Translations under genes and position numbers: made by a program
Assembly: GCA_045589955.1 (NCBI GenBank)
Contig: JAZNQD010000009.1
Location: 48,294-112,293 of the forward strand
DNA from: Bacilli bacterium
GTDB lineage: Bacteria > Bacillota_I > Bacilli_A > ML615J-28 > CAG-313
Reading direction: 5' to 3'
Length of the DNA: 64,000 nt
Shown: positions 1-64,000 of the stretch, one piece after another
Numbering within the stretch: position 1 is the first letter of the stretch
Layout: each line of letters begins with the position of its first letter
Notes under the pieces: model-generated
The model's input: the letters and a program-made list of their open reading frames with translations, nothing else
Databases searched by the model: none
Told to the model about the DNA's origin: nothing

Positions 1-113
1 TTTCTTTAAGTGCTGCGTCAGCTTGTTCCTTTGTATCATAACCACCAAAAAGATTATTCAAGTCTATTTGACCAAAGTTATCTTCGTAGCATAAGACCCA
101 TACTTTTTTAGAC
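1..113 (-). CDS. hypothetical protein (partial, continues upstream of the window)
   Basis: Open minus-strand frame from window edge to ATG at 111-113, AGGAA-like RBS on minus upstream. Confidence 0.4.
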
Positions 114-132
114 ATTATTAAATTCCTTTTTA

Positions 133-357
133 CTATTTGTTAATAAAACCGAATACTTCTTCTTTAGCTTTATCTAAAGTGTTACAGAAATATTCATCTA
201 CCATAATTTCAAAGTTATCTTCAACCGCTAAAGTATCTATATAACTCAGAAATTCTTGTTGATCATCTGCACTAGAAAATGTCCAGGTTGCATTATTACC
301 TACATTACCCTTACAATCCAATTCAGTAACAGTAACAGTATAAATTTTATTCATCAA
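133..357 (-). CDS. hypothetical protein
   Basis: 74 aa ORF in tightly packed minus-strand block. Confidence 0.5.
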   Translation of the reverse strand: MMNKIYTVTVTELDCKGNVGNNATWTFSSADDQQEFLSYIDTLAVEDNFEIMVDEYFCNTLDKAKEEVFGFINK

Positions 358-618
358 TCATTCTCCTTCAAACTTTTGTTTTATAGATTCGCAGGTTTCA
401 AACTTAATACTGGCTAAATCAATTTCAATAATATTAGCACTACTATTTATTTGATCATTAACACCAGTATTATTTTCATTATATTCATTGACATAATCAC
501 AAATCTTTTGAGCTTCTTTTTTATTATCCGTGATTATGTTTTCAATACAATCAGGATCAAGATTATATATACCACTTTCTGTTGTATTGTAAGATTGAAT
601 TATATATATTTTAGTCAT
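358..618 (-). CDS. hypothetical protein
   Basis: 86 aa ORF, abuts neighbours. Confidence 0.5.
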   Translation of the reverse strand: MTKIYIIQSYNTTESGIYNLDPDCIENIITDNKKEAQKICDYVNEYNENNTGVNDQINSSANIIEIDLASIKFETCESIKQKFEGE

Positions 619-629
619 GTCTTACCTCC

Positions 630-845
630 TTAAAACATTCTAGTTTCATTATACGAAAGAAAGTAGTCGACATACTTCTTAAATTCTTCTAAAGACATAT
701 CATATTCTTTAGCATACTTTTCTAATTCTTCTTCGCTAACATTAGGTTGGTCACATATAAAATCAGGAAAGTGTCCGCATTCATAACAATCTTTCCACTC
801 TTCTTTAACTTGACGTTTTAGTTTAGCATCAGTCCATTTAGTCAT
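630..845 (-). CDS. hypothetical Cys/His-containing small protein
   Basis: 71 aa ORF with CYECGH...C motif. Confidence 0.5.
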   Translation of the reverse strand: MTKWTDAKLKRQVKEEWKDCYECGHFPDFICDQPNVSEEELEKYAKEYDMSLEEFKKYVDYFLSYNETRMF

Positions 846-1251
846 GCCCTAACTCCTTCCAATGTTCAATTACATAGCTTGCCATATAATTGATGTCTTT
901 AGCTAATTCTCCAAAGTCAGTTGTCTCATATATACAATACTCACAATCATCATATACATCACCGGTATCAGGATTATATGGAAGATTGAAGTCTATATCA
1001 TAATCGCATTGCATCATACTATTTGACGGTTGATAACCAACTTTAACAGCAAGTCTCCAAGTATCATCTTGATATTTATCTTTAGCCGGATCATTCTTAT
1101 CAAAACCATTTGTCCAGCCTAAGACAATAGCAATATCTTTATCACCTTGACTACAAACTTTCCAATGATAACAACCACCTTGTTCTTTAGTAGAAGCAAG
1201 ATAGTCAGCAGCATTTTTAAGTTGGTCACTCGTTACATAAGGTATTGTCAT
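838..1251 (-). CDS. hypothetical protein
   Basis: 137 aa ORF overlapping downstream gene by 8 nt. Confidence 0.55.
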   Translation of the reverse strand: MTIPYVTSDQLKNAADYLASTKEQGGCYHWKVCSQGDKDIAIVLGWTNGFDKNDPAKDKYQDDTWRLAVKVGYQPSNSMMQCDYDIDFNLPYNPDTGDVYDDCEYCIYETTDFGELAKDINYMASYVIEHWKELGHD

Positions 1252-1303
1252 TACTTATCTCCTTATATTGTGGTTAGAAAAACTATATAATAATATTAAG
1301 TAC

Positions 1304-1672
1304 TCAATCTATAGTTGGATATGTTCTACACGGATCGTTAATACCATGAGCACCAAGTTTAGGATCATATTCTCTAAAGGCATTTAGTAATGCTTTAGTA
1401 CATTTATCTTTTGGTACATATACTGTAATAGTACCACATGTTCCAGATGTACCTTCCCAACTACATCTAAAATTATATTTCTTAGCAATTGCTTGACGTG
1501 TTTCTGACGGAATACCATTGATAAGATAAACTTTAGTAAATCTTTCGTCAATAACTTTACGTCTTACAGAATCAACAATGTATTCTAAATTATCTAAAGC
1601 ATTAAATACATTGTCTTCTTTACAAATAGTTGCTGTAATTTCATCAATCAAATCTTTACATTCATTATTCAT
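1304..1672 (-). CDS. hypothetical protein
   Basis: 122 aa ORF. Confidence 0.55.
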   Translation of the reverse strand: MNNECKDLIDEITATICKEDNVFNALDNLEYIVDSVRRKVIDERFTKVYLINGIPSETRQAIAKKYNFRCSWEGTSGTCGTITVYVPKDKCTKALLNAFREYDPKLGAHGINDPCRTYPTID

Positions 1673-1828
1673 TGCTTACCCTCCTTTAATTCATGTATTA
1701 ACTTAACTAAATCTTCTTTAGCTTGTTGATACGCTTCATAGTTATGTTCTTTATTTACAGCAGCTTCAATAAAAGTAACTACTGTATCAATAATATATTC
1801 ATCTTCTTGATATTCTTCATCATCCATT
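1669..1828 (-). CDS. small acidic hypothetical protein (52 aa, below ORF-track cutoff)
   Basis: ATG at 1826-1828 with AGGAAAG RBS; stop TGA overlaps next start (ATGA). Confidence 0.4.
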
Positions 1829-1849
1829 ATTTACTTTCCTTTCGTTATA

Positions 1850-2095
1850 TTATAGTAAAGTATTTTGTAAAGCATTCATACCTTCTTCTAAAGTCTCTAC
1901 TCTATATTGTTCAGGATTTTGAGAAGGTTTACCAATACTATAAAAGAATTTATTACGTTCTTCATCACAAGCAGTATATTTAGGATAGGCTTCAACATAT
2001 CCTAAAGTTTTATTTTTACATTTAAGTGTAGCTCTTATTACTCCATAATCTGTTACACTTTTTTTCCAATGCACTTCTGATTTAAGATAACCCAT
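1850..2095 (-). CDS. hypothetical protein
   Basis: 81 aa ORF; the antisense 1723..1983 ORF is low complexity. Confidence 0.5.
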   Translation of the reverse strand: MGYLKSEVHWKKSVTDYGVIRATLKCKNKTLGYVEAYPKYTACDEERNKFFYSIGKPSQNPEQYRVETLEEGMNALQNTLL

Positions 2096-2110
2096 TTGTA
2101 TTTACTCCTT

Positions 2111-2467
2111 TCACGTTTCTTTATATTGACAGCATTCATAGGCTTTAAGATGTTCGGCACAAGTAACAGTTTGTAAACCAACTCTTTCCTCAATTCTTGC
2201 TCCAGTACTCATAATATCTTTTAGATTAACATTATCAATATTTGCATGTTCAGATATTCTAAAACCTGTACCGTAGCGTGATGATGGTTTATGTCTAGTT
2301 GAAAAGTATACAGTTCCGAGCATCCAATCAATACCAAATGCTATTACTTGTGTACCTAAACTATTTGTAATAAAACCATACGAACCTAATTCAGATACAA
2401 ATATTCTTAGCCCTTGCTTGTGTGCTTTTTTAACAAGTGTGCTTATCTCATTCTTATACAACATCAA
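2111..2467 (-). CDS. hypothetical protein
   Basis: 118 aa ORF. Confidence 0.55.
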   Translation of the reverse strand: MMLYKNEISTLVKKAHKQGLRIFVSELGSYGFITNSLGTQVIAFGIDWMLGTVYFSTRHKPSSRYGTGFRISEHANIDNVNLKDIMSTGARIEERVGLQTVTCAEHLKAYECCQYKET

Positions 2468-2520
2468 TCGTTCTCCTTAATGTGGTCAGAAAAAAAATTA
2501 CATAATAATTTATAAGTTTT

Positions 2521-2991
2521 TTACCACTCATCGTCATCTTCATCATCATCAAAATTTTCTGGTGGTAAACTATTCCAACGATTACCAGCTTGGTCTACAA
2601 TATTTACTACTGTCCAATCTGAGTCTGAATCATCAAAGCTAACTTCAATTTCACCTTCAGCTTCAAATATTGCACCAAGATTCTTTATTTGTTCTGGTGT
2701 ATACTTACTAAATAACGCAGCATCTAATTTACAAACACTAACCATACCAGCATCTGCAACAAATTCACCACTATTAACTGTTTCACCAAGTAAAGTATTA
2801 CTCCAATCACCAAAGCCTGTTCCTGAAGCATAAGCCTTACTACCGGTTAATTTAGTTAATGCTTCAGCGACTAGTCTATCAAATTTACCATTACAAAAAT
2901 CATCACTAGTGCATTGACCGCAAATATTATCCCATACATCATTATCTATAATATAGCATGGGTCAGTCACAAGATAAGTTATTTTTGGCAT
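2521..2991 (-). CDS. hypothetical protein with acidic C-terminal tail
   Basis: 156 aa ORF ending DDDEDDDEW. Confidence 0.55.
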   Translation of the reverse strand: MPKITYLVTDPCYIIDNDVWDNICGQCTSDDFCNGKFDRLVAEALTKLTGSKAYASGTGFGDWSNTLLGETVNSGEFVADAGMVSVCKLDAALFSKYTPEQIKNLGAIFEAEGEIEVSFDDSDSDWTVVNIVDQAGNRWNSLPPENFDDDEDDDEW

Positions 2992-3003
2992 TTACATTCT
3001 CCT

Positions 3004-3432
3004 TTAACAGTTGATTGCATTAAATTGTTTTTGTAATTTATTTAGTAACTTCGCAGACGGTTTATAATCTGGGAAGTAGCATTGTGTAAGATGAAGTGGT
3101 GTAGAATAGCTATAAGTTAAACCACACTCATGATTCCACCATTCAGATTCAAAGATGTCTTCTGGTTTACATTCAGCTTTAATCTTCTCATCTATTTGAT
3201 TATAAAATTCATGTCGTTTAGCAAATGCTTCTCTAGTTCCGATTCCACCACAGCCATCACCTACAAGTAAGCCAGACTCAATATCTGCTTCTGTATAACC
3301 GTTGCGTTCAAGATATTCCTTAAACTGTTTATCACCAAACACATATTCAATACCTTCAAACTTTTGTGTTCGGCAAATCTCTTTAAGCTCATTGTAACGT
3401 TTAACTGTCATGATAACCTCCTTTGTCAGCAT
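3004..3432 (-). CDS. hypothetical protein
   Basis: 142 aa ORF. Confidence 0.55.
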   Translation of the reverse strand: MLTKEVIMTVKRYNELKEICRTQKFEGIEYVFGDKQFKEYLERNGYTEADIESGLLVGDGCGGIGTREAFAKRHEFYNQIDEKIKAECKPEDIFESEWWNHECGLTYSYSTPLHLTQCYFPDYKPSAKLLNKLQKQFNAINC

Positions 3433-3611
3433 TCTAAAAACATGACAACATCTAAGGGTTCATTAAATTTAGGTTGAGCGTTTAAGTGTTCTTTAAGACG
3501 CTCTTTATCTTCTTCACTCATCTCATTCAATTGATTAGCAAGTCTTGAATAAAATCCTTGTGAAGATTTCAAACTGTTTACGGTATTTACAAACATTGTA
3601 TAATTATCCAT
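3426..3611 (-). CDS. hypothetical protein
   Basis: 61 aa ORF. Confidence 0.45.
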   Translation of the reverse strand: MDNYTMFVNTVNSLKSSQGFYSRLANQLNEMSEEDKERLKEHLNAQPKFNEPLDVVMFLEC

Positions 3612-3615
3612 GGTC

Positions 3616-3849
3616 TTATCCTTTCGATCTAATTAAATACTCAGATGCTTCATCAATGATATACTCTTTACCGGATATCATTGTAAGCTTTACTAACGCC
3701 TTTTTTGTTTGTGGATCCTTTACTGTTCTAAACGACTCAACACAATTTATATTAACATCAACACATCCAGCTAATTGATATGTGAGTGTCATAGATTCAG
3801 AATCAACAGGGCGAAGTTCATACACTGTAACATTAGCATACATATTCAT
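3616..3849 (-). CDS. hypothetical protein
   Basis: 77 aa ORF. Confidence 0.5.
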   Translation of the reverse strand: MNMYANVTVYELRPVDSESMTLTYQLAGCVDVNINCVESFRTVKDPQTKKALVKLTMISGKEYIIDEASEYLIRSKG

Positions 3850-3853
3850 TGTC

Positions 3854-4030
3854 TTATCCCTTTACATTAAAGTTGGTATAAAGATAAGTATCACTAGTCC
3901 AATACTTAATCGGATCTGTGTAATTTCCAAACTTATCTCGCTCAGGTGTTAAAATGCAAATCAAAAAGATTACTTGGATTGATAGCATTATAAACGATGT
4001 GAATAAAAAAGTAAATGATTTTTTTAGCAT
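3854..4030 (-). CDS. small membrane protein (58 aa)
   Basis: Hand-translated: MLKKSFTFLFTSFIMLSIQVIFLICIL..., hydrophobic; start overlaps upstream stop. Confidence 0.35.
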   Translation of the reverse strand: MLKKSFTFLFTSFIMLSIQVIFLICILTPERDKFGNYTDPIKYWTSDTYLYTNFNVKG

Positions 4031-4128
4031 AAGTCTATTCCTTCATCTGCAATTATTACAGTTTGAGTTTCGCGACTACCAGGTTTCAATATCACCAAGC
4101 CAATCGCAACAGTTTTAATTGTACTCAT
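4024..4128 (-). CDS. small hypothetical protein (34 aa)
   Basis: Hand-translated MSTIKTVAIGLVILKPGSRETQTVIIADEGIDLC; translationally coupled. Confidence 0.3.
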   Translation of the reverse strand: MSTIKTVAIGLVILKPGSRETQTVIIADEGIDLC

Positions 4129-4179
4129 TGGTTTAATCCTTTCATAAAAGTTATAAACGACGCTCTTAACAATATATGA

Positions 4180-4380
4180 TTAGTAACACGTATAGGCAAC
4201 AATGTCTTCCTCGTAATTGCCATAATCATATCCAATATATTTACCTTCAGCAGTAAAGTTTGAATTGGTTGCTCGCATTGTTTCTTCTAATGCTTGCTTA
4301 TTACTATCGGCACATATTGCACAATCTAAAACGGTATCAAATAAGATATATCCGTTTTCTGCTTCTCTAACTTCTAACAT
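4180..4380 (-). CDS. hypothetical protein
   Basis: 66 aa ORF. Confidence 0.5.
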   Translation of the reverse strand: MLEVREAENGYILFDTVLDCAICADSNKQALEETMRATNSNFTAEGKYIGYDYGNYEEDIVAYTCY

Positions 4381-4462
4381 GATTTTTTCCTTTCAAAATT
4401 GTGGTTGGTTGTATAAAAAAAGGACATGCTAAGCACATCCTTTTCTGTCATTAGCGGCGCTC

Positions 4463-4804
4463 TTAAGCTAATTGATAAACGCCTTTTTGTTCAGTCTTTT
4501 GTAATACCCCTTTTTTAGCAAGTAACCATACTCTATCCGCTACTTGTTTATTAGCGACGCTCTTACCTTTATCTTTGAGCCGCGTCACTACTTGAGATAT
4601 AGCCAGGGGGGTACCGGCGGCGGTAAACACTTCAATCAAATCCTTAGTAAACTGACCAGGAGCGCCGCTCTTAACTCTTTTAACCGGTTTGGATTCCTCT
4701 ACTTCCTCACTAGGTTCCATATTAAATACTTTCGGGATATTTACTTCACGCAAACTCGCAACTTGTTCTGCGCTTAAACCCGGTTGTTTATCTTCATCAT
4801 TCAT
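4463..4804 (-). CDS. putative DNA-binding (winged-helix-like) protein
   Basis: 113 aa, basic C-terminal half (RVWLLAKKGVLQKTEQKGVYQL); locally GC-richer; carries repeated GCGnCGCTCTTAA motif. Confidence 0.4.
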   Translation of the reverse strand: MNDEDKQPGLSAEQVASLREVNIPKVFNMEPSEEVEESKPVKRVKSGAPGQFTKDLIEVFTAAGTPLAISQVVTRLKDKGKSVANKQVADRVWLLAKKGVLQKTEQKGVYQLA

Positions 4805-5022
4805 GATTTTTTCCTTTCAGTTGGTTGATACAAAATTAAATGCGTATATATTCTAAAATAAAAAATATATAATATAATAACCTAATACACACTAGATTAT
4901 TGTATTATATATCTCATACCTCAGATATGCCAAACCGCTCTCCTTGGTCAATATAAAGACATTCTACTCAATCTATTATATATATCTCTATATCTTTTTT
5001 AACTCTATTAAATAAGTCTTAT

Positions 5023-5400
5023 ATAAATTGCAATAAATTTTAATATATCTTATTTAATTATTATATATTTATTATATCAATCACTTATCAACATATAAAT
5101 ATATAACTTTCAACATGCTTTTTTATATCTACTTATTTTGAAGTTTTAAGGTTAATAAATAAATTTGATATAAATTGCTAAAAAATTTTAATATCTTTTA
5201 TTTATTTTATATATTTATTTTAACCTCAAACTCTCTACATGCGAATATATTTTATCCACCATGCTTTTTTATTTATTCCAATCATTGAGCTTAATATAAA
5301 TTGCTAAAAATTTTAATATCTCTCAATCATTATTATAATTTTATTTTAACCGGTTTTCATCTACATGCGAATATATTTAAATCAACATGTAATCCAGCCC
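5023..5400. repeat. three ~125-bp tandem direct repeats (core TATAAATTGCTAAAAATTTTAATATCT ... CTACATGCGAATATATTT)
   Basis: Units start near 5023, 5169, 5294; exact 18-mer CTACATGCGAATATATTT at 5235 and 5359. Confidence 0.8.
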
Positions 5401-5510
5401 TTCCTTACCATATAATCCCTAACATGTACATATATTTTGCCTAACATGCCGGCGGGGGCCCGGGGGTGGGGGCCTTTACATGTAGGGGTAAAAAGTCAAC
5501 ATGCCGGCCC

Positions 5511-5615
5511 AGTAGGTATCTAAGCGGGAATGGTAGGTATCTAAGGCGTCTCGGCGTATCTCGGTGTGTTATTGTTAGGCAGTAGTATCGGTAGGTATCT
5601 AAGGCATCGGGATCG
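5511..5615. repeat. 14-mer iteron GGTAGGTATCTAAG x3 within G-rich island
   Basis: Copies at about 5513, 5534, 5600; surrounded by G-runs (GGCGGGGGCCCGGGGGTGGGGG) unusual for this AT-rich genome. Confidence 0.75.
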
Positions 5616-6637
5616 GTTATAGGAATTAGGGCATAGGCATTATCTCGGGCAGTAGGTAGGGAGGCAGCGGTGGCGGTAATCATATGGTCGTGTATGGAGG
5701 CCCGTGGGATAGTAGAAAAGTCGGTGTAGTTAGTTATGAGGGAAAAGTAGAAAGGTGTGTTGTATGGCGATTATATGGGGCAATGCTATTATATGAGGCG
5801 GTGGCGAGTAGAAGGAGGAGTTTTTTATAGATAGAGTATGTCAGACCAGAATATTATAGAAGTATACTTTATCTATATGTTAGTAATACATTTATGTCGG
5901 GAGAAGTGTATTGATTTGTATTACTATAGGAAAGACTCGCCACCATGAGGAGTTGAGTATTATTATTCTTTATTGAAGGGGAAGAATTCTGTTGTAGATT
6001 CTTTATTATTAGACCACCATGATTCTATACGATTATTTGCCCAGTGTATTCTTATATTATATTTATCGTTAGAGTTAGTGGTATTTTGGGTATTGAACAT
6101 TTTATCCATTACTTTTGATGCGGTGGAATTGAATGCGGATATGTTTATAGAGGTATTATTTTTTACTGTATCGTTTATTTCTTTTATTGTAGTTGGTTTA
6201 GTATACATTTCTTCTTTATCTATGGATTGAGAGTATAGTATTCTTGACATGTTGTATATATTCCTTTTTATTAGATATATTGAGTGTGTATATATGTTTT
6301 TTTGAATTGGTTTATTATATAGCGTGTAATAAATTATAAGTAAAGCAGTAATATTGTGTTAGTTATAAAAAAAGAAAAAAGACCAGTATGTGTATATATG
6401 TGGGGATATATATTACTGATCTTTTCTGTGTGTTAGTGTATATATTATATTGTGATGATTGATATTGTAGAGAGAATATTTTGGGGAATCATATAACTAG
6501 TAGGGAACTATATATGTATTCTTTCTACTTTATCTGATTTATATATACACACTAATAAGGAGGAGTTAGTATATGGTAGTATATATTGTTTTATTTTATT
6601 TGTAAAGTATTTTTTTATGTTGTGCGTAAGTTTTATT

Positions 6638-6672
6638 TTAGGTATAAGAAAAGGCGAATATTTTAGTAATAC
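6638..6672 (-). terminator. rho-independent terminator of 6698..7183 gene
   Basis: Hairpin AGGCGGGTATTACTAAAATATTCGCCT followed by T-run on minus strand. Confidence 0.5.
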
Positions 6673-6697
6673 CCGCCTGTTTCGATTTGTAGAGAAA

Positions 6698-7183
6698 TTA
6701 GTCTGTTAGTAGTCCGTCTTCTTTTAGTAGTTGACGAATAAACATTAGACCTTTGCTAGTCCAGTAGGTATGTGCTCTTGATAGAGGTTTGCCTTGACCG
6801 GTAGAAGCGTATTCGTACCAGCATATACGTGTTAGTCCTTGGTTTTGGTATTTAGCGTAAAGAACCCATACTTCTCCTTGTTGGAATTGTACTTTTTTGT
6901 TCTTTAAGTATTGGTTTAGTTTTATTGCGGACCAACCAAAACTTTTAGCTATTACCGTTGTTGTGAAGAGGCTAGAAGAAGATACTAACTCATCAAATGC
7001 ATCAGCTTTAATTTTAAGTTTAGCATTTTCTTTCTTAAGTTGTTTTACTTTTTCTTCTAGTTTAGCCTTTTCTTCTTGGACACGTTTGAGGGCACTAGGT
7101 CTTTTGGACTTTTTCTTTACTTGTTTTGTTTCGTATTCAGGGAATAATGTACCTTGTAATACGTTTTGATTTGTTTTGTTCAT
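6698..7183 (-). CDS. hypothetical protein, possible KilAC-like antirepressor C-terminal domain
   Basis: 161 aa; Lys-rich coiled-coil N-terminus, C-terminal half resembles KilAC-type domains (weak). Confidence 0.3.
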   Translation of the reverse strand: MNKTNQNVLQGTLFPEYETKQVKKKSKRPSALKRVQEEKAKLEEKVKQLKKENAKLKIKADAFDELVSSSSLFTTTVIAKSFGWSAIKLNQYLKNKKVQFQQGEVWVLYAKYQNQGLTRICWYEYASTGQGKPLSRAHTYWTSKGLMFIRQLLKEDGLLTD

Positions 7184-7237
7184 AATTATATGTATTAAAA
7201 ATTAGTTACAATAATGTTTTTAAACTTGTTGACTAGA

Positions 7238-7690
7238 TTATTCTGTTTTTTCTTTATTAAACATTTCTGGGAATAATTCTAGTATTTTATCTTTTATACA
7301 TTCTACGGAGTTTGTTTCTGTTATTGTATTCCATAGTTTCTTTTGTTCGTCATTAAATTTTACTACAATGGTTTTATATGTATTATCGAAGGAATCGTCA
7401 TAGGTAGTTACAACCCAGGGTGCAGTATCAACAATTCGAGATAATCTACAAGCTGGACAATTACAACCTTCTGTGTCATATTCTCCATCGTCATTACCCC
7501 AACATTCATAATTTCCACCACCCATACGAGTATATATAAGTAAATCGTAGTCTGTTACTGGACATTCTTCATCTTTAGTAAAAATATCTCTGAATCTGGG
7601 TATTTCTTGGTCTATACGAAAGCCTAATATTGCACTTCCTACTACTACTAAATTACCATTCATTCCGTGTACCATATTATATAAAGACAT
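7238..7690 (-). CDS. hypothetical protein
   Basis: 150 aa ORF. Confidence 0.55.
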   Translation of the reverse strand: MSLYNMVHGMNGNLVVVGSAILGFRIDQEIPRFRDIFTKDEECPVTDYDLLIYTRMGGGNYECWGNDDGEYDTEGCNCPACRLSRIVDTAPWVVTTYDDSFDNTYKTIVVKFNDEQKKLWNTITETNSVECIKDKILELFPEMFNKEKTE

Positions 7691-7706
7691 ATTTATTACT
7701 CCTTTT

Positions 7707-8063
7707 TTATAATTTTAATATTTTGCGTATTAAATAACATACCATGATTGAATTGTTATGTATTTTATTACCGTTATTGATTTTCCATCCTGATTGATTA
7801 CTATAGTCACTATATACATGTACTAATTTAAGGTTATCTTTTACTAGTGTATCATTATGTATAAGATCATTTTCTTTTTCCATTACACTATAACACTCTC
7901 TAGATTCTAATGTAAAACCGACACTATATAATATCTCAGCAATTAAATTACCTAATTCGAATGTTCTATGACTAGAATATTCGAGCTGTAATATATTTGC
8001 ATTTATTATTTTCGCATAGGTATATAATAAATGTTTGTAGTATGTTATATTATCGTAAGCCAT
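7707..8063 (-). CDS. hypothetical protein
   Basis: 118 aa ORF. Confidence 0.5.
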   Translation of the reverse strand: MAYDNITYYKHLLYTYAKIINANILQLEYSSHRTFELGNLIAEILYSVGFTLESRECYSVMEKENDLIHNDTLVKDNLKLVHVYSDYSNQSGWKINNGNKIHNNSIMVCYLIRKILKL

Positions 8064-8424
8064 TTAATCTAATTAGTCCTTCTAATACTTTAACATTTTC
8101 GTTTGGTGATATCTGCAGAGTAATATAGGTACGATCGATAGCAGCACGTCGTCTACAGTATGATCTATGTTTCGGTGCAGATAGTTTAAGGTTATAGTCT
8201 ATTTGTTCTTTAAAGATTGAATCGAAACGAGTTGATAGTTCTGACATTACACCTTTTGCGGTGGTAATATCTTTATTATAATCTGAATCGAAGTATAATC
8301 TACAAAAACCCGGATTACGTTTACTTTTTTTAATTACGAATTCTTTAAAACCCATTTGTTTTGCAGTATAGGTAAGTAAGCATTTCTCTATTTTACGAAA
8401 TTGTTTATTGAGTATCTTGTCCAT
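8050..8424 (-). CDS. hypothetical protein
   Basis: 124 aa ORF; GGGAG RBS; promoter upstream. Confidence 0.55.
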   Translation of the reverse strand: MDKILNKQFRKIEKCLLTYTAKQMGFKEFVIKKSKRNPGFCRLYFDSDYNKDITTAKGVMSELSTRFDSIFKEQIDYNLKLSAPKHRSYCRRRAAIDRTYITLQISPNENVKVLEGLIRLNGLR

Positions 8425-8451
8425 TGTTATCTCCCGTTATAATTTAGTTTA

Positions 8452-8490
8452 ATTATATTCATCAAATAGTATAAAGTAAAACAAAATTTT
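8452..8490 (-). promoter_or_regulatory. sigma70-like promoter (TTTGTTTTACTTT-17-TATAAT)
   Basis: Minus-sense -35 TTTACT and perfect -10 TATAAT with 17-nt spacer, about 30 nt upstream of ATG at 8424. Confidence 0.55.
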
Positions 8491-8541
8491 GGCTTTATTT
8501 TTTATATATTTACTATATTATGCGTAATAAGGAGATAAAAT

Positions 8542-8883
8542 ATGTTTGGAACTAATGTTGATGAAGTTATATTGCGAAGTATAATGCTTAAATGGTTAAA
8601 TATGCGTGGACCAAGATACGGTACAGTAATTACTTCTGACACCACCGCAAAGGCAAGTTGTGTATATAATAAGAAATTAGAAAACGACTTACTTGAATTG
8701 CGTGAGTTATTTACTAATACTAATTTAATTATTACGTATAAAATATTGACATACGAAAAGACTAATGATAGGATTGTAATTGAATTTGAAGTACCAGAAA
8801 CAGCGAATAGGCCATTTATAGTAGGTATGTTACGATTATATAATAAATTAGATACAGATTTGCCTATAATGGGTGAATATTAA
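8542..8883 (+). CDS. hypothetical protein
   Basis: 113 aa ORF with AAGGAG RBS. Confidence 0.55.
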   Translation: MFGTNVDEVILRSIMLKWLNMRGPRYGTVITSDTTAKASCVYNKKLENDLLELRELFTNTNLIITYKILTYEKTNDRIVIEFEVPETANRPFIVGMLRLYNKLDTDLPIMGEY

Positions 8884-9410
8884 CGGTTATTGCTAAAGAA
8901 GAAGCGTTTAGCAAAATATAAAATTGAAATACATATTAGAGTAGCAGGAACAACTACATACTTAAAAAATTTATAGATAAAAGATGATATATTAGCTATA
9001 ACCCTATATATTTTCTTACTTATGGATATTATACGATCCTTTGTTGTTACCGGTTTAGGTTCCGATTCTTTATATAATTCATCTAAAATATCAGCATTTT
9101 CTTTTAATTTACGGTTTATTTCATCCATCTTTCTAATAAAGTCATCTAATTCTTCTTCAGTCGCATTTTTAAAGATGGATTCTAAGTCATCATTGTGTAA
9201 AGATTCATCATATTTTCTACGTGTTAAAGGATTAGTTAATGTAGAATATGCTTCATTTATCTTTTTAAATTTTTCAGTAGTTTTAGGATTAATATCAGGA
9301 TGGTACTTTTTAGCCAAAACTTTAAATGCAGCTTTAATTTCTTCTAAAGTTGCTGTTTGTTCAATACCAAGAATATCATAATGTGTTATTGTCATATTAA
9401 TCCCCTCCAT
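8880..9410 (-). CDS. J-domain (DnaJ-like) protein with C-terminal transmembrane segment
   Basis: N-terminal YDILGIEQTATLEEIKAAFKVLAKKYHPDINP with HPD motif; C-terminal hydrophobic helix. Confidence 0.7.
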   Translation of the reverse strand: MEGINMTITHYDILGIEQTATLEEIKAAFKVLAKKYHPDINPKTTEKFKKINEAYSTLTNPLTRRKYDESLHNDDLESIFKNATEEELDDFIRKMDEINRKLKENADILDELYKESEPKPVTTKDRIISISKKIYRVIANISSFIYKFFKYVVVPATLICISILYFAKRFFFSNNR

Positions 9411-9431
9411 TATATATATTCATTATACAGT

Positions 9432-9466
9432 ATTTTACTATACATGTAAAACAGTTTTTAATATTT
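9432..9466 (-). promoter_or_regulatory. sigma70-like promoter (CTGTTTTACA-17-TATAAT)
   Basis: Minus-sense TTTACA, 17-nt spacer, TATAAT; upstream of J-domain gene. Confidence 0.55.
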
Positions 9467-9500
9467 TTTTAATTATTTAAATTTTTTAATTCTAATAAGT

Positions 9501-9845
9501 ATGATTGATACTATAACACAAACATTCGATTACGTTTATATAATTGCAGATGAGCAAGGATATGTAAAAGTAGGTATATCTAAGCATCCAGAAAAGCGAT
9601 TAAAACAGCTTCAAACTGGACATCCTACTAAATTATCTTTGATATTTACTGAAGAATTTGAATGCACTCGTGAACATTTACTTAAAATAGAAAAAGAAAT
9701 CCACAAAGATTTACGTAATTTTACTAAAAAAGTTCACGGTGAATGGTTTTTATTACAAGAAAACCAATTAGAAAAGATAAAAAATACGATAATAATAAAT
9801 CGTATTCAATATGATGCTAATCTACTTGCTTTTAAATATAGATAA
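9501..9845 (+). CDS. T5orf172 / GIY-YIG-superfamily-like domain protein
   Basis: YVYIIADEQGYVKVGISKHPEKRLKQLQTGHPTKL matches T5orf172 (Mug113-like) domain pattern. Confidence 0.45.
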   Translation: MIDTITQTFDYVYIIADEQGYVKVGISKHPEKRLKQLQTGHPTKLSLIFTEEFECTREHLLKIEKEIHKDLRNFTKKVHGEWFLLQENQLEKIKNTIIINRIQYDANLLAFKYR

Positions 9846-9848
9846 AAT

Positions 9849-9923
9849 TGGCAGAGGCAGAGAGACTCGAACTCCCGACATTTGGTTTTGGGGACCAACG
9901 TTCTACCACTGAACTATACCTCT
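9849..9923 (-). tRNA. tRNA-Trp (CCA)
   Basis: Cloverleaf folded by hand: acceptor AGAGGTA/TGCCTCT, D GTTC/GAAC, anticodon loop CCCCAAA, T-loop TTCGAGT, encoded CCA. Confidence 0.7.
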
Positions 9924-10005
9924 GTGGCATACCCGGCAGGAAGATGTCCTACTCTTACGATGATGGAAACCGTATGCTTCACTTGATTCACGGGTATATA
10001 ATAAT

Positions 10006-10082
10006 TGGGGTGACTGATGGGACTTGAACCCACAACATTCGGGACCACAACCCGACGCTCTACCAATTGAGCTACAGCCAAC
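10006..10082 (-). tRNA. tRNA-His (GTG)
   Basis: Anticodon loop TTGTGGT, extra G-1 paired with discriminator C, encoded CCA. Confidence 0.7.
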
Positions 10083-10088
10083 ATAATA

Positions 10089-10162
10089 TGGAGCACTGTA
10101 GAGGAATTGCACCTCTCTTGTCGGTTTTGCAGACCGATGCATAACTTCTCTGCCAACAGTGC
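10089..10162 (-). tRNA. tRNA-Cys (GCA), atypical T-loop
   Basis: Acceptor GCACTGT/ACAGTGC, anticodon loop CTGCAAA, T-loop TGCAATT is non-canonical, encoded CCA. Confidence 0.55.
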
Positions 10163-10164
10163 AA

Positions 10165-10240
10165 TGGTGGTCAAGGACGGGATCGAACCGCCGACACGAA
10201 GATTTTCAGTCTCCTGCTCTACCTACTGAGCTACTTGACC
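10165..10240 (-). tRNA. tRNA-Phe (GAA)
   Basis: Acceptor GGTCAAG/CTTGACC, D GCTC/GAGC, anticodon loop CTGAAAA, T-loop TTCGATC, CCA. Confidence 0.75.
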
Positions 10241-10274
10241 AAAAAAATAAAGCCTCTGAAAAAATCTCAGAGGC
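10241..10274 (-). terminator. hairpin plus U-run on minus strand between accessory island and tRNA array (terminator or processing site)
   Basis: GCCTCTGA-loop-TCAGAGGC followed by TTTATTTTTTT on minus sense. Confidence 0.4.
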
Positions 10275-10455
10275 TCAAACCAAATAATACCGATAAAAAA
10301 GGTATAATTAAACGGCATCGCCTCCAGCGAAGTAAAAACAATGCCAAAAATGTTTAATCGTACTTTTCATCATATTATTTAGAACCTTATTTCAATAACA
10401 TTTATAAAGATTAGTTATTATAATAGCATATAAATTTTAAAAGTAAAGCAAAAAA

Positions 10456-11142
10456 TTATACTTCTGTATTTAAATTTTGTACTTTTTCTAATTCTTTAGC
10501 CGAATTAACTATCTTTTGTTGTGGATTATTACCTTCTATACCTTCATCATCTACCAAAAAGATTTTGTTTGTATTAAAATCTTTTACAAGTACAGTTTCT
10601 TGTTTGAATTCTTTACAAATTTCAATAGCAAATAACAATAGCATTTCACTAGGTACACCACCCAATTCAATAGATGTTGATTTATCATTATAAATTCTAT
10701 CACCAGATTGATATTTACCTCTAAAGTTATTCCCTACTGTTAAAGCTCCCAAGTACATATTTGGTTGTTCACCGAATTCTTTATTCCAAGTCTGTACCAA
10801 ATTGTTTACTTTTTTATCTTTAAAGACGTGATTCATTGTAGAATGATAAAGTTTCTTTAAAAATCCATACAATTTGTTTTTTTCAATATTATCAATCACT
10901 GTATTTACAGATAATGCAAATACGATCATACCACCACGATATTTTTCGAAACCATATTGCTCATCTGCGATTTTTTCATACAAAAAGGATTCTGTAAGCT
11001 TTTCTTGTCTAACAAAAGCCTTTTCATTTTCAGAGATTGCTTTTAGCATACCGGCATTGTAGTAGCAAACACCATTTGGGCGTCTGTCTTTTCCATCTGG
11101 TCTAAAATATTTAATTTCTTCTATTCGCATTTTGTACTCCAA
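10456..11142 (-). CDS. hypothetical protein (island gene 1)
   Basis: 228 aa ORF, no recognisable motif. Confidence 0.55.
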   Translation of the reverse strand: MEYKMRIEEIKYFRPDGKDRRPNGVCYYNAGMLKAISENEKAFVRQEKLTESFLYEKIADEQYGFEKYRGGMIVFALSVNTVIDNIEKNKLYGFLKKLYHSTMNHVFKDKKVNNLVQTWNKEFGEQPNMYLGALTVGNNFRGKYQSGDRIYNDKSTSIELGGVPSEMLLLFAIEICKEFKQETVLVKDFNTNKIFLVDDEGIEGNNPQQKIVNSAKELEKVQNLNTEV

Positions 11143-11696
11143 TCGTATTTACCTCTTTTCATTAACTCTCTTAAAAAATATCCATACATATGACGTGCAA
11201 AATTAGGTTTTTTGGTACCTGATAACTCATATTCTGTGTTTTCTGAGATTAATGAAAACTTATTGCCATGTATCTTGCTAAATCCATTCTTAATATCGTG
11301 TATAGAAAATTTAGATAATACTGGACTTGTAGGTTTGCCATATTTATTATACCATCTTGGTTCGTAATCAGCTGTTTTTAATAAGATACTCTCTTGTTTA
11401 TATTTACCACATAACCAAAGCATATCTTCAGCAAAAGTTTTTTTATTTCCGTTATTTATTACAAAAAAGGAAGCTTCTGTTACATCAACCTCATTTTCTT
11501 TTCCTTGGTTTTCTGTAAATCCACCTAAAATTGTAATATAACTATATCCTAAAGACCTAATATCAGTAACTAGTTCTTCTGTATACTTTTCGTTTTCTTT
11601 ATTAGAATTTTCATTACGACAAGCAGAAATAAAGCATATCTCATTGTCGTTGATATGCTGCAATACTCTACTTAATCTAGCTTCTAGCATTTCCAT
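11121..11696 (-). CDS. hypothetical protein (island gene 2)
   Basis: 191 aa ORF; promoter upstream. Confidence 0.55.
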   Translation of the reverse strand: MEMLEARLSRVLQHINDNEICFISACRNENSNKENEKYTEELVTDIRSLGYSYITILGGFTENQGKENEVDVTEASFFVINNGNKKTFAEDMLWLCGKYKQESILLKTADYEPRWYNKYGKPTSPVLSKFSIHDIKNGFSKIHGNKFSLISENTEYELSGTKKPNFARHMYGYFLRELMKRGKYDWSTKCE

Positions 11697-11726
11697 ATTT
11701 ATTAACCTATTTTTTAATTTTTATAT

Positions 11727-11762
11727 ATTATACACTATAAAAACAAAAAAGTAAAACATTTT
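11727..11762 (-). promoter_or_regulatory. sigma70-like promoter (TGTTTTACTTT-17-TATAAT)
   Basis: Minus-sense TTTACT, 17-nt spacer, TATAAT, about 30 nt upstream of ATG 11696. Confidence 0.55.
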
Positions 11763-11766
11763 TTAA

Positions 11767-12546
11767 CTATTTCCAAAAGTCGGTACTAAAATAGTTATAC
11801 AATCTAGCTAAAAAGCGTTTTTTTGACTTAGCATCTAATAAATTGTAATATTGCATAAATTCATCGTGCTTTTGCCATTCATTCTTTAAAAAGTCTAATC
11901 TTTCAATAGGACTTAAATCTTTTAATGCTCTTCCGTACTTACTGTATAATTCACCGGCAATTTTTAATATCCATGCTAAATAATGTGCATTTTTTTCATG
12001 CGGAGAATTCCAATACCAAGTGTCCTTATCTTTTGTAGTACGTGACGCGGCAGATTTTTTCAAGAAGTTTTTATATTTGTCATCCATAAAGTGTTGAAAT
12101 TCATGGACAAATGTACTCTGGACAGCTTGTTTTGATAATAATTCTAATATAGATTTGCCAGGGATTAATGTTACATCTGCTTCTCCTGTGATTGGATCAG
12201 TACCTTTAATAGCATCCCAATCTTCTAAATCAAACATATTACACAAATAAATGCAGATAGCTGGTCCAGTAGGTACATAAATTCCAGCAGTATGTTTTTC
12301 TTTATCGTCTTCATCTAGCATTAAAGCTACTACTAATGGTCCTGCGTCGGTATTTAATTCTAATGATAACTGAGGAGAGGTTTCGGTATACATTGCTCTA
12401 GTATCAACAATTTTATTTTCAAAGCCTTGTATAACGTTTTCAAATGCATTTAGAGCAAATAACAAATCTTCTCTATCTGAATAGGCATCTTCTTGGTATA
12501 CTTTTTTTATTTCTTGCTCAACAATTGTACGAAATTTAGACATCAC
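11767..12546 (-). CDS. hypothetical protein with HExxH motif (possible metallopeptidase-like)
   Basis: 259 aa; FVHEFQHFMDD contains HExxH; no further family assignment possible by eye. Confidence 0.45.
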   Translation of the reverse strand: MMSKFRTIVEQEIKKVYQEDAYSDREDLLFALNAFENVIQGFENKIVDTRAMYTETSPQLSLELNTDAGPLVVALMLDEDDKEKHTAGIYVPTGPAICIYLCNMFDLEDWDAIKGTDPITGEADVTLIPGKSILELLSKQAVQSTFVHEFQHFMDDKYKNFLKKSAASRTTKDKDTWYWNSPHEKNAHYLAWILKIAGELYSKYGRALKDLSPIERLDFLKNEWQKHDEFMQYYNLLDAKSKKRFLARLYNYFSTDFWK

Positions 12547-13175
12547 TATGCTCCATATGGATCTGAATCATTACCATAAATATCTTTACCAGCAGCTTTT
12601 TGTTTAAAATATTCTTCTCTGTCATACTGCATAGATTCAGGAGCAGTTTTATATTCTTCGTAGGATAGTTCTGGGTTTTCATACCATTTATTAAATTCAT
12701 CTAGATTAAACCATTCTATAAAGTCTAAACCTGCTTCTTGAGCAACTTGTCTTTTTAATGGATCTAATTCTGTCCAAGTATGTAAAATCTTTTTATAAAA
12801 TTCGCCCGGTTTATTTTCTAACCATTTTACATCATCTTGACAGTACGGATTATTAGCATCATACTTACTTCTACCGTGACGAATATGCTTATTATAATTA
12901 AAACCTTTATCTTCTGAAGGAATATAAAAGTCTAATTGAAAATGGCGATGAGTTTCTGGATTTACAAATCTATCATCTGTATATGACATTATAACATCTG
13001 GCCATTTTTCTTTTAATTTATCGAATATATATAATTCATCTTTACTTGTATTATAACCAGTTTCTTTGTCAAATATCTTCTTATCACCTTCACGAAGAAT
13101 ATTCTCTACAATTTCTCTAAAATTTTTCATATAAAAAAGGTCCCAAATATATATCACATATATACTTAGAACCAA
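12546..13175 (-). CDS. hypothetical protein (island gene 4); alternative start at 13130
   Basis: 209 aa ORF; internal ATG at 13128-13130 (MKNFREIVEN) may be the true start. Confidence 0.5.
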   Translation of the reverse strand: MVLSIYVIYIWDLFYMKNFREIVENILREGDKKIFDKETGYNTSKDELYIFDKLKEKWPDVIMSYTDDRFVNPETHRHFQLDFYIPSEDKGFNYNKHIRHGRSKYDANNPYCQDDVKWLENKPGEFYKKILHTWTELDPLKRQVAQEAGLDFIEWFNLDEFNKWYENPELSYEEYKTAPESMQYDREEYFKQKAAGKDIYGNDSDPYGA

Positions 13176-13436
13176 AATTCGTTATCTAAAGCCAAGCCAA
13201 CATACATTACTATATGGCTACCCTTTAGAACATGCAGTCTTTGTTTTGGTCTCGATAGCTCCCGTGCGCAGGGGATACAATTGGTTAGTTCACAAACCGC
13301 CTGAGACTCTGTGGCAATCTATTAAAAATTAATAGAATACTTTTTTAATCTACGAGTAGGATAAATAAGCCGGCACTCATCCTCTCTATCTGCATTCCAT
13401 CTAGCGTCTATACTTCCGCCATAACGAATTACTTAT

Positions 13437-13470
13437 TTTATACAATATACTTTTAACAATGTAAAGCAAA
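13437..13470 (-). promoter_or_regulatory. sigma70-like promoter (TTTTGCTTTACA-17-TATAAA) driving the 13176-13436 leader
   Basis: Minus-sense TTTACA, 17-nt spacer, TATAAA. Confidence 0.45.
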
Positions 13471-13473
13471 AAA

Positions 13474-13716
13474 TTATAATAACTCAATTAATTTTTGTTT
13501 ATTATACTTACGTAAAGCGTTTTTAGCTTCTAATTCGCTATCATATACTTCTTCGTATTCTTTTATCACATTTTGTTTATATGTATTTTCTTTTTGCATT
13601 AATTTCCAGCTAGCTATCCAACCAATAAGTTTATTTTGTAAAGCGGGATGTTCTGGACGTTTAAACGTTGATTTTTCTACATATACTTTATCTAAATTTA
13701 TTTCTGTGTTAATCAT
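13474..13716 (-). CDS. hypothetical protein
   Basis: 80 aa ORF. Confidence 0.5.
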   Translation of the reverse strand: MINTEINLDKVYVEKSTFKRPEHPALQNKLIGWIASWKLMQKENTYKQNVIKEYEEVYDSELEAKNALRKYNKQKLIELL

Positions 13717-13858
13717 TCTAACATTCCTTTATTAAAAAGTAGTATAAATAAATTAGGTCCCGATATTACTTACGAGACCTAACGGAATAACCTAAATAAG
13801 AAAGTAATAAAATATGAAAAACGAAAAACATTCTTCTTTATTTAGAACTACTTTTTTA

Positions 13859-14068
13859 TCAATAACAATAAAATTTATTTTTGTGTTCGATACATTCGTG
13901 ATAATTTGAATATAACAATTGATCATATGTCAATTCTGTTTTTTTATATCCAGCTCTTAAGATCTGTTCTTCCTTTGTATCTTTTTCTAAAGCCTTGCCT
14001 ATAACAATATTACTTAATACAACAACTACCATACCTATTGCAAAAATATCTAAACAATATAATTTCAT
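13859..14068 (-). CDS. small membrane protein
   Basis: 69 aa, one hydrophobic helix (IFAIGMVVVVLSNIVIG). Confidence 0.45.
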   Translation of the reverse strand: MKLYCLDIFAIGMVVVVLSNIVIGKALEKDTKEEQILRAGYKKTELTYDQLLYSNYHECIEHKNKFYCY

Positions 14069-14079
14069 AGTCCTACTCC

Positions 14080-15114
14080 TTAATATGTACTTAAATTATC
14101 AAAATATCCTTTAACATAAACAACCGGCGTTCCTTTATCACCACTACCAGATGTCAAATCCATTAAAGAACCTAATAAATCAGTTAATCTTCTTGGAGTA
14201 GTACCTTGTGAAACCATATTACCTACTAAATTTTTATCTTTTTCTTTGATACTTTGCTTAATAGTATTAGTTAAATCATCACCGCTTAAATCTTTATAAT
14301 CATTATCAGCTAAATATTTAAGTTTTAATTCGTTAGGTGTTCCTTTTAATCCATCTGTATAAGCAGGACTTACAACAGGATCAGCCAATTCCCAAATACC
14401 ACCAACAGGATCTTTAAAACAACCATCTCCATATACCATTACTTCAATTGTTTTTCCTGTTTTTTCATAAATTGTTTTTTGGATACAATCAATTAATTTT
14501 TTTGCAGAAGAATACGACGGAAATAATTTTAGCTTTTCTTCAGTCGCTTTATTACTTCCATATAGACCATATTCACATTTATCTGAACAAATATCTTTTA
14601 AGGTTATATCAAACGTATTTTTATGAATCTGACAATCTATAATCCCATTAACATTACATACCGATTCATTTTGGTATACAATATAACACTCTTTACCTTC
14701 TGCTTCAACAATTGATTTATAATATTCATCATAATTCAATCCGGTAAAAGGATGATTTTGTAATACATTACCAACTTCATCGACATTAGGCATTCTTATA
14801 TAAACAGTTCCAGTAACTGCTCGTGCAATACCTTTTAAAATCATTGCAAAACGATTACGCGAATAAATTGGATTAAATACTAAAATATCTTTTGGATTAT
14901 TGAATACTTTTTTAACAGATTCGGCAACTTCATCAACCGTAACATAATTACCTTCTGTTCTTGCAACAATAGATTCTGTAATACCTAAAACATCTTTATC
15001 ATCTATTTCTAACCCACTATTTAAAAGTGTATCTGAAACAATTTGAGCTAAATCATCACCTTCTTTGAAAATTGGACAAACTAATCCATATACAGATGTA
15101 CCTATTGTGCGCAT
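14080..15114 (-). CDS. CofE-like (F420-0:gamma-glutamyl ligase family) amide ligase homolog
   Basis: N-terminal [13 protein letters not shown]...[20 protein letters not shown] and C-terminal [12 protein letters not shown] resemble conserved CofE/FbiB blocks (GDDLAELI, SKAEGR, EGTPVV.VRG). Confidence 0.5.
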
Positions 15115-15138
15115 ATATAATCCCCTTTTTTAATGAAA

Positions 15139-15216
15139 TGGTGCGTCGAGCTGGATTCGAACCAACGACCAATCCGTTATGAGCGGACAGCTCTAACCGG
15201 GCTGAGCTACCGACGC
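15139..15216 (-). tRNA. tRNA-Met (CAT)
   Basis: Acceptor GCGTCGG/TCGACGC, anticodon loop CTCATAA, T-loop TTCGAAT, CCA; elongator or Ile-lysidine type not distinguishable. Confidence 0.7.
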
Positions 15217-15260
15217 ATATTTATTTAAATAACTAATAATCATGTTATTAAAAAATAAAA

Positions 15261-15334
15261 TGGCTGGAGGAACTGGAATCGAACCAGTATTCTGAGTGCC
15301 AAAAACTCATGTCCTTCCCTTAGACGATCCTCCA
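15261..15334 (-). tRNA. tRNA-Gln (TTG)
   Basis: Acceptor TGGAGGA/TCCTCCA, anticodon loop TTTTGGC, T-loop TTCGATT, CCA. Confidence 0.6.
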
Positions 15335-15338
15335 ATAA

Positions 15339-15423
15339 TGGTGGGTGAGGATGGATTTGAACCACCGATGTCTAAGACGGCGGATTTACAGTCCGCTGCA
15401 ATAACCAACTATGCGACTCACCC
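15339..15423 (-). tRNA. tRNA-Tyr (GTA), type II
   Basis: Acceptor GGGTGAG/CTCACCC, anticodon loop CTGTAAA, long variable arm, T-loop TTCAAAT, CCA. Confidence 0.65.
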
Positions 15424-15428
15424 TTAAA

Positions 15429-15505
15429 TGGTCGGAATGGCGAGACTTGAACTCACGACATCTAGTACCCAAAACTAGCGCTCTACCAGGCTGAGCTACA
15501 TTCCG
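15429..15505 (-). tRNA. tRNA-Pro (TGG)
   Basis: Acceptor CGGAATG/CATTCCG, D GCTC/GAGC, anticodon loop TTTGGGT, T-loop TTCAAGT, CCA. Confidence 0.7.
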
Positions 15506-15520
15506 AAAGGATATATTTTA

Positions 15521-15552
15521 TATATACTATAGAATAATAATTGTAAAACATA
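15521..15552 (-). promoter_or_regulatory. promoter for tRNA array 2 (TGTTTTACA-15-TATATA)
   Basis: Minus-sense TTTACA and TATATA about 15 nt before tRNA-Pro 5' end. Confidence 0.45.
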
Positions 15553-15557
15553 AAAAT

Positions 15558-15590
15558 AAAAAATACCCACAAAATTTCTTTTATGGGCAC
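15558..15590 (-). terminator. rho-independent terminator of 15700..15951 gene
   Basis: CCCA-loop-TGGG hairpin followed by TATTTTTTATTTTT on minus. Confidence 0.4.
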
Positions 15591-15699
15591 TTCCTACTTA
15601 TGAGATTATTTTAAGTAATAACTACCCATCAACCGTTTATAGGTTGTTGATAATAAGGGTAGAAATATGTCATCAAAATATTCATCATGGTTTATAGAA

Positions 15700-15951
15700 C
15701 TACTTTTTAAATAAAAAATTATGTATTTTTTCTAATTTATCTTTATTTATGTCGTTTTCTTTAGTATCGGGTATAATAGCATCTACTTTACAATGTGGAC
15801 AAATTGCAGTAAGTGTATCATCAGTCCATTCCTCTATTTCTACCGTTTTAATTTTTCTTTTACAATATGCACAATAGCAAAAATCTATTTCCGATAGAAC
15901 TTCACGGTTATATATTGTCTGAGTGAGATACTTTTTCATTATATATTCCAA
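15700..15951 (-). CDS. zinc-ribbon small protein
   Basis: CYCAYC...CPHC four-Cys pattern; likely true start ATG at 15937-15939. Confidence 0.5.
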   Translation of the reverse strand: MEYIMKKYLTQTIYNREVLSEIDFCYCAYCKRKIKTVEIEEWTDDTLTAICPHCKVDAIIPDTKENDINKDKLEKIHNFLFKK

Positions 15952-16013
15952 AAAAAAGTAGAAGAGGATTAAGTTAAAGACCGTATTTTACGAAAAACAC
16001 ACTCTTAATCCTC
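15951..16013 (-). terminator. rho-independent terminator of vWA gene
   Basis: 11-bp stem AGAGGATTAAG/CTTAATCCTCT (large loop) followed by U8 on minus sense. Confidence 0.5.
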
Positions 16014-16147
16014 TCCCGGCGTCGTGAACTCTACAGCTCCGACCGATTGCTTTCTACTAAGTGCAATCATTGTTACCACTATTCATGTATCATGTTTTGG
16101 TAAACTGCTGTACGTTTTTCACGGTCTCTAAATTATTATCTAGAACA

Positions 16148-17701
16148 TTAATATACTATTTGCATATAACGCTCTTGGTTAATAACTTTCAAAGTTGCTT
16201 CTAAAGCATCATAATCTTCGCCTAATGCAATTTTCATAACAGAAGGTGAACAACCAGATAACAAAATATTATTCTTATCGTTAACCGTAATAGGAGTTTG
16301 ATTACTACGACTATCTACGTTCCACCATATTAACTTAGGTAAAGTATATCCAGCTTTTTCATATTTAGCCTTTATACCTTCATAATTAGTAAAACCAAAT
16401 GAGTATTCATCAAATTCCATATCTGAAATAATAATAAGTTGTTTTGGCATATCAGCATCTGGTACTTTTTCGGCAACAGCTCTTTTCAAAATTAAATCGA
16501 AAACACTTTGTAAATTAGTATTACTACAATCACCGGTAAAAACAGAACGAATTTTATCCAATAATGTATTACCTTTAACTATTTTCCACTGTGCGTTACA
16601 TGAAAAAGGAATTACATAGTTACGCCAAACCAAAGACTTATTTCTTTCTGCTATATAAATTGCTAAAGACAAAGATACAGCCATCGGTAAACCATTCATT
16701 GAACCAGATGTATCGCAAACAACCAAACCGTTTATTTCTGGTACATAATCCGGTAAAGCTTTCCATTGCGCCTCGACAGTAGGATTTATATTGATATGAG
16801 AGCCATAACCAATAAAATCATAAGCATCACTATAAACCCGAATTAAATCATACGGATATAATGTTTTAGCATTTATTTTAGCTTTACCTTCTTTTACCGC
16901 TTCTATATACGCATTATACTTATCAGAATCGTTTTTAAAGAAAGCTTTTCTGTATTTAAATGCAGCATAAGAAGGAAGATTTTCATAGTTAATTTTATCG
17001 TATTCTTTATTAACTAATTTTGTTTCAACTATATCCAAATCTTTACGTAATAAAACCAAAGCTCTTCTATAAGCTCCAATTGCACCAAACTTCCCAGATT
17101 TCAACAGTATATTTAACCACTTACGTTTTTCTGCATTTTTTACGCTTGTTCGTGGTAACCATTTAGCTAATAAAGAAATATCATATAATTCACCTTTAAA
17201 ATGATGTTGTAAATCTTTTTCTAATTGCATACCTATATAATCTATTACTTCATCTCGACAAGCAGTAAGTAATAGTGGCATATAATCATCATATCTACCA
17301 TATTCTGCAATTAAACCTAAATTTTTGCATATCCAATCTTTTTCGACATTACCTAAATATTCTAAGCAAATACGAAATACTTTACGTTCACCTTGTCCGC
17401 CTCTTACATCACGAATATAAAAAAGAGTACGTAAAGCCAAAGTTTTATCATAGTTAAATGCATTTACAAAAAGATTTAATATACGAGATTTATCAGTTTC
17501 TTTACGTAAAGCTGCACCATGAAAAAACCAATCAACAAGAGCGTTTTGTGTAGAAATATTAGTCAACGCCCCATTTTCAGTATAGGTTTTATTTGACATA
17601 GCATTAATAAACGCATTAGTAGAAGATTCACTTACTAATGGTATAGCTTTAAACTCAGAAATTTTTGCAGTATATCCTAATAAATCTGTATATGTTTTCA
17701 T
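16148..17701 (-). CDS. vWA-domain protein with MIDAS motif and N-terminal helical DUF2828/TROVE-like module
   Basis: LVVCDTSGSMNG (DxSxS MIDAS) about residue 330; N-terminal YIRDVRGGQGERKVF block reminiscent of DUF2828 proteins; promoter upstream. Confidence 0.5.
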   Translation of the reverse strand: MKTYTDLLGYTAKISEFKAIPLVSESSTNAFINAMSNKTYTENGALTNISTQNALVDWFFHGAALRKETDKSRILNLFVNAFNYDKTLALRTLFYIRDVRGGQGERKVFRICLEYLGNVEKDWICKNLGLIAEYGRYDDYMPLLLTACRDEVIDYIGMQLEKDLQHHFKGELYDISLLAKWLPRTSVKNAEKRKWLNILLKSGKFGAIGAYRRALVLLRKDLDIVETKLVNKEYDKINYENLPSYAAFKYRKAFFKNDSDKYNAYIEAVKEGKAKINAKTLYPYDLIRVYSDAYDFIGYGSHININPTVEAQWKALPDYVPEINGLVVCDTSGSMNGLPMAVSLSLAIYIAERNKSLVWRNYVIPFSCNAQWKIVKGNTLLDKIRSVFTGDCSNTNLQSVFDLILKRAVAEKVPDADMPKQLIIISDMEFDEYSFGFTNYEGIKAKYEKAGYTLPKLIWWNVDSRSNQTPITVNDKNNILLSGCSPSVMKIALGEDYDALEATLKVINQERYMQIVY

Positions 17702-17729
17702 AACTAATCCCTCTTTTTATACAAGACAT

Positions 17730-17765
17730 ATTATAGGTAAAAAAATTTAAAGTAAAACAAAAAAC
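17730..17765 (-). promoter_or_regulatory. sigma70-like promoter of vWA gene (TTTTTTGTTTTACTTT-15-TATAAT)
   Basis: Minus-sense TTTACT and TATAAT; GAGGG RBS before ATG 17701. Confidence 0.5.
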
Positions 17766-17775
17766 GATATTTTAA

Positions 17776-17991
17776 TTATTCACTTTCTTCTGAATCCGAT
17801 TCGATATAGTTTAATTTGTTATAATTCGAATCTACAATTTCTTTAGTGCGAATAGATTCTTCATAAAAACGATCTTCATGGTTGACAATACCCAATGCCC
17901 ATAACAATTGAATGAATCGCATATCTGGGCATTTTTCAACCATATCTGCTACTTTATCTAAAATATATTTATTTGTATCATTACGACTCAT
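17776..17991 (-). CDS. hypothetical protein
   Basis: 71 aa ORF. Confidence 0.45.
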   Translation of the reverse strand: MSRNDTNKYILDKVADMVEKCPDMRFIQLLWALGIVNHEDRFYEESIRTKEIVDSNYNKLNYIESDSEESE

Positions 17992-18338
17992 GCATTTGTC
18001 CTCTATTAATATTTAAAACAATACTTAACGCAGTACAAATATAATTTCAAGTTGATAAGAAATGCTAATTTTGATACTGCGTTTTAGTCATCTGTGCTTT
18101 GTCACTCCGATGAACCCGAGCATTCCACTTCGATCTTTAAGCAGCCAATCTGGACCCGATCTCTGTTCTCTTTATACTAGTAAACAGTCGTGAGCTAACT
18201 CTAGTAGTGTCTTTCCAACCAGCCAGATGTCTTTCCATCAGTATAGAGATTAACCACATTAAAGAATCACCAATAACTGTTAATCTCTTTTATAGAAGAT
18301 ACTACATTGCAAATTTCTCTTCTACAAATTCCTATAAA

Positions 18339-18431
18339 TGGCGGAATCAGAAGGATTCGAACCTTCGGCCCCTCATAATAAGGGACGACAGTTTAGCAAA
18401 CTGCTGGTTTCAGCCACTCACCCATGATTCC
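18339..18431 (-). tRNA. tRNA-Ser (GCT), type II
   Basis: Acceptor GGAATCA/TGATTCC, anticodon loop TGCTAAA, long variable arm, T-loop TTCGAAT, CCA. Confidence 0.7.
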
Positions 18432-18442
18432 AAAAAAAAAAC

Positions 18443-18520
18443 GGCTAGAGGAGGTGGAGTCGAACCACACACAACCAATATCTGCAGATACTAGAATTTC
18501 CCTCTACTTCCCGTCTTCTT
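18443..18520 (-). ncRNA. truncated tRNA-like element (acceptor stem + T-arm, single 8-bp hairpin replacing D and anticodon arms)
   Basis: Acceptor TAGAGGG/TCCTCTA, T-arm GTGG-TTCGACT-CCAC, hairpin CTAGTATC-TGCA-GATATTGG, 3' end CCG not CCA, followed by U10. Confidence 0.4.
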
Positions 18521-18579
18521 AATCAAACTTTCTTTCTGCAGAAATACTTATTTGACATAGTAGAGCTCCTCTTATAAAA

Positions 18580-18655
18580 TGGTGGAGGTAAGGAGGTTCG
18601 AACTCCTGACCCCCTGCTTGCAAAGCAGGTGCTCTCCCAACTGAGCTATACCCCC
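18580..18655 (-). tRNA. tRNA-Ala (TGC)
   Basis: Acceptor GGGGGTA/TACCTCC with G3:U70, anticodon loop TTTGCAA, T-loop TTCGAAC, CCA. Confidence 0.75.
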
Positions 18656-18862
18656 ACAAAAATAATATCTTATATAAGCGATTAATTGATACTTTATATA
18701 CAAGGTGCGAATCAGCGTTAGGCAGAGTTAGGACAATAAATCTTTCGGATATCACGACTTACCTAAGAAAATTCCTGTTAGCTCTTTCGGTGGTTGCCTC
18801 TATCATTCGTGTGTTAGATTTACTCAATTAATCATAATCCCTCGCACAAGGAATAGATATAA

Positions 18863-18938
18863 TGGCACACTCAACAGGACTCGAACCTGTAATAAAAGTT
18901 TAGAAGACTTTGGGTTTGTCCAATTAGCCTATGAGTGT
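18863..18938 (-). tRNA. tRNA-Arg (TCT)
   Basis: Acceptor ACACTCA/TGAGTGT, anticodon loop CTTCTAA, T-loop TTCGAGT, CCA; weak D-stem. Confidence 0.6.
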
Positions 18939-18940
18939 AA

Positions 18941-19012
18941 AAAATGAAGTAAACTAACCGTTAGACTGAATAGACAGTAAAGGAGTCGAACCTTATTTAA
19001 TTACTTCATAAA
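18941..19012 (-). ncRNA. tRNA-sized degenerate tRNA-like remnant
   Basis: Exactly fills the gap between tRNA-Arg and tRNA-Asp; 9-bp terminal stem ATGAAGTAA/TTACTTCAT and internal AAGG-TTCGACT-CCTT T-arm-like hairpin but no canonical cloverleaf on either strand. Confidence 0.3.
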
Positions 19013-19015
19013 AAC

Positions 19016-19092
19016 TGGCGGGATTGATGGGGCTCGAACCCACGACCCTCTGCGTGACAGGCAGATATTCTAACCAGCTGAACTACAACCCC
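19016..19092 (-). tRNA. tRNA-Asp (GTC)
   Basis: Acceptor GGGGTTG/CAATCCC, anticodon loop CTGTCAC, T-loop TTCGAGC, CCA. Confidence 0.7.
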
Positions 19093-19229
19093 GTAAATGG
19101 TGGATAGGTGGGATTTTCACCCACATTTTTTAATTGACCGGTAAGTTTTACATTTCAAAAACACTCATAATGATTTATCTAGATAATTACTATTTTAATT
19201 TTTGTTTTTAAACTACTATCCTATAAAAA

Positions 19230-19314
19230 TGGCGGAGGGTGAGGGACTCGAACTCTCACAACCTTTCGGTCGGCGGTTTTCAAGACCGCTGCAATACCAT
19301 TATGCGAACCCTCC
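19230..19314 (-). tRNA. tRNA-Ser (TGA), type II
   Basis: Acceptor GGAGGGT/ACCCTCC, anticodon loop CTTGAAA, long variable arm, T-loop TTCGAGT, CCA. Confidence 0.7.
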
Positions 19315-19486
19315 AAAATAAAGGTGCTTTATCAGTACTCTTACGTAATAAAGCTTCGACTGCAGTTCAGGCATCCTTTCCACCTATATAGATGTAGTTC
19401 TATACCGACTCCCTATTTCAAACATTAGGGGCATGTACCAAACAAACTTATCTAGAATCAATGTTCGTTTGGATTTAAAGTACAGA

Positions 19487-19687
19487 TTATTTAAATACTA
19501 CTGGCATAACACTTAAATAATCCGTACTTTCTTTTTTCCAATCAAACTTTTTTATTTCTTTTTTCTTATTTTTAATTACTCTAGTACGTAATAAACCTTT
19601 TAACTGAGCCTCTATCAACATAAAATTTCGTCTTTTAGGCGCTTTAATTTTAAGCTTAAACTTATTTTTCATAATCTTGACCTTCAA
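19487..19687 (-). CDS. small highly basic hypothetical protein
   Basis: 66 aa, Lys/Arg rich; directly downstream of ACP gene. Confidence 0.4.
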   Translation of the reverse strand: MKVKIMKNKFKLKIKAPKRRNFMLIEAQLKGLLRTRVIKNKKKEIKKFDWKKESTDYLSVMPVVFK

Positions 19688-19938
19688 ATATGTTTTTCAA
19701 GATATTCAACTAAGTCCTTTACAGTTTCTATTTTTTCAGCATCATTATCTGCAATTTCTAAACCAAATTCTTCTTCAACGTACATAATTAATTCAACATG
19801 ATCTAAACTATCTAAATATAAATCATTATCAAAAGTATGTGTCATAAGAATTTCATTTCTATGCTTACCTGACACGTCTTCAATTAATTTTGCAACTTTA
19901 TTGAATATCTCTTTGTTTTCCATGACCATTTCTTTCAT
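19684..19938 (-). CDS. acpP: acyl carrier protein
   Basis: MKEMVMENKEIFNKVAKLIEDV...DNDLYLDSLDHVELIMYVEEEFGLEIADNDAEKIETVKDLVEYL carries the DSL phosphopantetheine-attachment motif and helix-II acidic patch. The ORF-track N-terminal extension 19939..20106 is spurious because it overlaps two tRNAs. Confidence 0.75.
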   Translation of the reverse strand: MKEMVMENKEIFNKVAKLIEDVSGKHRNEILMTHTFDNDLYLDSLDHVELIMYVEEEFGLEIADNDAEKIETVKDLVEYLEKHI

Positions 19939-19943
19939 ATAAT

Positions 19944-20019
19944 TGGAGCGAGTGAACGGGCTCGAACCGTCGACATCAACCTTGGCAAGGTTGCGCTCTA
20001 CCAACTGAGCTACACTCGC
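19944..20019 (-). tRNA. tRNA-Gly (GCC)
   Basis: Acceptor GCGAGTG/CACTCGC, D GCTC/GAGC, anticodon loop TTGCCAA, T-loop TTCGAGC, CCA. Confidence 0.75.
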
Positions 20020-20028
20020 AAAAAATGC

Positions 20029-20150
20029 GGGTAAGGGATAGATTCGAACTACCGACCAAGAGGTTACCAACCATGCAGATACAATTGCTGTGCCTATTTT
20101 TACCAAAATAGTTTATTTGCTTCTTGCTCTAACCGCTGAGCTACCTTACC
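20029..20150 (-). tRNA. anomalous 122-nt tRNA (candidate Thr, GGT) with about 50 nt of extra internal sequence; possible intron-containing gene or pseudogene
   Basis: Perfect acceptor GGTAAGG/CCTTACC, D-arm GCTC-AGCGGTTAGA-GC and T-arm GGTAG-TTCGAAT-CTATC, internal CTATT-TTGGTAA-AATAG anticodon-like hairpin, 3' end GCA instead of CCA. Confidence 0.4.
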
Positions 20151-20158
20151 CATAAGAA

Positions 20159-20398
20159 CTAACTTATTTCAATAGTTTTAAATAAAAATGTAATGGTAAT
20201 CTGAAATGTACGAATTATATCTTCATCTAAAACTTCTACAAATAACACTTTATCACCGTCTAATGCAACACTTTTCGAATACCATTCTGGATGTTTTTCT
20301 ACCCATTCTTGCGCTAATGACATGGGATGAAGATTTTGTTCACTCTCATAGTCTTCCCAGTCAATATCATTTTGTAATCGTATTTTACATTTTTGCAT
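20159..20398 (-). CDS. hypothetical protein
   Basis: 79 aa ORF. Confidence 0.45.
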   Translation of the reverse strand: MQKCKIRLQNDIDWEDYESEQNLHPMSLAQEWVEKHPEWYSKSVALDGDKVLFVEVLDEDIIRTFQITITFLFKTIEIS

Positions 20399-20420
20399 TT
20401 AACATCTTTCTTTTAAATTG

Positions 20421-20507
20421 TGGTGGGCTAGGCCGGAATCGAACCGGCACGGGATTGCTCCCAACAGATTTTAAGTCTGCAGCGTCTACCAGTTCCGCCA
20501 CAAGCCC
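20421..20507 (-). tRNA. tRNA-Leu (TAA), type II
   Basis: Anticodon loop CTTAAAA, long variable arm, T-arm GCCGG-TTCGATT-CCGGC, CCA. Confidence 0.7.
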
Positions 20508-20526
20508 ATATTAAGTAATAATTTCT

Positions 20527-20567
20527 TAAAAAAGAAGTGTCCTTTATTTTCAAGAACACTTACAATA
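20527..20567 (-). terminator. rho-independent terminator after small basic protein gene
   Basis: Hairpin AAGTGTTC...GGACACTT followed by CTTTTTTAAG on minus. Confidence 0.4.
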
Positions 20568-20603
20568 TGCATTAAAATTTTTAAATGTAAAACAAAAAAG
20601 TGA

Positions 20604-20789
20604 TTATTTTTTCTTTTTACTCGCTACTTGTAAAGTGACTTCTTTTTTAGCAGTGTTAGTATTACACGATGGAGCTTTACCAACTGTTGATTTTAATAAA
20701 TGAAAGCTTGGCATTAATTTCATTCTTTTTGCCCAGCGTTTAGCAAACATTATTTCTTCAACAGTTTTCTTTTTCTTTTCCATAGCCAT
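20604..20789 (-). CDS. small basic protein (61 aa)
   Basis: Start moved to ATG 20787-20789 (MAMEKKKK) with AGGAG RBS; the longer ORF-track start overlaps tRNA-Asn. Confidence 0.45.
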   Translation of the reverse strand: MAMEKKKKTVEEIMFAKRWAKRMKLMPSFHLLKSTVGKAPSCNTNTAKKEVTLQVASKKKK

Positions 20790-20815
20790 TATATCATACT
20801 CCTTTTTATAAAAAT

Positions 20816-20890
20816 TGGCTGGGATGGAGGGATTCGAACCCCCGACCAATCGGTTAACAGCTGATTGCACTGCCGCTGTGCTACATCCCA
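20816..20890 (-). tRNA. tRNA-Asn (GTT)
   Basis: Acceptor TGGGATG/CATCCCA, D GCAC/GTGC, anticodon loop CTGTTAA, T-loop TTCGAAT, CCA. Confidence 0.65.
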
Positions 20891-20902
20891 ATGATTAAAA
20901 GT

Positions 20903-20979
20903 TGGTTGGCCGAGCGAGACTTGAACTTGCGACCCCAGCTTTATCAGAGCTGTGCTCTAACCACCTGAGCTACCGACCA
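20903..20979 (-). tRNA. tRNA-Ile (GAT)
   Basis: Anticodon stem CAGCT/AGCTG with loop CTGATAA, T-loop TTCAAGT, CCA. Confidence 0.7.
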
Positions 20980-20984
20980 ATAAA

Positions 20985-21060
20985 TGGTGCCAGCAGAGAG
21001 ACTTGAACTCCCAACCTTCTCATTACAAGTGAGTTGCTCTACCAATTGAGCTATGCTGGC
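20985..21060 (-). tRNA. tRNA-Thr (TGT)
   Basis: Acceptor GCCAGCA/TGCTGGC, D GCTC/GAGC, anticodon loop CTTGTAA, T-loop TTCAAGT, CCA. Confidence 0.7.
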
Positions 21061-21077
21061 AATGTATAATATAAGAA

Positions 21078-21596
21078 CTATTCTCTCGAATTATTTTTAG
21101 AAACAAATTTCTGTTTTTTATTCTTTTTGGAATTTTTCATATATTTATTTCTAATTTCTTGTATTTTCTGCTTCTTTTGTTGAAGTAACATATTCTCATA
21201 TCGTTTACGTATTTCTTTAGCACTTTTATCAGCTTCCTTGTTATAATAAGAAAGGACAGTACCGTCTTGGCAATGTCCCTTAATCCACATAACATGGCAA
21301 TTCAAAGCTTCTAATCGTTCTAAAATGTTATCGAGAATTATTTTTTCATTTGGTCGATATGAGCCATTTCTAATTGCGTGAATTGCGTATGAAGAATCCG
21401 TTAACAAGGTAATATGTTCTTTAGTATCTTTTATACTAACAAGAGCAAATAAAATAGCGCGTAATTCAGCAGTATTATTATCAGATTCTTCTACAACCGC
21501 AGCATCTCTAAAAATTTCTCTGTTTCTAGCGTCTGTAATAACAAATGCTATACCCGAATTATTTTTACGTGTGCTTGCGTCGGTATATATTTTCAC
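21078..21596 (-). CDS. rnhA: ribonuclease H (RNase HI-like)
   Basis: DASTRKNNSGIAFVI...AELRAILFAL...LLTDSSYAI...MWIKGHCQDGT...NKEADKSAKE matches D-E-D-H-D RNase H catalytic layout. Confidence 0.6.
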   Translation of the reverse strand: MKIYTDASTRKNNSGIAFVITDARNREIFRDAAVVEESDNNTAELRAILFALVSIKDTKEHITLLTDSSYAIHAIRNGSYRPNEKIILDNILERLEALNCHVMWIKGHCQDGTVLSYYNKEADKSAKEIRKRYENMLLQQKKQKIQEIRNKYMKNSKKNKKQKFVSKNNSRE

Positions 21597-21649
21597 AAGA
21601 TTTGTCCTAGCTTAATTTACCTATTATCTAGAACATTTAGTGATATAAT

Positions 21650-21726
21650 TGGTGATCCCGACGAGATTCGAACTCGTGATCTTCTCCGTGAAAGGGAGAT
21701 GTCCTAGGCCGCTAGACGACGGGACC
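21650..21726 (-). tRNA. tRNA-Glu (TTC)
   Basis: Close to canonical bacterial tRNA-Glu: GGTCCCG-TC-GTCT-AGCGGCCTA-GGAC, anticodon loop CTTTCAC, T-loop TTCGAAT, CCA. Confidence 0.8.
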
Positions 21727-21831
21727 ATTGGCGGGGGTAGCTATATCGGTGTCATTGCGCAACCTATGTAAACGTCCAAACTATAACTAGTATTCGTAAG
21801 GATAGTTTTACCGACCCCCATAGTATAAATC

Positions 21832-22104
21832 TTAAACAGCTACGTTTATACTTGCTCCAACAGAAGTCATTGCACCAGTCATTGCACCTGAAGAATTATA
21901 ACCTGGACAAGCTGGCTGACCAACTGCATTTCTATAATGCTCGCTTGCAATTCCTTGTGTTTGTGACGAATTCAAAGCAATTAAAATCGATTTTTTCTTT
22001 TCATCATCCTCATCATTAATAATAGCAATCATAGATGAAGATTGACTGCTATAAGTAGATTGACAAGGTGACATTATTTGTGTATTTATTCCGCCTACTT
22101 CCAT
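21832..22104 (-). CDS. hypothetical Ser/Gly/Ala-rich small protein
   Basis: 90 aa ORF. Confidence 0.4.
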   Translation of the reverse strand: MEVGGINTQIMSPCQSTYSSQSSSMIAIINDEDDEKKKSILIALNSSQTQGIASEHYRNAVGQPACPGYNSSGAMTGAMTSVGASINVAV

Positions 22105-22155
22105 GATTTAATATCCTTTTTTTAATATTATCATTTTATAGAACGGTTATTTAAT

Positions 22156-22231
22156 TGGTTGCGAGGGGAGGAATTGAACCTCCTACCCCAAGGTTATGAG
22201 CCTTGTAAGCTAACCGTTGCTCTACCTCGCA
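22156..22231 (-). tRNA. tRNA-Met (CAT), second copy
   Basis: Acceptor TGCGAGG/CCTCGCA, anticodon stem CAAGG/CCTTG with loop CTCATAA, T-arm GGAGG-TTCAATT-CCTCC, CCA. Confidence 0.65.
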
Positions 22232-22756
22232 ATAAAAACAAATTTCTTTTATAGACGCTTAAGTAATAACAATCTAATTAAGACCAAGTCCTGACTAAGA
22301 AATTTAAGACTGCCAGTGTTATATTATTAAATAGGCTAATATAACAGAATAGCTTATTATTTTTTATATCGTTTCTTATTCACTATGTATTATAACTTTT
22401 GTTTCTAAAATAAATATTTACATTAAAAAATGCAATATGTAAAACAGAATATTGTATAGAATATGAAATTATTTTAATTTTGTTATAAAAAGTTATAAAA
22501 AAAGAAAAAAGTGTATCAAATTGGCGAAGATACACTTTTTTAGAGGAGAGTCAGTGATTATGTTGCTTAGTTTTTATTTAATCCAACGACGACATCCCAA
22601 GCAATAATTTCGCCGTTTTCAGGAAGAGCTTTTTTGGCATCTTCCTCAGTTTGAAAAGTTTGAGCGGCAAGTAAACCTTTCCATTCATTCTCTTCTGTTA
22701 AATATGCATCATATGAATATTCTTTATTCTTGATAACAAACATCTATATCTCCTTT

Positions 22757-23119
22757 TTATCTTCCATTTGATGTATTTCTATCTATATGAACTTCTGTTA
22801 CGTCAGCTTCTTTTGAATTTGTTTTTCCATTTTTAGCAATATATTTATCTATAGTATGATCAAGTCTTTCTAATTTATAATCTTTTATGTTTTCAATTTT
22901 TTCTTGGTCTAAATTATAGATTTGTTTTATCTGGTGTAACATAATTTCTACATCAGCTACTTCTTCTGCAATATTTTCAACGTTATCTGTTCCGCGGTGT
23001 ACATTTTCAAACAAAGCTTTTTGCAATTCCATTAATTCTTCAATTGCTTGCATAGTTTGATTTTTTTCACCAAATGTATTTATTACTCTATAAATAGTAC
23101 GATTTTGTTTAGGTGTCAT
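22757..23119 (-). CDS. MazG-like nucleotide pyrophosphohydrolase
   Basis: AIEELMELQKALFE ... AEEVADVEIMLHQI matches the two EExxE/D metal-binding helices of small MazG/HisE-type NTP-PPases. Confidence 0.55.
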   Translation of the reverse strand: MTPKQNRTIYRVINTFGEKNQTMQAIEELMELQKALFENVHRGTDNVENIAEEVADVEIMLHQIKQIYNLDQEKIENIKDYKLERLDHTIDKYIAKNGKTNSKEADVTEVHIDRNTSNGR

Positions 23120-23274
23120 TTTATAATTCCTGAATCATAGCACGTTCCTTTATGAATATGAGTTACGGTTTTTGGTTCAACCTCTGCTACACATTTCGTT
23201 ATACTTATTACACATACACAAATAATTATTGCACGTAAAACAGAATTTAAACAATATACCAAAACTTTTTTCAT
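23116..23274 (-). CDS. small Cys-rich hydrophobic peptide (52 aa)
   Basis: Hand-translated MKKVLVYCLNSVLRAIIICVCVISITKCVAEVEPKTVTHIHKGTCYDSGIIK; ATGA overlaps at both ends (coupled to guaC-like and mazG-like genes). Confidence 0.35.
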   Translation of the reverse strand: MKKVLVYCLNSVLRAIIICVCVISITKCVAEVEPKTVTHIHKGTCYDSGIIK

Positions 23275-24449
23275 AAAATACCCTTTCCATCATTATTTAA
23301 AATGCGGCGAACTTTATAAAATGTTGTTACTTTTGGAAAATCTTTTAGTTTTGTACAATTTATATAAGTCATGGTACTTCTTAATGATCCTAAATAGTCA
23401 TCAATAATATTTTGTACTGGACCAACGTATTCTTTTAATGTAACAATACCTTCTGATGTTCTGTAGTTAGCCATACCATTCCAATGTTTATCTTGGGCAT
23501 ATTTAGATGACATTCCATAGGCAAGTTTGAATTTTTTAGCTTCATATTTTGGTTTATCGGGGACATAAATTTCATCAATTAATGTAAATCCATCAACAAC
23601 TCTTTCTTCTGTTTCTATATAATAATCATATTCATTAGTGCGGTATACTTTTTCAATAATATCACCTTCAGCTTCATCAGTTCCAGCAACTAAAGAACCA
23701 ACCATTACAAAATCGGCACCTGCTCCATACGCCTTTGCAATATCACCATAGCAAGTAATTCCACCATCAGCACAGATATATCCACCCACCGCATGAGCAG
23801 CTTCTGCACAATCTAGTACGGTAGATAATTGTGGACGTCCAACTCCTGTTTGTTTTCTTGTCGTACAATTAGCACCCGGTCCAATCCCACACTTAACTAA
23901 GTCTGCTCCGGCTAATATTAAATCTTGGACCATATCTCCGGTTACAACATTACCAACCATTATAACGATATCTGGATACTCTTTTCTAAATAAACTTACT
24001 GCTTCTAAAAGCTTTGGAATATATCCATTAGCAATATCAATACATAAATTTTTACAAAGACCTGTATCTAAAATACGTTTTGTCTTATTTACGTCTTCAG
24101 TATTTATGCCAGTTGATAAAAAGATATAATCGTTTCCACAAATATGTCCATCAAAAGTTTTGGCAGAAAGATTATTTTCAGTAAAAAATTCATAAAGGCT
24201 GTCAAAAGAATAATGCTTTTGTAAACAACAGAACATTTTATTATATTGAAAAACTTTAGCCATTTCAAATGTACCTGTAGTTGCCATATTAGCTACAGTT
24301 AATCCATTTCCTTCTATTGTTCTATTTGACCATTTAAACGTATACTTTCTATATACATTAGGCTCTTTTCTTGAATTTAAAGTAGAGCGTTTAGGTTTAA
24401 TCAATACATCGCAATAATCTAGCTGTTCTTCGTTTATAACCTGTGTCAT
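23271..24449 (-). CDS. guaC: GMP reductase (GuaC-type, IMPDH/GMPR family)
   Basis: DVLIKPKRSTLNSR...TFKWS...ANMATTGTFEMA ... GADLVKCGIGPGANCTTRKQTGVGRPQLSTVLDCAEAAHAVGGYICADGGI...GADFVMVGS aligns block by block with bacterial GuaC. Confidence 0.7.
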   Translation of the reverse strand: MTQVINEEQLDYCDVLIKPKRSTLNSRKEPNVYRKYTFKWSNRTIEGNGLTVANMATTGTFEMAKVFQYNKMFCCLQKHYSFDSLYEFFTENNLSAKTFDGHICGNDYIFLSTGINTEDVNKTKRILDTGLCKNLCIDIANGYIPKLLEAVSLFRKEYPDIVIMVGNVVTGDMVQDLILAGADLVKCGIGPGANCTTRKQTGVGRPQLSTVLDCAEAAHAVGGYICADGGITCYGDIAKAYGAGADFVMVGSLVAGTDEAEGDIIEKVYRTNEYDYYIETEERVVDGFTLIDEIYVPDKPKYEAKKFKLAYGMSSKYAQDKHWNGMANYRTSEGIVTLKEYVGPVQNIIDDYLGSLRSTMTYINCTKLKDFPKVTTFYKVRRILNNDGKGIL

Positions 24450-24452
24450 TTA

Positions 24453-24698
24453 TTAATCCTTTTTTCTAATTTTTTTGAGAATATCCTGTAGAAGTGGATC
24501 TTTTGAAAATGCTTCAGTGCTTATATTACACAGCGCATCGATAATTGCATCTACTCTTTTTTTATCCCAAGTATTTTTACGTACTTCTATTAAAGATACT
24601 ATTTGTGGTCTTACTGTATACCAATATGTATCGTAAAGTATTTTTTCTTTAGAAGCATGTTTTTCTCTCATTGTAAGATTTCTAAGCCAATTCCGCAT
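24453..24698 (-). CDS. hypothetical protein
   Basis: 81 aa ORF. Confidence 0.45.
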   Translation of the reverse strand: MRNWLRNLTMREKHASKEKILYDTYWYTVRPQIVSLIEVRKNTWDKKRVDAIIDALCNISTEAFSKDPLLQDILKKIRKKD

Positions 24699-25017
24699 CT
24701 TCTTCCTCTTTCAAACGTTTTAATTTTTTTAATTCTTTTACTAATACTGGACAAACTACATTTAAACGCTTTTCATAATTTTTTTCTAATTTTTTTCCTG
24801 AACGCCAATCGTCTAGCCAAATATCTACAACAGGTGTATTTAGTTGAACAATTAATTCACAAAGATTTTTTATAACGTCCATAGAAGTATTTTTATTAAA
24901 CAGTGCTGTTGCAATATGATTTAAAACAACTAATTCTTTTACATTAAAAGCCTCGTTTTCTTTAATTATTTTATCATATCCAAATAATTTATTAAAAAAA
25001 TTTTTAAGCATTAACAT
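24682..25017 (-). CDS. hypothetical protein
   Basis: 111 aa ORF. Confidence 0.5.
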   Translation of the reverse strand: MLMLKNFFNKLFGYDKIIKENEAFNVKELVVLNHIATALFNKNTSMDVIKNLCELIVQLNTPVVDIWLDDWRSGKKLEKNYEKRLNVVCPVLVKELKKLKRLKEEEDAELA

Positions 25018-25477
25018 TAAATTTACTCCATAGACGACATAAAAAGTTTTGAAAACGAATAAGGCGTTTACCGTATAATTTCCAGCGTCGAATTATTTTA
25101 TGGATAGTTCGTAAACCACATGGTGAGATGTAACTAAGATGAGTTAAACCAGTGTCATATCCAGCAATTCTTACTCCTCTTTTATTATACGATATTCTAC
25201 CTTCTCGTGTAAGCTTATATTTAACATTCCAATCTCTGTTAAAACCCGATGCTTTTAATGGAAGATCATCTATTACAGTAAGATAATCATAAGGAATGAG
25301 AATATAATAATAATGATCCGCATGATAAAAATTAATTCGGTTAACTATCCAAATAAAATCATCATAAGGTAATTCAACATCATCAACAGTACATTGTGAT
25401 AATATTTCGTATATTACCGCATCTCTTTCACGATTATCTCGCCTATAATAGGTAAGTAGTCTATACATTAATCGCAC
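25004..25477 (-). CDS. hypothetical protein
   Basis: 157 aa ORF with promoter upstream. Confidence 0.5.
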   Translation of the reverse strand: MRLMYRLLTYYRRDNRERDAVIYEILSQCTVDDVELPYDDFIWIVNRINFYHADHYYYILIPYDYLTVIDDLPLKASGFNRDWNVKYKLTREGRISYNKRGVRIAGYDTGLTHLSYISPCGLRTIHKIIRRWKLYGKRLIRFQNFLCRLWSKFNVNA

Positions 25478-25488
25478 CTTTCTATCGA

Positions 25489-25522
25489 ATTATAAAAAAT
25501 TAAAAAAGAATGTAAAACAAAA
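25489..25522 (-). promoter_or_regulatory. sigma70-like promoter (TTTTTGTTTTACA-16-TATAAT)
   Basis: Minus-sense TTTACA, TATAAT, GGTG RBS before ATG 25477. Confidence 0.5.
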
Positions 25523-25645
25523 AGTTCTTATTATTAAGGTTACTTTTATGCCTCCGACTTAAAATCAATGAAATAAGTGGAAAAGTTCGAGTATCCAGAG
25601 TCTTAAGCGGTTAAATAAAAGAGGGGAAGTTTTAGGGCTTCCCTT

Positions 25646-27061
25646 TTATTTTCCATTATTAGTGGTTTTAATAGTATATCCACTCATTGTTTCTAATTCT
25701 TTTGGATTCCAACTCTCGGTCTCTTCAAATTTGCCTCGGCCTAAATCACGTTGTACATATACTACAGTTCCAGGTGTACCAGTGCGAGATTTAGCTAAAT
25801 ATAATCTTGCTTTTTGTACCTCTTTTTCAGCTGGATTAACATTTATTGTTGTCATTGAGTGTGCGATGTGTACTTTTCGTGCAGATTCTGCTACAGATGA
25901 CATTGAAATTACTTGATCACCGGTTAAATCCCAACTTGTACGACCTAATTGTGAACCTGTAATTACTGGACATTCAAATGTAATAGCTAAATTCTTACAA
26001 TCTGTTGCAACATTACCATTATCTTCATAGACATTACCTTTCATTTTTTGAATAGGTAGAATTTTGTCCATATAATCTAAGAAAATAACATCAGGTTTCC
26101 ATTCATAACCAATTTGTTCACTCTTCCATCGACAATATGTCTTAATATAATTATGTATAGTGTTACAAGTGATACAATCTGGTCTATAAAATTTAATATT
26201 CATCATACCGCTAAAAGTATTAATGAAAGAATTAAAGCGTTTTTTAAATTCTGGTTGTAAGCTTGGGTCACGCATATCTGATAAGCTCATTCCAGTAAAA
26301 CTATTACAAACACCTTGCATTAATTCTTGTTGGTCTAATTCAAGAGTAATAAAAATAATACGCTTACCATCTTGCAAAGCTTTACGCGCCAAATATGACA
26401 TTGTCTTTGTTTTACCATAACCAGGAGCGGCAGCGATAATATGAAGATTACTTTTTGTAAAACCACCGCCAAGTGCTCTATCCCATGTAGGAAGACCAGT
26501 AGATAACATATTTGTTTTATCATAGGTTTCATTTACATTCTTTAAGAAATCTTCTGGGTCAAGAGTATCTAAATCTAAGCCCATATCATTTTCAGCACCG
26601 ACATTTAAAACTTCTTTAAAAGCCTCTAATGCATCTGTATAATTGCCAACTTCTAATACTTTACTTCCTTTTGCTAAAGCTTGTTTCCAGGCAACTTGTC
26701 TCGCAAATGTTACAGCTTTTTCTTTAAAGTATTCTAATTGAGTATCATCATCTAATGTAAAAATTTGTTCGATTTTTTCTTCGTATTGAAAATATTCACC
26801 ACTAGATAAATGGTGTTTGTTAACAAAATCGGTAGCGGTTTCGGTTAAAATTAATTTAGATGGCACGCCTTTGTATTTATTATAATAATCATGAATCCAA
26901 ATACAAATATTACGTAAATATCTATTTTCAAAGAAATCAGGCTTAACTACTTCTAATCCACTTAATTCAGTCCAAGTCTTATCGTATATTAATAAACTTA
27001 TGAATTTTATCTGAGTATCTATTTTATATTCATCATCAAAGTTATACTCAATTTGAGCCAT
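25646..27061 (-). CDS. DnaB-like replicative DNA helicase
   Basis: 471 aa; C-terminal RecA-fold with Walker A IIAAAPGYGKTKT and Walker B IFLDYMD; N-terminal helical domain. Confidence 0.6.
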   Translation of the reverse strand: MAQIEYNFDDEYKIDTQIKFISLLIYDKTWTELSGLEVVKPDFFENRYLRNICIWIHDYYNKYKGVPSKLILTETATDFVNKHHLSSGEYFQYEEKIEQIFTLDDDTQLEYFKEKAVTFARQVAWKQALAKGSKVLEVGNYTDALEAFKEVLNVGAENDMGLDLDTLDPEDFLKNVNETYDKTNMLSTGLPTWDRALGGGFTKSNLHIIAAAPGYGKTKTMSYLARKALQDGKRIIFITLELDQQELMQGVCNSFTGMSLSDMRDPSLQPEFKKRFNSFINTFSGMMNIKFYRPDCITCNTIHNYIKTYCRWKSEQIGYEWKPDVIFLDYMDKILPIQKMKGNVYEDNGNVATDCKNLAITFECPVITGSQLGRTSWDLTGDQVISMSSVAESARKVHIAHSMTTINVNPAEKEVQKARLYLAKSRTGTPGTVVYVQRDLGRGKFEETESWNPKELETMSGYTIKTTNNGK

Positions 27062-27140
27062 TTTCTTTCTCCTTTTAACGCTATCGTTATTATAGAAGTA
27101 AGGTTATAAATCAATTCTACAAAATAAATTTCCAAATAGT

Positions 27141-28697
27141 TTATTTTTTATTTTCAGAAATTTCTTTGACTAAATTAATGAAATCTAATACATTAGTAAA
27201 GATTTTAACACCGGAATCATACATCATTTGTTTCCTACGATTATAATGCTCTTGAAAAACATAATACCCACCTTCATCTTTAAAATCAATTACCAAAGAA
27301 ACATTCATACCGTCTTTCTTTTTTCTACTAGCACGTCCAATTCGTTGTATTCCAGCAATTGGAGTTTTACCGGCACTAAATAACACAGCGGCTTGAAAAA
27401 TATCAATATCAACACCTTCATCTAACACGGTACTTCCAAATATTATATTGTATCCATCTTCTTCTAAAGCCTTTCTGACATCTTTAGGTGTACCTTTTCT
27501 TTCTTCTAGCTTTAGACTACCTCTTTTAGTTGGTTTCCATTCATATATTGTTTCATCACCACAAATAAATAATGCCTTTATCCCTTGTTCAGCCAAAGAT
27601 TTCATCATTTTTTGACCAGGCTTAATATTATTATAAGAAGCTAATGTTTTAATACCATGCTTATCTAAAAATTTAAGCATTTCTAAACCGGCGGCGTTTC
27701 TATTTTTATTATAAGTGATATTAGCTCTATATTGCATGAAATAACTGTCGGCAAATTGATCTGGTACATTCCCGGGCTCATTTTTAAAATTAATAAAATA
27801 TCCATAAGGTTGTGCAATATTACCATCTGATACAGTATCTTTCATTTTATATACAAACGCCGGTTCACCTAAAATAGCGATTGTTCTAAAATCATCTAAA
27901 TCTTGATAGGGTGATTTATAATTTCTAAATGGACTACCTGAATATCCAACGATTCTATGTAACTTATCAAAATCTGTATAAAAAATTGGTTCAAAAAATG
28001 TCAAAGCCTGTACATGTTGGCATTCGTCATATATAATAGTATTTACTTCCTTCAAAAAGCTTAAGTATTCTGCATTTTTACTATTTAATCTCGAATCTGA
28101 ACTACTCGTATTTAAAAGTACAATTTGTTTAGTATAATCTGGTTCTTTACTAGGATTCCAACTAATATCTGTCATTCCAAAGGATAATAATCTTTCATAT
28201 ATTTGCTGTAAAATAAAATTATTATCATTTAAAATCAATATCTTATCGTCCGCGAGCATTTTACATAACAAACACATCATGGAAGTTTTACCACTACCCA
28301 CCGCAGATTCTATTAAAGATTGAAATTGATTAAGTGATGTAAGGACTGCTTCTGTTTGATATGGTCTAATTTCAAACGCTGGATTTATACTTTTTACTTT
28401 TTCAGCAGCTAAAAGCACATCATTTTCTGTATACACTTTAGTAGAAGGACGAGTAATTAAAGGTACTCCCACTTTACTTTGTATATATTTAGTTAAGCCA
28501 GCCGGAAAGCGTAGATACGTATATTTAATATCATCTATTACTATTTCATATAATACTTGATAATAGCAGATAGATTCAGTTCGTTTTAAATCAAAATCAT
28601 ACCTGAGTTTCGTAAGATTATCTTTTATAAGAGTAGTTACCAATTCTGATTCATTACAGACATAATTCCAAAATGTATTTGATTGATAAATTGGCAT
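27141..28697 (-). CDS. superfamily-2 DNA/RNA helicase (UvsW/RecG-like)
   Basis: Motif I AVGSGKTSMM, motif II DECQH, motif VI QRIGRASR. Confidence 0.6.
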   Translation of the reverse strand: MPIYQSNTFWNYVCNESELVTTLIKDNLTKLRYDFDLKRTESICYYQVLYEIVIDDIKYTYLRFPAGLTKYIQSKVGVPLITRPSTKVYTENDVLLAAEKVKSINPAFEIRPYQTEAVLTSLNQFQSLIESAVGSGKTSMMCLLCKMLADDKILILNDNNFILQQIYERLLSFGMTDISWNPSKEPDYTKQIVLLNTSSSDSRLNSKNAEYLSFLKEVNTIIYDECQHVQALTFFEPIFYTDFDKLHRIVGYSGSPFRNYKSPYQDLDDFRTIAILGEPAFVYKMKDTVSDGNIAQPYGYFINFKNEPGNVPDQFADSYFMQYRANITYNKNRNAAGLEMLKFLDKHGIKTLASYNNIKPGQKMMKSLAEQGIKALFICGDETIYEWKPTKRGSLKLEERKGTPKDVRKALEEDGYNIIFGSTVLDEGVDIDIFQAAVLFSAGKTPIAGIQRIGRASRKKKDGMNVSLVIDFKDEGGYYVFQEHYNRRKQMMYDSGVKIFTNVLDFINLVKEISENKK

Positions 28698-28794
28698 AGC
28701 AAATCCTAGACTTTAAATTATTTTAGCATTTATTATAGAATTTATACGCGACAACCGTTCTAATAAATAAATGTTAAAAAGGAGAATATTCTTT

Positions 28795-29085
28795 ATGTTT
28801 GAAACTGTAAAACAGATTTTTAAGAAAAAGCCAAAACAGACTGAAGTAACTAACACTCTCATTAATGAATCTTTGGCTTTTCAAGACAGAAAATTACAAC
28901 AAATTAGTTTAGAAATTAAACCAGCAGGCAATGAAACCGTTTTAATGCTGACTGAAAAGAAATCTAATACTGAGATAGCATTAGACCAAGAAATCTGTTT
29001 TGTTTTAGCTGCGGTTTTACAAGAATATTCACTTAATGGAAATATACGTAAAATTATAAAAGAAATCGAAAAAGGGAATAATTAA
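28795..29085 (+). CDS. hypothetical protein
   Basis: Start moved to ATG 28795 (AAAGGAG RBS 9 nt upstream); GTTCTAAT motif at 28757. Confidence 0.5.
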   Translation: MFETVKQIFKKKPKQTEVTNTLINESLAFQDRKLQQISLEIKPAGNETVLMLTEKKSNTEIALDQEICFVLAAVLQEYSLNGNIRKIIKEIEKGNN

Positions 29086-29447
29086 TGGAAAATGCTTATA
29101 AATTAGCAGAAGTTTTATTAACTGATATTGATGCACATGCAGAAGCTTTTACATCAGAAGAAGGTAAAATGATTGCAACATCTGATTCTGTTATGGCATT
29201 AAATAAAATCTTAGAGAAAGCTTTTACTCTACATAAATACTTAGTTGAAAAAGAATTATACGTTGGTAAGCCTTCAATTGAAATTGCTTTGGTTGAATTA
29301 CAAAAATATATGGAAAAATTACAAATAAACCAAGAAAATGCAGAAAAATTAAATTTGTCTAATGCATTACAATTATGGAATCAAGCAAAAATAGCCGCTG
29401 CAATATTAGCTTGCAATTTATTAGATTTTAGAGATTCTTTAAACTAG
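29085..29447 (+). CDS. hypothetical protein
   Basis: 120 aa ORF, overlapping start/stop. Confidence 0.5.
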   Translation: MENAYKLAEVLLTDIDAHAEAFTSEEGKMIATSDSVMALNKILEKAFTLHKYLVEKELYVGKPSIEIALVELQKYMEKLQINQENAEKLNLSNALQLWNQAKIAAAILACNLLDFRDSLN

Positions 29448-29457
29448 GAGTAAATTT

Positions 29458-29907
29458 ATGTACGGTACTTCTAATATGACTTACTATAAGCGTTCTACAC
29501 CTAAGCCAAAAACAACTAAAATTAAAACAGTACAACCCGAAATTAGTTCCGAACACGATCTACAAAAAGCATGTGTCGCAAAATTAAGTGCACACAATAT
29601 GTTATGCTTTTGTACAGATGTTTTTAATGGTATGTCATTTATTCGTGATATTAAATTTAAAGCCATTTATAAAACGCATATGGAAAAAATGGGTGCACGC
29701 AAAGGTCAACCAGATTTAATTATTTTAAATCGTGGTAAATGTACATTTGTTGAATTTAAATGGAATAAAGGTAAAAAATCACCAGACCAAGAAGCAATGT
29801 GCAATTTAATTACTAGTATGGGTTATGAAGTTTTAGAATGGCGTACCCTAGAAGATTGTACAAATTGGATTTTAGCTAATGTAGATTTAAACCAGAAAGA
29901 AGAATAA
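29458..29907 (+). CDS. VRR-NUC domain nuclease (PD-(D/E)xK)
   Basis: GQPDLIILNRGKCTFVEFKWNKGKKSPDQ matches VRR-NUC D...E.K core. Confidence 0.55.
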   Translation: MYGTSNMTYYKRSTPKPKTTKIKTVQPEISSEHDLQKACVAKLSAHNMLCFCTDVFNGMSFIRDIKFKAIYKTHMEKMGARKGQPDLIILNRGKCTFVEFKWNKGKKSPDQEAMCNLITSMGYEVLEWRTLEDCTNWILANVDLNQKEE

Positions 29908-29908
29908 T

Positions 29909-30382
29909 ATGCCAGTTTGGAAACAATTAGCACAATCTACACCAAAAGTATCACCAGGTGCAGTAAATAATTCATCTAAAACAAATATTAGTAATTTTAA
30001 TTTGCAATATGATTCAAAAAAGAAAATTATTACATATTATGGATCAGTTGCATCTAGCTCTATGCCGGGTGGATACAATGTAATAATTAGTTTTTTAAAT
30101 GTAGGTCCAGAAGACGGTCTTACAGATGATGAGATTTTACAAGGCTTTAAACCAAAACCATCTCTTGCTAACAATGAAGTCCAAGTAAGATGTTCTTGTC
30201 CGGCATATCGTTTTAGATTTGACCAAGCTAATAGAAGTCATGGTGCAGGTACAGGTAAAAAGTTTCCAAATTACCATAGAAAAACAGATCGCGCTCCAAA
30301 TAATCCAAATAATTTACCCGGCTTTTGTAAACATCTTTTGGAGTTCGTTGAATATTTACAGCGTCAAGGATTTATACATTGA
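29909..30382 (+). CDS. SWIM zinc-finger protein
   Basis: CSCPAYRF...PGFCKHL gives a CxCxnCxH SWIM signature. Confidence 0.5.
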   Translation: MPVWKQLAQSTPKVSPGAVNNSSKTNISNFNLQYDSKKKIITYYGSVASSSMPGGYNVIISFLNVGPEDGLTDDEILQGFKPKPSLANNEVQVRCSCPAYRFRFDQANRSHGAGTGKKFPNYHRKTDRAPNNPNNLPGFCKHLLEFVEYLQRQGFIH

Positions 30383-30972
30383 TTAAAGTTTCTATAATAA
30401 TCCCCGTTTATAATACTGAAAAATACATAAGAAAATGTCTAGAATCGGCAATTAATCAAACTTTAACCGATATTGAGATAATTTGTATTAATGATGGTTC
30501 AACAGATAATAGCCTAAGTATATTATATGAATATGCAGCTAAAGATTCTCGTATACGTGTATTCACTAAAGCAAATGAAGGTGTAGCAAAAGCACGTAAT
30601 TTAGGTTTACGTCATGCTAGAGGTGAATATGTTGGTTTTATAGACAGTGATGATTTTGTAGATGAAAAATACTTTGAAGAATTATATAGCTATGGTCCAC
30701 AATACGATGTGATACGTGGAATAAGAGTTATAGATGAAACTAATAAACAAGGTAAGAATAAATATGGTTGCATTATTCCATCTATAATAAAAAGAAACGT
30801 ATTAGTTAAGCATAATTTATTTTTCCCTAATAGAAAATCTGGAGAAGATAGTACATTTAAACGCTGGCTTTATAACGCAACTCGAAACATTTTTGAATGC
30901 CCAGATAAAGGTATATATTATCATTATATGCGTAGAGCCGGGTCCCTTTCTAACTATGATATAAAAGAGTAA
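30379..30972 (+). CDS. family 2 glycosyltransferase
   Basis: VSIIIPVYNTEKYIRKCLESAINQTLTDIEIICINDGSTDNS ... FIDSDD (DxD). Confidence 0.75.
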   Translation: MIKVSIIIPVYNTEKYIRKCLESAINQTLTDIEIICINDGSTDNSLSILYEYAAKDSRIRVFTKANEGVAKARNLGLRHARGEYVGFIDSDDFVDEKYFEELYSYGPQYDVIRGIRVIDETNKQGKNKYGCIIPSIIKRNVLVKHNLFFPNRKSGEDSTFKRWLYNATRNIFECPDKGIYYHYMRRAGSLSNYDIKE

Positions 30973-30976
30973 TATT

Positions 30977-31669
30977 ATGACACAGCCTTTAGTCTCAATT
31001 ATTTTAACAGTATATGATACCAAATTACAATATTTACAAGAATGTATAGAGAGTCTTTTGCAACAAACTCACAAAAATATTGAAATTATTGTAATTGATG
31101 ATGCTTCTCCAAATACTACCTATGATCACATTGTAGAATTTTCAAATAAAATCAAGTTGTATAGAAACCCTGAAAATTTAAAAATGAATAAATCAGTAAA
31201 CAAAGGATTCGATTTATCAACAGGTAAATATGTAGTTAGATTAGGCAGTGATGATATTTTTCATAACGAAATGCTAGAAAAAGAAGTAGCTTATCTTGAA
31301 AATCATCCAGAAGTCGGCGCAGTTTGTTGTGAATTAAAACGTTTCGGTTGTGACCAGCATCAACATATTAGACGACCGAAAACTTGGAATTATAATAATA
31401 TTGTAAACAATCGAATTTTTGCCGGTACTGGTTATGCTGGTGGTATGATGTTTAGACACGAACTTTTGGAATTTTGTTCAATAGATGAAGATTTTAAGAT
31501 GTGTGAAGATTTTGATTTTCATCTACAATTATTGAAACATATGCCCATTGCAAGTATTCATGAGATTTTATATTATTACCGCTCGCACGAAACAAATTTA
31601 TGTAAAAGTGTAAGCCGTCAAGAACGATGGGCTCTTTTAGATAAGATTATTGCTAAACACAAAAACTAA
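30977..31669 (+). CDS. family 2 glycosyltransferase
   Basis: VSIILTVYDTKLQYLQECIESLLQQTHKNIEIIVIDDASPNTT ... LGSDD. Confidence 0.7.
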   Translation: MTQPLVSIILTVYDTKLQYLQECIESLLQQTHKNIEIIVIDDASPNTTYDHIVEFSNKIKLYRNPENLKMNKSVNKGFDLSTGKYVVRLGSDDIFHNEMLEKEVAYLENHPEVGAVCCELKRFGCDQHQHIRRPKTWNYNNIVNNRIFAGTGYAGGMMFRHELLEFCSIDEDFKMCEDFDFHLQLLKHMPIASIHEILYYYRSHETNLCKSVSRQERWALLDKIIAKHKN

Positions 31670-31724
31670 TTTATTCTTTTAATATCAAGTTCTAATACAA
31701 TATTTAGAATAAAGAGAGTAAATT

Positions 31725-32696
31725 ATGCCTGATATAACATTAAATATCCCTTCTAATAGTAAATTTCACAGTAGCCTTAACGAAATAGATTTGGCTATGG
31801 GTGCAGTTTTACTCAATCAAATGAGAATAGCTGATCCACGTAATAAGCTGGGTTTGCAAGACGTTTTAGCAACAGAAGAAAAAAATGATTGGTTATGGGA
31901 CTATTCTAGGGTTTTTCAAGTAGATGAATTAACCACAGAAGAAATATTTAATACTTATTTATTACGCAAAAATATTAATAAAGAAAAAGGCGTAGATATT
32001 ACTTATCCAATCTTAGCATACTTACAAAACGATTTAGAAACAGTATTTTGGGGTACAGGTAATAGATTTAGACAATGGTATTTTGATTTACCAACACCGG
32101 CTGATTCTTGGGAGGTTGGTGATTCTGTATTTATTACGGCACCAGCTAAATATAGAGGTTTACAAGGTGAAATAGAAGAAGTAAAGACAGAAGATTCCCA
32201 GTTATATTGTAAATTGTCTATTAACGGTCAAATTATCACAAATACACTTCCTAATTTTAAAAAAGAAGAAATGTGGTTTAAAATAGAAGACCTTCGTCAA
32301 GTTGGCGATAAAACACCTTCAACTTATAAAGCTAAATCTGTAAAAGGTACGTATACGGCTGTAATATTGTGTGATAATAGAGACGAATTACAATATTTGC
32401 GTGATAAATTTATTTTACGCTGTGCTGATGGTCAAATTTGGCATAAATACGCATCTCCTTCAATTAACGGCGCTGAAAATCAATTATTTACAGTATTTGA
32501 TATTCCTAACATTGAAAGATATCCTGCTTCACAAGATAAATTAAAAGGTGAAGGTTATATCTACGGCTCTGCATTTAAGATTAATTATTGGGGATGCTTA
32601 ACAGATACACCATTACCGCAATCATTAATTGAGACAATCCGTATGAATATTCATGTAGAAGGAGACGGTAGAACTAATCGAATAGTTATTAGTTAA
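31725..32696 (+). CDS. hypothetical protein (late operon)
   Basis: 323 aa; GTTCTAAT motif at 31686. Confidence 0.55.
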   Translation: MPDITLNIPSNSKFHSSLNEIDLAMGAVLLNQMRIADPRNKLGLQDVLATEEKNDWLWDYSRVFQVDELTTEEIFNTYLLRKNINKEKGVDITYPILAYLQNDLETVFWGTGNRFRQWYFDLPTPADSWEVGDSVFITAPAKYRGLQGEIEEVKTEDSQLYCKLSINGQIITNTLPNFKKEEMWFKIEDLRQVGDKTPSTYKAKSVKGTYTAVILCDNRDELQYLRDKFILRCADGQIWHKYASPSINGAENQLFTVFDIPNIERYPASQDKLKGEGYIYGSAFKINYWGCLTDTPLPQSLIETIRMNIHVEGDGRTNRIVIS

Positions 32697-32821
32697 TATA
32701 AACAATTACAATATTTTAATTAATATAGGTTCTAGTTTTATATATTTCTAGTTTAATTTTCATATTACAATAGTTCTAGTTTTTAGTTTATAATCAAAAT
32801 ATATTAAAGGAAAAGATACAA

Positions 32822-33889
32822 ATGGCAAAATTTTTGAAAAGACTTTCTGCTCGTGTAGCTCGTGAAGCTTTACGTGAAAGTGCAAAAGAAGCTAAAAACT
32901 GGATCGTTTCTAGAAAATTGATTTTAGAAACTGAAGAAGGTGATATTGAATTCGATAAAGGTGAAACAGTTGAAATCGGTGCTACACCTGAAGGTGATAT
33001 GGCATTGAATGGTTCTGCTGCTGTTGTTGTTATTTCAGATGCTGATTTAGCTGCTAAGATTGCAGACGTTGTTGTTTCTTCTGATGAATTATCTGACGTT
33101 AACTTCGTTGAAAAACCAGCTTTAGATGCTGTTATGGACGGTGAAGAAGTTGATGATGTAATCGACAGTCTTGCTGATGACGACAATGATGAAGTTGAAG
33201 TTGCAGAATTAGACATTGAACAAAAAGAAGCTGTTGAAACTAAGTTTGCTAAATTTAGTGAAAATCGCATGAATCCTGCTAAGTTCTTTGTTTGCGAATC
33301 AATTTTGGTTGACGAAACTGATAATGCTCCTCTTAACTTAAGACTTATCAAAACTGATTCAGTTAAAAAAGAAAGTTTCTCTGAATACAAAAAATTCGCT
33401 GGTCGTGTAGCTGAATTAAATGGTTCAATTCAACCAGGTAAAAGAGAAATTGCTTTGTCAGAAGCTGGCGAAATCATGGGTGCATATGATACAGAAGCTA
33501 ATGCTGGTGAAATTTATCCTGAAAACACATTTGAATCTGTAGATGCTATGGATAATTTCGATGCTGCTCCTGCTGCTTTGATGCAATATGAAGATTATGG
33601 TGATAATGCTGAAGTTCTCGAATCTGCATTAGGTGCTTTCGAAGAATCTGCAAAATCTGGTAAAGATTACGTTGCTTTAGTTGAAGCTGTTGAAAAAACA
33701 GGTTTGGCTGAAGAAGCAGTTGCTAAAATCGTAGCTACTTTTGATAATCGTTCTTTAACAGAATGCGTACGTGCTTTTGATACAAAGTATGGTAAATATG
33801 TAGCTGCATTTAAAGAATCTGTGGATTGCGACAACTTCATCGCTGAAACAGGCGAAGAAAAACGTTTCACAAAGCGTTTCTTCGCGTAA
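32822..33889 (+). CDS. highly acidic protein (possible scaffold / internal virion protein)
   Basis: 355 aa, D/E rich, strong AAAGGAAAAG RBS, own terminator; function inferred only from composition and position. Confidence 0.55.
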   Translation: MAKFLKRLSARVAREALRESAKEAKNWIVSRKLILETEEGDIEFDKGETVEIGATPEGDMALNGSAAVVVISDADLAAKIADVVVSSDELSDVNFVEKPALDAVMDGEEVDDVIDSLADDDNDEVEVAELDIEQKEAVETKFAKFSENRMNPAKFFVCESILVDETDNAPLNLRLIKTDSVKKESFSEYKKFAGRVAELNGSIQPGKREIALSEAGEIMGAYDTEANAGEIYPENTFESVDAMDNFDAAPAALMQYEDYGDNAEVLESALGAFEESAKSGKDYVALVEAVEKTGLAEEAVAKIVATFDNRSLTECVRAFDTKYGKYVAAFKESVDCDNFIAETGEEKRFTKRFFA

Positions 33890-33920
33890 TTACATCTTTA
33901 TAATGTGATTAAAAAATACA

Positions 33921-33952
33921 AAAAGGGTTCCTAATTTTGGGACCCTTTTTTA
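33921..33952 (+). terminator. rho-independent terminator
   Basis: AAAAGGGTTCC-loop-GGGACCCTTTTTTAT. Confidence 0.6.
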
Positions 33953-33981
33953 TGTTCTATAGAAATATATTAAACTAGCTT

Positions 33982-34272
33982 ATGGAAAGTAAAATGTATT
34001 TGATACGAGAAAATGTACAAGATGAAGAAATAACTGGTTATTGGATCGATGAAAAAATTAATGGTAAATTAATTGAATCCCATTTCGTAACAAAAGACTT
34101 AAAGACTTGCTCTTGCAGATATTTTGCAGAATCCAAAAACCCTTATAATCATTTTCATATCAATTTATGCTCGTATTGGATAAAATCTGGTAAACCACAA
34201 TGTGCAATGTATGCTAAATCAAAAAAAGGTAAAATCGTTGTGCTTTGTCCAGGTTTTACTAAAATTAAATAA
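33982..34272 (+). CDS. small Cys/His-rich (SWIM-like) protein
   Basis: CSCRYFAESKNPYNHFHINLC plus C-terminal Cys residues. Confidence 0.45.
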   Translation: MESKMYLIRENVQDEEITGYWIDEKINGKLIESHFVTKDLKTCSCRYFAESKNPYNHFHINLCSYWIKSGKPQCAMYAKSKKGKIVVLCPGFTKIK

Positions 34273-34380
34273 GCTTAACAATTTATATTTACTAAAGTTC
34301 TAATTATAAAATGATTGTAATATTATAATAAAATACGTATTCTTTTATAAGTACAAAAAGTTTTAATGAGGATAAAAAGC

Positions 34381-35112
34381 ATGAATCTTAGAGATCGTTT
34401 AACACAAGCTGCAAAAAACAGTTTAAGTGAAGGATTAGAAAGTTCAAAAGATATCATCGGTGATAACATTGTTCCTTCTTTTGAAGAAATGGGCATGGCA
34501 AGCGTTGAACCAGGTGAATTCGCACAAGGTGAAATTACTGATCAAGAAAATTTAGTAAACAAAGGCAATATGTCTAACGATAATACTTTCAATAGCGAAA
34601 AAAATGACGCAGGTTCTGAAGTTGCTAATGCTATTGATGATATGGTAGATGATATTGTTGATATTTCAGATAAAGATGAAGATTCAGAAGTAGCATCTAT
34701 TGAAATTACACAAACGACAGAAGATGATGCTGAAAAATGCGAAGAAAAGAAATGTAATCCATTTGGTGAATCTACTTTCGCAAAATTAGTTGAAAATGCT
34801 TTGGGCGGAAAAACTTGTGAGCAATATTTAAAAGAATCTGGCAACTACGCAGGTCCATTAGATTTCGTACCAGATACACGTATCAACGTTTCAGATGTAT
34901 TAACTACTTTAAAACGTGAATTAGGTGAAGGTTCAGAAGGTATTCACGTAGATCAAGTATACGATGAACGTAGAAACAATGCTTATCAAGTTTCACAATT
35001 CGATAAAGAAAAGTTACCTAAAAAAATTCAAGTAGAAAACGTATTGCTTGAATTAGATGGTGATACATATAAAGTAAATAAAGTTAGTGATTCTTTCCCA
35101 TTAGCTCGTTAA
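34381..35112 (+). CDS. acidic hypothetical protein
   Basis: Start moved to ATG 34381 (GAGGA RBS); D/E rich. Confidence 0.5.
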   Translation: MNLRDRLTQAAKNSLSEGLESSKDIIGDNIVPSFEEMGMASVEPGEFAQGEITDQENLVNKGNMSNDNTFNSEKNDAGSEVANAIDDMVDDIVDISDKDEDSEVASIEITQTTEDDAEKCEEKKCNPFGESTFAKLVENALGGKTCEQYLKESGNYAGPLDFVPDTRINVSDVLTTLKRELGEGSEGIHVDQVYDERRNNAYQVSQFDKEKLPKKIQVENVLLELDGDTYKVNKVSDSFPLAR

Positions 35113-35126
35113 TATCAGAGGCTAAT

Positions 35127-36023
35127 ATGAGATTTATACCAAAAGTAAAAGAACCTATAGTAGAATCTGTAACGGTAACGGTAACCGAAGCAGAAGTTAA
35201 TCCATTAGAAACAAATGGTGTTGATTTATCTTACGATGAACAATATAAACAGGCTATTTTAAAAGCAATAGGTAGTGAAACCTCTGCTCATGTAGAGTAT
35301 GATCAAATATTAGCCCTTGAACCACATGTCAGTACAAAATCATTAGTAGATTTATTTCACGATACATTAATAGATATTCGTGACGAAGAAATGAAGCATA
35401 TCGCTCAGCTTACAACTAAAATAAGCGAAGTACCTGAAATGAAAGCTTCTTTTGAGGCTGGTGAAGAAGAAGCAGAAACTGGTGAAGACAAAGAAACCTC
35501 TAATCAAGAAGAAACAGAAGAAAACGAAAAAGAGGAAGTTAAAGAATCCGTGGAATTATTGACTGAAGCTGTACAAACAAATCGTTTATATGATACTTAT
35601 ACAATCTCACAAATAATTGCAGATAAGCTTGGGTTAAATGATAAACAATATGAAATTATAGAAGATATGTTTAGATATGCCGATGATGAATTAGAAGCCG
35701 GTGAAGTCGATTCATATCTTGTTAAAATTTCAGAGTACTTTAGAATTTCAGATCATAAATTAGAAGAAATTGAAAACGCAATTATTGCATCTAATGACCC
35801 AATAGCAGATAGAAAAAGTGAATTTGCTGATGACATTCAATCTGATATTTATGATATTGAAAATACTATAGAAAAAGTATCTTCTATTGCAGCCAAAGAA
35901 AAATTATACTCTGTAATTGAATATCTTAAAAACTTAGAGTATAATGGTGAAAAAGAAGTAGGCTGGTCAGTAAGACATTCTATGTTTGGTAGTAGAAATC
36001 CAAAGAAAAGGATTGTTGCATAA
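35127..36023 (+). CDS. acidic hypothetical protein
   Basis: 298 aa, E-rich central region. Confidence 0.55.
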   Translation: MRFIPKVKEPIVESVTVTVTEAEVNPLETNGVDLSYDEQYKQAILKAIGSETSAHVEYDQILALEPHVSTKSLVDLFHDTLIDIRDEEMKHIAQLTTKISEVPEMKASFEAGEEEAETGEDKETSNQEETEENEKEEVKESVELLTEAVQTNRLYDTYTISQIIADKLGLNDKQYEIIEDMFRYADDELEAGEVDSYLVKISEYFRISDHKLEEIENAIIASNDPIADRKSEFADDIQSDIYDIENTIEKVSSIAAKEKLYSVIEYLKNLEYNGEKEVGWSVRHSMFGSRNPKKRIVA

Positions 36024-36406
36024 TGTCAAAAACGAGAACTTTATTTACAGAAGCTTTGAATCCTTTAAATAAAATTGCAAATAGCATTATTAAAAAATTA
36101 AACTACATCGAGTCAAGTTTAATCTTAGAAACACAAGATTTTGAAAAAGCTAAAGGTTATTTACATAAAACAGCATTATTTCATTCAAATTCTTATGATG
36201 AATTAAACGAAGAACAACAAAATCTCGTTCTAGAAAAAGTATGGAATACAATTCATAAGGTATTAGGTCAAAAACCGGTTGAAGAATCTGATAATTTAGA
36301 AGAATTAGAAGCAAAAATCTATAATTTTTTGAAAACGAACGGTGGTATCTTATATCCTTTAGAATTGTCAGCGAAAAAATTAGCTCAAGCAATTAAAGAA
36401 AAATAA
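36023..36406 (+). CDS. hypothetical protein
   Basis: 127 aa, ATGA overlap with upstream gene. Confidence 0.5.
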   Translation: MSKTRTLFTEALNPLNKIANSIIKKLNYIESSLILETQDFEKAKGYLHKTALFHSNSYDELNEEQQNLVLEKVWNTIHKVLGQKPVEESDNLEELEAKIYNFLKTNGGILYPLELSAKKLAQAIKEK

Positions 36407-36412
36407 GTAGAT

Positions 36413-37321
36413 ATGACAGATTTAAAAAGGAAGACAATTACCCAGCCATGGTTACATACCAAAGAATGGGCAGATAAACAACATATAAGTTACCCAAACA
36501 ATGTCCTTTCTGAAAAAGCACGTTCCTTTTTAACGTATACAATGCCAGAAAAACCATATCCTAATGATTTAAACTTAGATTTGGTATATATTTTAAAAGC
36601 AAGTGAATCAAATCCAGATATAAGAATTTCTTTACGTTCGGTTGCTAAGTTTTGTAATTTTAGAAGAATTTGGATTGTAGGATATAAACCTTCATGGATT
36701 AAAGGTGTAAGATATATCCCAACTATTCAAAACCAAGATAAGTGGAAAAATAGTATAATCAATTATATGGCAGCGTGTAATTGTGAAGAAGTATCTGAAA
36801 ACTTTATCTTAATGAATGACGATTTCTTTGCATTAAGACCAATTTATAACTGGCGAGAAAACTTAAATGTTTGTTTAGGTAAGTTATCAGATGAAGTAAG
36901 GAAAAACGCAAATAATCCTAAAAAATCACGCTGGAAATATGGATTTGATTATGCCGTAGATACCTTAAAAGAATTGAAATGTGAAAACGAATTCAATTAC
37001 GAAACACATTTACCAATTATCATTAATAAAGCTAATTTTAAACAAATGATGAAACTTCCTATTATTAAAGACTTTATGGTAACAAGAAAAGTCTTACATA
37101 AGAGAAGTATATATAAGAATCTTTATCCAGATTCTGTTCTTACTAATCCTCGTAGAATTGATGATGTTAAAATTACTCTAAACCAAGACTTATCGGATGC
37201 ATGGCTAAGAGAAGATTGGTTAAGTGTTTTTGACGATACAGTGGGAAATACTAGACAATATCCAAAGCTAAATCAGTTTTTAAGTAGTTTATTTTCAGAA
37301 AAATGTAAATTTGAAGTATAA
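36413..37321 (+). CDS. Stealth-family protein (hexose-1-phosphoryltransferase / capsule phosphotransferase homolog)
   Basis: LDLVYILKASESNPD (CR1-like), DIRISLRSVAKF...RIWIVGYKPSW...FILMNDDFFAL (CR2-like: LRYSLRS, IVT, YLNDD), ETHLPIIINK (CR3-like). Confidence 0.55.
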   Translation: MTDLKRKTITQPWLHTKEWADKQHISYPNNVLSEKARSFLTYTMPEKPYPNDLNLDLVYILKASESNPDIRISLRSVAKFCNFRRIWIVGYKPSWIKGVRYIPTIQNQDKWKNSIINYMAACNCEEVSENFILMNDDFFALRPIYNWRENLNVCLGKLSDEVRKNANNPKKSRWKYGFDYAVDTLKELKCENEFNYETHLPIIINKANFKQMMKLPIIKDFMVTRKVLHKRSIYKNLYPDSVLTNPRRIDDVKITLNQDLSDAWLREDWLSVFDDTVGNTRQYPKLNQFLSSLFSEKCKFEV

Positions 37322-37491
37322 TACTTTAAGTTTAGAATATATAGCCAATAATAATCTAAATTTCAAAAAGTTCTATAAGTTAGAAGAATTTATGGGATGG
37401 TATGATAAATTAGATTAATACTTTATTATATCCTTTTCAAAGTTCTAATAATTAACTTTGATATTAAAAGAGAAACAAGGATTATAAAGAA

Positions 37492-39453
37492 ATGGCTAAC
37501 TATAAATTTCCGGGCGTATACGCTTCTATTAGAGATTTAAGTGGAGTTGTTGCAACTAATAGTACAACAGCTTGCGCATTCGTTGGTGAAGCGGAGTATG
37601 GTCCAGTAAACACTCCAGTTTTATTATCTACATTACAAGATTATACAGATCGTTTTGGTTCACTTAGCTCAAAATACGGTTACGCCGGATATTCATTAGC
37701 CGTTGCTGCTGATACTATCAACGAACACTATTTTGTACGTGTTGTTCCAATGGGTGATCCAGAAACTCCAGTTGAAGAACGTGTAAATGATGCTCACTGG
37801 GCAGCAGCTTTTGTACCAGTTACAGGTAATACAAAAGAGCTTCCTGCTTCTAAAGGTTATTTCTACGAAGAAGTTAAAGCTGCTCAAACTTCTCGTGATG
37901 CAGGTGCTGCTTCTGGTTTATTTGCTAAAGATGATGTAGATTCTGCGTTCTTAGTAATGGCAAATGATCCAAACAATCGTAAATTTTACATTTCATTAGC
38001 AGACAGTACAATTAACGAAAACCGTGCATATTCAGTATTAGCACCAACTAGATTTGAACACGAGTCTGGTGATTCAGAAAGAACATTTGTTACTGTAACA
38101 GTTCCAGCCAGTGTTGTTGATGGTATCGAAGAAGGTTCAGCAATCGTAGTTTCTCGTATGTCAAACGATGTTCTCAACGGTACATTCAAAGTATATGATT
38201 GGGCATTAGATGGTCAAACTGCTACAATTACTTATATCGTTAATGAATTAGTAGATGAAACAAATGATGCAAATGCACGTGTAGGTCGTTATCCAGATAA
38301 TAATCAAACAACTTTTACCGTAAACGTAATGGAAAAAGTTGGTCGTGTAATGCAAACTCTTGAAACATTTGAATATTGTACATTATATCCAAGCCAAGAT
38401 AACTATGGTAATTCAATGTTCATCGAAGACGTAATTAACGGCTCTTCAAATTACATTCAAGTATTTGTAAATAACAATTTCACAGATGAAGATCCAGATG
38501 CAGTAGTTATTCCAGCATTTGTTGAAAACTTACCTTTAACAGGTGGTAAATCTGGTAACTGGACAGATATGAATCAAAAATACACTGACTTAAATGCAGC
38601 ATGGGAAAACTTCCGTGACCGTTCTCAAGTTGGCGTATCATTGTTGATGAACAGTGGTTATGTAACAAAAGAAAATGTTTCATACCAAGCAAAAATGTTA
38701 GAAATCGCTGAACATCGTCGTGACTGCTTCTGCTTGTTCGATTCTCCAATGACAGAAACTGATTACGAAGATTTGATTGACTGGAGAAAAAATATTCAGG
38801 GCTTTAACTCATATCGTGGCGCAGTATCTGCACCTTGGGTTAAAACATATGATTCTGTTCAAGGTCGTGCAAACTTTGTAATGTGTCCATCAGCTTATGT
38901 TGCTAAAATCATGGGTAATGGTCAACCTTGGGTTGCTCCTGCTGGTTTAAATCGTGGTGTTCTTACATCAGCAACTGTTTCACCTACAGGTTTAACACAA
39001 TACTATGACCAAACAAAAGGCGGTAACATTTACGCTGATAATCAAGTTAACTGCATTATCAAAGATCCAAGTTCTGGTTATGTAAACTGGGGTCAAAGAA
39101 CATTACAAGCTAAACCTTCTGCATTAGACAGAATTAATGTAGCAAGAACAGTTATTTATATCGAAACTGTATTACGTGATGCAGCTAAATGGCACTTATT
39201 CGAAAACAATACAGCTTACGAACGTATGCAAATTACCTTACAATTCACAAGTTTCTTAAATTCAATTTTAAGTGCTGAAGGTATTCAAAAGTTCCAAGTT
39301 GTATGTAATGAAACAAATAATACTCCTTTAGTAATTGCCAACAATCAATTGGTAGTAGATATTTATTTGTGGCCAACATATACTGCAGAAGTTATCATTC
39401 TTAACACAACAGTTATGGGTGCAGACACTACAGTTACCGTTACAACTGCTTAA
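37492..39453 (+). CDS. tail sheath protein
   Basis: N-terminal YKFPGVYASIRDLSGVV...ACAFVGEAEYGPVNTPVLLSTLQDYTDRFGSL matches contractile tail sheath N-terminal consensus (PGVY..E...afvG...GP.n.P.l..s...f...FG); 653 aa; GTTCTAAT motifs upstream, terminator downstream. Confidence 0.75.
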   Translation: MANYKFPGVYASIRDLSGVVATNSTTACAFVGEAEYGPVNTPVLLSTLQDYTDRFGSLSSKYGYAGYSLAVAADTINEHYFVRVVPMGDPETPVEERVNDAHWAAAFVPVTGNTKELPASKGYFYEEVKAAQTSRDAGAASGLFAKDDVDSAFLVMANDPNNRKFYISLADSTINENRAYSVLAPTRFEHESGDSERTFVTVTVPASVVDGIEEGSAIVVSRMSNDVLNGTFKVYDWALDGQTATITYIVNELVDETNDANARVGRYPDNNQTTFTVNVMEKVGRVMQTLETFEYCTLYPSQDNYGNSMFIEDVINGSSNYIQVFVNNNFTDEDPDAVVIPAFVENLPLTGGKSGNWTDMNQKYTDLNAAWENFRDRSQVGVSLLMNSGYVTKENVSYQAKMLEIAEHRRDCFCLFDSPMTETDYEDLIDWRKNIQGFNSYRGAVSAPWVKTYDSVQGRANFVMCPSAYVAKIMGNGQPWVAPAGLNRGVLTSATVSPTGLTQYYDQTKGGNIYADNQVNCIIKDPSSGYVNWGQRTLQAKPSALDRINVARTVIYIETVLRDAAKWHLFENNTAYERMQITLQFTSFLNSILSAEGIQKFQVVCNETNNTPLVIANNQLVVDIYLWPTYTAEVIILNTTVMGADTTVTVTTA

Positions 39454-39473
39454 TAAACAAAGCTTTAGTAATA

Positions 39474-39510
39474 AAAGGGATCTTAGAAATAAGGTCCCTT
39501 CTTTATTATA
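39474..39510 (+). terminator. rho-independent terminator after sheath gene
   Basis: GGGATC-loop-GGTCCC followed by TTCTTTATTAT. Confidence 0.5.
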
Positions 39511-39566
39511 TGAGTTCTATATACTATATGTAAAGCAAGGAATAGCTTAAAGGAGCAAACTAAATA

Positions 39567-40157
39567 ATGGCAAAAACAAATACACCTTGGGTTGGTACAT
39601 TAGCTGAATACGAAGCTTTAGAAATACATGATCCTAAAGTAACATATATTATTACAGATGACGTAGAAATTACAGATCTTATAAAAGACGGTGAAGTATC
39701 CGAAAAAACAACTTTTTCTTCACGTAAAATACTATCTTTACTTAAACAAGCTCTTCCTCCTATGCCTGATGATAAAGATAGATTATTACATGCAAATGGC
39801 GAAGGTTATGAATGGATATTAGCAGATAACTATAGAAAACACACTGATTTTTTAGCTTCACAAGCTTTTATTGGTGCAAAATCAATTAACTTAACTCTCT
39901 ATGCTTCAGGAAGTGTATATGAAATGCCAGAATGTGGATATTTAGTGCTCAATAAATACGCTGAAGCAACAGGTGAAGTAATGTCTATTTGGAATAATAC
40001 CAACGCTGTACTTTTAGATATAGCATATTCAAGTGTACCACATTCTATAGGTTGTTTAATTTGCCCAGTAAGTAAAGGTGATTTAATTAAAATACAATAT
40101 GATTTTTCTGGCGAAACCAAAGCCTTTAAGTTTATTTATGCGAAAGGTTGTGAATAA
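39567..40157 (+). CDS. putative tail tube protein
   Basis: 196 aa ORF immediately after sheath gene (positional inference only). Confidence 0.35.
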   Translation: MAKTNTPWVGTLAEYEALEIHDPKVTYIITDDVEITDLIKDGEVSEKTTFSSRKILSLLKQALPPMPDDKDRLLHANGEGYEWILADNYRKHTDFLASQAFIGAKSINLTLYASGSVYEMPECGYLVLNKYAEATGEVMSIWNNTNAVLLDIAYSSVPHSIGCLICPVSKGDLIKIQYDFSGETKAFKFIYAKGCE

Positions 40158-40462
40158 TGAGTCAATGGTTAGGATATAAAGATAGTGTAATTGTGGCAGT
40201 AGCAAATACACGTTATGAATTAGAAAATAGCCCATTAATAGTATTAGATAATATTGTTAAGACTGAAGACAAATATGTATTAATTAAAGGCAAATACGTA
40301 TTAGAAACAAAATCACACAACGATAAAGCAATTGCAGCCAGACTTGCAGAATACCCATCAATAGAAGACCAGTTGGATATGATTTATTGGGATAGAGTTA
40401 ACAATACCAACGTTTGGGAAAATACAATTACAAGAATCAAAAAACATTACCCTAAGGATTAA
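40157..40462 (+). CDS. hypothetical protein
   Basis: 101 aa, ATGA overlap. Confidence 0.5.
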   Translation: MSQWLGYKDSVIVAVANTRYELENSPLIVLDNIVKTEDKYVLIKGKYVLETKSHNDKAIAARLAEYPSIEDQLDMIYWDRVNNTNVWENTITRIKKHYPKD

Positions 40463-40464
40463 GT

Positions 40465-41334
40465 ATGACTATTAGACAAGGTGATAAAATAGTAGCAGGT
40501 TCAGTAGTAAACCATGACTATTTGGAATTAGAAAATAAACCCGTAATCAACAATATTGTTTTACGTGGTAGTTTTACATTAGCAGATTTAGGAATACAAC
40601 CAGCAGGTGATTATCTTAAGCGTGATGAATATTTATTTTATGTTAATACTTCTACAGAATCATTAGATACTTTATATAATAATCTTTTAACTGCACTTAA
40701 CAAAAATTCTTTAGATATTAAACATTTTATACACACTGTAAAAAATGAATTAGAAGACTACGCTAAAAAAGAAGACTTGTATAAAGTGAAAGAAGATTGC
40801 TCTGATTATACTAATTTGCGCAATACACCGGATTTAAAAACCTTAGACCAATATGCAACTAAAGATCTTTTAAACGAATTCATAACAAGAGATGATTTCA
40901 ATAAAGCTCTGTCTCAACTCGATTTATCAGAATATTGTAAAAAAGAAGAATTACCGAAATTACAGTCAACAACCGCCGAGTGTAATTATATAACCAAAGA
41001 ACAACTAGACATAATGTTAAAGCGTTATGTATTAGAGAATGATTTTGAAGTACGCTTAGCCGATGAATTGAATAATATTTCATCTGAAGAAAACTATGTC
41101 GAATTAAATCAAAAAAATAAAAAAAGACAAGAACGTGATGATAAATTAAACGCTGTAATTTGGCGAATAGAACGTTATGAACAACAACTTAAATTAGGAA
41201 TAGAAACCTTAGATACAGAAAAAACATATTATGGTTTATTGCAATATGTTCAGTATTTACGCGATATTCCTCAACAAGATGCTTTTCCAAATATAAACAT
41301 TTTAACTTTTGAAGAATACTTAACAACTATCTAA
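40465..41334 (+). CDS. fibre-like structural protein
   Basis: N-terminal ELENKPVINNIVLRGSFTLADLGIQPAGDYLKRDEY shares the KP.IN.V.L.GN..L.DLGIQ motif with minus-strand tail fibres. Confidence 0.5.
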   Translation: MTIRQGDKIVAGSVVNHDYLELENKPVINNIVLRGSFTLADLGIQPAGDYLKRDEYLFYVNTSTESLDTLYNNLLTALNKNSLDIKHFIHTVKNELEDYAKKEDLYKVKEDCSDYTNLRNTPDLKTLDQYATKDLLNEFITRDDFNKALSQLDLSEYCKKEELPKLQSTTAECNYITKEQLDIMLKRYVLENDFEVRLADELNNISSEENYVELNQKNKKRQERDDKLNAVIWRIERYEQQLKLGIETLDTEKTYYGLLQYVQYLRDIPQQDAFPNINILTFEEYLTTI

Positions 41335-41345
41335 GAGAAATAATC

Positions 41346-42227
41346 ATGGCAATTAGAATTTTACACAGTGTTTTACCACCAGCCACTGACGATAAAAAAG
41401 GTGGTATTATAGTAGGTAACGATTTAGATGTAACGGCTGATGGAACTTTAACAATTGGTGGTGTTATTTCTGAAATATCTGGTAAAGGTGGATCTTGGTT
41501 ATACACAGATGGTACTAAACTAGAATGGAAAGCTTTACCTGGAACCATTGCTGTTGATAGACTTAATACAGCCTTAGTCACAAGTACCTATTTAAAAGGA
41601 AGTCAAGGCGAGGCAATATTAAACAGTTTGGCTTCAAGTGGTACATATGTTGCATTTTCTAAATATAACTCTACAAATGGTAAATTTACTATAGCTGGCC
41701 ATCAAAATAAAGTACAATTACATTATATGGCTAATACTACAATTGATGCGGGAACCAATGCTCCTACTAAAACTGTAACCTTCTTAGACGAATCTGGTAA
41801 TTCTTCATTTCCAGGTACAATTACTGCGCCATTATTAAGTGGTACTGCTACAGCTGCTCGTTACGCTGATTTGGCAGAAAAATATATTGCTGATAAAAAA
41901 TATCCAATTGGTACATTGGTTTGTTTTGGTGGTGAAAAAGAAATAACTGAAGCAACTAAAACTGTAAACGGTGTAGTTTCTGAAAAGCCGGGTTTTATTC
42001 TCAATTCTGAATCAAAAGGCTTACCTGTTGCTCTAGCTGGTAAAGTAAAAATTCGTACAATAGGTAAAGTAAATAAATTCGATAAACTAGTATTAAGTAA
42101 TACACCCGGTGTAGCTCGTGCACGTAAATGGTATGACCTATTCAAAAAGACTATTGCAATAGCTCTAGAAACAAATGCCGCAGAAGCTCAAAAATTGGTC
42201 TGTGGTGTAACGAAATTTGTTTTGTAA
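41346..42227 (+). CDS. fibre/baseplate-like structural protein
   Basis: 293 aa Gly/Thr-rich beta-type composition. Confidence 0.45.
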   Translation: MAIRILHSVLPPATDDKKGGIIVGNDLDVTADGTLTIGGVISEISGKGGSWLYTDGTKLEWKALPGTIAVDRLNTALVTSTYLKGSQGEAILNSLASSGTYVAFSKYNSTNGKFTIAGHQNKVQLHYMANTTIDAGTNAPTKTVTFLDESGNSSFPGTITAPLLSGTATAARYADLAEKYIADKKYPIGTLVCFGGEKEITEATKTVNGVVSEKPGFILNSESKGLPVALAGKVKIRTIGKVNKFDKLVLSNTPGVARARKWYDLFKKTIAIALETNAAEAQKLVCGVTKFVL

Positions 42228-42305
42228 GGGTTTCTTTAGTAATAAACAAAAAAGGCTCTATATGGCTAAAAAACAGGGCCTTTATCTATATATAAATTTA
42301 CAGTA

Positions 42306-42551
42306 TTATTTTTTACCTTGAATTAATTCATTAGTAACTTTATTTTGAATTTTTTCTGCTTTATCTTGTGTTTGATAGCATAAAATAATTTGAGTAAAAG
42401 TTTTATCGCCTTCTAAGCAATTATAATTATAATCTGTTTGAATGAAATTATTTGTTGAAATAACAGTAGTTTTTGTTGCACAACCACTTATACACGAAAA
42501 GGCAAATAAAAAAAGAACAGCTATTAATAAATATTTACAAAATGTTTTCAT
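42306..42551 (-). CDS. o-spanin (outer-membrane lipoprotein)
   Basis: Signal peptide with lipobox AFSCISGC, 81 aa, overlaps i-spanin gene end. Confidence 0.55.
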   Translation of the reverse strand: MKTFCKYLLIAVLFLFAFSCISGCATKTTVISTNNFIQTDYNYNCLEGDKTFTQIILCYQTQDKAEKIQNKVTNELIQGKK

Positions 42552-42856
42552 TGTGCATTCTTTCTTAAATATTTTAATAAATCAGCTGATGGTTTTGAAT
42601 CACCACAAGAATCTTTTGGAATATTCTTTAACTTATCAGTATATTCTTTCTCTAGCTCTTTAATTTTTAAATCTTTTTGCTCAATAAAAGTTACTAATTT
42701 TTTATTATCTTGTTGTAAAGTAGCTATATTATCATTGGCTACACGTAAAGCATCTTTAGCTACTTTTAAATCATTACTAGCACTACGCCATAATCCAAAA
42801 AAGATAATCATGGCTAAAACTAAGCAGAAAAAGGTAATGATTAATGGTTTATTCAT
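42548..42856 (-). CDS. i-spanin (N-terminal TM, periplasmic coiled coil)
   Basis: MNKPLIITFFCLVLAMIIFFGLW then coiled coil LQQDNKKLVTFIEQKDLKIKELEKE. Confidence 0.55.
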   Translation of the reverse strand: MNKPLIITFFCLVLAMIIFFGLWRSASNDLKVAKDALRVANDNIATLQQDNKKLVTFIEQKDLKIKELEKEYTDKLKNIPKDSCGDSKPSADLLKYLRKNAQ

Positions 42857-43169
42857 CTTTATTACTTTTATCGATTGCTTTACCTATTACTGTTTTTAAT
42901 ACATCGAAACAGAAATCAAGAAACGCTATGCCTGCAACACCAGATACACCTGCACAAGCCATAATCCAATTTTTATGGTCAAAATCCGGTGCAAATAATC
43001 CAATTATAATACCACAGAAACCTGAAATGAAAATATTCTTAAAAAAGCGTTTCCATTCAAATTCTTCTTCTTTTTTAGAAAGCTCTTTTGCTGTACCACC
43101 TAGCAATGCTAATATAAAACAAAGAAAAACTGTCAGCGTCTCTGGATATTTGGCGCCACTATCTTCCAT
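42849..43169 (-). CDS. holin candidate
   Basis: 106 aa, 2-3 TM segments, charged C-terminus, directly upstream of spanins. Confidence 0.45.
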   Translation of the reverse strand: MEDSGAKYPETLTVFLCFILALLGGTAKELSKKEEEFEWKRFFKNIFISGFCGIIIGLFAPDFDHKNWIMACAGVSGVAGIAFLDFCFDVLKTVIGKAIDKSNKDE

Positions 43170-43187
43170 TTAAACTTCTCCAAATTT

Positions 43188-43811
43188 TTATTTGTCATCA
43201 TTTGTATTAAATTGACATAAATATCTCATGTGTTTAGCATATGCTACGATTACCCAATTACAGATTGCTGTAAATAACAACAATAATCCGACTGCAAAAT
43301 ACAACTCTTTTTCTTCAGCTGTTTTAGGGTAATTATGTACGCCAATTAAAAGAATATAATCTTTACCGTCTGTTTTCATATGGCGGTATTGAAATTCCAA
43401 TTTAGTTCCAGGCACTAATTCGTGGGTAAAATGTCCTACCTTTCTTTCATTCATTTTTTGTTTAAAATTTTCTTGTTCAAAAGGTGGATCTACTTTATAA
43501 ATAGAATATAAACAATTTTTAGTATGTCGTCTATCTGGTAGTAAGTTAAAGTTTTTATCTAAAAGGTATAAATTATTATCTTCAAATCTATCGATGATAT
43601 CTAAATATGTATACAATGTATCTTTTTTCTGTATAAAATGCGCGAATTCACTTATAGTATCGCGCTCATCGATTTGTCTTTTTAGTAAAGATTCATCTAT
43701 TCTTTCGAATAAATTTATAAAATACATGCATAAAACTGCTGATAATAATACTGGAATTAACCAAACCGCCCTTTTTATGTAACTTTTCGTACTTTCAAAA
43801 TAGTTTGACAT
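43188..43811 (-). CDS. membrane protein with N- and C-terminal TM helices
   Basis: 207 aa; no lysozyme motifs recognised. Confidence 0.45.
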   Translation of the reverse strand: MSNYFESTKSYIKRAVWLIPVLLSAVLCMYFINLFERIDESLLKRQIDERDTISEFAHFIQKKDTLYTYLDIIDRFEDNNLYLLDKNFNLLPDRRHTKNCLYSIYKVDPPFEQENFKQKMNERKVGHFTHELVPGTKLEFQYRHMKTDGKDYILLIGVHNYPKTAEEKELYFAVGLLLLFTAICNWVIVAYAKHMRYLCQFNTNDDK

Positions 43812-43906
43812 AATAAAAATTCCCTAAATTAGCCTATTATTATTGTAATAGAACTTGTTTAGGGAATGACTATGTGAAATATATAAATTATATTTACATG
43901 CTATTA

Positions 43907-45583
43907 TTATAACTCAGTGTTTTCAGTGTTAGATTCTTCTCCACTAAATTCTTCTGGTACACTAGGTTGCTCTAATTCTGCGATTCTGTTTAGCAAATTA
44001 TCAACAGTCATTTCTAGCTGAGTGATTCTATTTAATGCAAAACCCAAATTATTTTCTAATTGGCTTACACGTATTGCTTGATCACTAAGTAAATTAACTG
44101 TATTTTCTAAATTGCTAATTCTTGAATTGTGTTCGCGATAATTAGTAGATAAACCTTGAACGCTTTTACTATAACTATCAAAACTACTCTTTAACCAATT
44201 AATATCTCGTGTATTATCGCCAGATCTTAAACTCGCGGTATGCAATTTGTCATATACATCATCACGTAAGTCCAAGGTGTAACAATTTAAAGGTGAAGTT
44301 ACATAATTTGATACAAATGGACTATAGAAGTGATAACCAAATAAGCATTGCCAGTTACCATCTAGGTTTCTAATAAATGCACCAACAACAGGCGCAGTTT
44401 CTTTACCTAATGTATGACTAACATCAATTATCATTACACGTACAAAAGACAATTCATCGAAATTAAATGCTTCTAAGAAAGCTTTTTTCATCATAACGCC
44501 ATCCATACCGAGGACAGTTTCCATAAAATATGACGTTAATAATTCAAAGCAATACATACGAGATTTATTGTCATTATTGTATAAATCTACTAAACCATTC
44601 TCATATTGATACGGTAAAACAAAGCATAAACCATCTTCTGTCCAAGTAGTGTTTTCATCGATTGTATAAAAGCCTAATTCTTGAGAACGCGTAAATCCAG
44701 GTTGAACTAACTGAGAATCTTCACCATCAAAAATACTACTTAAATGATATTCACTAAAGGTATTCTTTTTAATATCTAATCTACCACCATCGACATCTAA
44801 AAATACCCCTAAGTTATTACTTGTTAATACAGCATCTTGTGAATTAACTGTAACGTGTGGAAAAGTAATATCATTTAAAGTAAGTGTCTTATTTGTTACT
44901 AAATTGTCTGTTCTGAAAACTGGTTTATCCTCAGTACCACTCTCTGTTGTAAAAGATCCAGAATCTTCATCCCAAATACTTTCTTCTTTAACACCACTTG
45001 GCTCTTCTGGTATATCAAAATTAACAGAAATCACATCTTCTTCTATTTTAATACCATAACCAGCCGTCAACGTATTTTGTTTTTCGAGGTGTAAGTCATC
45101 TAAATCAGAAATAACAGCTGAAGCTAATCCATCTACTTTGTCATTAATTACATCATTATTAGTAGCAACAACTTCTTTAACCGTATCGAGCTCATTTATC
45201 AATGTCATTACTTCGGCATTAGTTTTTATAATTTCACTCTTTACCGGTAACAAAGCATCATTAGTTAAGTAATCGCCTTTTACCTGAATATTTAAATCAT
45301 CTAAAGTTTTATTACCAACCAATTCTACATTATTAATAGAAGGCTTATCTCCAAATTCATTATAAGAATTTGCTGTTTCAACATTAATTGTTAATTCTGC
45401 CGTTTTATCTACAATAGGAGCTTCTTTACCATTAACTTTAATTCGCTCAATTTTATTTTCTTGAGCGTTTAAATCAATAGTCTCTAAAGTTCGATTATCA
45501 CTTGTATATACAGCAGAAGCTTTTGTTTTAGGAAACAAAAGATTACCATCAGGGTCTTTAATCTGTGTTATCTCTTCTCTCAT
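43907..45583 (-). CDS. tail fibre protein
   Basis: N-terminal IKDPDGNLLFPKTKASAVY paralogous to 59318..60004; KPSINNVELVGNKTLDDLNIQ and KQNTLTAGYGIKIEED repeats; C-terminal coiled coil. Confidence 0.65.
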   Translation of the reverse strand: MREEITQIKDPDGNLLFPKTKASAVYTSDNRTLETIDLNAQENKIERIKVNGKEAPIVDKTAELTINVETANSYNEFGDKPSINNVELVGNKTLDDLNIQVKGDYLTNDALLPVKSEIIKTNAEVMTLINELDTVKEVVATNNDVINDKVDGLASAVISDLDDLHLEKQNTLTAGYGIKIEEDVISVNFDIPEEPSGVKEESIWDEDSGSFTTESGTEDKPVFRTDNLVTNKTLTLNDITFPHVTVNSQDAVLTSNNLGVFLDVDGGRLDIKKNTFSEYHLSSIFDGEDSQLVQPGFTRSQELGFYTIDENTTWTEDGLCFVLPYQYENGLVDLYNNDNKSRMYCFELLTSYFMETVLGMDGVMMKKAFLEAFNFDELSFVRVMIIDVSHTLGKETAPVVGAFIRNLDGNWQCLFGYHFYSPFVSNYVTSPLNCYTLDLRDDVYDKLHTASLRSGDNTRDINWLKSSFDSYSKSVQGLSTNYREHNSRISNLENTVNLLSDQAIRVSQLENNLGFALNRITQLEMTVDNLLNRIAELEQPSVPEEFSGEESNTENTEL

Positions 45584-45597
45584 AGAAATTCACCTTA

Positions 45598-46236
45598 CTA
45601 CGCAATTCTTATAACATTACTTACACTCATAATTACTGGAACTGAATTACCTTCAGATACAATGTTAAATCTATACTCACCAGCACTTTTAGCAGCACCC
45701 GTTATCTCACTATTCGCAAATGTAAATCCACTCGGTAAATTATTTATCTTAGCACCAGGAATGTCAACTTTTAATGTAATAAATTGATTAACTGCCAATT
45801 TTAATCTAATTTCATTTAAACTACCAGTTGCTTGTCCAACTGAACTATCTACGGTTACTAATTCTGTATTAGCGGTTTTATTTGGTCCTTTAAACGATAC
45901 AACTTTTGGTGTTGCAATACCTTGTGTAGAAACAGTTTTATTGATAGGTGTGACATAAACATTATAATCATCTGTCGCATCTAATGCTTGCACACTTTTA
46001 GATCTAACTTGTTGGTATTTAGTTTCTTTTGAAATATTTTTAAGTTCAATTGTATAATTTGTATCCATATAAGGTTTATATAAATTAATAGTCGAATCAG
46101 CATTAACTATATCTGATTTACCACCTTGAAGTAACAAACCAGATTGATATAATTTATACCAATAATTTTCATCTTCATATTCGTCTATTAAAATCTCACC
46201 TTGTAGATTTTCATCATCATACATTGTAAACTCCAA
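45598..46236 (-). CDS. structural protein related to PEGA-repeat proteins
   Basis: N-terminal YWYKLYQSGLLLQGGK paralogous to the 46246..47208 N-terminus. Confidence 0.5.
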   Translation of the reverse strand: MEFTMYDDENLQGEILIDEYEDENYWYKLYQSGLLLQGGKSDIVNADSTINLYKPYMDTNYTIELKNISKETKYQQVRSKSVQALDATDDYNVYVTPINKTVSTQGIATPKVVSFKGPNKTANTELVTVDSSVGQATGSLNEIRLKLAVNQFITLKVDIPGAKINNLPSGFTFANSEITGAAKSAGEYRFNIVSEGNSVPVIMSVSNVIRIA

Positions 46237-46245
46237 AATATTAAT

Positions 46246-47208
46246 TTATTCTTCAGTTAATATTTCTTCCAAGATAACATCATTAACAGCATCTTCAATT
46301 AATTCAATTTGACCATTTTGTGAAGTATAACCTTCCATCGATACTTCCCAATCAATTACCGAACCATAATCGGCAGTAATCGTATTCTGTTCAATTCCAT
46401 TTATAACAACTATTGCATCACTTGGCGTCGGATTAATTGTATAAGTAAATTGCATTTTTTCTAATTTAACTTTTTTAATAATATTATTAGTCAATATATC
46501 CATGCCACTTTGTGAAATATAACCGTATCTATTAATTTCCCAATTTATTTCAGTATTCATTAAAGCATAAAGAGTATTTTGTTCAATTCCGTTTATAGTA
46601 ACAGTTGCATCAGATGGAATTGCTCTAAGAATATAATTATAATATTGTAATTCAAGATTTACATCTATTGTCAAATCATCTGTTATAGTTACAGTATTCG
46701 TAATTGTTTGATAACCATCTTTTTTAACAGTATAAGTTAAATATTTTCCACAAGGATATTGTATATTATTCTGTTCGATTCCGTTTATAATAACTGTTGC
46801 ATCAGATGGTGTTGGATTAATTGAAAACGTTTTATATTCTAATGATTTTATATAGCCTTTTGTAAACCATTCATATTTTGCTCTTGATACATCTGATGTT
46901 ACTTCAAATTGATTTTCTGACTTAATTTCATAAGAAAATGACGGTAAAACATCTTCTTTCATTGTTGTTGTAATATTTGTATAAGTCATCAATGCTTGTT
47001 TTGATTTATAAAACTTTTGTGGATTATATTGAGGAACATTTGATATTGATACAGTATAATCAGTATCTGCATAATTGACAGGTAAATTGATTGTTTGTAA
47101 TGGTGACCCAGAATAAATTTTTGTTCCTTGTTCAAGTAAACCCGATTGATATATTTTATACCAATTTATTCCATCATTATATTCTTTTACAATTACATCG
47201 TCAGTCAT
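46246..47208 (-). CDS. PEGA-like repeat structural protein
   Basis: Three repeats TINPTPSDATVIINGIEQN / AIPSDATVTINGIEQNT / TINPTPSDAIVVINGIEQNT. Confidence 0.55.
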   Translation of the reverse strand: MTDDVIVKEYNDGINWYKIYQSGLLEQGTKIYSGSPLQTINLPVNYADTDYTVSISNVPQYNPQKFYKSKQALMTYTNITTTMKEDVLPSFSYEIKSENQFEVTSDVSRAKYEWFTKGYIKSLEYKTFSINPTPSDATVIINGIEQNNIQYPCGKYLTYTVKKDGYQTITNTVTITDDLTIDVNLELQYYNYILRAIPSDATVTINGIEQNTLYALMNTEINWEINRYGYISQSGMDILTNNIIKKVKLEKMQFTYTINPTPSDAIVVINGIEQNTITADYGSVIDWEVSMEGYTSQNGQIELIEDAVNDVILEEILTEE

Positions 47209-48437
47209 TATTCGTCGCCTATTGTTTCAAATGTTATATTTTTTACAAACAATCTATCAGAATTTGTATTAACTGACCCGTCTTTAGCATACATTAAGTT
47301 AATATAATAGGTTGTATTAGGTTCTAACGTTTTTGTATATGTTGAATATGATGAATTATTACCAGACGAAATCATTAAATATGAACCATATCCATCTGTT
47401 GTACCATCTCTAAATGTAGTTCTTGATGGTTGATATATTTTCGTTCCAACATATACAGCCCCATAATCACAGCCTGCTTCAGAACTCACATATGCCTGTA
47501 ACGATAACGTCGTTGCTTCATTAGGAGTTGTAAATTTAATCCACGCATACGATGAACCATTATGAACAGTATAGGAACCTGAATTACTATATAAACTTGA
47601 ACCACTGTTATAAAACGCAGAACTAGATGATGAACCAATACCGTTTGTGGATACTGTTGATGGTAATGTACTACCAGGATATACTACTTTAACTATATTA
47701 TCTTCCATAACAATATCTAAAACAGTATCTTCTTCAATTATAAATATATTTGTATATGTTTTATAACCTTTACAAGTAATTTTAACACTTACTTCGTCAC
47801 CTTGACCAAATGTGTGTTCTTTACCTTCAATATCATTTACTGTAACAATAGCATCTTCTTGTTCAACATTAATTGTTAAATGAACTTCCAACGGTAATGT
47901 AATATTTAGTTCGGTATCTTCCATTAAGTGAACATTTCCTATTTTTGTCGCATAACCTTCTAAAGAAATTTCATATTTAACATCTTCTGTTTCATAACCC
48001 TCATAGAATGTTTGTTCAGCATCATTTATTTTAACTATTGATTCAGATGGTGTAGGAATGATTGTTAAATTATATCTTGCTATTTGACCAGTTGTTGTTA
48101 TTTCGTAAAATCCAATATCGGTTGTAGATACTTGAACATTTTTAGTGTCTAATATATTATAACCATAATCCTTTGTTTCAGTAGTCATATCAGTTGAATT
48201 AAAATGAGAATTAGCAGATTTTACCAATGAAATTCCATTACACAAAGCCTTTTTTGAAACCGATAAGAAAAAATTACTTGTATCATAGTTTTTTGCTATT
48301 TCTGTTTTATAAGAATTTGCATTTTTAGATACCACATTAATAGTTCTTGGGGTTTTTTCAAATCCCCAAGAAGTCTTTCCCCGTAAAGTTTTTAACTTTA
48401 TGTCACCATAAGTATAGTATCCGTAAGATTCTGTCAT
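47208..48437 (-). CDS. PEGA-like repeat structural protein
   Basis: TIIPTPSESIVKINDAEQTFYEGYE and INVEQEDAIVTVNDIEGKEH repeats. Confidence 0.55.
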   Translation of the reverse strand: MTESYGYYTYGDIKLKTLRGKTSWGFEKTPRTINVVSKNANSYKTEIAKNYDTSNFFLSVSKKALCNGISLVKSANSHFNSTDMTTETKDYGYNILDTKNVQVSTTDIGFYEITTTGQIARYNLTIIPTPSESIVKINDAEQTFYEGYETEDVKYEISLEGYATKIGNVHLMEDTELNITLPLEVHLTINVEQEDAIVTVNDIEGKEHTFGQGDEVSVKITCKGYKTYTNIFIIEEDTVLDIVMEDNIVKVVYPGSTLPSTVSTNGIGSSSSSAFYNSGSSLYSNSGSYTVHNGSSYAWIKFTTPNEATTLSLQAYVSSEAGCDYGAVYVGTKIYQPSRTTFRDGTTDGYGSYLMISSGNNSSYSTYTKTLEPNTTYYINLMYAKDGSVNTNSDRLFVKNITFETIGDE

Positions 48438-48449
48438 TGGAATCCTTTA

Positions 48450-50369
48450 TTAAATAATAGCATCAACGCCAACATTAATAGATGTATGTCCTTTAATTAT
48501 AAATGGTATATTAATTGGACCTTCTGCACTCGTTGTTGTTTCTAATGTTTGTAAACCATTTGCTTGCCATACAACGTTACCAGTTAATGTTAATTTAATA
48601 TTTGTCGCAGTGTATTCTTCATCTGCATTTTTTGCCCAAATTGTAATGTATGATGTAATGTCAGCATTATTATAGTTATAAATTGGTTTTTCAAATTCAA
48701 AATCAACCATTACAGCACCATTTAAATCTTGACAAATGATTCTATGATCATCTAAAATTGCATACAATTTATCTTCTTTTGTGTGTAAAAATGACCTTAC
48801 AGTTTGTAATGAATCGTAAGAAGAAATCCAAGATTCTGAAATTGGGTCAAAGTTTAAAATATGATATGATGTAGCAGTTGCAACTAATATTCTGCTTCTA
48901 TCTTCTTTTAAAAACATAAAATCTCTAAATGAACCGCCTAATGCTTCATAAAACGAAATAAATGTTGCCGAAGTTTTTTCTTCATTAATTCTAAACGTAT
49001 ATATTCCTCGTTCTGACACTGGATTTGAATAATCTCCTTTATAACAAACATGTAAATAATCAATACCATTAACATTTTGTGTAAATGATTCATAGCTATA
49101 ACCATAATAATTTAAACACGTTGTTGTAAAGTACCAATTGTACGTAGAGGTGTAACCAGATTTATTTAAATTAGGATGAGGTAATTCAGTTATATTATAT
49201 GCATTATCTTCAGGAAAAATCAATTCAATATCCGAAAAAGTAATATTTAATAAATCTTCTTTTGACTGACACATTCTATAAGCAACCATTTTGTACGATG
49301 ATGTCAATGAATTAGGCTCAATAATATATTGATATAATTCATTATCGGTTTCCAAATAATGATTAGGATATGTCATTGGGCAATATATAGGACTTGAATA
49401 TGCTGTGTTGAGAGTACTTGAACTATAACTTGTACCCGGATAAGCGATTGTATCATTAAAACCATTTGATGTCACAGGTACAACTGTACCTGGTGTTATG
49501 GTCGTTAATTTATTTTCGCTAAATGAATAATAATACGTATGTATATTATATCGTTGTTTCTCACCAGAAGAGTTATAGTTATCTCCTGTCCAACTATTAT
49601 AAGATTTAATATATAATACCAAACCTTCATTTGGAACTTCATATAATACAGTTGGAACAGCATCATATAAGTTTATATGAAGATATCTGACCGATGAACT
49701 ACTATAATGATAATATCCATAACCTCTATAAAGCATATTGTCTAATCTACACTGCGAAGTAGTAAATTGTTCTTTATTAATTTTAAATATTGCAACATTA
49801 TGTGATTTAAGTAAAGTTGCTGCTGCAGAAGCAGAAGAAGAAACACTATTGTAATCGGCTTCACCGGCTGACACAATGGTATAGATATATTCATTGTCTT
49901 GCGTAGTATAATAAACATTATTTTCAATACCATTTATTATACTTAATGTATCTAATATTGTTATACTTTTATCTTCTTTTATTTTTAGTTTATATATTTT
50001 TGAAGTCGCATATTTTAGCGATGAATAGGAACTCCCACTTACCATATCATTAGAAGTAATCACATAAATAATACTACTATCTTTATTATCAACTATAACA
50101 TTATTACTATAAGATTTATTAGTATAATTTTCTGATATTACAGTACTTGCACTGTCAGTCGCAGGTACACCAACCATATTCATTAACATCGGATTTAATG
50201 TTTTTCCTTGACAAATATTCTGTGTTGAATCAATATTGATTACATTAAATGGTATTGGAGAATTATTCTCTTTCAAATATGGAACAGAATTAATTAACAT
50301 ATATTCATTCAAATCCACCAATCTATTTGATGTTGAAGAAATTTTATCTGTTGAACTTGCAATTTGCAT
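48450..50369 (-). CDS. large structural protein (tail fibre/baseplate)
   Basis: 639 aa, S/T/Y/N-rich beta composition. Confidence 0.5.
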   Translation of the reverse strand: MQIASSTDKISSTSNRLVDLNEYMLINSVPYLKENNSPIPFNVINIDSTQNICQGKTLNPMLMNMVGVPATDSASTVISENYTNKSYSNNVIVDNKDSSIIYVITSNDMVSGSSYSSLKYATSKIYKLKIKEDKSITILDTLSIINGIENNVYYTTQDNEYIYTIVSAGEADYNSVSSSASAAATLLKSHNVAIFKINKEQFTTSQCRLDNMLYRGYGYYHYSSSSVRYLHINLYDAVPTVLYEVPNEGLVLYIKSYNSWTGDNYNSSGEKQRYNIHTYYYSFSENKLTTITPGTVVPVTSNGFNDTIAYPGTSYSSSTLNTAYSSPIYCPMTYPNHYLETDNELYQYIIEPNSLTSSYKMVAYRMCQSKEDLLNITFSDIELIFPEDNAYNITELPHPNLNKSGYTSTYNWYFTTTCLNYYGYSYESFTQNVNGIDYLHVCYKGDYSNPVSERGIYTFRINEEKTSATFISFYEALGGSFRDFMFLKEDRSRILVATATSYHILNFDPISESWISSYDSLQTVRSFLHTKEDKLYAILDDHRIICQDLNGAVMVDFEFEKPIYNYNNADITSYITIWAKNADEEYTATNIKLTLTGNVVWQANGLQTLETTTSAEGPINIPFIIKGHTSINVGVDAII

Positions 50370-50373
50370 ATTT

Positions 50374-51870
50374 TTAATCCTTTATTCTAATTTCATATCT
50401 ACCGCTACCATTCAAGTATACCGGTATTCTTGTATATTCATCTGATGTTAAAATTAATTCTAACTCTTTAGAACTATTCATAAATGTAAAGTTACCTATT
50501 GCCTTTAACTTGATTTTAGACGTTATCAATTCTCCCATATAATTTAAAACTCTTAAATCAGCATAGGTTTCAACAACTTCGGTACCTATTTCATACTTTG
50601 GTAATTCAAAATGATAATCGATTGATAATGGTTGGTTGTATGTATATCTCACGACATTACCTATACCATCCATAATCCACAATCTTTCATCAATATCAAA
50701 TCCAAATTGTTGACAAGTTGTATAAATTGTTGGTTTTTCAACCATTTGTTTTTCAAAACTATCCCAGTTAAATACTCTTATACCAGTTGATGTACCAATA
50801 AACAAAGTATTCCAATCATTTCTGGGGATAAGAGATAAACCGTTTAAAACTATGTTTTGTTTAGTTATTAAAGCATCTCCGTCGACTTCATATACAATAA
50901 GGTTAGAAAGTCGTGAATCATTTGAAGCACTATATGAATTTAATGTAACTACAACTAGATATTCTTTTCCATCTTTTTCAAATACATGTGTAAATCTTTT
51001 TACATGTCCAAAATAAGATGTTGAAGAAAGCGCACAATTAGAAGCATCTTCGTCAAAAGTTAATGCTGTCATAGTAACAGATTTACGTAAGTCAGTAAAC
51101 GAGCATCTATACCAAGTATTGCTTCTCATATTTTTAATATAGAAATGTTCGTTTACTACATTTGATGGATACGAAGTTAAAACACCAGGACCAGAAGTAC
51201 TAGTACTATAAAGAGTTGTTTCCAAACCAGAGCTTATTTCTATTTTACAGAAGTAATAATAATAAGTGCTTGCACCAAACATTTTTACAAAATAAATGTA
51301 TCCATCTTTAATATCTAATAAAGAAATAATACCGTCTGAGCAAGAATAAGTATTGGCAGATTTAAGAACATCGCCATCTTTTGCATATCTATAAATATAA
51401 GATGATGTACCGCTTGTTGTATCTATATTACTATAATATACAAAAATACTAGATGCATCTTGATAAAGAATTTGTCCACAACCTCTTGCTTTTGTCATCG
51501 AGTATGGTTGAGTTAATTCACTGTATTCGAATCCGTTTGCATCTACACATCTTCTTGCTAAATAAATAGCAGGTCCTTCAGTTGCGTCTGTTCTATGTGA
51601 AGTATTTAAAATCCAATATTTGTTAGGATCATCATAATCTCTAGCAGCGTTTAACCAAGAAAAATCTTCGACTGGCACACCAACCACTAGACTATTACCA
51701 GCAACTTCTTTTAAAAGCATACCAGAATCTTTATTATTAGCCAATGTATAGCGTAAACCAAGTGGTGCTAAAGCAGTTTTGGTATAATTGAGGCCATTAA
51801 TAATAGTATTCCAAGGTGTATCTATTATTTTAGCAACATTATAATTAAATATTGTAGAAGTAAGTGCCAT
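50374..51870 (-). CDS. large structural protein
   Basis: 498 aa. Confidence 0.5.
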   Translation of the reverse strand: MALTSTIFNYNVAKIIDTPWNTIINGLNYTKTALAPLGLRYTLANNKDSGMLLKEVAGNSLVVGVPVEDFSWLNAARDYDDPNKYWILNTSHRTDATEGPAIYLARRCVDANGFEYSELTQPYSMTKARGCGQILYQDASSIFVYYSNIDTTSGTSSYIYRYAKDGDVLKSANTYSCSDGIISLLDIKDGYIYFVKMFGASTYYYYFCKIEISSGLETTLYSTSTSGPGVLTSYPSNVVNEHFYIKNMRSNTWYRCSFTDLRKSVTMTALTFDEDASNCALSSTSYFGHVKRFTHVFEKDGKEYLVVVTLNSYSASNDSRLSNLIVYEVDGDALITKQNIVLNGLSLIPRNDWNTLFIGTSTGIRVFNWDSFEKQMVEKPTIYTTCQQFGFDIDERLWIMDGIGNVVRYTYNQPLSIDYHFELPKYEIGTEVVETYADLRVLNYMGELITSKIKLKAIGNFTFMNSSKELELILTSDEYTRIPVYLNGSGRYEIRIKD

Positions 51871-51881
51871 TTATATACCTT

Positions 51882-53489
51882 TTAATAACTATAACCGATT
51901 AAACTTAATTCAGCTTTAATATTTCCTTTACCTTTAATCTTAATATATTTTAAAGGCGGTAACTGATATACTTGTGTACTTAAAGGTAAAATTTGAAGCG
52001 TATCAAGCATAGTGGTATTATTATAAATAAGAACTTCTGCAGTATTTGGATCGATTTCGCCTTCTTCTAAATCTGGAGTAAGAGAAGCGTTATTTGTTAC
52101 GATTAAATACGCGTTTATAAGAGCTTTATAACTTTCTTCATTACAAATACTATTAACGTCATAAACCTCTGTCATTTCATCATAAGTATTTGTAATTTCT
52201 TTATCTATCTGTACAGGATTAATTGGAACTATATTACCATTCCAACGCAATACACCACTGGCATCACATGTAAAATTATCTAAGAGCGTTTTATTTGCAT
52301 GGGTATGTTCACTTGTTTTTGCGGCAAATACACTGTCTGCTTCGTTTTTGGTATAATAATTAGATAAATCGGTTGGAGCTAATGTACTTCCATCATCTGG
52401 ATTAGGTGTATTATCAGAACCACCGCCTGTACTAGAAATAATTATATCATTACCGTTTTTAACAATACTAATATTGACACCAGCATAAATATTATCTACT
52501 GTTAATTTTTCATCTAATTTAGTATCAATATTTTCTTCTAAAGCTGTGATCTCATTTTTTGTTGTAAAATTTTCGGTAAGATGTGCTGAAGAATAGGTAG
52601 TTGTTTTAGATGTTATTTCATCATTTACAATTTGTGACGGATCAATATCTGCTGGTGTATTATTTACTCTTTTTACACAGAAGTAAAGATACATCTGTGT
52701 TGCACGTTGTTGTACCGGAGCTCCGTCTTGGTATGTCGATGATGATAAGGAAGCATCAAGTTTTATTGAACTTGTTGTAGTAGTAGAGCCACCACCAACG
52801 CCAGCTAACCCTGAGAAAGTGTCATTATTATCAATGTATATAGCACCTTCTGATGAATAAAAAACTGTATTACCATTTCCATTCGCTAACGATTTAGACA
52901 TTATTCTAGAGGTAATATTCGGCAAGCTCTCCGCAACGTATCCGCCGGCATTATCGCGTAAACCAACAAAATTCCACTGTGTGCGCGGTAATTTGAATTT
53001 TTGAGTATCTGGATCTAAAATATAAAACCATGCTATCCCAGAGTCATTAAAACGAGTTTGAATAGCTGTTTCTTGGTCTTGTAAACAAATATTATAACCT
53101 TTTGCTGATTTTTTATAGGTAATATCCCCGTCGGTTAAAACTTCACTAGTCGAATTAAATTCAGAAACTAATTCGTTATATGCGTCAATATATACTGCAC
53201 TATCTAACCATTCAAATAAATCAGCACGTACCCAATACTCTGAATCTAAAATGTGATCTACAAATTTAGAATCAAACAAATCCCAACCAAGACCATCTCT
53301 ACCGGTACCAGTACCTCCACCCGATGCACTAATTACGCCTTCTTCAGAAATATAAATGTTATCACCAGCAACCAACTTATCTTGTTTTGTATCAAGAGCG
53401 GTTTTAATTGCTTTTTGTGATGGAATATAATAGTCTGAATTGCTTGATAATGTAGGATCTGTATCTAGGTTAAAATATTTTGTAGCCAT
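51882..53489 (-). CDS. tail fibre protein
   Basis: KQDKLVAGDNIYISEEGVISAS fibre motif near N-terminus. Confidence 0.55.
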   Translation of the reverse strand: MATKYFNLDTDPTLSSNSDYYIPSQKAIKTALDTKQDKLVAGDNIYISEEGVISASGGGTGTGRDGLGWDLFDSKFVDHILDSEYWVRADLFEWLDSAVYIDAYNELVSEFNSTSEVLTDGDITYKKSAKGYNICLQDQETAIQTRFNDSGIAWFYILDPDTQKFKLPRTQWNFVGLRDNAGGYVAESLPNITSRIMSKSLANGNGNTVFYSSEGAIYIDNNDTFSGLAGVGGGSTTTTSSIKLDASLSSSTYQDGAPVQQRATQMYLYFCVKRVNNTPADIDPSQIVNDEITSKTTTYSSAHLTENFTTKNEITALEENIDTKLDEKLTVDNIYAGVNISIVKNGNDIIISSTGGGSDNTPNPDDGSTLAPTDLSNYYTKNEADSVFAAKTSEHTHANKTLLDNFTCDASGVLRWNGNIVPINPVQIDKEITNTYDEMTEVYDVNSICNEESYKALINAYLIVTNNASLTPDLEEGEIDPNTAEVLIYNNTTMLDTLQILPLSTQVYQLPPLKYIKIKGKGNIKAELSLIGYSY

Positions 53490-53634
53490 GTGTCCATATC
53501 ACTTAAAATTCTTTACTTTGTGCATATTAACTAGAACCAAATTAAGCATCTTTTAGCCATACTTCAAAAAATAAATATTAAAAAAGGAAGACCCATAATA
53601 AGATCTTCCTTTCAATTTACTTATAATTTACAGA

Positions 53635-55905
53635 TTAGCTTACAACTAAACGCATATCTGGGTCAACATATACGCAACCAGATGAATGATACCAATTATA
53701 TGAAAATTTAACTTCAATTGGTTCAATCATTTCTACATTAATTGGAATGACTATTTTTTTAGCTACAGCTTCAGGATCTGTCCACACTGAAGTATCATCA
53801 TACCAATCAATTACCGAAGTTATAGGTAAGTATTTAATTTCACCTAAACTGTTTTTAGTTGGCAAATAAACAATAGGATTAAATGCTAATTTACCTGCAG
53901 CTTCTTGGTCTTTTACAAAATCCTTATACGCAAAATAAATAACTAACTCTTGCATACCTAATTTTGTAGGAGTTACTGTAAAACCTTTATATGGGTTTGG
54001 ACAAACGACGATACGTTTACCTTCAGAAAGAGTATTGTTTGATAAACGTAAAGATGCTCCAGAATCACTACCATTTCTAGTCACTGACCAAGATTGAGCA
54101 AGTGTATTTCTATTTCTAGCAACAAACTTACCTTCTGCACCGGCATTTGCACAAATAGCAATACTGTTTACATAATCAACATTAGTCTCTTTATCGCAAA
54201 CGCAATCAAATACTTCTTCTTGGTTACAGTTGTCAATATAAATGGCATTAGAATAACCGTTATATAACCCACTAACGACAGGCTCAGTGTTTGTTTTATT
54301 TTCAATCACTTTTAAATTTTTAATACGAACTGTAGACTGTTCTCCTATTACAACCGCTGGAACATCTAATTTGTCAAACACAAGCTCATTTACTTGTACA
54401 TGAGTACTGGTATGAGTATGTAATCTTGCTTCTAATCTATCAATATTAGCAACAATATTTCGTAAATATACATTACCAGCTAATTTTGAGCTAACAAAAA
54501 GATTTTCTATTCTTGCAATAGCTGCATAACTAGTTAAATAAGCATTACCATATGCTACTGTACCACCATTGTTTTGATGCCAATAACCATTTAATACAAC
54601 TGTACTATGTGTTGTACCATTGGTGTTTGTTATAAAACATTCATCTAATACATCGTGTAATTTAACAGATATGTTTTTAAAAATAGTTGGTTGTGGGGAA
54701 CCTAATGCATCTCCCATGAAATGTGCGTTTAAGAAATTACCTTCTGCTAATTTTGCATTGCCAATTGTACAATCAACATCAAAGTTTGTCAGACTTAATT
54801 CTTTACCGTAGCCTTCGTGGGTATCATCATTTATATAACCTAAAATGAGTCCTCCGTATATATAACCACTTTCTAAAGCATTCGATACAGGAGCATTTGT
54901 AAACTTTTTAACACGAATTTTTGTATTATCGATATTTATGATACCATATCTTCTGTAACCATATGTATACATCAATGGTGTCAAACGGTTTGTTAATAAT
55001 ATTAAATTACATTCGGTATTGCGATATGTGCCACTAAAAAGTACATCTCTAAATACAAAGGCTGGAGTAGGTGAAAAACACTTTATATTTACTTTATTAT
55101 TATTCATATATACTGTATTAATGGCTTGTACAGAAAAAGCTTTACCATATTGAGTAGTTGTTCCATGATAACTATCGTTTGCATTTGTATGGTAGTTAAT
55201 TATACAATCTTCACATACGAAACTATTGGCGGCTAAAACAGTAACATAACAACCACCGAACTGATCATATTTATTAGCACCACTATCTAAATTGATATCT
55301 GTATCAGTATGCTCTGCTAAAAATGCATCTGAATCAATATCATATCCTAAAACACCAAATTTACAACCATAAAAACCAAAATTCGTTAATTTAGTTGTAA
55401 TATTGTTATTACCGAACATTCCTGATAATACTTCTCTATAACTACCACCGGAACTATAATTTGTTTTTTCGAGTCTATAACAATATGTGTTTATTACAGT
55501 TAAAAATTCTAACTTAGCACTATTAATAACATTGTTATCAGCGGTATTATTGTATTTATTACCATAATGTGGAAATTTAATATTTGCATAATCGGCTTCG
55601 TCATTTTTCCAAGCTGTATTAATTTCTTCAACTTGTATCAAATCTTGAATCCATTGTTTATCAGTGGCTTTAGGCATACCCAAAATCATGACATTAACTA
55701 ACGAATTATCATTTTGCCAATTAATATTACAATGCTGATTAGCAGCATCGGTAGTACGTCTAATTACATAGCAAGTATTATTTTCTAATTTAGCTGGAAA
55801 ATCTTTAAGTGCACTAGCAGCAGTAAGGCCATCCCCAGCTGTTTCGATTGTAGGGTCAATACATACTACTTTGTATTCTACGTTTTTGTATGAAAGTGTA
55901 TACAT
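53635..55905 (-). CDS. tailspike-like protein (possible beta-helix)
   Basis: 756 aa, Asn/Gly/Thr-rich; fold assignment is a guess. Confidence 0.4.
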   Translation of the reverse strand: MYTLSYKNVEYKVVCIDPTIETAGDGLTAASALKDFPAKLENNTCYVIRRTTDAANQHCNINWQNDNSLVNVMILGMPKATDKQWIQDLIQVEEINTAWKNDEADYANIKFPHYGNKYNNTADNNVINSAKLEFLTVINTYCYRLEKTNYSSGGSYREVLSGMFGNNNITTKLTNFGFYGCKFGVLGYDIDSDAFLAEHTDTDINLDSGANKYDQFGGCYVTVLAANSFVCEDCIINYHTNANDSYHGTTTQYGKAFSVQAINTVYMNNNKVNIKCFSPTPAFVFRDVLFSGTYRNTECNLILLTNRLTPLMYTYGYRRYGIINIDNTKIRVKKFTNAPVSNALESGYIYGGLILGYINDDTHEGYGKELSLTNFDVDCTIGNAKLAEGNFLNAHFMGDALGSPQPTIFKNISVKLHDVLDECFITNTNGTTHSTVVLNGYWHQNNGGTVAYGNAYLTSYAAIARIENLFVSSKLAGNVYLRNIVANIDRLEARLHTHTSTHVQVNELVFDKLDVPAVVIGEQSTVRIKNLKVIENKTNTEPVVSGLYNGYSNAIYIDNCNQEEVFDCVCDKETNVDYVNSIAICANAGAEGKFVARNRNTLAQSWSVTRNGSDSGASLRLSNNTLSEGKRIVVCPNPYKGFTVTPTKLGMQELVIYFAYKDFVKDQEAAGKLAFNPIVYLPTKNSLGEIKYLPITSVIDWYDDTSVWTDPEAVAKKIVIPINVEMIEPIEVKFSYNWYHSSGCVYVDPDMRLVVS

Positions 55906-55927
55906 ATGTTTATCCTATCTGTTAAAA

Positions 55928-56347
55928 TTAAAAGATAATAGGCGAAGTTTCAATATCAAATTTAATATCAACGACTAAAGTGGAAGGCTCAGTAACAAAC
56001 AAATTACCGGTTGTATAGCCGTTTCCATATGCTCTTAAATTAGAAAGCTCTTCGGTACTTTGATTTGCATCAATTGGCCAAATATCCCATACTTTTGATA
56101 TACCAAGATGTTTTAATCCACTTGTAATAAAACCATATGCTACAGGTAAACAACGAACAGCTTTGGTATTATATTCTATATTCAATAGCATATTCAAGTC
56201 TTTTTTAAAGACCGGAAAAAATCGTGGAGGAAGTTTTACTTTAATTTTATCGCCTAGTTTACTATATACTGCTTTTTTACCACGATTAAGTAAATCAACA
56301 GCTGCTGTACCGACAGTAATAATATATTGTGAAGCAGCGACTAGCAT
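55928..56347 (-). CDS. hypothetical structural protein
   Basis: 139 aa. Confidence 0.45.
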   Translation of the reverse strand: MLVAASQYIITVGTAAVDLLNRGKKAVYSKLGDKIKVKLPPRFFPVFKKDLNMLLNIEYNTKAVRCLPVAYGFITSGLKHLGISKVWDIWPIDANQSTEELSNLRAYGNGYTTGNLFVTEPSTLVVDIKFDIETSPIIF

Positions 56348-56413
56348 AGTTTATTCCTTAAAAAATAGGGCAAAATATAGCGAAATATACTTTGCCCTTT
56401 ACTTTTATTTATA

Positions 56414-58090
56414 TTAGCCTACTAATACTACTTTATATGTTCCAGCAGTAACATTGCTAGAAGTATTCATTTTGATAGTAACAGTATTTTCAGTTGTAAT
56501 AACGTCTGTAATAACTTCTTCATTAGTAGCAACTTCTTTAACAGTTACAACGACATCTTCACCAAATGTATGTTCAACTGTCCACGTAGCAACGCCACCA
56601 GCTGGAGTTAATTCATCGTTTAAAGCTACAACTTTGTGAACAGCACCGCCAGAAACAGCAGCAACTTCTTCTTTAGTAGCATAAGTTTGTTCAGCATCAG
56701 TTTTAGCTAAATATGTATTAGCAGCATCTGTCTTATTTAAATATGTTTCAGCAATTTGTTCAGCTGTAAGATAAGGTGTTAAATCGATATCACCACCTAA
56801 ATCATCCCAGTGACCAGGCTCACTATCTGTAGCAGCAACCCAAGCATAATTTTCACCAGTTGCTTTTACATTATATACATCACCTTCAACGTTACCTTCA
56901 GTTGGTAAATCAGCAACTGCTTCTACTGAACCTTTGAATTTATAAACAGAAGAAACTTTAGCGTCAACTTCTTCTTTAGTATAAGCATCGGTGATACCAT
57001 AACCAGCTAATGTATCAGCCTTATCAGCTTTGTTATCTAAAGCGGCTTGTGTAGCATCAGAAATTGGTTTATCTTTATCGGCTGTATTATCAACGTTTTC
57101 TAAACCAACAGAAACTTTATCTAATACAACAACACCTGTTTGACCATTAACAGAAACAACAGCTGAACTTGCACTCAATACGCCATTTTCATCGATAGAC
57201 AAGTTAGCACCAACTTTGATACCACCAAGTGTATCAGCAGATGCAACAGGCAATGTATAGTTATATGTACCAGCGATAGTTACTGTACCATCTTCATTTT
57301 CAGTTAATGAAATATTATCGCCAGCTACTAATTTATTTTGTTTTTGATCTAATAATTCGTAAACGTCAATTGCTTCGCCGTCTTTTTGAATGTAGTATAA
57401 AGTATTTTCATCTTTTACATCCAAAGCATCGTATTGTTCTTTTGAACCAACCCACAATTTAATCATTGTAGAGCCAGTGTTAGAATCTTGGATAGCAGTT
57501 ACAACAACATTACCAGTTTCACCATTAACAGAAGCAACAGCGTCTGCCCATGTAGCAGTGGTACCATCAGTTGTTAAGAATTTGCCACCCATACCATCTT
57601 GAGCTGGTAAAGAATCTTTTTCAGCAATCTTATCGTCAACTTCTTGTTTTGTATAAGTATCTTCGATTACACCGTTGATTAATCCTTCGAGCTCAGTATC
57701 TTTGTTATTCAAAGCTTCTTGATCTTGACGATATTGCTCACTATTTACATAATCTAAATTATCAACAGTAACTTTGTAGTCATTAAATTCTTGTTGAAGA
57801 CCTTCGAAGTCTGATTGATTTGTTTTACCATCGATGGCAGTTTGAAGTTCTTGAACTTTTCCTTCATAAGTAGCAGCGTCTACTTTGCCATTTAAAGCTT
57901 CTTGCATTTCTGCGAGAGTAGCATAGTGAGTCCATGCACCATTCTCGTAGAAACTAAATTTGTTTTCTGCTGTATCATAATAAGCTTGACCATTTTTTGC
58001 ATTTTCCGGTGCGATTGCAAGATTTTGCAAGACGGCATTTTGCAATTCATTCTTATTAAGATCTATAGCAACTAAAAACTTTTTAGCCAT
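56414..58090 (-). CDS. tail fibre protein with phage tail-fibre repeat
   Basis: VDNTADKDKPISDATQAALDNKADKAD (N.t.DldKPvS.Atq.AL motif), KQNKLVAGDNISL. Confidence 0.65.
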   Translation of the reverse strand: MAKKFLVAIDLNKNELQNAVLQNLAIAPENAKNGQAYYDTAENKFSFYENGAWTHYATLAEMQEALNGKVDAATYEGKVQELQTAIDGKTNQSDFEGLQQEFNDYKVTVDNLDYVNSEQYRQDQEALNNKDTELEGLINGVIEDTYTKQEVDDKIAEKDSLPAQDGMGGKFLTTDGTTATWADAVASVNGETGNVVVTAIQDSNTGSTMIKLWVGSKEQYDALDVKDENTLYYIQKDGEAIDVYELLDQKQNKLVAGDNISLTENEDGTVTIAGTYNYTLPVASADTLGGIKVGANLSIDENGVLSASSAVVSVNGQTGVVVLDKVSVGLENVDNTADKDKPISDATQAALDNKADKADTLAGYGITDAYTKEEVDAKVSSVYKFKGSVEAVADLPTEGNVEGDVYNVKATGENYAWVAATDSEPGHWDDLGGDIDLTPYLTAEQIAETYLNKTDAANTYLAKTDAEQTYATKEEVAAVSGGAVHKVVALNDELTPAGGVATWTVEHTFGEDVVVTVKEVATNEEVITDVITTENTVTIKMNTSSNVTAGTYKVVLVG

Positions 58091-58109
58091 TATTTATCAT
58101 CTCCATTTG

Positions 58110-58574
58110 TTAATTTAAGTATACTTTTCCTGCGAATGGAGATGAAAACTTAACAACGATATTATTCTTATCGATGTATTGTACATCTCCCATTACGGTT
58201 GTTCCTGCCGAATCAACCACCGTTACACTAGGATATCTATCTAAATTATGACCAATGTCCCAGCGAGTGTTTGCTTCAGCTTGAGTAAATACATACGTGG
58301 TAATTTTAACTTCAGATGAATCAGAATTTCCACCAAAAGTTGTCCAATACTCGTTTGTAATTCCTCCTCTTAAAACATAGCACGTGTTAGTTTCTTCGAC
58401 ATAAACAGCCATGCCTATTTTACGGCGTGGGATAGAAATTGCATCTCGAGCAGCAATATTTTCTACTTCACGCCAACCACCTTTTCCATATTCTGAATAA
58501 TGTGTTGGAAAAAGATCTTCTGTTGTAAATGGCACAATGCCTGAAGGTAAATTAATTCCAGTTAAATTTGCCAT
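58110..58574 (-). CDS. hypothetical structural protein
   Basis: 154 aa. Confidence 0.45.
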   Translation of the reverse strand: MANLTGINLPSGIVPFTTEDLFPTHYSEYGKGGWREVENIAARDAISIPRRKIGMAVYVEETNTCYVLRGGITNEYWTTFGGNSDSSEVKITTYVFTQAEANTRWDIGHNLDRYPSVTVVDSAGTTVMGDVQYIDKNNIVVKFSSPFAGKVYLN

Positions 58575-58577
58575 TTG

Positions 58578-59318
58578 TTATAAAACCTCTACTGAAATAC
58601 TTGCACCAGTTTGAATATTTGCACTTCGATATATTACATAAGCCGAGGTATATCCATTTTTACTTGTAACATTTACGTTATTTGTAACTAAATCACTATA
58701 TACAAATCCATTTGCTTTAAATGATATCCCTGATACAAAAGATGCAGGTAAAACAAAATAAAAATACTTACCACCACTACAATTAAATACTCGCGATTGT
58801 TTACGAGAACTTGCTAACGCAGATGAAAAATTAACAATCGTATCATTATCAAGTACCTCTAATTCAGAAGAACCCCAATAAATTCTATATTGGAATGAAA
58901 TTGAAGTGCTTGCACTAGCAGTTTTTTTACCATCACCAACAGTTATTGTATATGTACGATTAGAAGTAATATTTGCATTTGTTACAGCGTATTTTCTTAA
59001 TGTTGGATCGAGTGTACCAATACCCTGATTAATTGATTGTATAGTTATATCTTTATTAGTAGTCCAGCTTAAATTTACAGTATTTACTACCGTACCCATT
59101 TCTTGTGTTGAACCACCAGATAATTTAACTGTAGGAGCTTCATATAACACTTCTTCTACTTTAGCGGCGAGATTATCTAATTTATATTTATCTGCAGCTG
59201 ACATTAAACCATCTGTCTCTTGCGTAACTAAAGGGATAGGATCTGTATATGGAATCAAATACGTTCCATCTCTATCTTTTAAAATTACTTTATGTCTAGG
59301 TGTAAAGTCTTTTGTCAT
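58578..59318 (-). CDS. hypothetical structural protein
   Basis: 246 aa. Confidence 0.45.
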   Translation of the reverse strand: MTKDFTPRHKVILKDRDGTYLIPYTDPIPLVTQETDGLMSAADKYKLDNLAAKVEEVLYEAPTVKLSGGSTQEMGTVVNTVNLSWTTNKDITIQSINQGIGTLDPTLRKYAVTNANITSNRTYTITVGDGKKTASASTSISFQYRIYWGSSELEVLDNDTIVNFSSALASSRKQSRVFNCSGGKYFYFVLPASFVSGISFKANGFVYSDLVTNNVNVTSKNGYTSAYVIYRSANIQTGASISVEVL

Positions 59319-60004
59319 TACATTAACGATTCTTCTTCGATTTCACCATCTAAAATTTCATAAGTAATACAAGTATTTAAAATTGTATCAAGATTACTTA
59401 AATTTTGAGCTACTGTATTTTCAGCTGTGATGTAATTGCCTTCTTGCATTTTACCGATTAAATTATCTTTAAGATAAGGCATATCAATCGAAATTAATGC
59501 ATCAGGAGTAATAACAATACCTTCACCTGCTGTATAATTCGTAATTAAATCATCTACCAGAATATAAATATGACTATTATCAGTATTGGCTAAAATCAAA
59601 TCAATATATTTTTGACCCGGTACCCAACCTGCAACTGGCTGATCTGGTTCAAGAACTTCTTGTACAGAGCCGGATTTAACAACCATATCAGAAGGAATGT
59701 TGATAATATCACCAACTGGTTCGTTACCTTTCATTAATTGGTAACTAGCAGAATATCCTTCTTCGGCAGTTTCTGATTTTTTAATTGTATACTCGGCGCC
59801 TTCGTTTATTTCAATATTTACGCGTTTATCTACAATTTTTTGTTCGATGCCATTAACTAAAATCTTTTCTAGTTTATTGACTTGAGCACCTGCTTCTACT
59901 GCACCTAAATCTTCGCCTTTGTCATTATAAACAATGGAAGCTTTTGTTCTAGGATAAAGATAATTACCTCTAAGGTCTTTAATCTGAATTTTCTTTTCTG
60001 CCAT
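59318..60004 (-). CDS. tail fibre N-terminal anchor paralog
   Basis: MAEKKIQIKDLRGNYLYPRTKASIVY parallels 43907..45583 N-terminus. Confidence 0.5.
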   Translation of the reverse strand: MAEKKIQIKDLRGNYLYPRTKASIVYNDKGEDLGAVEAGAQVNKLEKILVNGIEQKIVDKRVNIEINEGAEYTIKKSETAEEGYSASYQLMKGNEPVGDIINIPSDMVVKSGSVQEVLEPDQPVAGWVPGQKYIDLILANTDNSHIYILVDDLITNYTAGEGIVITPDALISIDMPYLKDNLIGKMQEGNYITAENTVAQNLSNLDTILNTCITYEILDGEIEEESLM

Positions 60005-60015
60005 TTAAATATCCT

Positions 60016-62709
60016 CTAAAAATCAATAGCTTCATCAACACCGACAATCATGAAGCCGGCAGATGTAACCAATTTAACCATACGATCCAACCTTTGTTCT
60101 AACGCTGCAATTTTATCTTCATATTCATTGCATTTTGCTTCATATTCAACCCTAGTAACATAACCAACACCAGGATTAATTGGAATATAGCCGGATTCGT
60201 CATAGCCAGAATCATCGTAATTAGATTCATCATAACCCGATTCATCATAATCCGGAGTAATTTCAGATTCTTCTTTATCACTTAAATCAACTGAAATAAC
60301 GTTACCTGTAATACGAATACCATAACCTGGAATTAATCTATCTTGTTTTTCAGATTCCAAATAACTTATTGCTTGTGTAACATATCCTACATTACGTGAA
60401 ATACTAGTTACGCTGTTATTTAATAATTCTTCAGCCTCTAAAGCACGTTCGGTTTCAGCTTTTAATTCATTGGCACTTACGTATTCACCTTTTTGTTGAA
60501 TACCTAAATCATCGAGAGTTAATGCGCCTTTTAATTCTGTACCGTTAACGTAAGGTTTATCAATTAAATCGTCATAAGAATCGATATTATTAACAACTGA
60601 TATTACATCGTTTTCTAAGATAATACCGTTACCTGCTTTTAATGTAGCTTGTAAGCCCAAATCTTCAGAAGTTTTATTTCCTTCTAAAACAACATTATTT
60701 ATAGAAGGCTTATCGGTAAGGTCAGTATAAAGATAATTTGCTGAGATTACGTTTTCTTTAATTGAAATGTGTTCGCCAGCAATCAAAGTATCTTGTTTTT
60801 TAGATAAACCACTATTTAACTCATCTTTAGAAGCTTTTATTTCATCTAAATTTGCTAATAATGCATTATTACGGTCTACATCTGCGTTATATCTTTCAAT
60901 ATTAACGAAATGTGTATCTACCCAAAGTTTAGTATATGCATCATTAATACCATATCCGTGTAAAGTAGTAGCCTTATCAGCTTTAGTATTTAATAATTCA
61001 TCGGTTTCGGTTTTGGTATATGCGTCTAAGATACCGTATTCTTCTAAACTACTGCCTTTATCAGCCTTAGTGTTCAAATCGGTATTAGTAGCATAATCAC
61101 CGGCAGGCTGTATTCCTAATTCATCTAAAGATTTATTACCTACTAATTCAACATCATTAATTAAAGGTTTACCCGTTAAAAATTCATAAGGAGTAACAAT
61201 ATTTGCAGCCGAAATTGTATTACCTTCAATTACAATGTTCTCACCTGCTTCTAAAATATCTTGTTTTGTATCAATTTTCTCATTTAAAGAATCTAATACA
61301 AACAATGTTGCTTTAGAAATAGGTTTGTCTAAGTCTGAAGTATTATCTACATTTTCTAATTGTAAATCATCTTTTGTTAATAATACGTTACCATTTTCGT
61401 CAGGTCCAACATTATTAACAGTAACAATAGCAGATGTGGCTGAAATTACATCATTTTCAATAGTGATATTATTTCCAGCTGTTAATTTATTTTGTTTTGT
61501 TTCTAAGCCTATTTCTAAATTAGCAACTCTAACTACAGCCGAATCTAAGTTAGTAGTTAATAAATGTTCAGCTTTAATTGCACGATTTTGTTCAGCAGTA
61601 ATAGCAGCATTTAATTCAGAAGTTGTTATATAATCAGTTAAATCTAATGCAGTATTACCGATTAATTCCCAAGTATTATTAACCCACATATACTCTTCAT
61701 ATATGTTTTTATCAGCAGAAATTTTACTTGGTATGAAATATAATACTTTAGTTTTACCAACTTCAGGTAAATCTTCTAAAACCTCTACATTTAAAACTGC
61801 TAAATCGGCAATCATACCTTTTAATTTAGTAAGGTCTGTGTCAATTTTAGCAGATGAATACGTAGATGAATATGAAGACTCAAAATCGTTAATAACAGCA
61901 GAATTATTTAAAGGTATCCATTCGCCATTTGATCTTACATATTCTTTATTATCTTTTGGAGCGTCTGGAATACCAACATCTAAGAAATGAAATACGGTTT
62001 GATTGCCATTTTCATCAATACCATATAAAGTATTTGGTACATTTTGCTTTTCTAATTTATCATCTAAAGCAACAGATAAGGCAGCATTATCAGAAGGTTC
62101 GCCTTTTAAATTTGCAAATGAAATTTCTTTATCTGCAACCGGTGCATAAATAATAACACCATCAAATAAAGCTTCTGTAGGATCAACGAAAGTAACTAAA
62201 ACTTGATGTCCACTTGCAAAAATTACAATGTCATTTTCTTTTAATGAAGCAGGTGGAGTTACGGCTAATGCTTGTAAACCATTTAAGTTTTTGAGCTCAT
62301 CGCCAATTGCTAAATCGTCCGGTAATTCTTGTTGACTAGTAAATCTATCTGGTACAGCAACACCAGGTACAGAAATTTTACGTACCGGACCATCTCCAGA
62401 AATAACAACATTAACACCTGCAATTAAAGTATCAATTTTCTCATCAAATACGCCTTGTGTGAAAACAGGATACTCTTGAGCACTTGGAATTGAGCCTTTG
62501 CCCGCACGAATTTCAGCATATGTATGATTACCATCACCTAGTACATAATATAGACCAGTTTTTCCATGCTTTTCAAAATCATCATCATTGTAAAATGCAT
62601 ATGCTTGGGTATCTAGCGGTATTACTCTATTGTAATAAAGTCCGCCTTTTTCGTATTCTGACACATCTCGAATAAAACGATGTATCACTTTATTTTGAAT
62701 AGCCGCCAT
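60016..62709 (-). CDS. long tail fibre protein
   Basis: 897 aa; repeats GKPLINDVELVGNKSLDELGIQPAGDY, DKPSINNVVLEGNKTSEDLGLQ, VDNTSDLDKPISKATL, TKQDILEAGENIVIEG. Confidence 0.7.
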   Translation of the reverse strand: MAAIQNKVIHRFIRDVSEYEKGGLYYNRVIPLDTQAYAFYNDDDFEKHGKTGLYYVLGDGNHTYAEIRAGKGSIPSAQEYPVFTQGVFDEKIDTLIAGVNVVISGDGPVRKISVPGVAVPDRFTSQQELPDDLAIGDELKNLNGLQALAVTPPASLKENDIVIFASGHQVLVTFVDPTEALFDGVIIYAPVADKEISFANLKGEPSDNAALSVALDDKLEKQNVPNTLYGIDENGNQTVFHFLDVGIPDAPKDNKEYVRSNGEWIPLNNSAVINDFESSYSSTYSSAKIDTDLTKLKGMIADLAVLNVEVLEDLPEVGKTKVLYFIPSKISADKNIYEEYMWVNNTWELIGNTALDLTDYITTSELNAAITAEQNRAIKAEHLLTTNLDSAVVRVANLEIGLETKQNKLTAGNNITIENDVISATSAIVTVNNVGPDENGNVLLTKDDLQLENVDNTSDLDKPISKATLFVLDSLNEKIDTKQDILEAGENIVIEGNTISAANIVTPYEFLTGKPLINDVELVGNKSLDELGIQPAGDYATNTDLNTKADKGSSLEEYGILDAYTKTETDELLNTKADKATTLHGYGINDAYTKLWVDTHFVNIERYNADVDRNNALLANLDEIKASKDELNSGLSKKQDTLIAGEHISIKENVISANYLYTDLTDKPSINNVVLEGNKTSEDLGLQATLKAGNGIILENDVISVVNNIDSYDDLIDKPYVNGTELKGALTLDDLGIQQKGEYVSANELKAETERALEAEELLNNSVTSISRNVGYVTQAISYLESEKQDRLIPGYGIRITGNVISVDLSDKEESEITPDYDESGYDESNYDDSGYDESGYIPINPGVGYVTRVEYEAKCNEYEDKIAALEQRLDRMVKLVTSAGFMIVGVDEAIDF

Positions 62710-62796
62710 AATTTACATAACCTATTTAGATCTAAATTTTATTATCTTATTTAGTTAGAACTTTGATAACTAAATAATTACAAAGTTACAATACTA

Positions 62797-64000
62797 TCAA
62801 ATATCTGCATTTGTCGCGATTTGAAATACTACCGAACCTGTACAATAGAATAGCTTACCTGTCTTTTTATTATATGATAATCTACCTGCTCCTAATGTCG
62901 TAGCTGGAATTACACCATTCATTTTTACCCAGGTGCTAGTTTTTGAATCAAACTGTAAAACACTATTAGAAGTCAAATCATAGATATAACCATCTGGATC
63001 AGTAACACTTATATTCTCGTACATAGAGTAAGGTTGAGATAAAGTACTGTATCCCCAAGAAGATGCACCTTTAAAGTTATTTAATACAGGATATTGACTT
63101 GACAATGCATCTAAATCAATAGTCATTCTAGTATTTTCATCAATTGTACTACTGTTAAATTGTGAACAAGCCGCTGTGAATACATTATCATTTCTTGTCA
63201 TATGAATAACAGTACCTGTACCAATTAAACTTGTTCCCCAGTTTGTTGTTGCATCACTAGATGGTATTATTATAGTCGAAGTTTTATCAGCCAATAAAAT
63301 CTGGTTATAAGCAGTTGATCCCATATCATAAGTACAATGGTCTACTTTACAAATCCACTTATAGGTACCTGAATTATTCCAAGGTGAACGAATAAACGAT
63401 AAAGTATGTTGCTTACCATTAGCATCTGTAGCAAAAGCAGCTACCATACCAATTTGGTCATCATCTTCCCCAGTTGAATACAATCTTACTTTTATATCAT
63501 ATGATGAATAAGATTTTGGACTAACAAAACCACAATAAGACTCAGTATTTAACGGTTGAACCACAGTATTAATATCTGCATCATATGTCCAAGCAGACAA
63601 TTCTTCTGGCTTAGCATCATCTACACCATTCAAATGTGAAAACTTTAACCAATTATTAAAGACTTCTTCAAAAGATGGTGCACTATTTTTACATGTTTCT
63701 AAATCAGCAGCGGTAGCAACAACAAAACCTTCATTCATTAAAGGTTGTGAGAAAACGTTAGTACCATTATGATATAAAAGCTCGCCATTATTACCGTTTA
63801 TAATGTCTTGCTTAGCATCTGTTAATGTTTTAATACCTTTTGAATATACAGGATTTGTAGAGTCCGCAGTAGGAACTTCATCAAAAGTTAAAGTATCTTG
63901 TTTATTAGCTATTTCATCTCTGGTAGCATAAACAATTGAAGCTTCATCTACAGTTAAAAACTCTTCTGGAATTTCTGTTAAATATCCACTATCATTTATT
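62797..64000 (-). CDS. tail fibre-like protein (partial; frame stays open to window end, ORF-track start at 63738 is an internal Met)
   Basis: Hand translation upstream of 63738 stays open (…KQDTLTFDEVPTADST…NGTNVFSQPLMNEGFVV…) and contains a KQDTL fibre motif. Confidence 0.5.
   Translation of the reverse strand, partial: INDSGYLTEIPEEFLTVDEASIVYATRDEIANKQDTLTFDEVPTADSTNPVYSKGIKTLTDAKQDIINGNNGELLYHNGTNVFSQPLMNEGFVVATAADLETCKNSAPSFEEVFNNWLKFSHLNGVDDAKPEELSAWTYDADINTVVQPLNTESYCGFVSPKSYSSYDIKVRLYSTGEDDDQIGMVAAFATDANGKQHTLSFIRSPWNNSGTYKWICKVDHCTYDMGSTAYNQILLADKTSTIIIPSSDATTNWGTSLIGTGTVIHMTRNDNVFTAACSQFNSSTIDENTRMTIDLDALSSQYPVLNNFKGASSWGYSTLSQPYSMYENISVTDPDGYIYDLTSNSVLQFDSKTSTWVKMNGVIPATTLGAGRLSYNKKTGKLFYCTGSVVFQIATNADI

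What the first reader, a model, noticed from the sequence alone, without database searches (positions are those of the whole stretch)
4805..6697. 1.9-kb ORF-free region with tandem repeats, iterons, a G-rich island and a strand-asymmetry switch
The region contains three ~125-bp tandem direct repeats (5023-5400), each starting TATAAATTGCTAAAAATTTTAATATCT and ending near CTACATGCGAATATATTT, with at least 8 copies of (C/T)AACATG. A 14-mer GGTAGGTATCTAAG occurs three times at 5511-5615. G-runs (GGCGGGGGCCCGGGGGTGGGGG; GGCGGTGGCG x2) appear here in an otherwise roughly 30% GC genome. The plus strand is G+T-rich from 5440 to 6600 with no credible ORF on either strand. This looks like a replication origin, a packaging or terminal-repeat boundary, or a long structured ncRNA locus. 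It separates the early block from the accessory block.
Basis: seen in the sequence. Interest (0 to 1): 0.65.

Follow-up and report, generated by a model that had tools for sequence, protein, structure and literature searches.

The report
Conserved promoter-array control region, jumbo phage
The 1.9-kb stretch is not empty: it holds a small gene, a likely small RNA and a 1.2-kb non-coding control module that precedes the same small DNA-binding-protein gene in about twelve related uncultured phages. The module is a real conserved switch region, but whether it starts early transcription, replication or both still needs an experiment.

Summary
The repeats, G-rich island and local strand-skew flip are real and far beyond chance, but the region is not ORF-free. 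A 95-aa gene (5963-6250, minus strand) is under purifying selection. A ~200-nt structured, terminator-ended RNA-like element lies at 6365-6575 (minus).

The remaining 1.16 kb (4805-5962) is a conserved cis module. Read on the minus strand it holds:
- a strain-hypervariable array of CCTAC-type short repeats;
- a single-copy bipartite site, CCTACTG exactly 38 nt before TAAAGGCCCCC, plus a GC island;
- three AT-rich tandem units, each with an 8-bp box, a second box 22 bp on, 11 bp, then TAWAAT;
- a 113-aa winged-helix gene heading a run of small genes.

The same architecture recurs in about 12 phage lineages whose winged-helix proteins are only 30-45% identical. The boxes are lineage-specific; the bipartite site is conserved. 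The site predicts the gene and the gene predicts the site.

Best reading: a tandem array of factor-dependent promoters with T4 MotA-box geometry and a T7 A1/A2/A3-like layout, under a conserved regulatory or initiation site. An added role as replication origin or genome end is plausible but untested.

The parts
6652..6678 (-). Hairpin plus U-rich tail directly after the ANT-domain gene stop at 6698. It is terminator-like.
   Evidence: 11-pair stem followed by TTTCTTATAC; invariant among strains.
6578..6606 (-). Sigma-70-like promoter match TTTACA-17-TATACT, upstream of the structured element.
   Evidence: 10 of 12 matches; invariant among strains. This is a consensus match only.
6365..6575 (-). 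Structured, terminator-ended small-RNA-like element. It has an unpaired 5' CUCCUCCUU, a long stem with UUCCC/UUCCCC loops, then the hairpin 6383-6425 and the U-run 6368-6382.
   Evidence: Fold z = -6.06 on the minus strand against -2.64 on the plus strand. All 6 variable columns outside the terminator fall in unpaired positions. G-U pairs and a U-A to U-G change fit the minus strand only. No Rfam family matches.
6333..6362 (-). Promoter-like match CTAACA-18-TATAAT ahead of the 95-aa gene.
   Evidence: Consensus match only.
5963..6250 (-). Protein-coding gene of 95 aa. It is N/T/S-rich, has no glycine, and has no known family.
   Evidence: Called in all relatives. 11 synonymous against 3 non-synonymous changes, with variable sites at codon positions 1/2/3 = 3/0/11. 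Its coding-strand GC skew of -0.29 is an outlier against +0.14 +/- 0.14 for the other genes. No significant Pfam or PHROG hit: nothing in PHROGs at E<=0.01, one sub-threshold Pfam match (SiaC, 16.6 bits vs cutoff 24.5).
5681..5962 (-). C-rich, G-poor non-coding stretch downstream of the 95-aa gene. It has mosaic haplotypes among strains, two hairpins and a second CTCCTCCTT.
   Evidence: (inverted repeat I22). Mean pairwise mismatch 8.7%, against about 2% in the genes.
5517..5680 (.). Hypervariable array of degenerate short repeats of the type CTTAGATACCTAC, which are copies of the CCTAC half-site.
   Evidence: 25% mismatch and 34% gapped columns among strains that are otherwise about 98% identical. 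Relatives carry 1-3 copies. Analogous arrays exist in other lineages, with an 11-nt period in L052, L056 and L071.
5468..5516 (-). Single-copy bipartite site: CCTACTG (5516-5510), 31 nt, then TAAAGGCCCCC (5478-5468), preceded by CCCCTACATG.
   Evidence: The 38-nt spacing is exact in every lineage examined. There is one copy in the 64 kb and one per related locus. Divergence among strains is 0.8%.
5440..5488 (.). GC island with two GGCCCCC copies 14 bp apart. It holds the only canonical G-quadruplex motif of the window, on the plus strand.
   Evidence: Invariant among strains.
5419..5503 (-). Two box pairs flanking the GC island, with no -10 hexamer behind them. Boxes start at 5503/5482 and 5448/5426 and are 21-22 bp apart.
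5343..5389 (-). Promoter-like cassette C: box CATGTTGA (5389), box CATGTAGA 22 bp on (5367), 11 nt, then TAAAAT (5348-5343).
   Evidence: In the L012/L013 lineage the spacer sequence differs, but the box position, spacer length and -10 hexamer are kept.
5217..5263 (-). Promoter-like cassette B: CATGGTGG (5263), CATGTAGA (5241), 11 nt, then TAAAAT (5222-5217).
5071..5117 (-). Promoter-like cassette A: CATGTTGA (5117), TATGTTGA (5095), 11 nt, then TATAAT (5076-5071).
5020..5400 (.). Three AT-rich tandem units (147 and 126 nt). Each carries one cassette and one 26-bp element ATATAAATTGCWAWAAATTTTAATAT. This is the least stable duplex of the window.
   Evidence: One unit is deleted in strain L004.
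4805..5019 (-). Leader and proximal promoter region with the Shine-Dalgarno sequence GAAAGGA ahead of the 113-aa gene.
4463..4804 (-). 113-aa gene. The N-terminus is disordered and carries an FNM motif; the C-terminus is a winged helix. It is the first gene of a run of small same-strand genes.
   Evidence: AlphaFold pLDDT of about 88 for residues 49-113. Winged-helix fold matches. A small family with no Pfam entry. It is always found behind the module.

Best explanation
Read on the minus strand, 4805-5962 is the cis-acting head of the operon that begins with the 113-aa winged-helix gene.

SHOWN
The module has a fixed order of parts:
1. An array of degenerate CCTAC-type short repeats whose copy number and sequence change between near-identical strains.
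2. A unique bipartite site, CCTACTG-N31-TAAAGGCCCCC, joined to a GC island.
3. Three AT-rich tandem units, each carrying two 8-bp boxes 22 bp apart, then 11 bp, then a -10-type hexamer TAWAAT, all pointing at the gene.
4. The winged-helix gene itself.

This architecture is conserved in about 12 lineages. The bipartite site keeps its sequence and exact spacing. The boxes change sequence from lineage to lineage but keep their geometry.

INFERRED MECHANISM
- The host sigma-A-type RNA polymerase uses the three TAWAAT hexamers. No usable -35 element is present. A phage-specified factor bound to the box at about -30, with a helper copy two helical turns upstream, supplies the missing upstream contact, as MotA does at T4 middle promoters.
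- The three promoters, about 126-147 bp apart, fire in tandem into the winged-helix gene and the small genes behind it, as A1/A2/A3 do at the left end of T7.
- The recognition helix of the winged-helix protein is nearly invariant across the family. It most likely reads the only invariant DNA, namely the bipartite site and its CCTAC half-site copies, and so feeds back on the array or nucleates a second DNA transaction there.
- The cassettes sit in the most easily melted DNA of the window, next to its most GC-rich clamp. Transcription-coupled replication initiation of the T4 oriF/oriG or T7 origin type is therefore a plausible added role.
For: ARCHITECTURE AND STATISTICS IN THE WINDOW
- establish the parts and their over-representation.
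- The composite box + N10-12 + TAWAAT occurs 3 times in the module and 0 times elsewhere on either strand of the 64 kb.

BOX-TO-HEXAMER GEOMETRY ACROSS LINEAGES
- The same geometry (box, 10-12 nt, TAWAAT, on the sense strand) holds in 7 of 7 lineages with seven different box sequences.
- The chance of a hit is about 0.06 per lineage. L071 adds an eighth case.
- A second box lies 21-22 bp upstream in most lineages.

CONSTRAINT ON THE NON-CODING DNA
- The bipartite site and GC island diverge 0.8% among strains and the tandem units 3.0%, against about 2% in the flanking genes and 25% plus 34% gaps in the short-repeat array.
- The module stays about 95% identical where the protein has dropped to 86%.
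- The L053/L054 pair shows the same trend.

LINKAGE IN BOTH DIRECTIONS
- Starting from the protein: 7 of 7 loci with enough upstream DNA carry the site.
- Starting from the DNA motif with the -38 half-site: 6 of 6 new loci carry a family gene 390-500 nt downstream. Motif hits without the half-site were not followed up systematically: of the three scanned, none carried the gene.

PRECEDENTS
- The T4 MotA box lies 12 +/- 1 bp from the -10 element and replaces the -35 element (PMC2988021).
- T7 A1/A2/A3 lie at 498, 626 and 750, with gene 0.3 at 925 and a short-repeat array upstream.

THE PROTEIN
- A confident C-terminal winged helix.
- Invariant K86, D90, W93, K97, G108 and Y110.
Against: - There are no transcript, footprint or replication data.
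- In DNA that is 85-90% A+T, -10-like hexamers are common. The generic promoter scan is not enriched over shuffles (18 found against 15.9 expected).
- I delimited the boxes after seeing the data, so the 0.06-per-lineage figure is optimistic.
- No MotA or AsiA homologue, nor any other identifiable activator, was found among 20 neighbouring small proteins.
- The boxes occur only in the module, unlike a general promoter class.
- Two of the five box pairs have no -10 hexamer behind them. That suits a nucleoprotein complex such as an origin or operator as well as it suits a promoter.
- The G>C bias of the plus strand over 5440-6700 is opposite to that of the other minus-strand genes and is not explained by this model.
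- Which protein binds which element is pure inference.
Confidence: 0.5

Rival explanations
1. Replication origin. The ACATG box pairs are iterons for a phage initiator, the AT-rich tandem units are the unwinding element, and the GC island with the bipartite site marks the loading or priming boundary. The adjacent winged-helix gene encodes the origin-binding protein. This does not exclude the promoter reading: T4 oriF/oriG and the T7 origins are promoters followed by AT-rich DNA.
For: - Ten same-orientation boxes form five pairs spaced two helical turns apart.
- The least stable duplex of the 64 kb lies directly beside its most GC-rich 40-mer.
- Box sequence changes by lineage while the geometry is kept, as with iteron/initiator pairs.
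- A DNA-binding-fold gene lies immediately downstream in every lineage.
- There is a local cumulative-skew minimum at about 5000-5440.
- Every T7 origin is a promoter (PMC8373140). T4 origins require a MotA-dependent promoter (references in PMC2988021).
Against: - The skew flip is only about 1.3 kb wide and follows no genome-scale trend. The large inflection of the window is at about 29 kb, where gene orientation switches.
- DnaA boxes are not enriched: 2 one-mismatch sites out of 33 in the window.
- The boxes are not contiguous 17-22-bp iterons.
- The conserved box-to-TAWAAT spacing is not required of iterons.
- At 113 aa the protein is far smaller than known iteron initiators, and its closest folds are generic winged helices.
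- DnaB and other replication genes lie about 20 kb away.
Confidence: 0.3
2. Genome end or concatemer junction of a linear, terminally repetitive genome, organised like the T7 left end. In this reading the short-repeat array and the conserved GC-rich site are the terminase or end-processing signals. The tandem promoters are then the first DNA to enter the cell and drive the first genes.
For: - The order of parts matches the T7 left end: a terminal repeat containing CCTAAAGTTCCCCCATAGGGGG, then an array of CCTAAAG short repeats, then A1/A2/A3 at 128 and 124 bp spacing, then the first early gene. The module here has short repeats, then ..GTAAAGGCCCCC..CCCC, then three units at 126 and 147 bp, then the first gene.
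- The sense strand is GAC-rich and GTC-poor in the short-repeat arrays of several lineages, as in the T7 array.
- The site is single-copy per genome.
- Contigs from many samples break inside the module: L007, L009-L013, L055, L058, L059 and L189. A 245-kb contig (L250) ends 283 nt past the site.
Against: - The break points are scattered, with no shared end nucleotide (L012 and L013 start at different positions in the alignment (about 78 columns apart; site at 76 vs 65 nt from the contig start)). Tandem repeats and strain hypervariability alone would break assemblies.
- Six or more contigs read straight through. The 231-kb and 200-kb contigs have the module in their interior.
- The resemblance to T7 is one of style; the sequences cannot be aligned.
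- The window lineage itself is not GAC-enriched.
- No terminase gene is nearby.
Confidence: 0.15
3. A long structured non-coding RNA, or a G/U-rich plus-strand transcript, spans 5440-6600.
For: - The plus strand is G+T-rich (62%) and C-poor (10%) over 1.2 kb.
- The hairpin at 6383-6425 could terminate transcription in either direction.
- The 211-nt segment 6365-6575 folds far better than shuffles.
Against: - The interval contains a real minus-strand protein gene.
- It contains a 170-nt stretch with no sequence conservation at all among sister strains.
- No Rfam family matches even at E<=10.
- In the one segment that looks structured, the G-U pairs favour the minus strand.
- The strand composition of the corresponding short-repeat zone is not conserved between lineages: it is purine-rich on the sense strand in L052 and L057 and pyrimidine-rich here.
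Confidence: 0.05
4. A T5-type injection-stop or DNA-entry pause region: a large repeat-rich untranslated block that halts genome transfer until the early genes are expressed.
For: [quoted passage not shown] It is conserved in order among T5-like phages and lies beside the pre-early genes (bioRxiv 10.1101/866236).
- The region here has the same general look and also lies beside small early-type genes.
Against: - The paired DnaA boxes that define the conserved core of the T5 region are absent.
- Here the early-type genes lie downstream of outward-firing promoter-like cassettes; this is not a block of inverted repeats.
- This phage has a contractile-tail sheath and no detectable T5-like genes.
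- Two-step DNA entry cannot be tested in silico.
Confidence: 0.04
5. An inert spacer or decaying remnant with chance repeats.
For: The 170-nt short-repeat array evolves almost freely. One tandem unit is dispensable in a natural strain, L004.
Against: - The bipartite site, GC island and tandem units are more conserved than the neighbouring genes.
- The architecture persists at 30-45% protein identity in about 12 lineages.
Confidence: 0.02

Closest known systems
Bacteriophage T4 middle promoters (MotA box with sigma appropriation), including the promoter-dependent origins oriF and oriG
   Same: - A phage-specific box replaces the -35 element and sits 10-12 bp upstream of a good sigma-70-type -10 hexamer. 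In T4 the distance is 12 +/- 1 bp (PMC2988021).
- In T4 such promoters, followed by easily unwound DNA, double as replication origins.
- The tail sheath of this phage is distantly T4-like, at about 24% identity.
   Different: - The box sequence (CATGTAGA here) is not the MotA box and differs in every lineage.
- A second box lies 22 bp upstream.
- The cassettes occur only in this one module, whereas T4 has about 60 such sites around its genome.
- No MotA or AsiA homologue was detected.
Left end of bacteriophage T7: terminal repeat, CCTAAAG short-repeat array, tandem early promoters A1/A2/A3, gene 0.3
   Same: - The order of parts and the scale are the same.
- Both have three tandem promoters about 125 bp apart, with the first early gene 175-260 nt further on.
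- Both have a degenerate short-repeat array upstream, with a C-rich, G-poor sense strand.
- Both have a TAAAG + C5 ... G4-5 element.
   Different: - T7 A1-A3 are canonical -35/-10 host promoters and are not tandem duplicates.
[quoted passage not shown]
- No sequence homology exists, and the phage type is unrelated (a myovirus-like jumbo phage).
Iteron-type origins with an adjacent autoregulated initiator gene (P1 oriR/repA, R6K, pSC101, lambda ori/O); from general knowledge
   Same: - Repeated same-orientation binding sites are phased by whole helical turns.
- They sit next to an AT-rich unwinding region and directly upstream of a DNA-binding-protein gene.
- Site sequence co-varies with lineage.
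   Different: - The boxes are 8 bp long, arranged in separated pairs, and tied to -10 hexamers.
- There is no DnaA-box cluster.
- The protein is 113 aa with a single winged helix, unlike the two-winged-helix Rep proteins.
- Replication function has not been tested.
The T5 injection-stop (iss) untranslated region
   Same: It is a kilobase-scale ORF-free block crowded with repeats, conserved in order among relatives, and adjacent to the earliest genes.
   Different: The region here has no paired DnaA boxes, no large inverted repeats and a different phage type. Its dominant feature is a set of promoter-like cassettes.
Z-alpha and Rpa2-type winged-helix domains (for the 113-aa protein only)
   Same: - The best fold matches are ZBP1 and ADAR1 Z-alpha, with target TM-scores of 0.81-0.87 and rmsd of 1.2-1.4 A.
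- The best, though non-significant, profile hits in the PDB are ZBP1 Z-alpha (E = 0.07) and archaeal Rpa2 winged helix (E = 0.18).
- The motif LAKKGxLxK resembles ADAR1 LAKKGKLQK (that ADAR1 sequence was recalled from memory).
   Different: - None of these scores is significant. Fur, LexA and BlaI winged helices score almost as well.
- The Z-alpha Asn of the recognition helix is not conserved here.
- No evidence of Z-DNA binding exists.

Membership tests
Sigma-70/sigma-A type promoter | A -10 hexamer close to TATAAT. | tested here: met
   TAAAAT, TAAAAT and TATAAT lie at 5343-5348, 5217-5222 and 5071-5076 on the minus strand. The equivalent hexamer is present in 7 of 7 lineages.
Sigma-70/sigma-A type promoter | A -35 hexamer close to TTGACA, 16-18 bp upstream. 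| tested here: not met
   The best candidates are TTCGCA, TTCGCA and TTTATA. No TTGACA-like hexamer sits at that position in L053, L056 or L052.
T4 MotA-dependent middle promoter | An activator box centred near -30, 12 +/- 1 bp from the -10 element. | tested here: met
   An 8-bp box is followed by 10-12 bp and then TAWAAT in the cassettes of every lineage. The definition comes from PMC2988021.
T4 MotA-dependent middle promoter | A box matching (a/t)(a/t)(a/t)TGCTTtA. | tested here: not met
   The boxes are CATGTAGA here, and CAACTTAA, TCAGTTAA, CAACTGYT, TTCGCTWA, CTGATK, CTCTGTTT and TTCGACAG in the other lineages.
T4 MotA-dependent middle promoter | MotA and AsiA encoded by the phage. | tested here: inconclusive
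   Twenty small neighbouring proteins gave no Pfam hit to either. Only 64 kb of a genome of about 231 kb was available.
T4 MotA-dependent middle promoter | Many copies spread over the genome. | tested here: not met
   The composite occurs 3 times in the module and 0 times elsewhere in the 64 kb.
Iteron-type replication origin | Three or more direct repeats phased by helical turns. | tested here: met
   Ten boxes in one orientation, arranged as five pairs 21-22 bp apart.
Iteron-type replication origin | An adjacent AT-rich unwinding element. | tested here: met
   4950-5350 is the least stable duplex of the window at three window sizes.
Iteron-type replication origin | DnaA boxes or another host-initiator site cluster. 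| tested here: not met
   Two one-mismatch DnaA boxes out of 33 in the window.
Iteron-type replication origin | Supports initiation of replication. | not testable with these tools
   This needs marker-frequency data or a plasmid origin assay.
T7-like genome end (concatemer junction plus early promoters) | Tandem early promoters followed by the first early gene, with a short-repeat array upstream. | tested here: met
   Searches compared with the T7 record.
T7-like genome end (concatemer junction plus early promoters) | A physical DNA terminus or direct terminal repeat at this place. | tested here: inconclusive
   Contig ends cluster in the module but at scattered positions, and several contigs read through. 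No read-level data were available.
T5 injection-stop region | Conserved pairs of DnaA boxes in large inverted repeats. | tested here: not met
   against the description in bioRxiv 10.1101/866236.
Known RNA families (Rfam 15) | A match at or above the gathering score. | tested here: not met
   Only tRNAs elsewhere in the window reach threshold. The best match in 4300-7300 is the L20 leader at 23.4 bits against 58.7 required.
Z-alpha (Z-DNA-binding) domain, for the 113-aa protein | Z-alpha fold with the conserved Asn and Tyr of helix 3 and Trp of the wing. | tested here: inconclusive
   It is the top fold hit and the top, non-significant, sequence hit. Aromatic residues W93 and Y110 are invariant, but the Asn position is Ala, Ser or Cys.

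The most novel reading that the evidence does not exclude
The module is a self-contained start site for the phage genome, acting as a transcription-primed replication origin, a first-entering DNA end, or both. Its unique bipartite site, CCTACTG-N31-TAAAGGCCCCC, contains a strictly alternating pyrimidine-purine TAYAYGTA. In this reading that site is read by the Z-alpha-like winged-helix protein encoded right behind it. The lineage-specific boxes would then give each phage lineage a private activator/promoter code, a kind of replication or expression 'incompatibility group' for jumbo phages.
Probability: 0.12. Interest if true: 0.8.

Novelty: new variant of a known kind. Interest (0 to 1): 0.55.

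Why it matters
Large uncultured phages are annotated almost entirely by their proteins, and their cis-acting DNA is essentially unmapped.

Here a defined non-coding module can be recognised from sequence alone. It consists of a unique site with exact 38-nt geometry, tandem factor-dependent promoter cassettes and a dedicated small winged-helix gene. It occurs in about a dozen lineages from gut and rumen-type metagenomes.

If the reading is right, it gives several things:
- a landmark for where early expression, and possibly replication or DNA entry, begins in these genomes;
- a natural set of orthogonal box/factor pairs with one shared geometry;
- a second example, outside the T4 group, of promoters in which a phage factor replaces -35 recognition.

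It also makes directly testable which protein reads which element.

Tried and rejected
- Hidden gene under another genetic code. None of the 20 tRNAs is a suppressor. All six frames carry TAA, TAG and TGA stops across 4805-5960.
- ORF 5441-5683(-), 80 aa. It is not called in any relative and is broken by strain indels.
- DnaA-box cluster. Not enriched.
- G-quadruplex as the conserved feature. The only such motif of the window is at 5454-5488(+), but its strand and presence are not conserved in L015, L052 or L053.
- GC island as an intrinsic terminator. The stem is only 4-5 bp and no U-run follows on the sense strand, by inspection.
- C-rich sense RNA as a Rho-loading site. This is inconsistent with L052 and L056, where the upstream genes are divergent.
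- The bipartite site as a general promoter for a phage RNA polymerase. There is one copy per 64 kb. The second TAAAGGCCC, at 42276, is a terminator-like element.
- Diversity-generating retroelement or CRISPR-like origin of the hypervariable stretch. No repeat-spacer or template/variable-region structure is visible, and no reverse transcriptase was seen in the proteins scanned.
- A shared GAC core in all short-repeat arrays. This holds in L015, L052 and L057 and weakly in L071, but not in the window or L056.
- DNA similarity to GenBank phages. None found.
- IMG/VR relatives of the 113-aa and 95-aa proteins, searched with single sequences. None found.
- A profile of all family members was too divergent for locus scanning.
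- Genome-wide cumulative skew. Only 64 kb of about 231 kb was readable.


Full report
CONTEXT

The window is about 31% G+C. It carries a tail-sheath gene, a DnaB-type helicase and 20 tRNA genes. Its sheath is only about 24% identical to T4-group sheaths. The region of interest has no DNA match among GenBank phages. Identical or near-identical proteins occur on metagenome contigs of up to 231.5 kb, so this is an uncultured jumbo, myovirus-like phage. Genes on both sides of the finding are on the minus strand: an ANT-domain gene (6698-7183) and a 113-aa gene (4463-4804) that heads a run of small genes of unknown family.

CHECK OF THE OBSERVATION

What is confirmed:
- The AT-rich direct repeats exist, with start-to-start spacing of 147 and 126 nt.
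- Their 26-bp core is unique to this place in 64 kb.
- The ACATG-type motif has 10 of its 19 window copies within 400 nt.
- CATG is under-represented genome-wide (106 seen against 183 expected) yet occurs 9 times in 5114-5500.
- The G-run island is the most GC-rich 40-mer of the window, and it abuts the least stable duplex of the window.
- The plus strand of 5440-6600 has 10% C against 25% G.

What needs correcting:
- Several counts were overstated: (C/T)AACATG occurs 5 times, the exact 14-mer twice, and GGCGGTGGCG once.
- The skew flip is local and does not mark a genome-scale inflection.
- The region is not ORF-free.

THE RIGHT-HAND THIRD (5963-6697) IS ORDINARY GENE SPACE

The 95-aa ORF at 5963-6250(-) is called in every related contig. 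Among ten strains it shows 11 synonymous and 3 non-synonymous differences, with 11 of 14 variable sites at third codon positions. The other five frames show the opposite pattern. Its coding strand is unusually C-rich (skew -0.29, against +0.14 +/- 0.14 for the other genes).

Between the ANT gene and this gene lie four features:
- a terminator-like hairpin at 6652-6678;
- a promoter-like match at 6578-6606;
- a 211-nt segment that folds with z = -6.06 on the minus strand against -2.64 on the plus strand;
- a strong hairpin with a U-run at 6368-6425, which ends that segment.

Among nine strains, all six variable columns outside the terminator loop are unpaired. The G-U pairs and one U-A to U-G change fit only the minus strand. 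I read this segment as a probable ~200-nt small RNA with an unpaired anti-Shine-Dalgarno-like CUCCUCCUU. No compensatory change is available to prove it, and it matches no Rfam family.

THE LEFT-HAND 1.16 KB (4805-5962) IS THE INTERESTING PART

An alignment of seven full-length strains gives the mean pairwise divergence of each segment:
- about 2% in the three genes;
- 8.7% in the C-rich stretch 5681-5962;
- 25% mismatches plus 34% gapped columns in 5511-5680;
- 0.8% in 5440-5510;
- 3% in the tandem units.

In a lineage whose 113-aa protein is only 86% identical, the non-coding DNA from 5510 to 4805 is still about 95% identical. The DNA is therefore under stronger constraint than the gene it precedes.

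ANATOMY, READ ON THE MINUS STRAND

Ten 8-bp boxes of consensus CATGTWGA form five pairs 21-22 bp apart. In each of the three tandem units, the downstream box is followed by exactly 11 nt and then TAAAAT, TAAAAT or TATAAT. The two remaining pairs flank the GC island and have no such hexamer behind them. The composite of box, 10-12 nt and TAWAAT occurs three times here and nowhere else on either strand of the 64 kb.

COMPARATIVE EVIDENCE

The 113-aa protein has no Pfam family. A full HMMER scan found about 20 representatives at 30-45% identity, and a profile search found 43 more clusters. AlphaFold gives a confident C-terminal winged helix and a disordered N-terminus.

I fetched the genomic context for eight divergent members. 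Every locus with enough upstream DNA has 645-1820 nt without genes in front of the gene. The sequences cannot be aligned, but the order of parts is the same.

1. Degenerate short repeats. These have an 11-nt period in L052, L056 and L071.

2. A conserved site. YYYACT(G/C) starts exactly 38 nt before TAAAGG, giving the consensus CCTACTG-N2-TT-N~20-CCTATAYG-TAAAGGCCCCC, followed by C/G runs.

3. Two to four AT-rich tandem units of 101-161 nt. Each has a lineage-specific 8-bp box, 10-12 nt and then TAWAAT on the sense strand, usually with a second box 21-22 bp upstream.

The box-to-hexamer geometry is present in 7 of 7 lineages, where the chance of a hit is about 0.06 per lineage. The caveat is that I drew the box limits after seeing the data.

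Searching public collections with the DNA motif alone returned mostly chance hits. Every new hit that also had the -38 half-site carried a family gene 390-500 nt downstream, in 6 of 6 cases. Of the hits lacking the half-site, only three were scanned for the gene and none carried it. One more example lies 283 nt from the end of a 245-kb contig binned with a rumen Bacilli MAG. In the L053/L054 pair the site and tandem units are again more conserved than the flanking genes, and the short repeats less so.

INTERPRETATION

The part I regard as well supported is that the tandem units are promoter cassettes aimed at the winged-helix gene. A good -10 hexamer is held at a fixed 10-12 bp from a box that changes sequence between lineages, and no -35 element is present. 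That is the geometry of T4 middle promoters, where the MotA box lies 12 +/- 1 bp from the -10 and replaces the -35 (PMC2988021). Three such cassettes 126-147 bp apart, followed after about 260 nt by the first gene, repeat the layout of T7 A1/A2/A3 (498, 626 and 750; gene 0.3 at 925).

Who reads the boxes is unknown. They are confined to the module, and no MotA or AsiA homologue was detected.

The recognition helix of the winged-helix family is nearly invariant. The only invariant DNA is the bipartite site, whose CCTAC half-site is also what the hypervariable repeats are made of. I therefore infer that the protein binds that site rather than the boxes. This is inference only.

WHAT REMAINS OPEN

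For an origin:
- phased same-orientation boxes;
- the weakest duplex of the window next to its strongest GC clamp;
- the local skew minimum;
- the fact that the T4 and T7 origins are promoters followed by AT-rich DNA.

Against an origin:
- no DnaA boxes;
- a skew signal only 1.3 kb wide.

For a T7-like end:
- the whole order of parts matches, including a short-repeat array and a TAAAG + C5 ... G-run element;
- contig breaks from many samples cluster in the module.

Against a T7-like end:
- the break points are scattered, as repeats and strain variation alone would produce;
- several contigs, including the 231-kb and 200-kb ones, read through.

The T5 injection-stop region is a known kilobase-scale repeat-rich untranslated block, but its defining paired DnaA boxes are absent here. 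The G>C bias of the plus strand across 5440-6700, opposite to that of neighbouring minus-strand genes, is not explained by any of these readings.

A LEAD, NOT A RESULT

The best fold matches of the winged helix are Z-alpha domains of ZBP1 and ADAR1 (target TM-score 0.81-0.87), closely followed by Fur, Rpa2, LexA and BlaI. The best profile hits in the PDB are ZBP1 Z-alpha (E = 0.07) and Rpa2 winged helix (E = 0.18), neither significant. The conserved half of the bipartite site, TAYAYGTA, is strictly alternating pyrimidine-purine. This is recorded as the most novel reading that the evidence does not exclude.

VERDICT

The finding is real and functional, but it is a composite. It holds one small gene, one probable small RNA, and a previously undescribed but recognisable kind of phage control module. 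The closest analogues of that module are T4 MotA-type promoters and the T7 left-end promoter array. I rate it a new variant of a known kind, of moderate interest.

Noticed in passing
L017 3900-5400 (IMGVR_UViG_3300032030_000023): In a distant relative, a run of early genes has a coding strand almost free of cytosine. GC skew is +0.6 to +0.9 over more than 1.5 kb, directly after a 340-nt repeat-rich intergenic region and a 1.5-kb island of opposite skew.
   Followed up: partly
window 6559-6608 (+): A perfect Shine-Dalgarno sequence AAGGAGGAG lies 7 nt before a 10-codon ORF (MVVYIVLFYL), antisense to the 5' end of the small-RNA-like element. A second AAGGAGGAG at 5812-5820 has no well-placed start codon.
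   Followed up: no
window 9849-10240, 15139-15505, 18339-22231 (-): Twenty tRNA genes lie in three arrays covering most amino acids, with no suppressor. Contigs of relatives often start at the first array.
   Followed up: partly
whole window: CATG is under-represented (106 seen against 183 expected from base composition), which suggests avoidance of a CATG-specific restriction or methylation system. Nine copies are nevertheless concentrated in the control module.
   Followed up: partly
L059 220-525 and 824-1165; L084 2435-2788 and 3086-3427: Some lineages carry two tandem paralogues of the winged-helix gene, each with its own box-bearing upstream region.
   Followed up: partly
L007, L009, L010, L011, L012, L013, L055, L058, L059, L189, L250: Assemblies from many independent samples break inside the module. 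One is a 245-kb contig that ends 283 nt past the bipartite site. The break positions are not identical.
   Followed up: partly
window 5454-5488 (+): This is the only canonical G-quadruplex motif (four G3+ tracts with loops of up to 12 nt) in the 64 kb. Its strand and presence are not conserved in other lineages.
   Followed up: yes
window 42240-42295: A bidirectional terminator-like element lies at the junction of convergent gene blocks. It shares TAAAGGCCC with the bipartite site, probably by coincidence.
   Followed up: partly
L064 and L068 (IMG/VR): Unrelated viral contigs carry CCCTAGGGGG...TATATATGTAAAGGCCCCCCTGG. This is a similar TAAAGG + C-run element, but without the -38 half-site and without the winged-helix gene.
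   Followed up: no
window 11121-11696, 14080-15114, 16148-17701 (-): Matches to an S-adenosylmethionine lyase family, an F420-ligase-like family and DUF2828/DUF7788 lie a few kb from the module. These are accessory or anti-defence-type genes.
   Followed up: no

Follow-up and report, generated by a model that had tools for sequence, protein, structure and literature searches.

A tRNA-adjacent phage locus combines a new structured RNA family with predicted head-packaged proteins and SAM-lyase-family proteins

Do four short genes and a GC-richer, ORF-free stretch beside a tRNA array form a single island, and what might they do? The locus lies in a window of 64,000 nt, the whole stretch of DNA analyzed here, and the original prediction held it to be variable, probably anti-defence cargo transcribed as one operon behind one promoter and a leader. 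The elements on which that reading was built all exist: four ORFs, all on the minus strand and where they had been placed, flanking tRNA arrays, three promoters and the ORF-free stretch (13176–13436; 35–40% GC versus ~28% in its surroundings). We arrive at a different arrangement, which as a whole we consider slightly more probable than improbable. In it, positions 10250–13468 (minus strand) are a mosaic of three expression units, encoding an RNA, p4-p3 and p2-p1, and belong to an uncultivated phage, a large myovirus whose head would be of the T4 type (Table 1).

Table 1. Features of the locus, with positions in the window
Feature	Position	Strand	Basis or remark
Predicted early sigma-70-like promoter of the RNA (TTTACA, 17 nt, TATAAA)	13437..13465	minus	sequence read; -35 within TGCTTTACA at 13468-13460
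Structured non-coding RNA, ~255 nt, new family	13172..13434	minus	covariation, MFE z-score, homologues
RNA closing helix P1	13434-13422/13184-13172	minus	
RNA hairpin P2, invariant	13421-13402	minus	
RNA long-range helix P3	13395-13390/13237-13232	minus	
RNA helix P4	13386-13354	minus	
RNA helix P5	13307-13249	minus	
RNA invariant single-stranded CCAAAACAAAGAC	13249-13237	minus	
RNA helix P6	13229-13185	minus	
16-bp hairpin and T-run, immediately upstream of p4 ATG	13139..13173	minus	terminator scan
p4 (194 aa), tag and restriction-endonuclease-like (Vsr / VRR-NUC / DUF559-like) domain	12546..13130	minus	
p3 (258 aa), tag MSKFRTIVEQ and body	11767..12543	minus	starts 2 nt past p4 stop
Predicted early promoter of p2-p1 (TGTTTTACT ... 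TG-TATAAT)	11727..11758	minus	promoter scan 10/12; TGYTTTACW set
p2 (191 aa), SAM-lyase (T3 SAMase / Svi3-3, PII-like) family	11121..11696	minus	
p1 (224 aa), divergent relative of SAM-lyase fold	10456..11130	minus	
Sigma-70-like promoter-like site downstream of p1	10450-10420	minus	promoter scan; TGYTTTACW
Late-type motif in unit tail	10386-10380	minus	
Two terminator-like hairpins in unit tail, just before tRNA-Phe	10346-10313, 10276-10250	minus	terminator scan
tRNA array 1 (Phe, Cys, His, Trp)	9849..10240	minus	ARAGORN and Rfam; downstream boundary

Several details of the original layout require revision. The ORFs are in the right places but not their start codons, as homologue N-termini support an ATG at 13130 for p4 (not the TTG at 13175), at 12543 for p3 and at 11130 for p1. 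Array 1 does adjoin the end of p1, across a gap of 216 nt, but array 2 (15139–15505) is not a direct boundary, as a CofE-like gene intervenes, along with at least two small ORFs of 69 and 80 aa. A T5orf172/GIY-YIG-like gene also lies close to the island. At the DNA level the stretch had no match among 50,697 deposited phage genomes, and protein-level matches were limited to Lak megaphages (p4, 30% identity) and to Campylobacter phages and cyanophages (p2). Single-sequence PDB searches with p1–p4 returned nothing meaningful; GCN4 matches to p4 were due to tag and coiled-coil composition.

The ORF-free stretch, formerly described as a 260-nt leader, is a structured RNA, conserved and strongly covarying, and a terminator-like hairpin (13173–13139) stands between it and p4. 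Its MFE z-score is −3.86, and in an alignment of ten sequences (A3) RNAalifold identified compensatory changes at 34 of 46 base pairs. Within the helices, 97.4% of cells pair, compared with at most 42% when partners are slid, and the covariation of 0.635 compares with at most 0.13 in slid controls and was equaled in none of 500 shuffles. G-U pairs tie the structure specifically to the minus-strand transcript. Homologues occur in five IMG/VR contigs, nine metagenome contigs and one MAG contig. Searches with the Rfam 15 covariance models (riboswitches, T-box, RNase P, tmRNA, SRP, 6S, YrlA and others) gave no match at the gathering score, at E ≤ 10 in the window or at E ≤ 0.5 in five relatives, and ARAGORN called no tmRNA. 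The T-box, riboswitch, RNase P, SRP and tmRNA candidates were set aside for want of a model match, and inspection by eye for RNase P P4 or SRP domain IV motifs revealed no convincing likeness. The RNA of these phage tRNA regions is a well-supported new structured family without a match in Rfam.

Is this RNA part of a leader or a gene of its own? In relatives it sits among tRNA genes, in the order tRNA–RNA–tRNA at locus L010 and directly 3′ of a tRNA at L004, and it may be followed by a tRNA, by an ORF of 135 aa or by another, unrelated ORF. Because these downstream neighbors differ, the RNA appears to be an independent gene, presumably specifying a stable stand-alone RNA of the phage tRNA region. 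The alternative is a single four-gene anti-defence operon driven by the 13465–13437 promoter, in which the structured stretch would be a cis-acting leader, riboswitch or attenuator that controls p4-p1 via the terminator hairpin. Such an operon would fit the co-orientation and tight spacing of the four genes, as well as the succession of RNA, terminator-like hairpin and p4 ATG, which is the layout of an attenuating riboswitch. We nevertheless regard it as quite improbable: beyond the changing downstream genes and the lack of a riboswitch or T-box match, the RNA is remote from p4 in at least one genome (L009 and L035, which are one contig), the corresponding hairpin in L004 accompanies the first tagged gene and not the RNA, and p2 has a conserved promoter of its own.

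Taking the RNA as a stand-alone gene, one speculative and rather unlikely idea is that it represents a new functional class, a ribozyme or RNP subunit acting on or with the phage tRNA set. What allows this reading is that the single-stranded junctions do not vary, that the core of several helices covaries, and that the RNA has a separate promoter and lies nested among tRNA genes. A conserved DUF2828/DUF7788 protein, whose gene lies 1.3–2.8 kb upstream of the RNA on the same strand in four of six lineages, may be a partner. We found no TROVE or Ro60 similarity for DUF2828, and a Y-RNA/Ro idea was dropped when the weak YrlA match in L004 (27.9 bits, cut-off 69) proved to fall on tRNAs rather than on the RNA.

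Transcription signals suggest three units in place of one operon behind a single promoter: the RNA and p2-p1 each have a predicted early promoter of their own, and p4-p3 are preceded by a late-type motif. The −35 regions of all three sigma-70-like promoters (13465–13437, 11755–11727 and 10447–10420) contain TGYTTTACW, a motif with 16 matches in the window compared with 5.9 ± 2.4 in shuffled sequence (none of 100 shuffles attained 16). The RNA promoter has a counterpart in L004, where TTTACA stands at an unchanged distance upstream of the RNA, and the p2 promoter is kept in the p3–p2 spacer of the diverged relative L024. The late-type motif, RGTTCTA, is no more frequent in the window than chance predicts (19 matches versus 18.6 expected), its non-randomness being confined to position: nine of the 19 lie 26–90 nt upstream of ORFs (P = 3e-9), preceding the sheath and tube genes, six other genes of the 31–63 kb structural region (tail, baseplate or unassigned) and p4. 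The distance to p4 is that seen for sheath, tube and head genes, and in relatives RGTTCTA stands upstream of tagged cassettes as well as of the genes for the portal, the S77 protein and giant head proteins. Two other candidates for the late promoter, AAGTATATA and CTAAGTATATAT, were not enriched, and RGTTCTA was taken instead.

At p4 the late motif is built into the upstream hairpin. The 5′ arm holds GGTTCTA (13173–13167), and the 3′ arm contains the only purine-rich stretch (GGGA), 11 nt upstream of the p4 ATG. In L004 and L025, too, this hairpin and the motif lie upstream of whichever tag-bearing gene comes first. We infer that the hairpin serves as a terminator of early transcripts or as a trap for the ribosome-binding site. 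In L032 and L036 a p2-like gene lies downstream of a late motif, and an early SAM lyase is therefore not universal.

The conserved member of the tag-bearing gene set, p4 has a PD-(D/E)xK restriction-endonuclease-like core fold that matches the catalytic domain of the homing endonuclease I-Bth0305I, Vsr and VRR-NUC. As judged from its residues, the active site is degenerate, with the acidic residue of the (D/E)xK / IE.DG..H motif replaced by Asn or Gln (N78-Y-N80-K81) in most of 52 homologues, among which D67 and H85 are conserved; a distant Lak-phage homologue retains IEYNG..H. The gene had been counted as accessory, yet its homologues form 77 clusters at 46–98% identity, and in eight of ~12 distinct relative loci it is fixed between a T4-type portal and a large protein with an S77-like N-terminus. 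The portal scored 53.6 bits against Portal_T4 in L024, the one locus scored. Peptidase_S77 matched the N-terminus of the large neighbor in four of six orthologues, above the cut-off of 27 in L032 (31.1) and below it in L031 (24), L028 (22) and L001 (21). No portal, protease or capsid-protein gene was found within the 64,000-nt window.

Conservation at a fixed head-module place, which the original prediction itself would have read as a sign of core function, argues for such a function for p4 alone. For the rest of the block, the view of variable, probably anti-defence cargo retains support, in that p2 is homologous to the T3 SAM lyase, p3 is rare and the genes flanking p4 differ among relatives. 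The position beside tRNA genes is lineage-specific, as L024 carries the whole p4-p3-p2-p1 block inside the portal/S77 head module. One could argue from these two genome contexts, the fold matches of p4 and the nearby T5orf172/GIY-YIG-like gene that p4 is an active nuclease, homing-type or degrading host DNA, and that the block, as a mobile element, transferred itself between head module and tRNA region. This is very improbable in our estimate: p4 is single-copy and, unlike sporadic homing genes, holds its place in most relatives, its acidic catalytic residue is mostly lost, and its tag and late-gene context suit a virion component.

The tag itself links p4 to p3. The two proteins begin with MKNFREIVEN and MSKFRTIVEQ, sharing I7-V8-E9, and in relatives the decapeptide heads at least ten unrelated protein bodies, some of them large (523–565 aa). 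It is confined to the N-termini of clustered genes and absent elsewhere in the window and the relative loci. The consensus, M-S/K-K-F-R-x-I-V-E-N, is amphipathic and ends in the T4 prohead-protease site L/I-x-E. In T4, the capsid-targeting sequence (CTS) comprises ten residues, of which positions 4 and 7 target and positions 8 and 10 direct processing, with gp21 cutting after L/I-x-E (PMC9026906, PMC8442874), and the T4 internal proteins are diverse anti-defence proteins with only the CTS in common (PMC3012670). A variable linker joins the tag to the p4 body, and in the p4 structure model the tag is a detached helix. Of 52 p4 homologues, 51 have [LI]xE among their N-terminal 16 residues (31 at positions 7–9), compared with 51 of 170 control ORFs; the motif is short and the proteome A+T-rich and rich in Glu, Ile and Leu, such that 30% of control N-termini carry it.

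By analogy, p4 and p3 would be head-packaged, injected proteins. The decapeptide might instead serve as a docking or oligomerization helix of a cytoplasmic complex, as a regulatory degron or as the conserved terminus of a recombination cassette through which genes enter and leave this slot, a set of alternatives that we consider unlikely but far from negligible. Cassettes have evidently been shuffled at the tag: p4 precedes p3 in the window but follows it in L004, the tag comes and goes within the p1 family, and a 150-aa body carries it in frame in L006 and L025 and out of frame in L004. However, tag codons vary (TCT or AGT for Ser, CGT or AGA for Arg), and this synonymous variation indicates that the tag is conserved as protein and not as RNA, with selection on the peptide and not on DNA identity alone. 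Moreover, tagged genes lie between portal and putative prohead protease, behind a motif common to head and tail genes, and the peptide closes, at an almost constant position, with the motif at which proteases of that family cleave. We favor capsid targeting.

Behind its tag, p3 carries the HExxH motif (HEFQH) noted originally, within a body with conserved HE[FY]xHFxDDK and NxPxExNAxYxAW motifs, and is a putative zinc metallopeptidase. It is rare, with a copy in the L004 lineage and two homologue clusters in a search of 5.8 billion proteins that finds only relatives sharing 5-residue words.

The genes of the third unit had been thought to lack recognizable motifs, which is wrong for p2: it scores 46.4 bits against Pfam S-AdoMet_lyase (PF23780; cut-off 28). 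Its family spans 893 representative clusters (E ≤ 0.001), and the family profile matches the T3 SAM lyase (PDB 7ock/8bb1) with E = 1.3e-5. The ligand-binding residues of Svi3-3 are Gly56, Tyr58, Glu69 and Gln104, and the T3 SAM lyase is an anti-restriction and anti-BREX enzyme (PMC7877911). In p2, the predicted ligand-site residues are G58, F60, E74, S76 and Q101-E102-S103, with Phe where characterized lyases have Tyr58; among 50 family members, position 60 is Tyr in 34, Phe in nine and Trp in seven. On the profile matches, p2 is a SAM-lyase family member.

The neighboring p1 is more remote, scoring 17.8 bits against the same Pfam family, which is under the cut-off. BLASTP detected no similarity between p1 and p2, and the link comes only from profile–profile comparison (hhalign of the two families: 90.6%, E = 1.3e-6, 50 columns). 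p1 has D149, S151 and Q177-E178, lacks an aromatic residue after GG and contains an insertion of ~75 aa. Its homologues form 31 clusters; P0100, P0097 and P0098 have tagged N-terminal extensions, and P0112 is a fusion of p1 to a p2-like domain. The first 10 nt of p1 lie within the end of p2, an overlap suggestive of translational coupling between the two genes.

These observations can be combined in a model. Early in infection, a host-type promoter would yield the highly structured RNA, and the 13139–13173 hairpin would end or block early transcripts ahead of p4. Late transcripts would start inside the hairpin, at the RGTTCTA in its 5′ arm, and expose the p4 start. The tagged p4 and p3 could then dock in the prohead core, lose their tags to the S77-type prohead protease and enter the next cell by ejection alongside the DNA, p4 as a conserved DNA-associated nuclease-fold protein and p3 as a rare HExxH enzyme. 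Meanwhile, the second early promoter would supply the coupled pair p2-p1 early in the infected cell. These proteins could cleave S-adenosylmethionine, or else a signal derived from it such as SAM-AMP, weakening SAM-dependent restriction, BREX or type III CRISPR.

More broadly, this two-timing layout offers a testable model in which one locus serves two infection stages, with injected proteins made late and SAM-lyase proteins early. If the tag works like the T4 CTS, swappable cassettes would also supply the head with proteins in a distant clade of uncultivated phages from gut and rumen. More than ten candidate injected effectors would then be at hand, an HExxH enzyme and, for some relatives, the SAM-lyase-like p1 among them, and the tag would be a portable means of packaging foreign proteins.

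The closest parallels are with T4. The T4 proteins IPI, IPII, IPIII and Alt also have a common N-terminal peptide of ~10 residues on otherwise unrelated bodies, and the T4 CTS (MKTYQEFIAE) resembles the tag in its aromatic position 4, its hydrophobic position 7 and its L/I-x-E end, the gp21 site. In both cases the genes are clustered and vary among related phages; T4 ip genes adjoin tRNA genes, as the tagged genes do in the window, and the relatives encode a T4-type portal and a putative S77 protease. By contrast, the tag reads MSKFRTIVEN, and its predicted cleavage site is shifted by one residue. T4 internal proteins are small and basic. p4 is strongly conserved with a nuclease fold, and some tagged proteins of relatives exceed 500 residues; in most relatives, moreover, the tagged genes lie inside the head-gene module. 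p4 also departs from Vsr, DUF559, VRR-NUC and RAP-domain proteins in lacking the metal-binding Glu, and in its tag, helical C-terminal extension, acidic Tyr-rich tail and head-gene context.

SAM lyases have a trimeric PII-like ferredoxin fold and convert SAM to MTA and homoserine lactone; SAM-AMP lyases include a C. botulinum enzyme and the candidate AcrIIIB4. The p2 family profile aligns to the T3 enzyme (gp0.3 SAMase) over the G-x-aromatic, E-x-S and Q-D/E-S ligand-binding motifs, and p2 would, if its role holds, be a phage-encoded anti-defence protein like T3 SAMase, Svi3-3 and the SAM-AMP lyases. Unlike T3 SAMase and Svi3-3, p2 is 191 rather than ~150 aa long, has an N-terminal ISAxR motif, a C-terminal extension and the Phe substitution, and overlaps, or elsewhere is fused to, a highly divergent paralogue with a long insertion.

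Regulation and RNA also have T4 counterparts. In T4 gene e, soc and I-TevI, a hairpin hides the start region on early read-through transcripts and a late promoter lies inside the hairpin. The predicted p4 layout resembles this control, although RGTTCTA differs from T4's late motif TATAAATA. T4 encodes the stable RNAs C and D within its tRNA cluster, and the RNA described here, likewise encoded among phage tRNA genes, is larger, multi-branched and unrelated to them in sequence.

With a GC content of about 28%, the window is rich in A+T; it contains 20 minus-strand tRNA genes and encodes myovirus tail genes (sheath, assembly chaperone and head-fibre-like domains); none of the deposited phage genomes compared with it matched at the DNA level. 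The original prediction of four unassigned minus-strand ORFs, here called p4, p3, p2 and p1, next to a GC-richer ORF-free stretch (35–40% GC) is largely right, with three start codons corrected from homologue N-termini. The p4 stop is separated from the p3 start by 2 nt, p2 shares 10 nt with p1, and tRNA array 1 comes after p1. Between the ORF-free stretch and array 2, 1.7 kb further upstream, are a CofE-like gene and two or more small ORFs. The CofE-like protein (Pfam F420_ligase, 157 bits) is unlikely to be a genuine F420 ligase because it scores far below the NCBIfam equivalog cut-offs; among the loci of relatives (given L numbers here), L018 and L019 have such a gene and L004 is without one. 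On the opposite strand, a T5orf172/MUG113 (GIY-YIG-like) gene sits between tRNA-Trp and a DnaJ-domain gene, as it does in L004 and L006, and the phage early region includes an IMPDH/GMP-reductase-family gene (187 bits).

Coordinates of features in the window and in relative loci
Feature	Locus	Position	Strand	Remark
p4	window	12546-13130	minus	ATG start, 194 aa; start corrected
p3	window	11767-12543	minus	258 aa; start corrected
p2	window	11121-11696	minus	191 aa; start as before
p1	window	10456-11130	minus	224 aa; start corrected
Structured RNA	window	13434-13172	minus	
Hairpin before p4	window	13173-13139		
CofE-like gene	window	14080-15114	minus	344 aa
T5orf172/MUG113 gene	window	9501-9845	plus	
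IMPDH/GMP-reductase-family gene	window	23271-24449	minus	
DUF2828 + DUF7788 gene	window	16148-17701	minus	
DUF2828 + DUF7788 gene	L004	142-1626		
DUF2828 + DUF7788 gene	L012	6138-7751		
DUF2828 + DUF7788 gene	L010	9908-11377		
GTTCTATAAAYYATGATKAA	window	15701-15695; 10386-10380	minus	
GTTCTATAAAYYATGATKAA	L004	3022; 8037		
150-aa gene	L004	7407-7530		tag out of frame
150-aa gene	L006	3915-4460		tag in frame
150-aa gene	L025	9407-9979		tag in frame
p4-like domains	L029	7068-8561; 10128-11582		
p4-like domain	L035	11519-12397		
p4-like domains	L037	3839-4945; 8073-9257		
p4-like domain	L038	4001-4462		Lak
Giant-protein genes	L024	4203-6467		further genes in other loci
Giant-protein genes	L026	1727-7923		
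Giant-protein genes	L031	2674-8001		

The ORF-free stretch folds into a multi-branched RNA whose 5′ and 3′ ends pair to close it (z = -3.86). Homologues were found in relatives reached via p4, and exact 20-mer searches recovered the RNA in five IMG/VR contigs, nine rumen or human-gut metagenome contigs and one MAG contig binned as Succinivibrionaceae. Across an alignment of ten sequences, compensatory changes occur in 34 of the 46 consensus pairs, and standard pairs occupy 97.4% of all alignment cells, compared with 30–42% after sliding the 3′ partners; covariation scores 0.635 (0.13 or less in controls), and none of 500 shuffles reaches the value observed. Because G-U pairs are conserved, the fold is specific to the minus-strand transcript. 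A hairpin, UGGCG-GAAGUAUAGA-CGCUA, and a single-stranded element, CCAAAACAAAGAC, are invariant, and Rfam families gave no match to the RNA in the window or five relatives. This RNA is the most novel element of the locus.

The original prediction treated this stretch as the leader of a four-gene operon, a model that is wrong. The gene 3′ of the RNA varies: it is p4 in the window lineage, a 135-aa ORF in L004 (where a tRNA ends about 40 nt upstream of the RNA), other ORFs in L009, L012 and L013, and a tRNA in L010 (order tRNA–RNA–tRNA). p2 has a separate predicted promoter, kept in the p3–p2 spacer of L024. L009 and L035 are parts of one contig, placing the RNA and p4 in different regions of one genome, and a TTTACA -35 element lies at an unchanged distance upstream of the RNA in both the window and L004 lineages. 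Because the downstream genes vary, the RNA and p4 can lie apart and the -35 spacing is kept, we read the stretch as encoding a putative stable RNA that belongs to the tRNA region and would be transcribed early and on its own. In four of six lineages, a DUF2828 + DUF7788 protein, which showed no resemblance to TROVE or Ro, is encoded 1.3–2.8 kb upstream of the RNA on the same strand, and a Cys-rich protein of ~82 aa, a small membrane protein and a lipoprotein are encoded between that gene and the RNA. A 12-kb contig in a Succinivibrionaceae MAG (L023, JBJFGR010000076.1) has the RNA together with DUF2828 and a p1 homologue bearing the tag (P0100); either phage DNA was mis-binned here or the contig hints at the host, and sigma-70-like early promoters would fit a proteobacterial one.

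Two putative promoter classes may bear on when the genes are expressed. The early -35 motif TGYTTTACW is enriched in the window (16 occurrences versus 5.9 +/- 2.4 expected) and is present at all three promoters originally named. Of 19 occurrences of the late-type motif RGTTCTA, 9 fall 26–90 nt upstream of a same-strand ORF encoding 100 aa or more, a zone comprising 3.3% of positions (P = 3e-9). The genes behind these nine sites are those for sheath and tube, six others in the 31–63 kb structural region, and p4; relatives have the motif ahead of portal, giant head proteins, an S77 protein and tagged cassettes. Before p4, it forms the 5′ arm of a hairpin whose T-run abuts the ATG, and the first tagged gene of L004 has the same motif-in-hairpin upstream. 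From these two promoter classes and the motif-in-hairpin, we infer that early transcripts from the RNA promoter would stop or be masked at the hairpin, that late transcripts would begin within it, expressing p4–p3 along with head genes, and that p2–p1 would be made early from their own promoter. The hairpin layout resembles control of T4 gene e/soc. A longer conserved element holding the late-type motif, GTTCTATAAAYYATGATKAA, lies upstream of each tRNA array in the window and L004, and with the motif in this position the arrays may be transcribed late.

p2 scores 46.4 bits on Pfam S-AdoMet_lyase, and the profile of its family (893 representative clusters) matches the T3 SAM lyase structures 7ock/8bb1 (E = 1.3e-5) in an alignment that covers G-x-Y, E-x-S and Q-D/E, the SAM-binding motifs of Svi3-3 (PMC7877911). 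The Tyr58 position is Phe in p2, as in 9 of 50 family members. p1 falls short of the Pfam cut-off; over the C-terminal half, the p1 and p2 families align with 90.6% probability, and the p1-family homologue P0112 fuses p1-like and p2-like domains. p2–p1 could share known roles of the family, whose members counter type I restriction and BREX by depleting SAM (PMC7877911; bioRxiv 10.1101/2023.02.27.530186) and type III CRISPR by degrading SAM-AMP (PMC12255297).

p4 and p3 share an N-terminal decapeptide tag (MKNFREIVEN and MSKFRTIVEQ, respectively). In relatives, the tag heads p3 and p4 homologues, a p1 homologue (L004, P0100), a 150-aa body (L006, L025) and unrelated proteins of 88, 98, 128–133, 149, 167, 174, 523 and 565 aa, and all of the tagged genes are grouped around p4. 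Because its codons differ at synonymous sites (Ser TCT/AGT, Arg CGT/AGA), selection keeps the tag as a peptide rather than as RNA. A linker of variable length joins it to the conserved p4 body, from which it is modeled as a detached helix. Among the first 16 residues, [LI]-x-E is present in 51 of 52 p4 homologues versus 51 of 170 control ORFs, and at positions 7–9 in 31 of the 52. The 150-aa gene of L004 still has the tag, but out of frame with the body at a poly-A run, which could reflect sequencing error, decay or slippage. For p3, HE[FY]xH and a downstream Glu are kept in three lineages, and searches for a family or fold gave no assignment. p4-like nuclease-fold domains are also fused into larger proteins or present as extra copies, and each Lak megaphage genome has 2–4 of them; the canonical IEYNG..H motif is kept in the one Lak-A2 copy read (L038).

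The 18 relative loci mapped beside the window represent about 12 distinct loci, some duplicating one contig, and in 8 of these p4 lies in a head module. In order, this module has Portal_T4 (scored on L024), a pair of small proteins (about 115 aa), between one and three giant proteins, p4, zero to four variable genes, a conserved ~265-aa protein and a 700–1330-aa protein whose N-terminus matches Peptidase_S77, the T4 gp21 family. The S77 match is above cut-off in L032 (31.1 bits), scores 21–24 bits in L031, L028 and L001, and two orthologues gave none. The giant proteins (750–1775 aa), one with an NTP_transf_2 (nucleotidyltransferase) domain, are each preceded by the late-type motif and are candidate ejected enzymes. 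L024 has the same p4–p3–p2–p1 block within its head module; in the window and L004 lineages, the tagged genes instead belong to the tRNA region, flanked by the RNA and a tRNA/T5orf172/DnaJ segment. Accessory, probably anti-defence cargo, as originally proposed, fits p2, p1 and p3, and does not fit p4.

On the basis of sequence, synteny and motif statistics, we lean modestly towards a mechanism in which p4 and p3 would be loaded into the head in a T4-like manner and the SAM lyases expressed early. The features of the p4–p3 tag match those of MKTYQEFIAE, the capsid targeting sequence of T4. There, targeting depends on positions 4 and 7 and processing on positions 8 and 10, and gp21 cleaves after L/I-x-E (PMC9026906, PMC8442874). 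The T4 internal proteins are diverse anti-defence proteins with this sequence as their sole common part (PMC3012670).

What the first reader, a model, noticed from the sequence alone, without database searches (positions are those of the whole stretch)
16148..18520. vWA/MIDAS protein with a Ro60/TROVE-like architecture placed next to non-canonical tRNA-like RNAs
The 517-aa protein has an about 320-aa alpha-helical N-terminal region (conserved-looking YIRDVRGGQGERKVF block, as in DUF2828 proteins) followed by a vWA domain with a complete DxSxS MIDAS motif (DTSGSM). The helical-module plus C-terminal-vWA layout matches Ro60/Rsr (TROVE + vWA). Bacterial and phage Ro orthologues are characteristically encoded next to Y-RNA genes that contain tRNA-like modules. 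About 300 nt downstream on the same strand lie an ORF-free structured region (17992-18338) and a truncated tRNA-like element (18443-18520). That element has a perfect acceptor stem and T-arm, a single 8-bp hairpin in place of the D and anticodon arms, no CCA, and a trailing U10. Together these may form an uncharacterised phage RNP (Ro-like protein plus Y-like RNA).
Basis: inference. Interest (0 to 1): 0.7.

Follow-up and report, generated by a model that had tools for sequence, protein, structure and literature searches.

The report
Phage Ro-like protein and partner RNAs
A phage gene for a Ro60-shaped RNA-binding protein sits inside a tRNA gene cluster.

Summary

The two flagged RNA elements lie upstream of the gene, not downstream. 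A 95%-identical relative has two ordinary tRNAs in their place. One element is a decayed tRNA-Gln copy. The other is not significantly structured.

Real candidate partner RNAs lie elsewhere. All carry a module: helix, 1-4 nt, ACAGCA(A).
- Window 15950-16147(-): a 198-nt pseudoknotted RNA starting right after the stop codon.
- Window 20027-20151(-): a tRNA-like RNA with the module in its anticodon arm, a YrlA-like design.

Short units of this family flank DUF2828 genes on the same strand in 123 of 140 loci.
- The covariance model found 143 hits, all on the gene's strand, most within 700 nt.
- It found none in 0.8 Mb of control viral DNA.

Rfam 15 has no such family. Binding and function are inferred, not shown.

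The parts
16148..17701 (-). Gene for a 517-aa Ro60-like protein: helical TROVE-like N-terminal module (about residues 30-315) plus vWA domain with a MIDAS motif (D330-x-S332-G-S334; T395 and D427 also invariant).
15950..16147 (-). Long-form module RNA (198 nt). It starts at the first base after the stop codon and ends in a hairpin plus U8, just before the next ORF's ribosome-binding site.
   Evidence: Model R1 gives 80-143 bits in 11 loci, always just 3' of the gene, or after one extra ORF in L004. The motif AAAACGTACAGCA occurs once in the 64-kb window. The downstream gene differs between loci while the RNA stays with the Ro-like gene. No Rfam match.
16114..16131 (-). 5' strand of long-range helix S1 (S1a 16131-16121, S1b 16120-16114). 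The conserved ACAGCA follows two bases later at 16111-16106.
   Evidence: Coordinates. Cognate duplex energy averages -17.1 against -9.6 +/- 2.9 kcal/mol for non-cognate pairs over 11 loci. 12 of 17 pairs show changes on both sides; 0 of 500 shuffles reach this; slid controls give at most 57% paired.
15974..15998 (-). 3' strand of S1 (S1b' 15998-15992, a 7-nt bulge GUAAAAU, S1a' 15984-15974). It lies inside the apical loop of hairpin P, so the two helices form a pseudoknot.
15950..16016 (-). Terminal hairpin P (5' strand 16016-16004, 3' strand 15973-15961) followed by U8 (15957-15950); terminator-like.
   Evidence: A hairpin with a different stem sequence sits at this place in every relative. 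Pair counts were not made because stem lengths vary and the columns are out of register.
20027..20151 (-). tRNA-like RNA carrying the module. It has an acceptor stem, D arm and T arm. A 49-nt insert in the anticodon arm holds a hairpin (20111-20094), then GC, then ACAGCAA (20091-20085). No CCA is encoded.
   Evidence: Sequence. ARAGORN with the intron option calls 'tRNA-Thr(GGU)' with a 49-nt insert at position 32/33. It is one of 35 distinct such RNAs in Ro-like loci. RNAalifold on 24 of them gives acceptor, D, module hairpin and T helices, with 18 of 20 pairs compensated. A weak Rfam YrlA hit overlaps it (19971-20081, 24 bits).
17776..17991 (-). 71-aa ORF directly upstream of the Ro-like gene. 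It is conserved at this position within this phage lineage; function unknown.
   Evidence: 92% identical in L001 and 49% in L005 at the same position. No Pfam or PHROG match.
15700..15951 (-). Small Cys-rich protein (CxxC...CxxC; likely start at the ATG at 15939) downstream of the long-form RNA. It is conserved in part of the lineage.
   Evidence: phrog_30788, E 1.5e-11. Homologues at the same position in L001 and L005, and similar Cys-rich ORFs visible in the L016 and L217 sequences.
18432..18520 (-). It is a degenerate tRNA-Gln-derived pseudo-tRNA in a variable cassette.
   Evidence: Its 3' half aligns to the window's own tRNA-Gln (15261-15334) with 36 of 42 positions identical; it shares U1-A72 and G73. 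Absent from the 95%-identical relative L001. No ACAGCA. No tRNA-model hit. Its 26-mer has no match in IMG/VR.
17992..18338 (-). It is an unconserved spacer in the same variable cassette.
   Evidence: Fold z = -1.3. Replaced by tRNA-Val in L001/L002. No Rfam hit. No blastn match in 50,697 phage records.

Best explanation
The gene encodes a phage Ro60-like protein, a helical TROVE-like module plus a vWA/MIDAS domain, of the DUF2828/phrog_850 family. It is embedded in the phage's tRNA gene array.

I propose that it forms a ribonucleoprotein with small phage-encoded RNAs that share one recognition module: a helix, then 1-4 nt, then single-stranded ACAGCA(A).

The window has two such RNAs:
- a 198-nt pseudoknotted RNA read straight on from the gene's stop codon (15950-16147);
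- a tRNA-like RNA (20027-20151) in which the module takes the place of the anticodon arm.

By analogy with Ro60/Rsr and Y RNA/YrlA, the protein would bind the module. The variable or tRNA-like part of the RNA would then tether or decoy other factors, such as exoribonucleases, tRNA-processing enzymes or host nucleases that attack tRNA. The particle would serve tRNA/ncRNA surveillance or counter-defence during infection.

Shown here: the fold similarity, the gene-RNA co-location and strand bias, the covariation, and the tRNA-like scaffolds.
Inferred: physical binding, and the biological role.
For: Protein:
- DxSxS of the MIDAS motif, plus T395 and D427, are invariant.

Context:
- Same-strand tRNA genes lie within 5 kb in 7 of 7 unrelated phage genera.
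- In 80 IMG/VR loci, tRNA density is about 1.0 per kb in the 5 kb upstream and 0.36 per kb further out; 611 of 683 tRNAs are on the gene's strand.
- RtcB, RNA ligase, Band-7 and Pnkp genes are neighbours in some lineages.

RNA:
- Same-strand stem+ACAGC units number 215 within 700 nt upstream, against 8 on the opposite strand. Downstream the counts are 113 against 16. Inside the gene they are 39 against 47.
- 123 of 140 loci have at least one unit.
- Model R2 found 104 hits, all on the gene's strand, 86 of them within 700 nt of the ORF.
- Replication on 66 genome loci not used for the seed gave 39 hits, all on the gene's strand and nearly all next to the ORF.
- 0.81 Mb of viral DNA gave 0 hits; 99 of those 100 loci lack the gene.
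- The long-range helix of the window's RNA covaries.
- The tRNA-like carriers have compensated acceptor, D and T helices.
- In mycobacteriophage Whirlwind a unit encloses a YrlA-like core: RF02553 positions 24-84, 38 bits.
- No other neighbouring gene is shared by more than 18 of 90 loci. The Ro-like gene is therefore the only constant partner.
Against: - No binding, expression or processing data exist for these RNAs.
- No sequence profile links the protein to TROVE.
- No RNA reaches the Rfam Y_RNA or YrlA gathering score.
- Bas63 gp130 alone, expressed from a plasmid or from T7, restores plaquing on a Ppl-defence strain. At least that phenotype needs no cognate phage RNA (PMC11482910). I did not verify by sequence that gp130 is a homologue; this rests on genus and gene layout.
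- The seed units were picked by complementarity, so the 100% pairing is circular.
- The loci are not all independent, and E-values from the short calibration are rough.
- Units lying in the gene's own 5' and 3' flanks could be cis-acting signals rather than separate RNAs.
- The short-unit model R2 finds nothing in the window itself. The window's two RNAs are variant forms.
Confidence: 0.6

Rival explanations
1. The helix+ACAGCA elements are cis-acting parts of the Ro-like gene's own transcript: leader or trailer structures for autoregulation, processing, stability or termination. They would not be separate partner RNAs. In the window, the 3' RNA would simply be a structured 3' UTR with a terminator whose long-range helix is opened by terminating ribosomes.
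For: - Units lie in the immediate 5' or 3' flank on the gene's strand.
- In the window's lineage the 5' strand of S1 begins 4-17 nt after a stop codon, and the element ends in a hairpin plus U-run directly before the next ORF's ribosome-binding site.
- No strong sigma-70-like promoter lies in front of it.
Against: - Up to 5 tandem units with different stems and loops occur per locus.
- Units also occur kilobases away, inside tRNA arrays.
- The module is built into tRNA-like and YrlA-like scaffolds that have their own acceptor, D and T helices.
- Autoregulation would in any case still require the protein to bind the module.
Confidence: 0.2
2. The tRNA-like carriers, including 20027-20151, are true tRNA genes interrupted by a new kind of short intron, the ACAGCA hairpin. 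The Ro-like protein would then be a cofactor for excision and ligation, or for quality control of these pre-tRNAs.
For: - ARAGORN with the intron option calls them tRNAs with 30-62-nt inserts at positions 30-39.
- Rfam's tRNA model scores four of them at 44-49 bits, above its gathering score.
- With the insert removed, the window and L005 copies keep an anticodon-like loop UUGGUAA.
- RtcB and RNA ligase genes lie near the gene in A511.
Against: - No conserved anticodon stem appears in the consensus fold.
- The 'anticodons' called are erratic, and several (aaa, ggg, act) begin with A or are otherwise rare choices (judgement from general knowledge of bacterial decoding).
- Insert positions vary.
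- None encodes CCA, whereas all 20 canonical tRNAs of the window do.
- Most module RNAs have no tRNA body at all.
- No splicing endonuclease is a conserved neighbour.
Confidence: 0.08
3. One reading: the partner RNAs are the spacer 17992-18338 and the truncated tRNA-like element 18443-18520.
For: - They are on the same strand and close to the gene.
- The element keeps an acceptor/T-arm minihelix, and its 5' leader can pair with the trailing U-run.
Against: - Both are absent from relatives whose flanks are about 95% identical.
- Neither carries the ACAGCA module.
- Fold z-scores are weak.
- No Rfam, IMG/VR or phage-database match.
- The element's 3' half is a diverged copy of tRNA-Gln.
Confidence: 0.03
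4. The protein works without RNA, as a vWA/MIDAS adaptor that binds a host or defence protein (for example as an inhibitor of a Ppl-type nuclease). The flanking RNAs would be an unrelated feature of tRNA-array regions.
For: - Bas63 gp130 alone counters Ppl when moved to a plasmid or into T7.
- vWA/MIDAS domains are usually protein-binding (general knowledge).
Against: - All 143 model hits lie on the gene's strand and cluster within a few hundred nt of the ORF, whether or not tRNAs are adjacent.
- 22 of 80 loci have no tRNA within 10 kb, yet 123 of 140 have units.
- The helical domain matches an RNA-binding ring.
Confidence: 0.07

Closest known systems
Ro60/Rsr with Y RNA, in particular bacterial and phage YrlA (Rfam RF02553; Chen et al. 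2014, PMC4201824)
   Same: - A helical ring-like module plus vWA/MIDAS.
- Partner-candidate RNAs encoded within a few hundred nt on the same strand.
- A terminal helix plus a tRNA-like domain.
- In mycobacteriophage Whirlwind the RNA's core aligns to YrlA model positions 24-84.
   Different: - No TROVE profile match and only 12-14% identity in the fold alignments.
- The outer, protein-binding part of the RNA differs: helix+ACAGCAA in place of the YrlA stem, with model positions 1-23 and 85-114 unmatched.
- Most members are 45-66-nt units with no tRNA-like part, often in tandem arrays.
- In many carriers the tRNA body is not permuted, and the module sits where the anticodon arm should be.
- Chen et al. 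surveyed only genomes annotated with TROVE proteins.
Thermus phage phiLo Ro60 with Yrl1/Yrl2 (PDB 9KOP, 9L5Y; PMC12135203)
   Different: phiLo Ro60 is deposited as a TROVE-domain protein. Its RNAs were picked by a CGAA motif and a stem-bulge-stem shape. The protein here is in a different sequence family and its RNA signature is different.
Bas63 (Felixounavirus) gp130, a counter of the Ppl defence (PhageMaP preprint, PMC11482910)
   Same: Described there as structurally Ro60-like and lying directly upstream of the tRNA genes. That is the layout I find for the DUF2828 homologue in Felixounavirus NJ12. The preprint gives the only experimental phenotype for what is probably this family.
   Different: I could not fetch the Bas63 record to confirm homology. 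The preprint guessed that some annotated tRNAs are Y RNAs. In NJ12 the module RNAs are unannotated units lying between the tRNAs, at +353 and +887. gp130 acted without phage RNAs.
TEP1 with vault RNA / telomerase RNA (the other TROVE-module protein)
   Same: A TROVE-type helical module paired with small structured RNAs that have terminal stems (from general knowledge; not tested here).
   Different: Eukaryotic, very large and multi-domain. It did not appear among the fold hits.
Stable non-tRNA species encoded in phage tRNA clusters (T4 species 1 and 2 / RNAs C and D)
   Same: Small stable RNAs of unknown function encoded among phage tRNA genes, with tRNA-like 3' parts (from memory; not tested).
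   Different: I know of no link to a Ro-like protein or to an ACAGCA module. T4-like coliphage records appeared here only through tRNA similarity.

Membership tests
DUF2828/DUF7788 phage 'RNA-binding protein' (PF11443+PF25043; phrog_850) | Profile matches above the curated cut-offs across both domains | tested here: met
   PF11443 124.6 bits (cut-off 29) and PF25043 132.5 bits (cut-off 27.1). phrog_850 E 5.9e-116 over residues 33-513. More than 8000 homologues.
Ro60/Rsr (TROVE, PF05731) | TROVE domain detectable by a sequence profile | tested here: not met
   No TROVE hit for the protein or for any of 44 family members, even at E<=10. Neither phmmer nor a family profile against PDB sequences finds Ro60.
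Ro60/Rsr (TROVE, PF05731) | Overall fold: helical-repeat module followed by a vWA domain, superposable on Ro60 | tested here: met
Ro60/Rsr (TROVE, PF05731) | Closed ring with a central cavity and a basic outer RNA-binding surface | not testable with these tools
   Model coordinates and electrostatics cannot be inspected here. Only alignment scores are returned.
Ro60/Rsr (TROVE, PF05731) | MIDAS motif in the vWA domain (DxSxS plus distal T and D) | tested here: met
   DTSGSM at residues 330-335. D330, S332, G333, S334, T395 and D427 are invariant in 44 sequences; the assignment of T395 and D427 to the MIDAS site is by invariance, not by inspecting the model.
Ro60/Rsr (TROVE, PF05731) | Small structured RNA(s) encoded next to the gene on the same strand | tested here: met
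   Window RNAs at 15950-16147 and 20027-20151.
Ro60/Rsr (TROVE, PF05731) | Physical binding of those RNAs | not testable with these tools
   Needs RIP, EMSA or a structure.
YrlA / Y RNA (RF02553, RF00019) | Covariance-model match at the gathering score | tested here: not met
   Window: 24.4 bits against 69, at 19971-20081. Nine other loci: none at gathering. Best partial match 38.3 bits, in Whirlwind.
YrlA / Y RNA (RF02553, RF00019) | tRNA-like domain (acceptor-like, D and T helices) joined to a protein-binding helix | tested here: met
   35 distinct carriers. The consensus fold has compensated acceptor, D and T helices plus the module hairpin. Whirlwind unit 2 has the permuted YrlA core inside a closing stem plus ACAGCAA.
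   No RF00005 hit at E<=10. ARAGORN finds it only at a relaxed threshold, with a 2-nt 'anticodon'. No D arm; 4-nt hairpin loop; ends GCCG.
Helix+ACAGCA(A) module RNAs (family proposed here) | Helix ending in a C-G pair, 1-4 nt linker, ACAGCA(A/G), on the strand of an adjacent DUF2828 gene | tested here: met
   Window 16120-16106 with partner 15998-15992 (GAAAAAC-GU-ACAGCAG / GUUUUUC). Window 20111-20085 (hairpin-GC-ACAGCAA). The window copies are variant forms and are not found by the short-unit model R2.

The most novel reading that the evidence does not exclude
DUF2828 Ro-like proteins and helix+ACAGCAA RNAs form a widespread, undescribed viral ribonucleoprotein, parallel to Ro60-Y RNA. The RNAs come as simple units, as tRNA mimics and as YrlA-like chimeras. 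The system occurs in Felixounavirus, Herelleviridae, Staphylococcus, Campylobacter, Vibrio and mycobacterial phages, in jumbo phages, and on contigs binned with archaea and Saccharibacteria. The tRNA-like members would let the particle engage tRNA-handling enzymes or decoy tRNA-targeting host defences. That could explain why the gene sits in phage tRNA arrays and why one probable homologue counters a defence system.
Probability: 0.5. Interest if true: 0.8.

Novelty: new variant of a known kind. Interest (0 to 1): 0.72.

Why it matters
Ro60-Y RNA particles are a long-studied but still poorly understood RNA-surveillance system, and a human autoantigen. A second, sequence-unrelated protein family with the same fold, present in several hundred sequenced phages, would carry its own RNA signature, one that can be recognised by computer.

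This would give:
- a tractable set of model phages (Felix O1/Bas63, A511, Staphylococcus 6ec-like phages, cluster L mycobacteriophages) for asking what Ro-type particles do;
- a concrete hypothesis for why phage tRNA arrays carry this gene;
- dozens of unannotated small RNA genes, and 'tRNAs with introns' that are probably tRNA mimics, to correct in phage annotations;
- a specific RNA to test in the reported anti-Ppl activity.

Tried and rejected
- Rfam at gathering score and at E<=10 over the flagged elements: tRNAs only.
- phmmer and a family profile against PDB sequences, and Pfam at E<=10 for 44 members: no TROVE link. The best hit was a chance Nup93 match, E 0.06.
- Exact 26-mer of the tRNA-like element in IMG/VR: 0 hits.
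- The 14-mer AAAAACGTACAGCA in IMG/VR: 120+ hits, only one beside a homologue, so too short to be specific. Those loci were reused as a negative control.
- I first took AAAACRTACAGCA for a general phage promoter. Rejected: it occurs once in the window.
- nhmmer with sequence-only profiles of the long-form RNA finds only close relatives.
- MAFFT alone could not put the 3' strands of the short units in register (A4). A length-matched seed (A5) was used instead.
- Formal pair counts for hairpin P were dropped because the stems are out of register.
- Megablast of the region against phage records: only tRNA-sized matches, no close relative.
- blastn of the spacer 17992-18338 against phage records: no match.
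- Guessed Bas63 accessions: MZ501111 is Bas51 and MZ501123 does not exist.
- The Burroughs & Aravind 2016 RNA-repair paper is not in the library.
- Literature search for 'DUF2828' returned only plant and tardigrade papers. 'ACAGCAA' returned only primer noise.
Full report
**1. The observation**

The window carries an ORF at 16148..17701 on the MINUS strand. It is 517 aa and contains the quoted YIRDVRGGQGERKVF and DTSGSM strings. All 20 tRNA genes of the window are on that strand too, in three groups: 9849-10240, 15139-15505 and 18339-22231. The gene therefore sits inside a phage tRNA array.

They are not downstream. A canonical tRNA-Ser(GCU) at 18339-18431 lies between them and was missed.

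**2. The protein**

- Pfam assigns DUF2828 (6e-36) plus DUF7788 (2e-38).
- PHROGs assigns phrog_850, 'RNA-binding protein' (6e-116).
- tblastn finds homologues in 711 phage records. Several are already labelled 'Ro-like RNA binding protein', 'RNA-binding protein' or 'putative ribonucleoprotein'.
- The large protein collection holds more than 8000 relatives.

An AlphaFold2 model built on 44 homologues is confident (pLDDT 89.5, pTM 0.88). It is helical to about residue 315 and then alpha/beta.
- Foldseek against the PDB puts seven Ro60 chains first: Xenopus (E 5.6e-8, TM 0.59), human, and Thermus phage phiLo. Only isolated vWA domains follow.
- D330, S332, G333, S334, T395 and D427 are invariant, consistent with a full MIDAS site.

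No sequence method reaches TROVE. The protein works like, and is shaped like, Ro60. It is not a TROVE-family member by the sequence test.

**3.

Relatives L001 and L002 have flanks about 95% identical in DNA. They carry tRNA-Ser(ACU)+tRNA-Val(UAC) where the window has 18017-18575. Both flagged elements therefore sit in a variable cassette.

- The 347-nt spacer folds no better than shuffles (z = -1.3) and matches nothing in the phage records.
- The tRNA-like element has z = -2.1.
- Its 3' half, with the T-run, aligns to the window's own tRNA-Gln, 36 of 42 positions identical.
- Its acceptor keeps U1-A72 and G73.
- It has no D arm, a 4-nt hairpin loop and GCCG in place of CCA.
- Neither the tRNA model nor default ARAGORN accepts it.

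It is best read as a decayed tRNA-Gln copy. Neither element is conserved with the gene.

**4. Gene context across phages**

In seven unrelated genera the homologue lies within 5 kb of same-strand tRNA genes. The genera are Felixounavirus, Pecentumvirus (A511), Lumosvirus (Whirlwind), Mylasvirus (nt-1), Fletchervirus, Sextaecvirus and Schiekvirus.

In 80 IMG/VR loci:
- 32 have a tRNA within 1 kb and 58 within 10 kb;
- tRNA density is about 1.0 per kb in the 5 kb upstream, against 0.36 per kb at 5-10 kb;
- 611 of 683 tRNAs are on the gene's strand.

RNA-repair genes are neighbours in some lineages: RtcB, RNA ligase and an HD phosphohydrolase in A511; Band-7 in Whirlwind and six loci; Pnkp in five loci. 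An HNH gene lies directly upstream in 18 of 90 loci. No neighbour is universal.

**5. A conserved RNA directly after the stop codon (window 15950-16147, minus strand)**

Reading the 3' flank in relatives of 55-97% protein identity showed one design everywhere:
- a segment right after the stop codon (S1);
- the motif AAAAC(R)UACAGCA, which occurs once in the 64-kb window;
- a variable middle;
- a long hairpin P followed by a U-run.

The apical loop of P is complementary to S1, so the two helices form a pseudoknot.

The pairing co-evolves. Examples:
- GACCGU/ACGGUC in the window;
- GACUGU/ACAGUC in L016 and L217;
- GGGCUGU/ACAGCCC in L216;
- GAAAGCUAG/CUAGCUUUC in L215;
- UCUGAUGAUAU/AUAUCAUCAGA in L220.

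Cognate duplexes average -17.1 kcal/mol, against -9.6 +/- 2.9 for non-cognate pairs. On the model-based alignment, 12 of 17 pairs change on both sides. No shuffle out of 500 reaches this, and slid controls give at most 57% paired.

The gene downstream differs between loci, but the RNA always stays with the Ro-like gene. In L004 one extra ORF lies between them. Rfam has nothing here.

**6. The same module in distant clades**

Weak hits of that model clustered just upstream of homologues only 38-41% identical. Reading those regions showed tandem units of 45-66 nt:

5'-UAAGAYNC-UA-ACAGCAA-(A-rich stretch with a small hairpin)-AAAU-GNRUCUUG-3'

A neutral scan looked for a stem of at least 6 bp, then 1-4 nt, then ACAGC[AU], with a matching 3' strand. 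It was run on both strands of 178 loci:

| Zone | Gene's strand | Opposite strand |
|---|---|---|
| Within 700 nt upstream | 215 | 8 |
| Within 700 nt downstream | 113 | 16 |
| Inside the gene | 39 | 47 |

Of 140 loci with full flanks, 123 have at least one unit. Units lie beside the gene in NJ12, A511, Whirlwind, nt-1, CJLB-7, S-CoN_Ph8 and EfsSzw-1.

A covariance model built from 22 units (A5, R2) gave:
- 104 hits in 1.6 Mb, all on the gene's strand, 86 of them within 700 nt of the ORF;
- 39 hits, all on the gene's strand and nearly all next to the ORF, in 66 genome-derived loci that played no part in the seed;
- none in 0.81 Mb of viral contigs, 99 of whose 100 loci lack the gene.

Caveats:
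- The seed units were chosen by complementarity, so their 100% pairing is not independent evidence.
- The strand, position and control results are independent.
- Some loci are near-duplicates.

**7. tRNA-like carriers, including one in the window**

At 20027-20151(-) the window has an acceptor stem, a D arm and a T arm. A 49-nt insert takes the place of the anticodon arm. It holds the hairpin CUAUUUU-GGUA-AAAAUAG, then GC, then ACAGCAA. This is the module with its helix capped by a loop instead of open ends. Rfam's weak YrlA hit overlaps this RNA.

ARAGORN with the intron option finds 35 distinct RNAs of this kind in the loci, most of them 100-650 nt from the gene. RNAalifold on a plain MAFFT alignment of 24 of them recovers the acceptor (7 bp), D (4), module hairpin (4) and T (5) helices. 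18 of 20 pairs are compensated, ACAGC is invariant, and there is no anticodon stem.

In Whirlwind, the middle of three units downstream of the gene encloses a YrlA-like core: T arm, acceptor-like hairpin, D arm (RF02553 positions 24-84, 38 bits). The core is closed by GGACCCC/GGGGUCC plus ACAGCAA. YrlA's own outer stem is not matched.

The design is therefore that of YrlA, with a different protein-binding end.

**8. What is known**

- Chen et al. 2014 searched only genomes annotated with TROVE proteins.
- The phiLo study concerns a TROVE-type phage Ro60.
- The PhageMaP preprint reports that Bas63 gp130 is Ro60-like and lies just upstream of the tRNA genes. It counters the Ppl defence, even when expressed alone from a plasmid or from T7. 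The authors guessed that some annotated tRNAs might be Y RNAs.
- I found no description of the ACAGCAA-module RNAs in Rfam 15 or in the searchable literature. That library is incomplete.

**9. Verdict**

The protein observation and its Ro-like reading are right, but they are not new. The comparative work uncovers what appears to be the real, previously unannotated RNA partner family. Two members lie in this window.

Binding and function remain inferences. A purely cis-regulatory role and a tRNA-intron reading are the main rivals.

Noticed in passing
window 18017-18575: A variable cassette in the tRNA array. A relative with about 95% identical flanks (L001/L002) has tRNA-Ser(ACU)+tRNA-Val(UAC) here. 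The window has a pseudo-tRNA, a diverged tRNA-Ser(GCU) (about 79% identical to the relative's tRNA-Ser) and a 322-nt unmatched spacer. This points to recombination inside phage tRNA arrays.
   Followed up: partly
window 19684-19938 (-), 21078-21596 (-), 14080-15114 (-): Protein genes interspersed in or beside the tRNA array: an acyl carrier protein (phrog_5934), an RNase H (phrog_531) and an F420-0:gamma-glutamyl ligase (CofE)-like protein (Pfam 5e-46). The last is conserved next to the locus in L001.
   Followed up: no
L008 (Listeria phage A511) 3498-4049: A ROOL-like large RNA (RF03087, 87.5 bits, just under the gathering score of 99.1) lies between the tRNA array and the Ro-like gene. It is unannotated in the record.
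   Followed up: no
L013 (Enterococcus phage EfsSzw-1) 1204-1554: A phage-encoded tmRNA (150 bits; tag AKNEELLAVA) inside the tRNA array upstream of the Ro-like gene.
   Followed up: no
18 of 90 DUF2828 loci, e.g. L035 9219-9689: A 156-aa HNH endonuclease gene (PF01844/PF14279) lies directly upstream of the Ro-like gene on the same strand (median 312 nt away). This looks more like a conserved pair than a stray homing endonuclease.
   Followed up: partly
L094 15213-15315; L075 4848-4884 and 16001-16087: Rfam wcaG RNA (75.9 bits) and abiF RNA (53.8 bits) matches in the same phage tRNA-array regions.
   Followed up: no
L299 (JBJFGR010000076.1): The closest genome-collection relative (61% identity) is a 12-kb contig binned with a Succinivibrionaceae MAG. 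Many other relatives come from rumen or gut samples, and close relatives sit on 234-254-kb contigs. The window may come from a jumbo phage of gut or rumen Gammaproteobacteria.
   Followed up: no
window 15554-15599 (-): A long AU-rich hairpin followed by a T-run, between the Cys-rich ORF and tRNA-Pro. It is the only terminator-like site on the gene's strand in 15000-19500.
   Followed up: no
L309, L341, L360 (genome contigs): Ro-like gene plus module-RNA hits on contigs binned as Promethearchaeota, Pacearchaeota and Saccharibacteria. Either their viruses carry the system or the binning is wrong.
   Followed up: no
L004 11544-11819 and window 13474-13716 (-): The 91-aa ORF that lies between the Ro-like gene and its 3' RNA in L004 looked similar by eye to an 80-aa ORF that is 2.4 kb downstream in the window. 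This was not tested with an alignment. If real, it suggests gene shuffling around the RNA.
   Followed up: no
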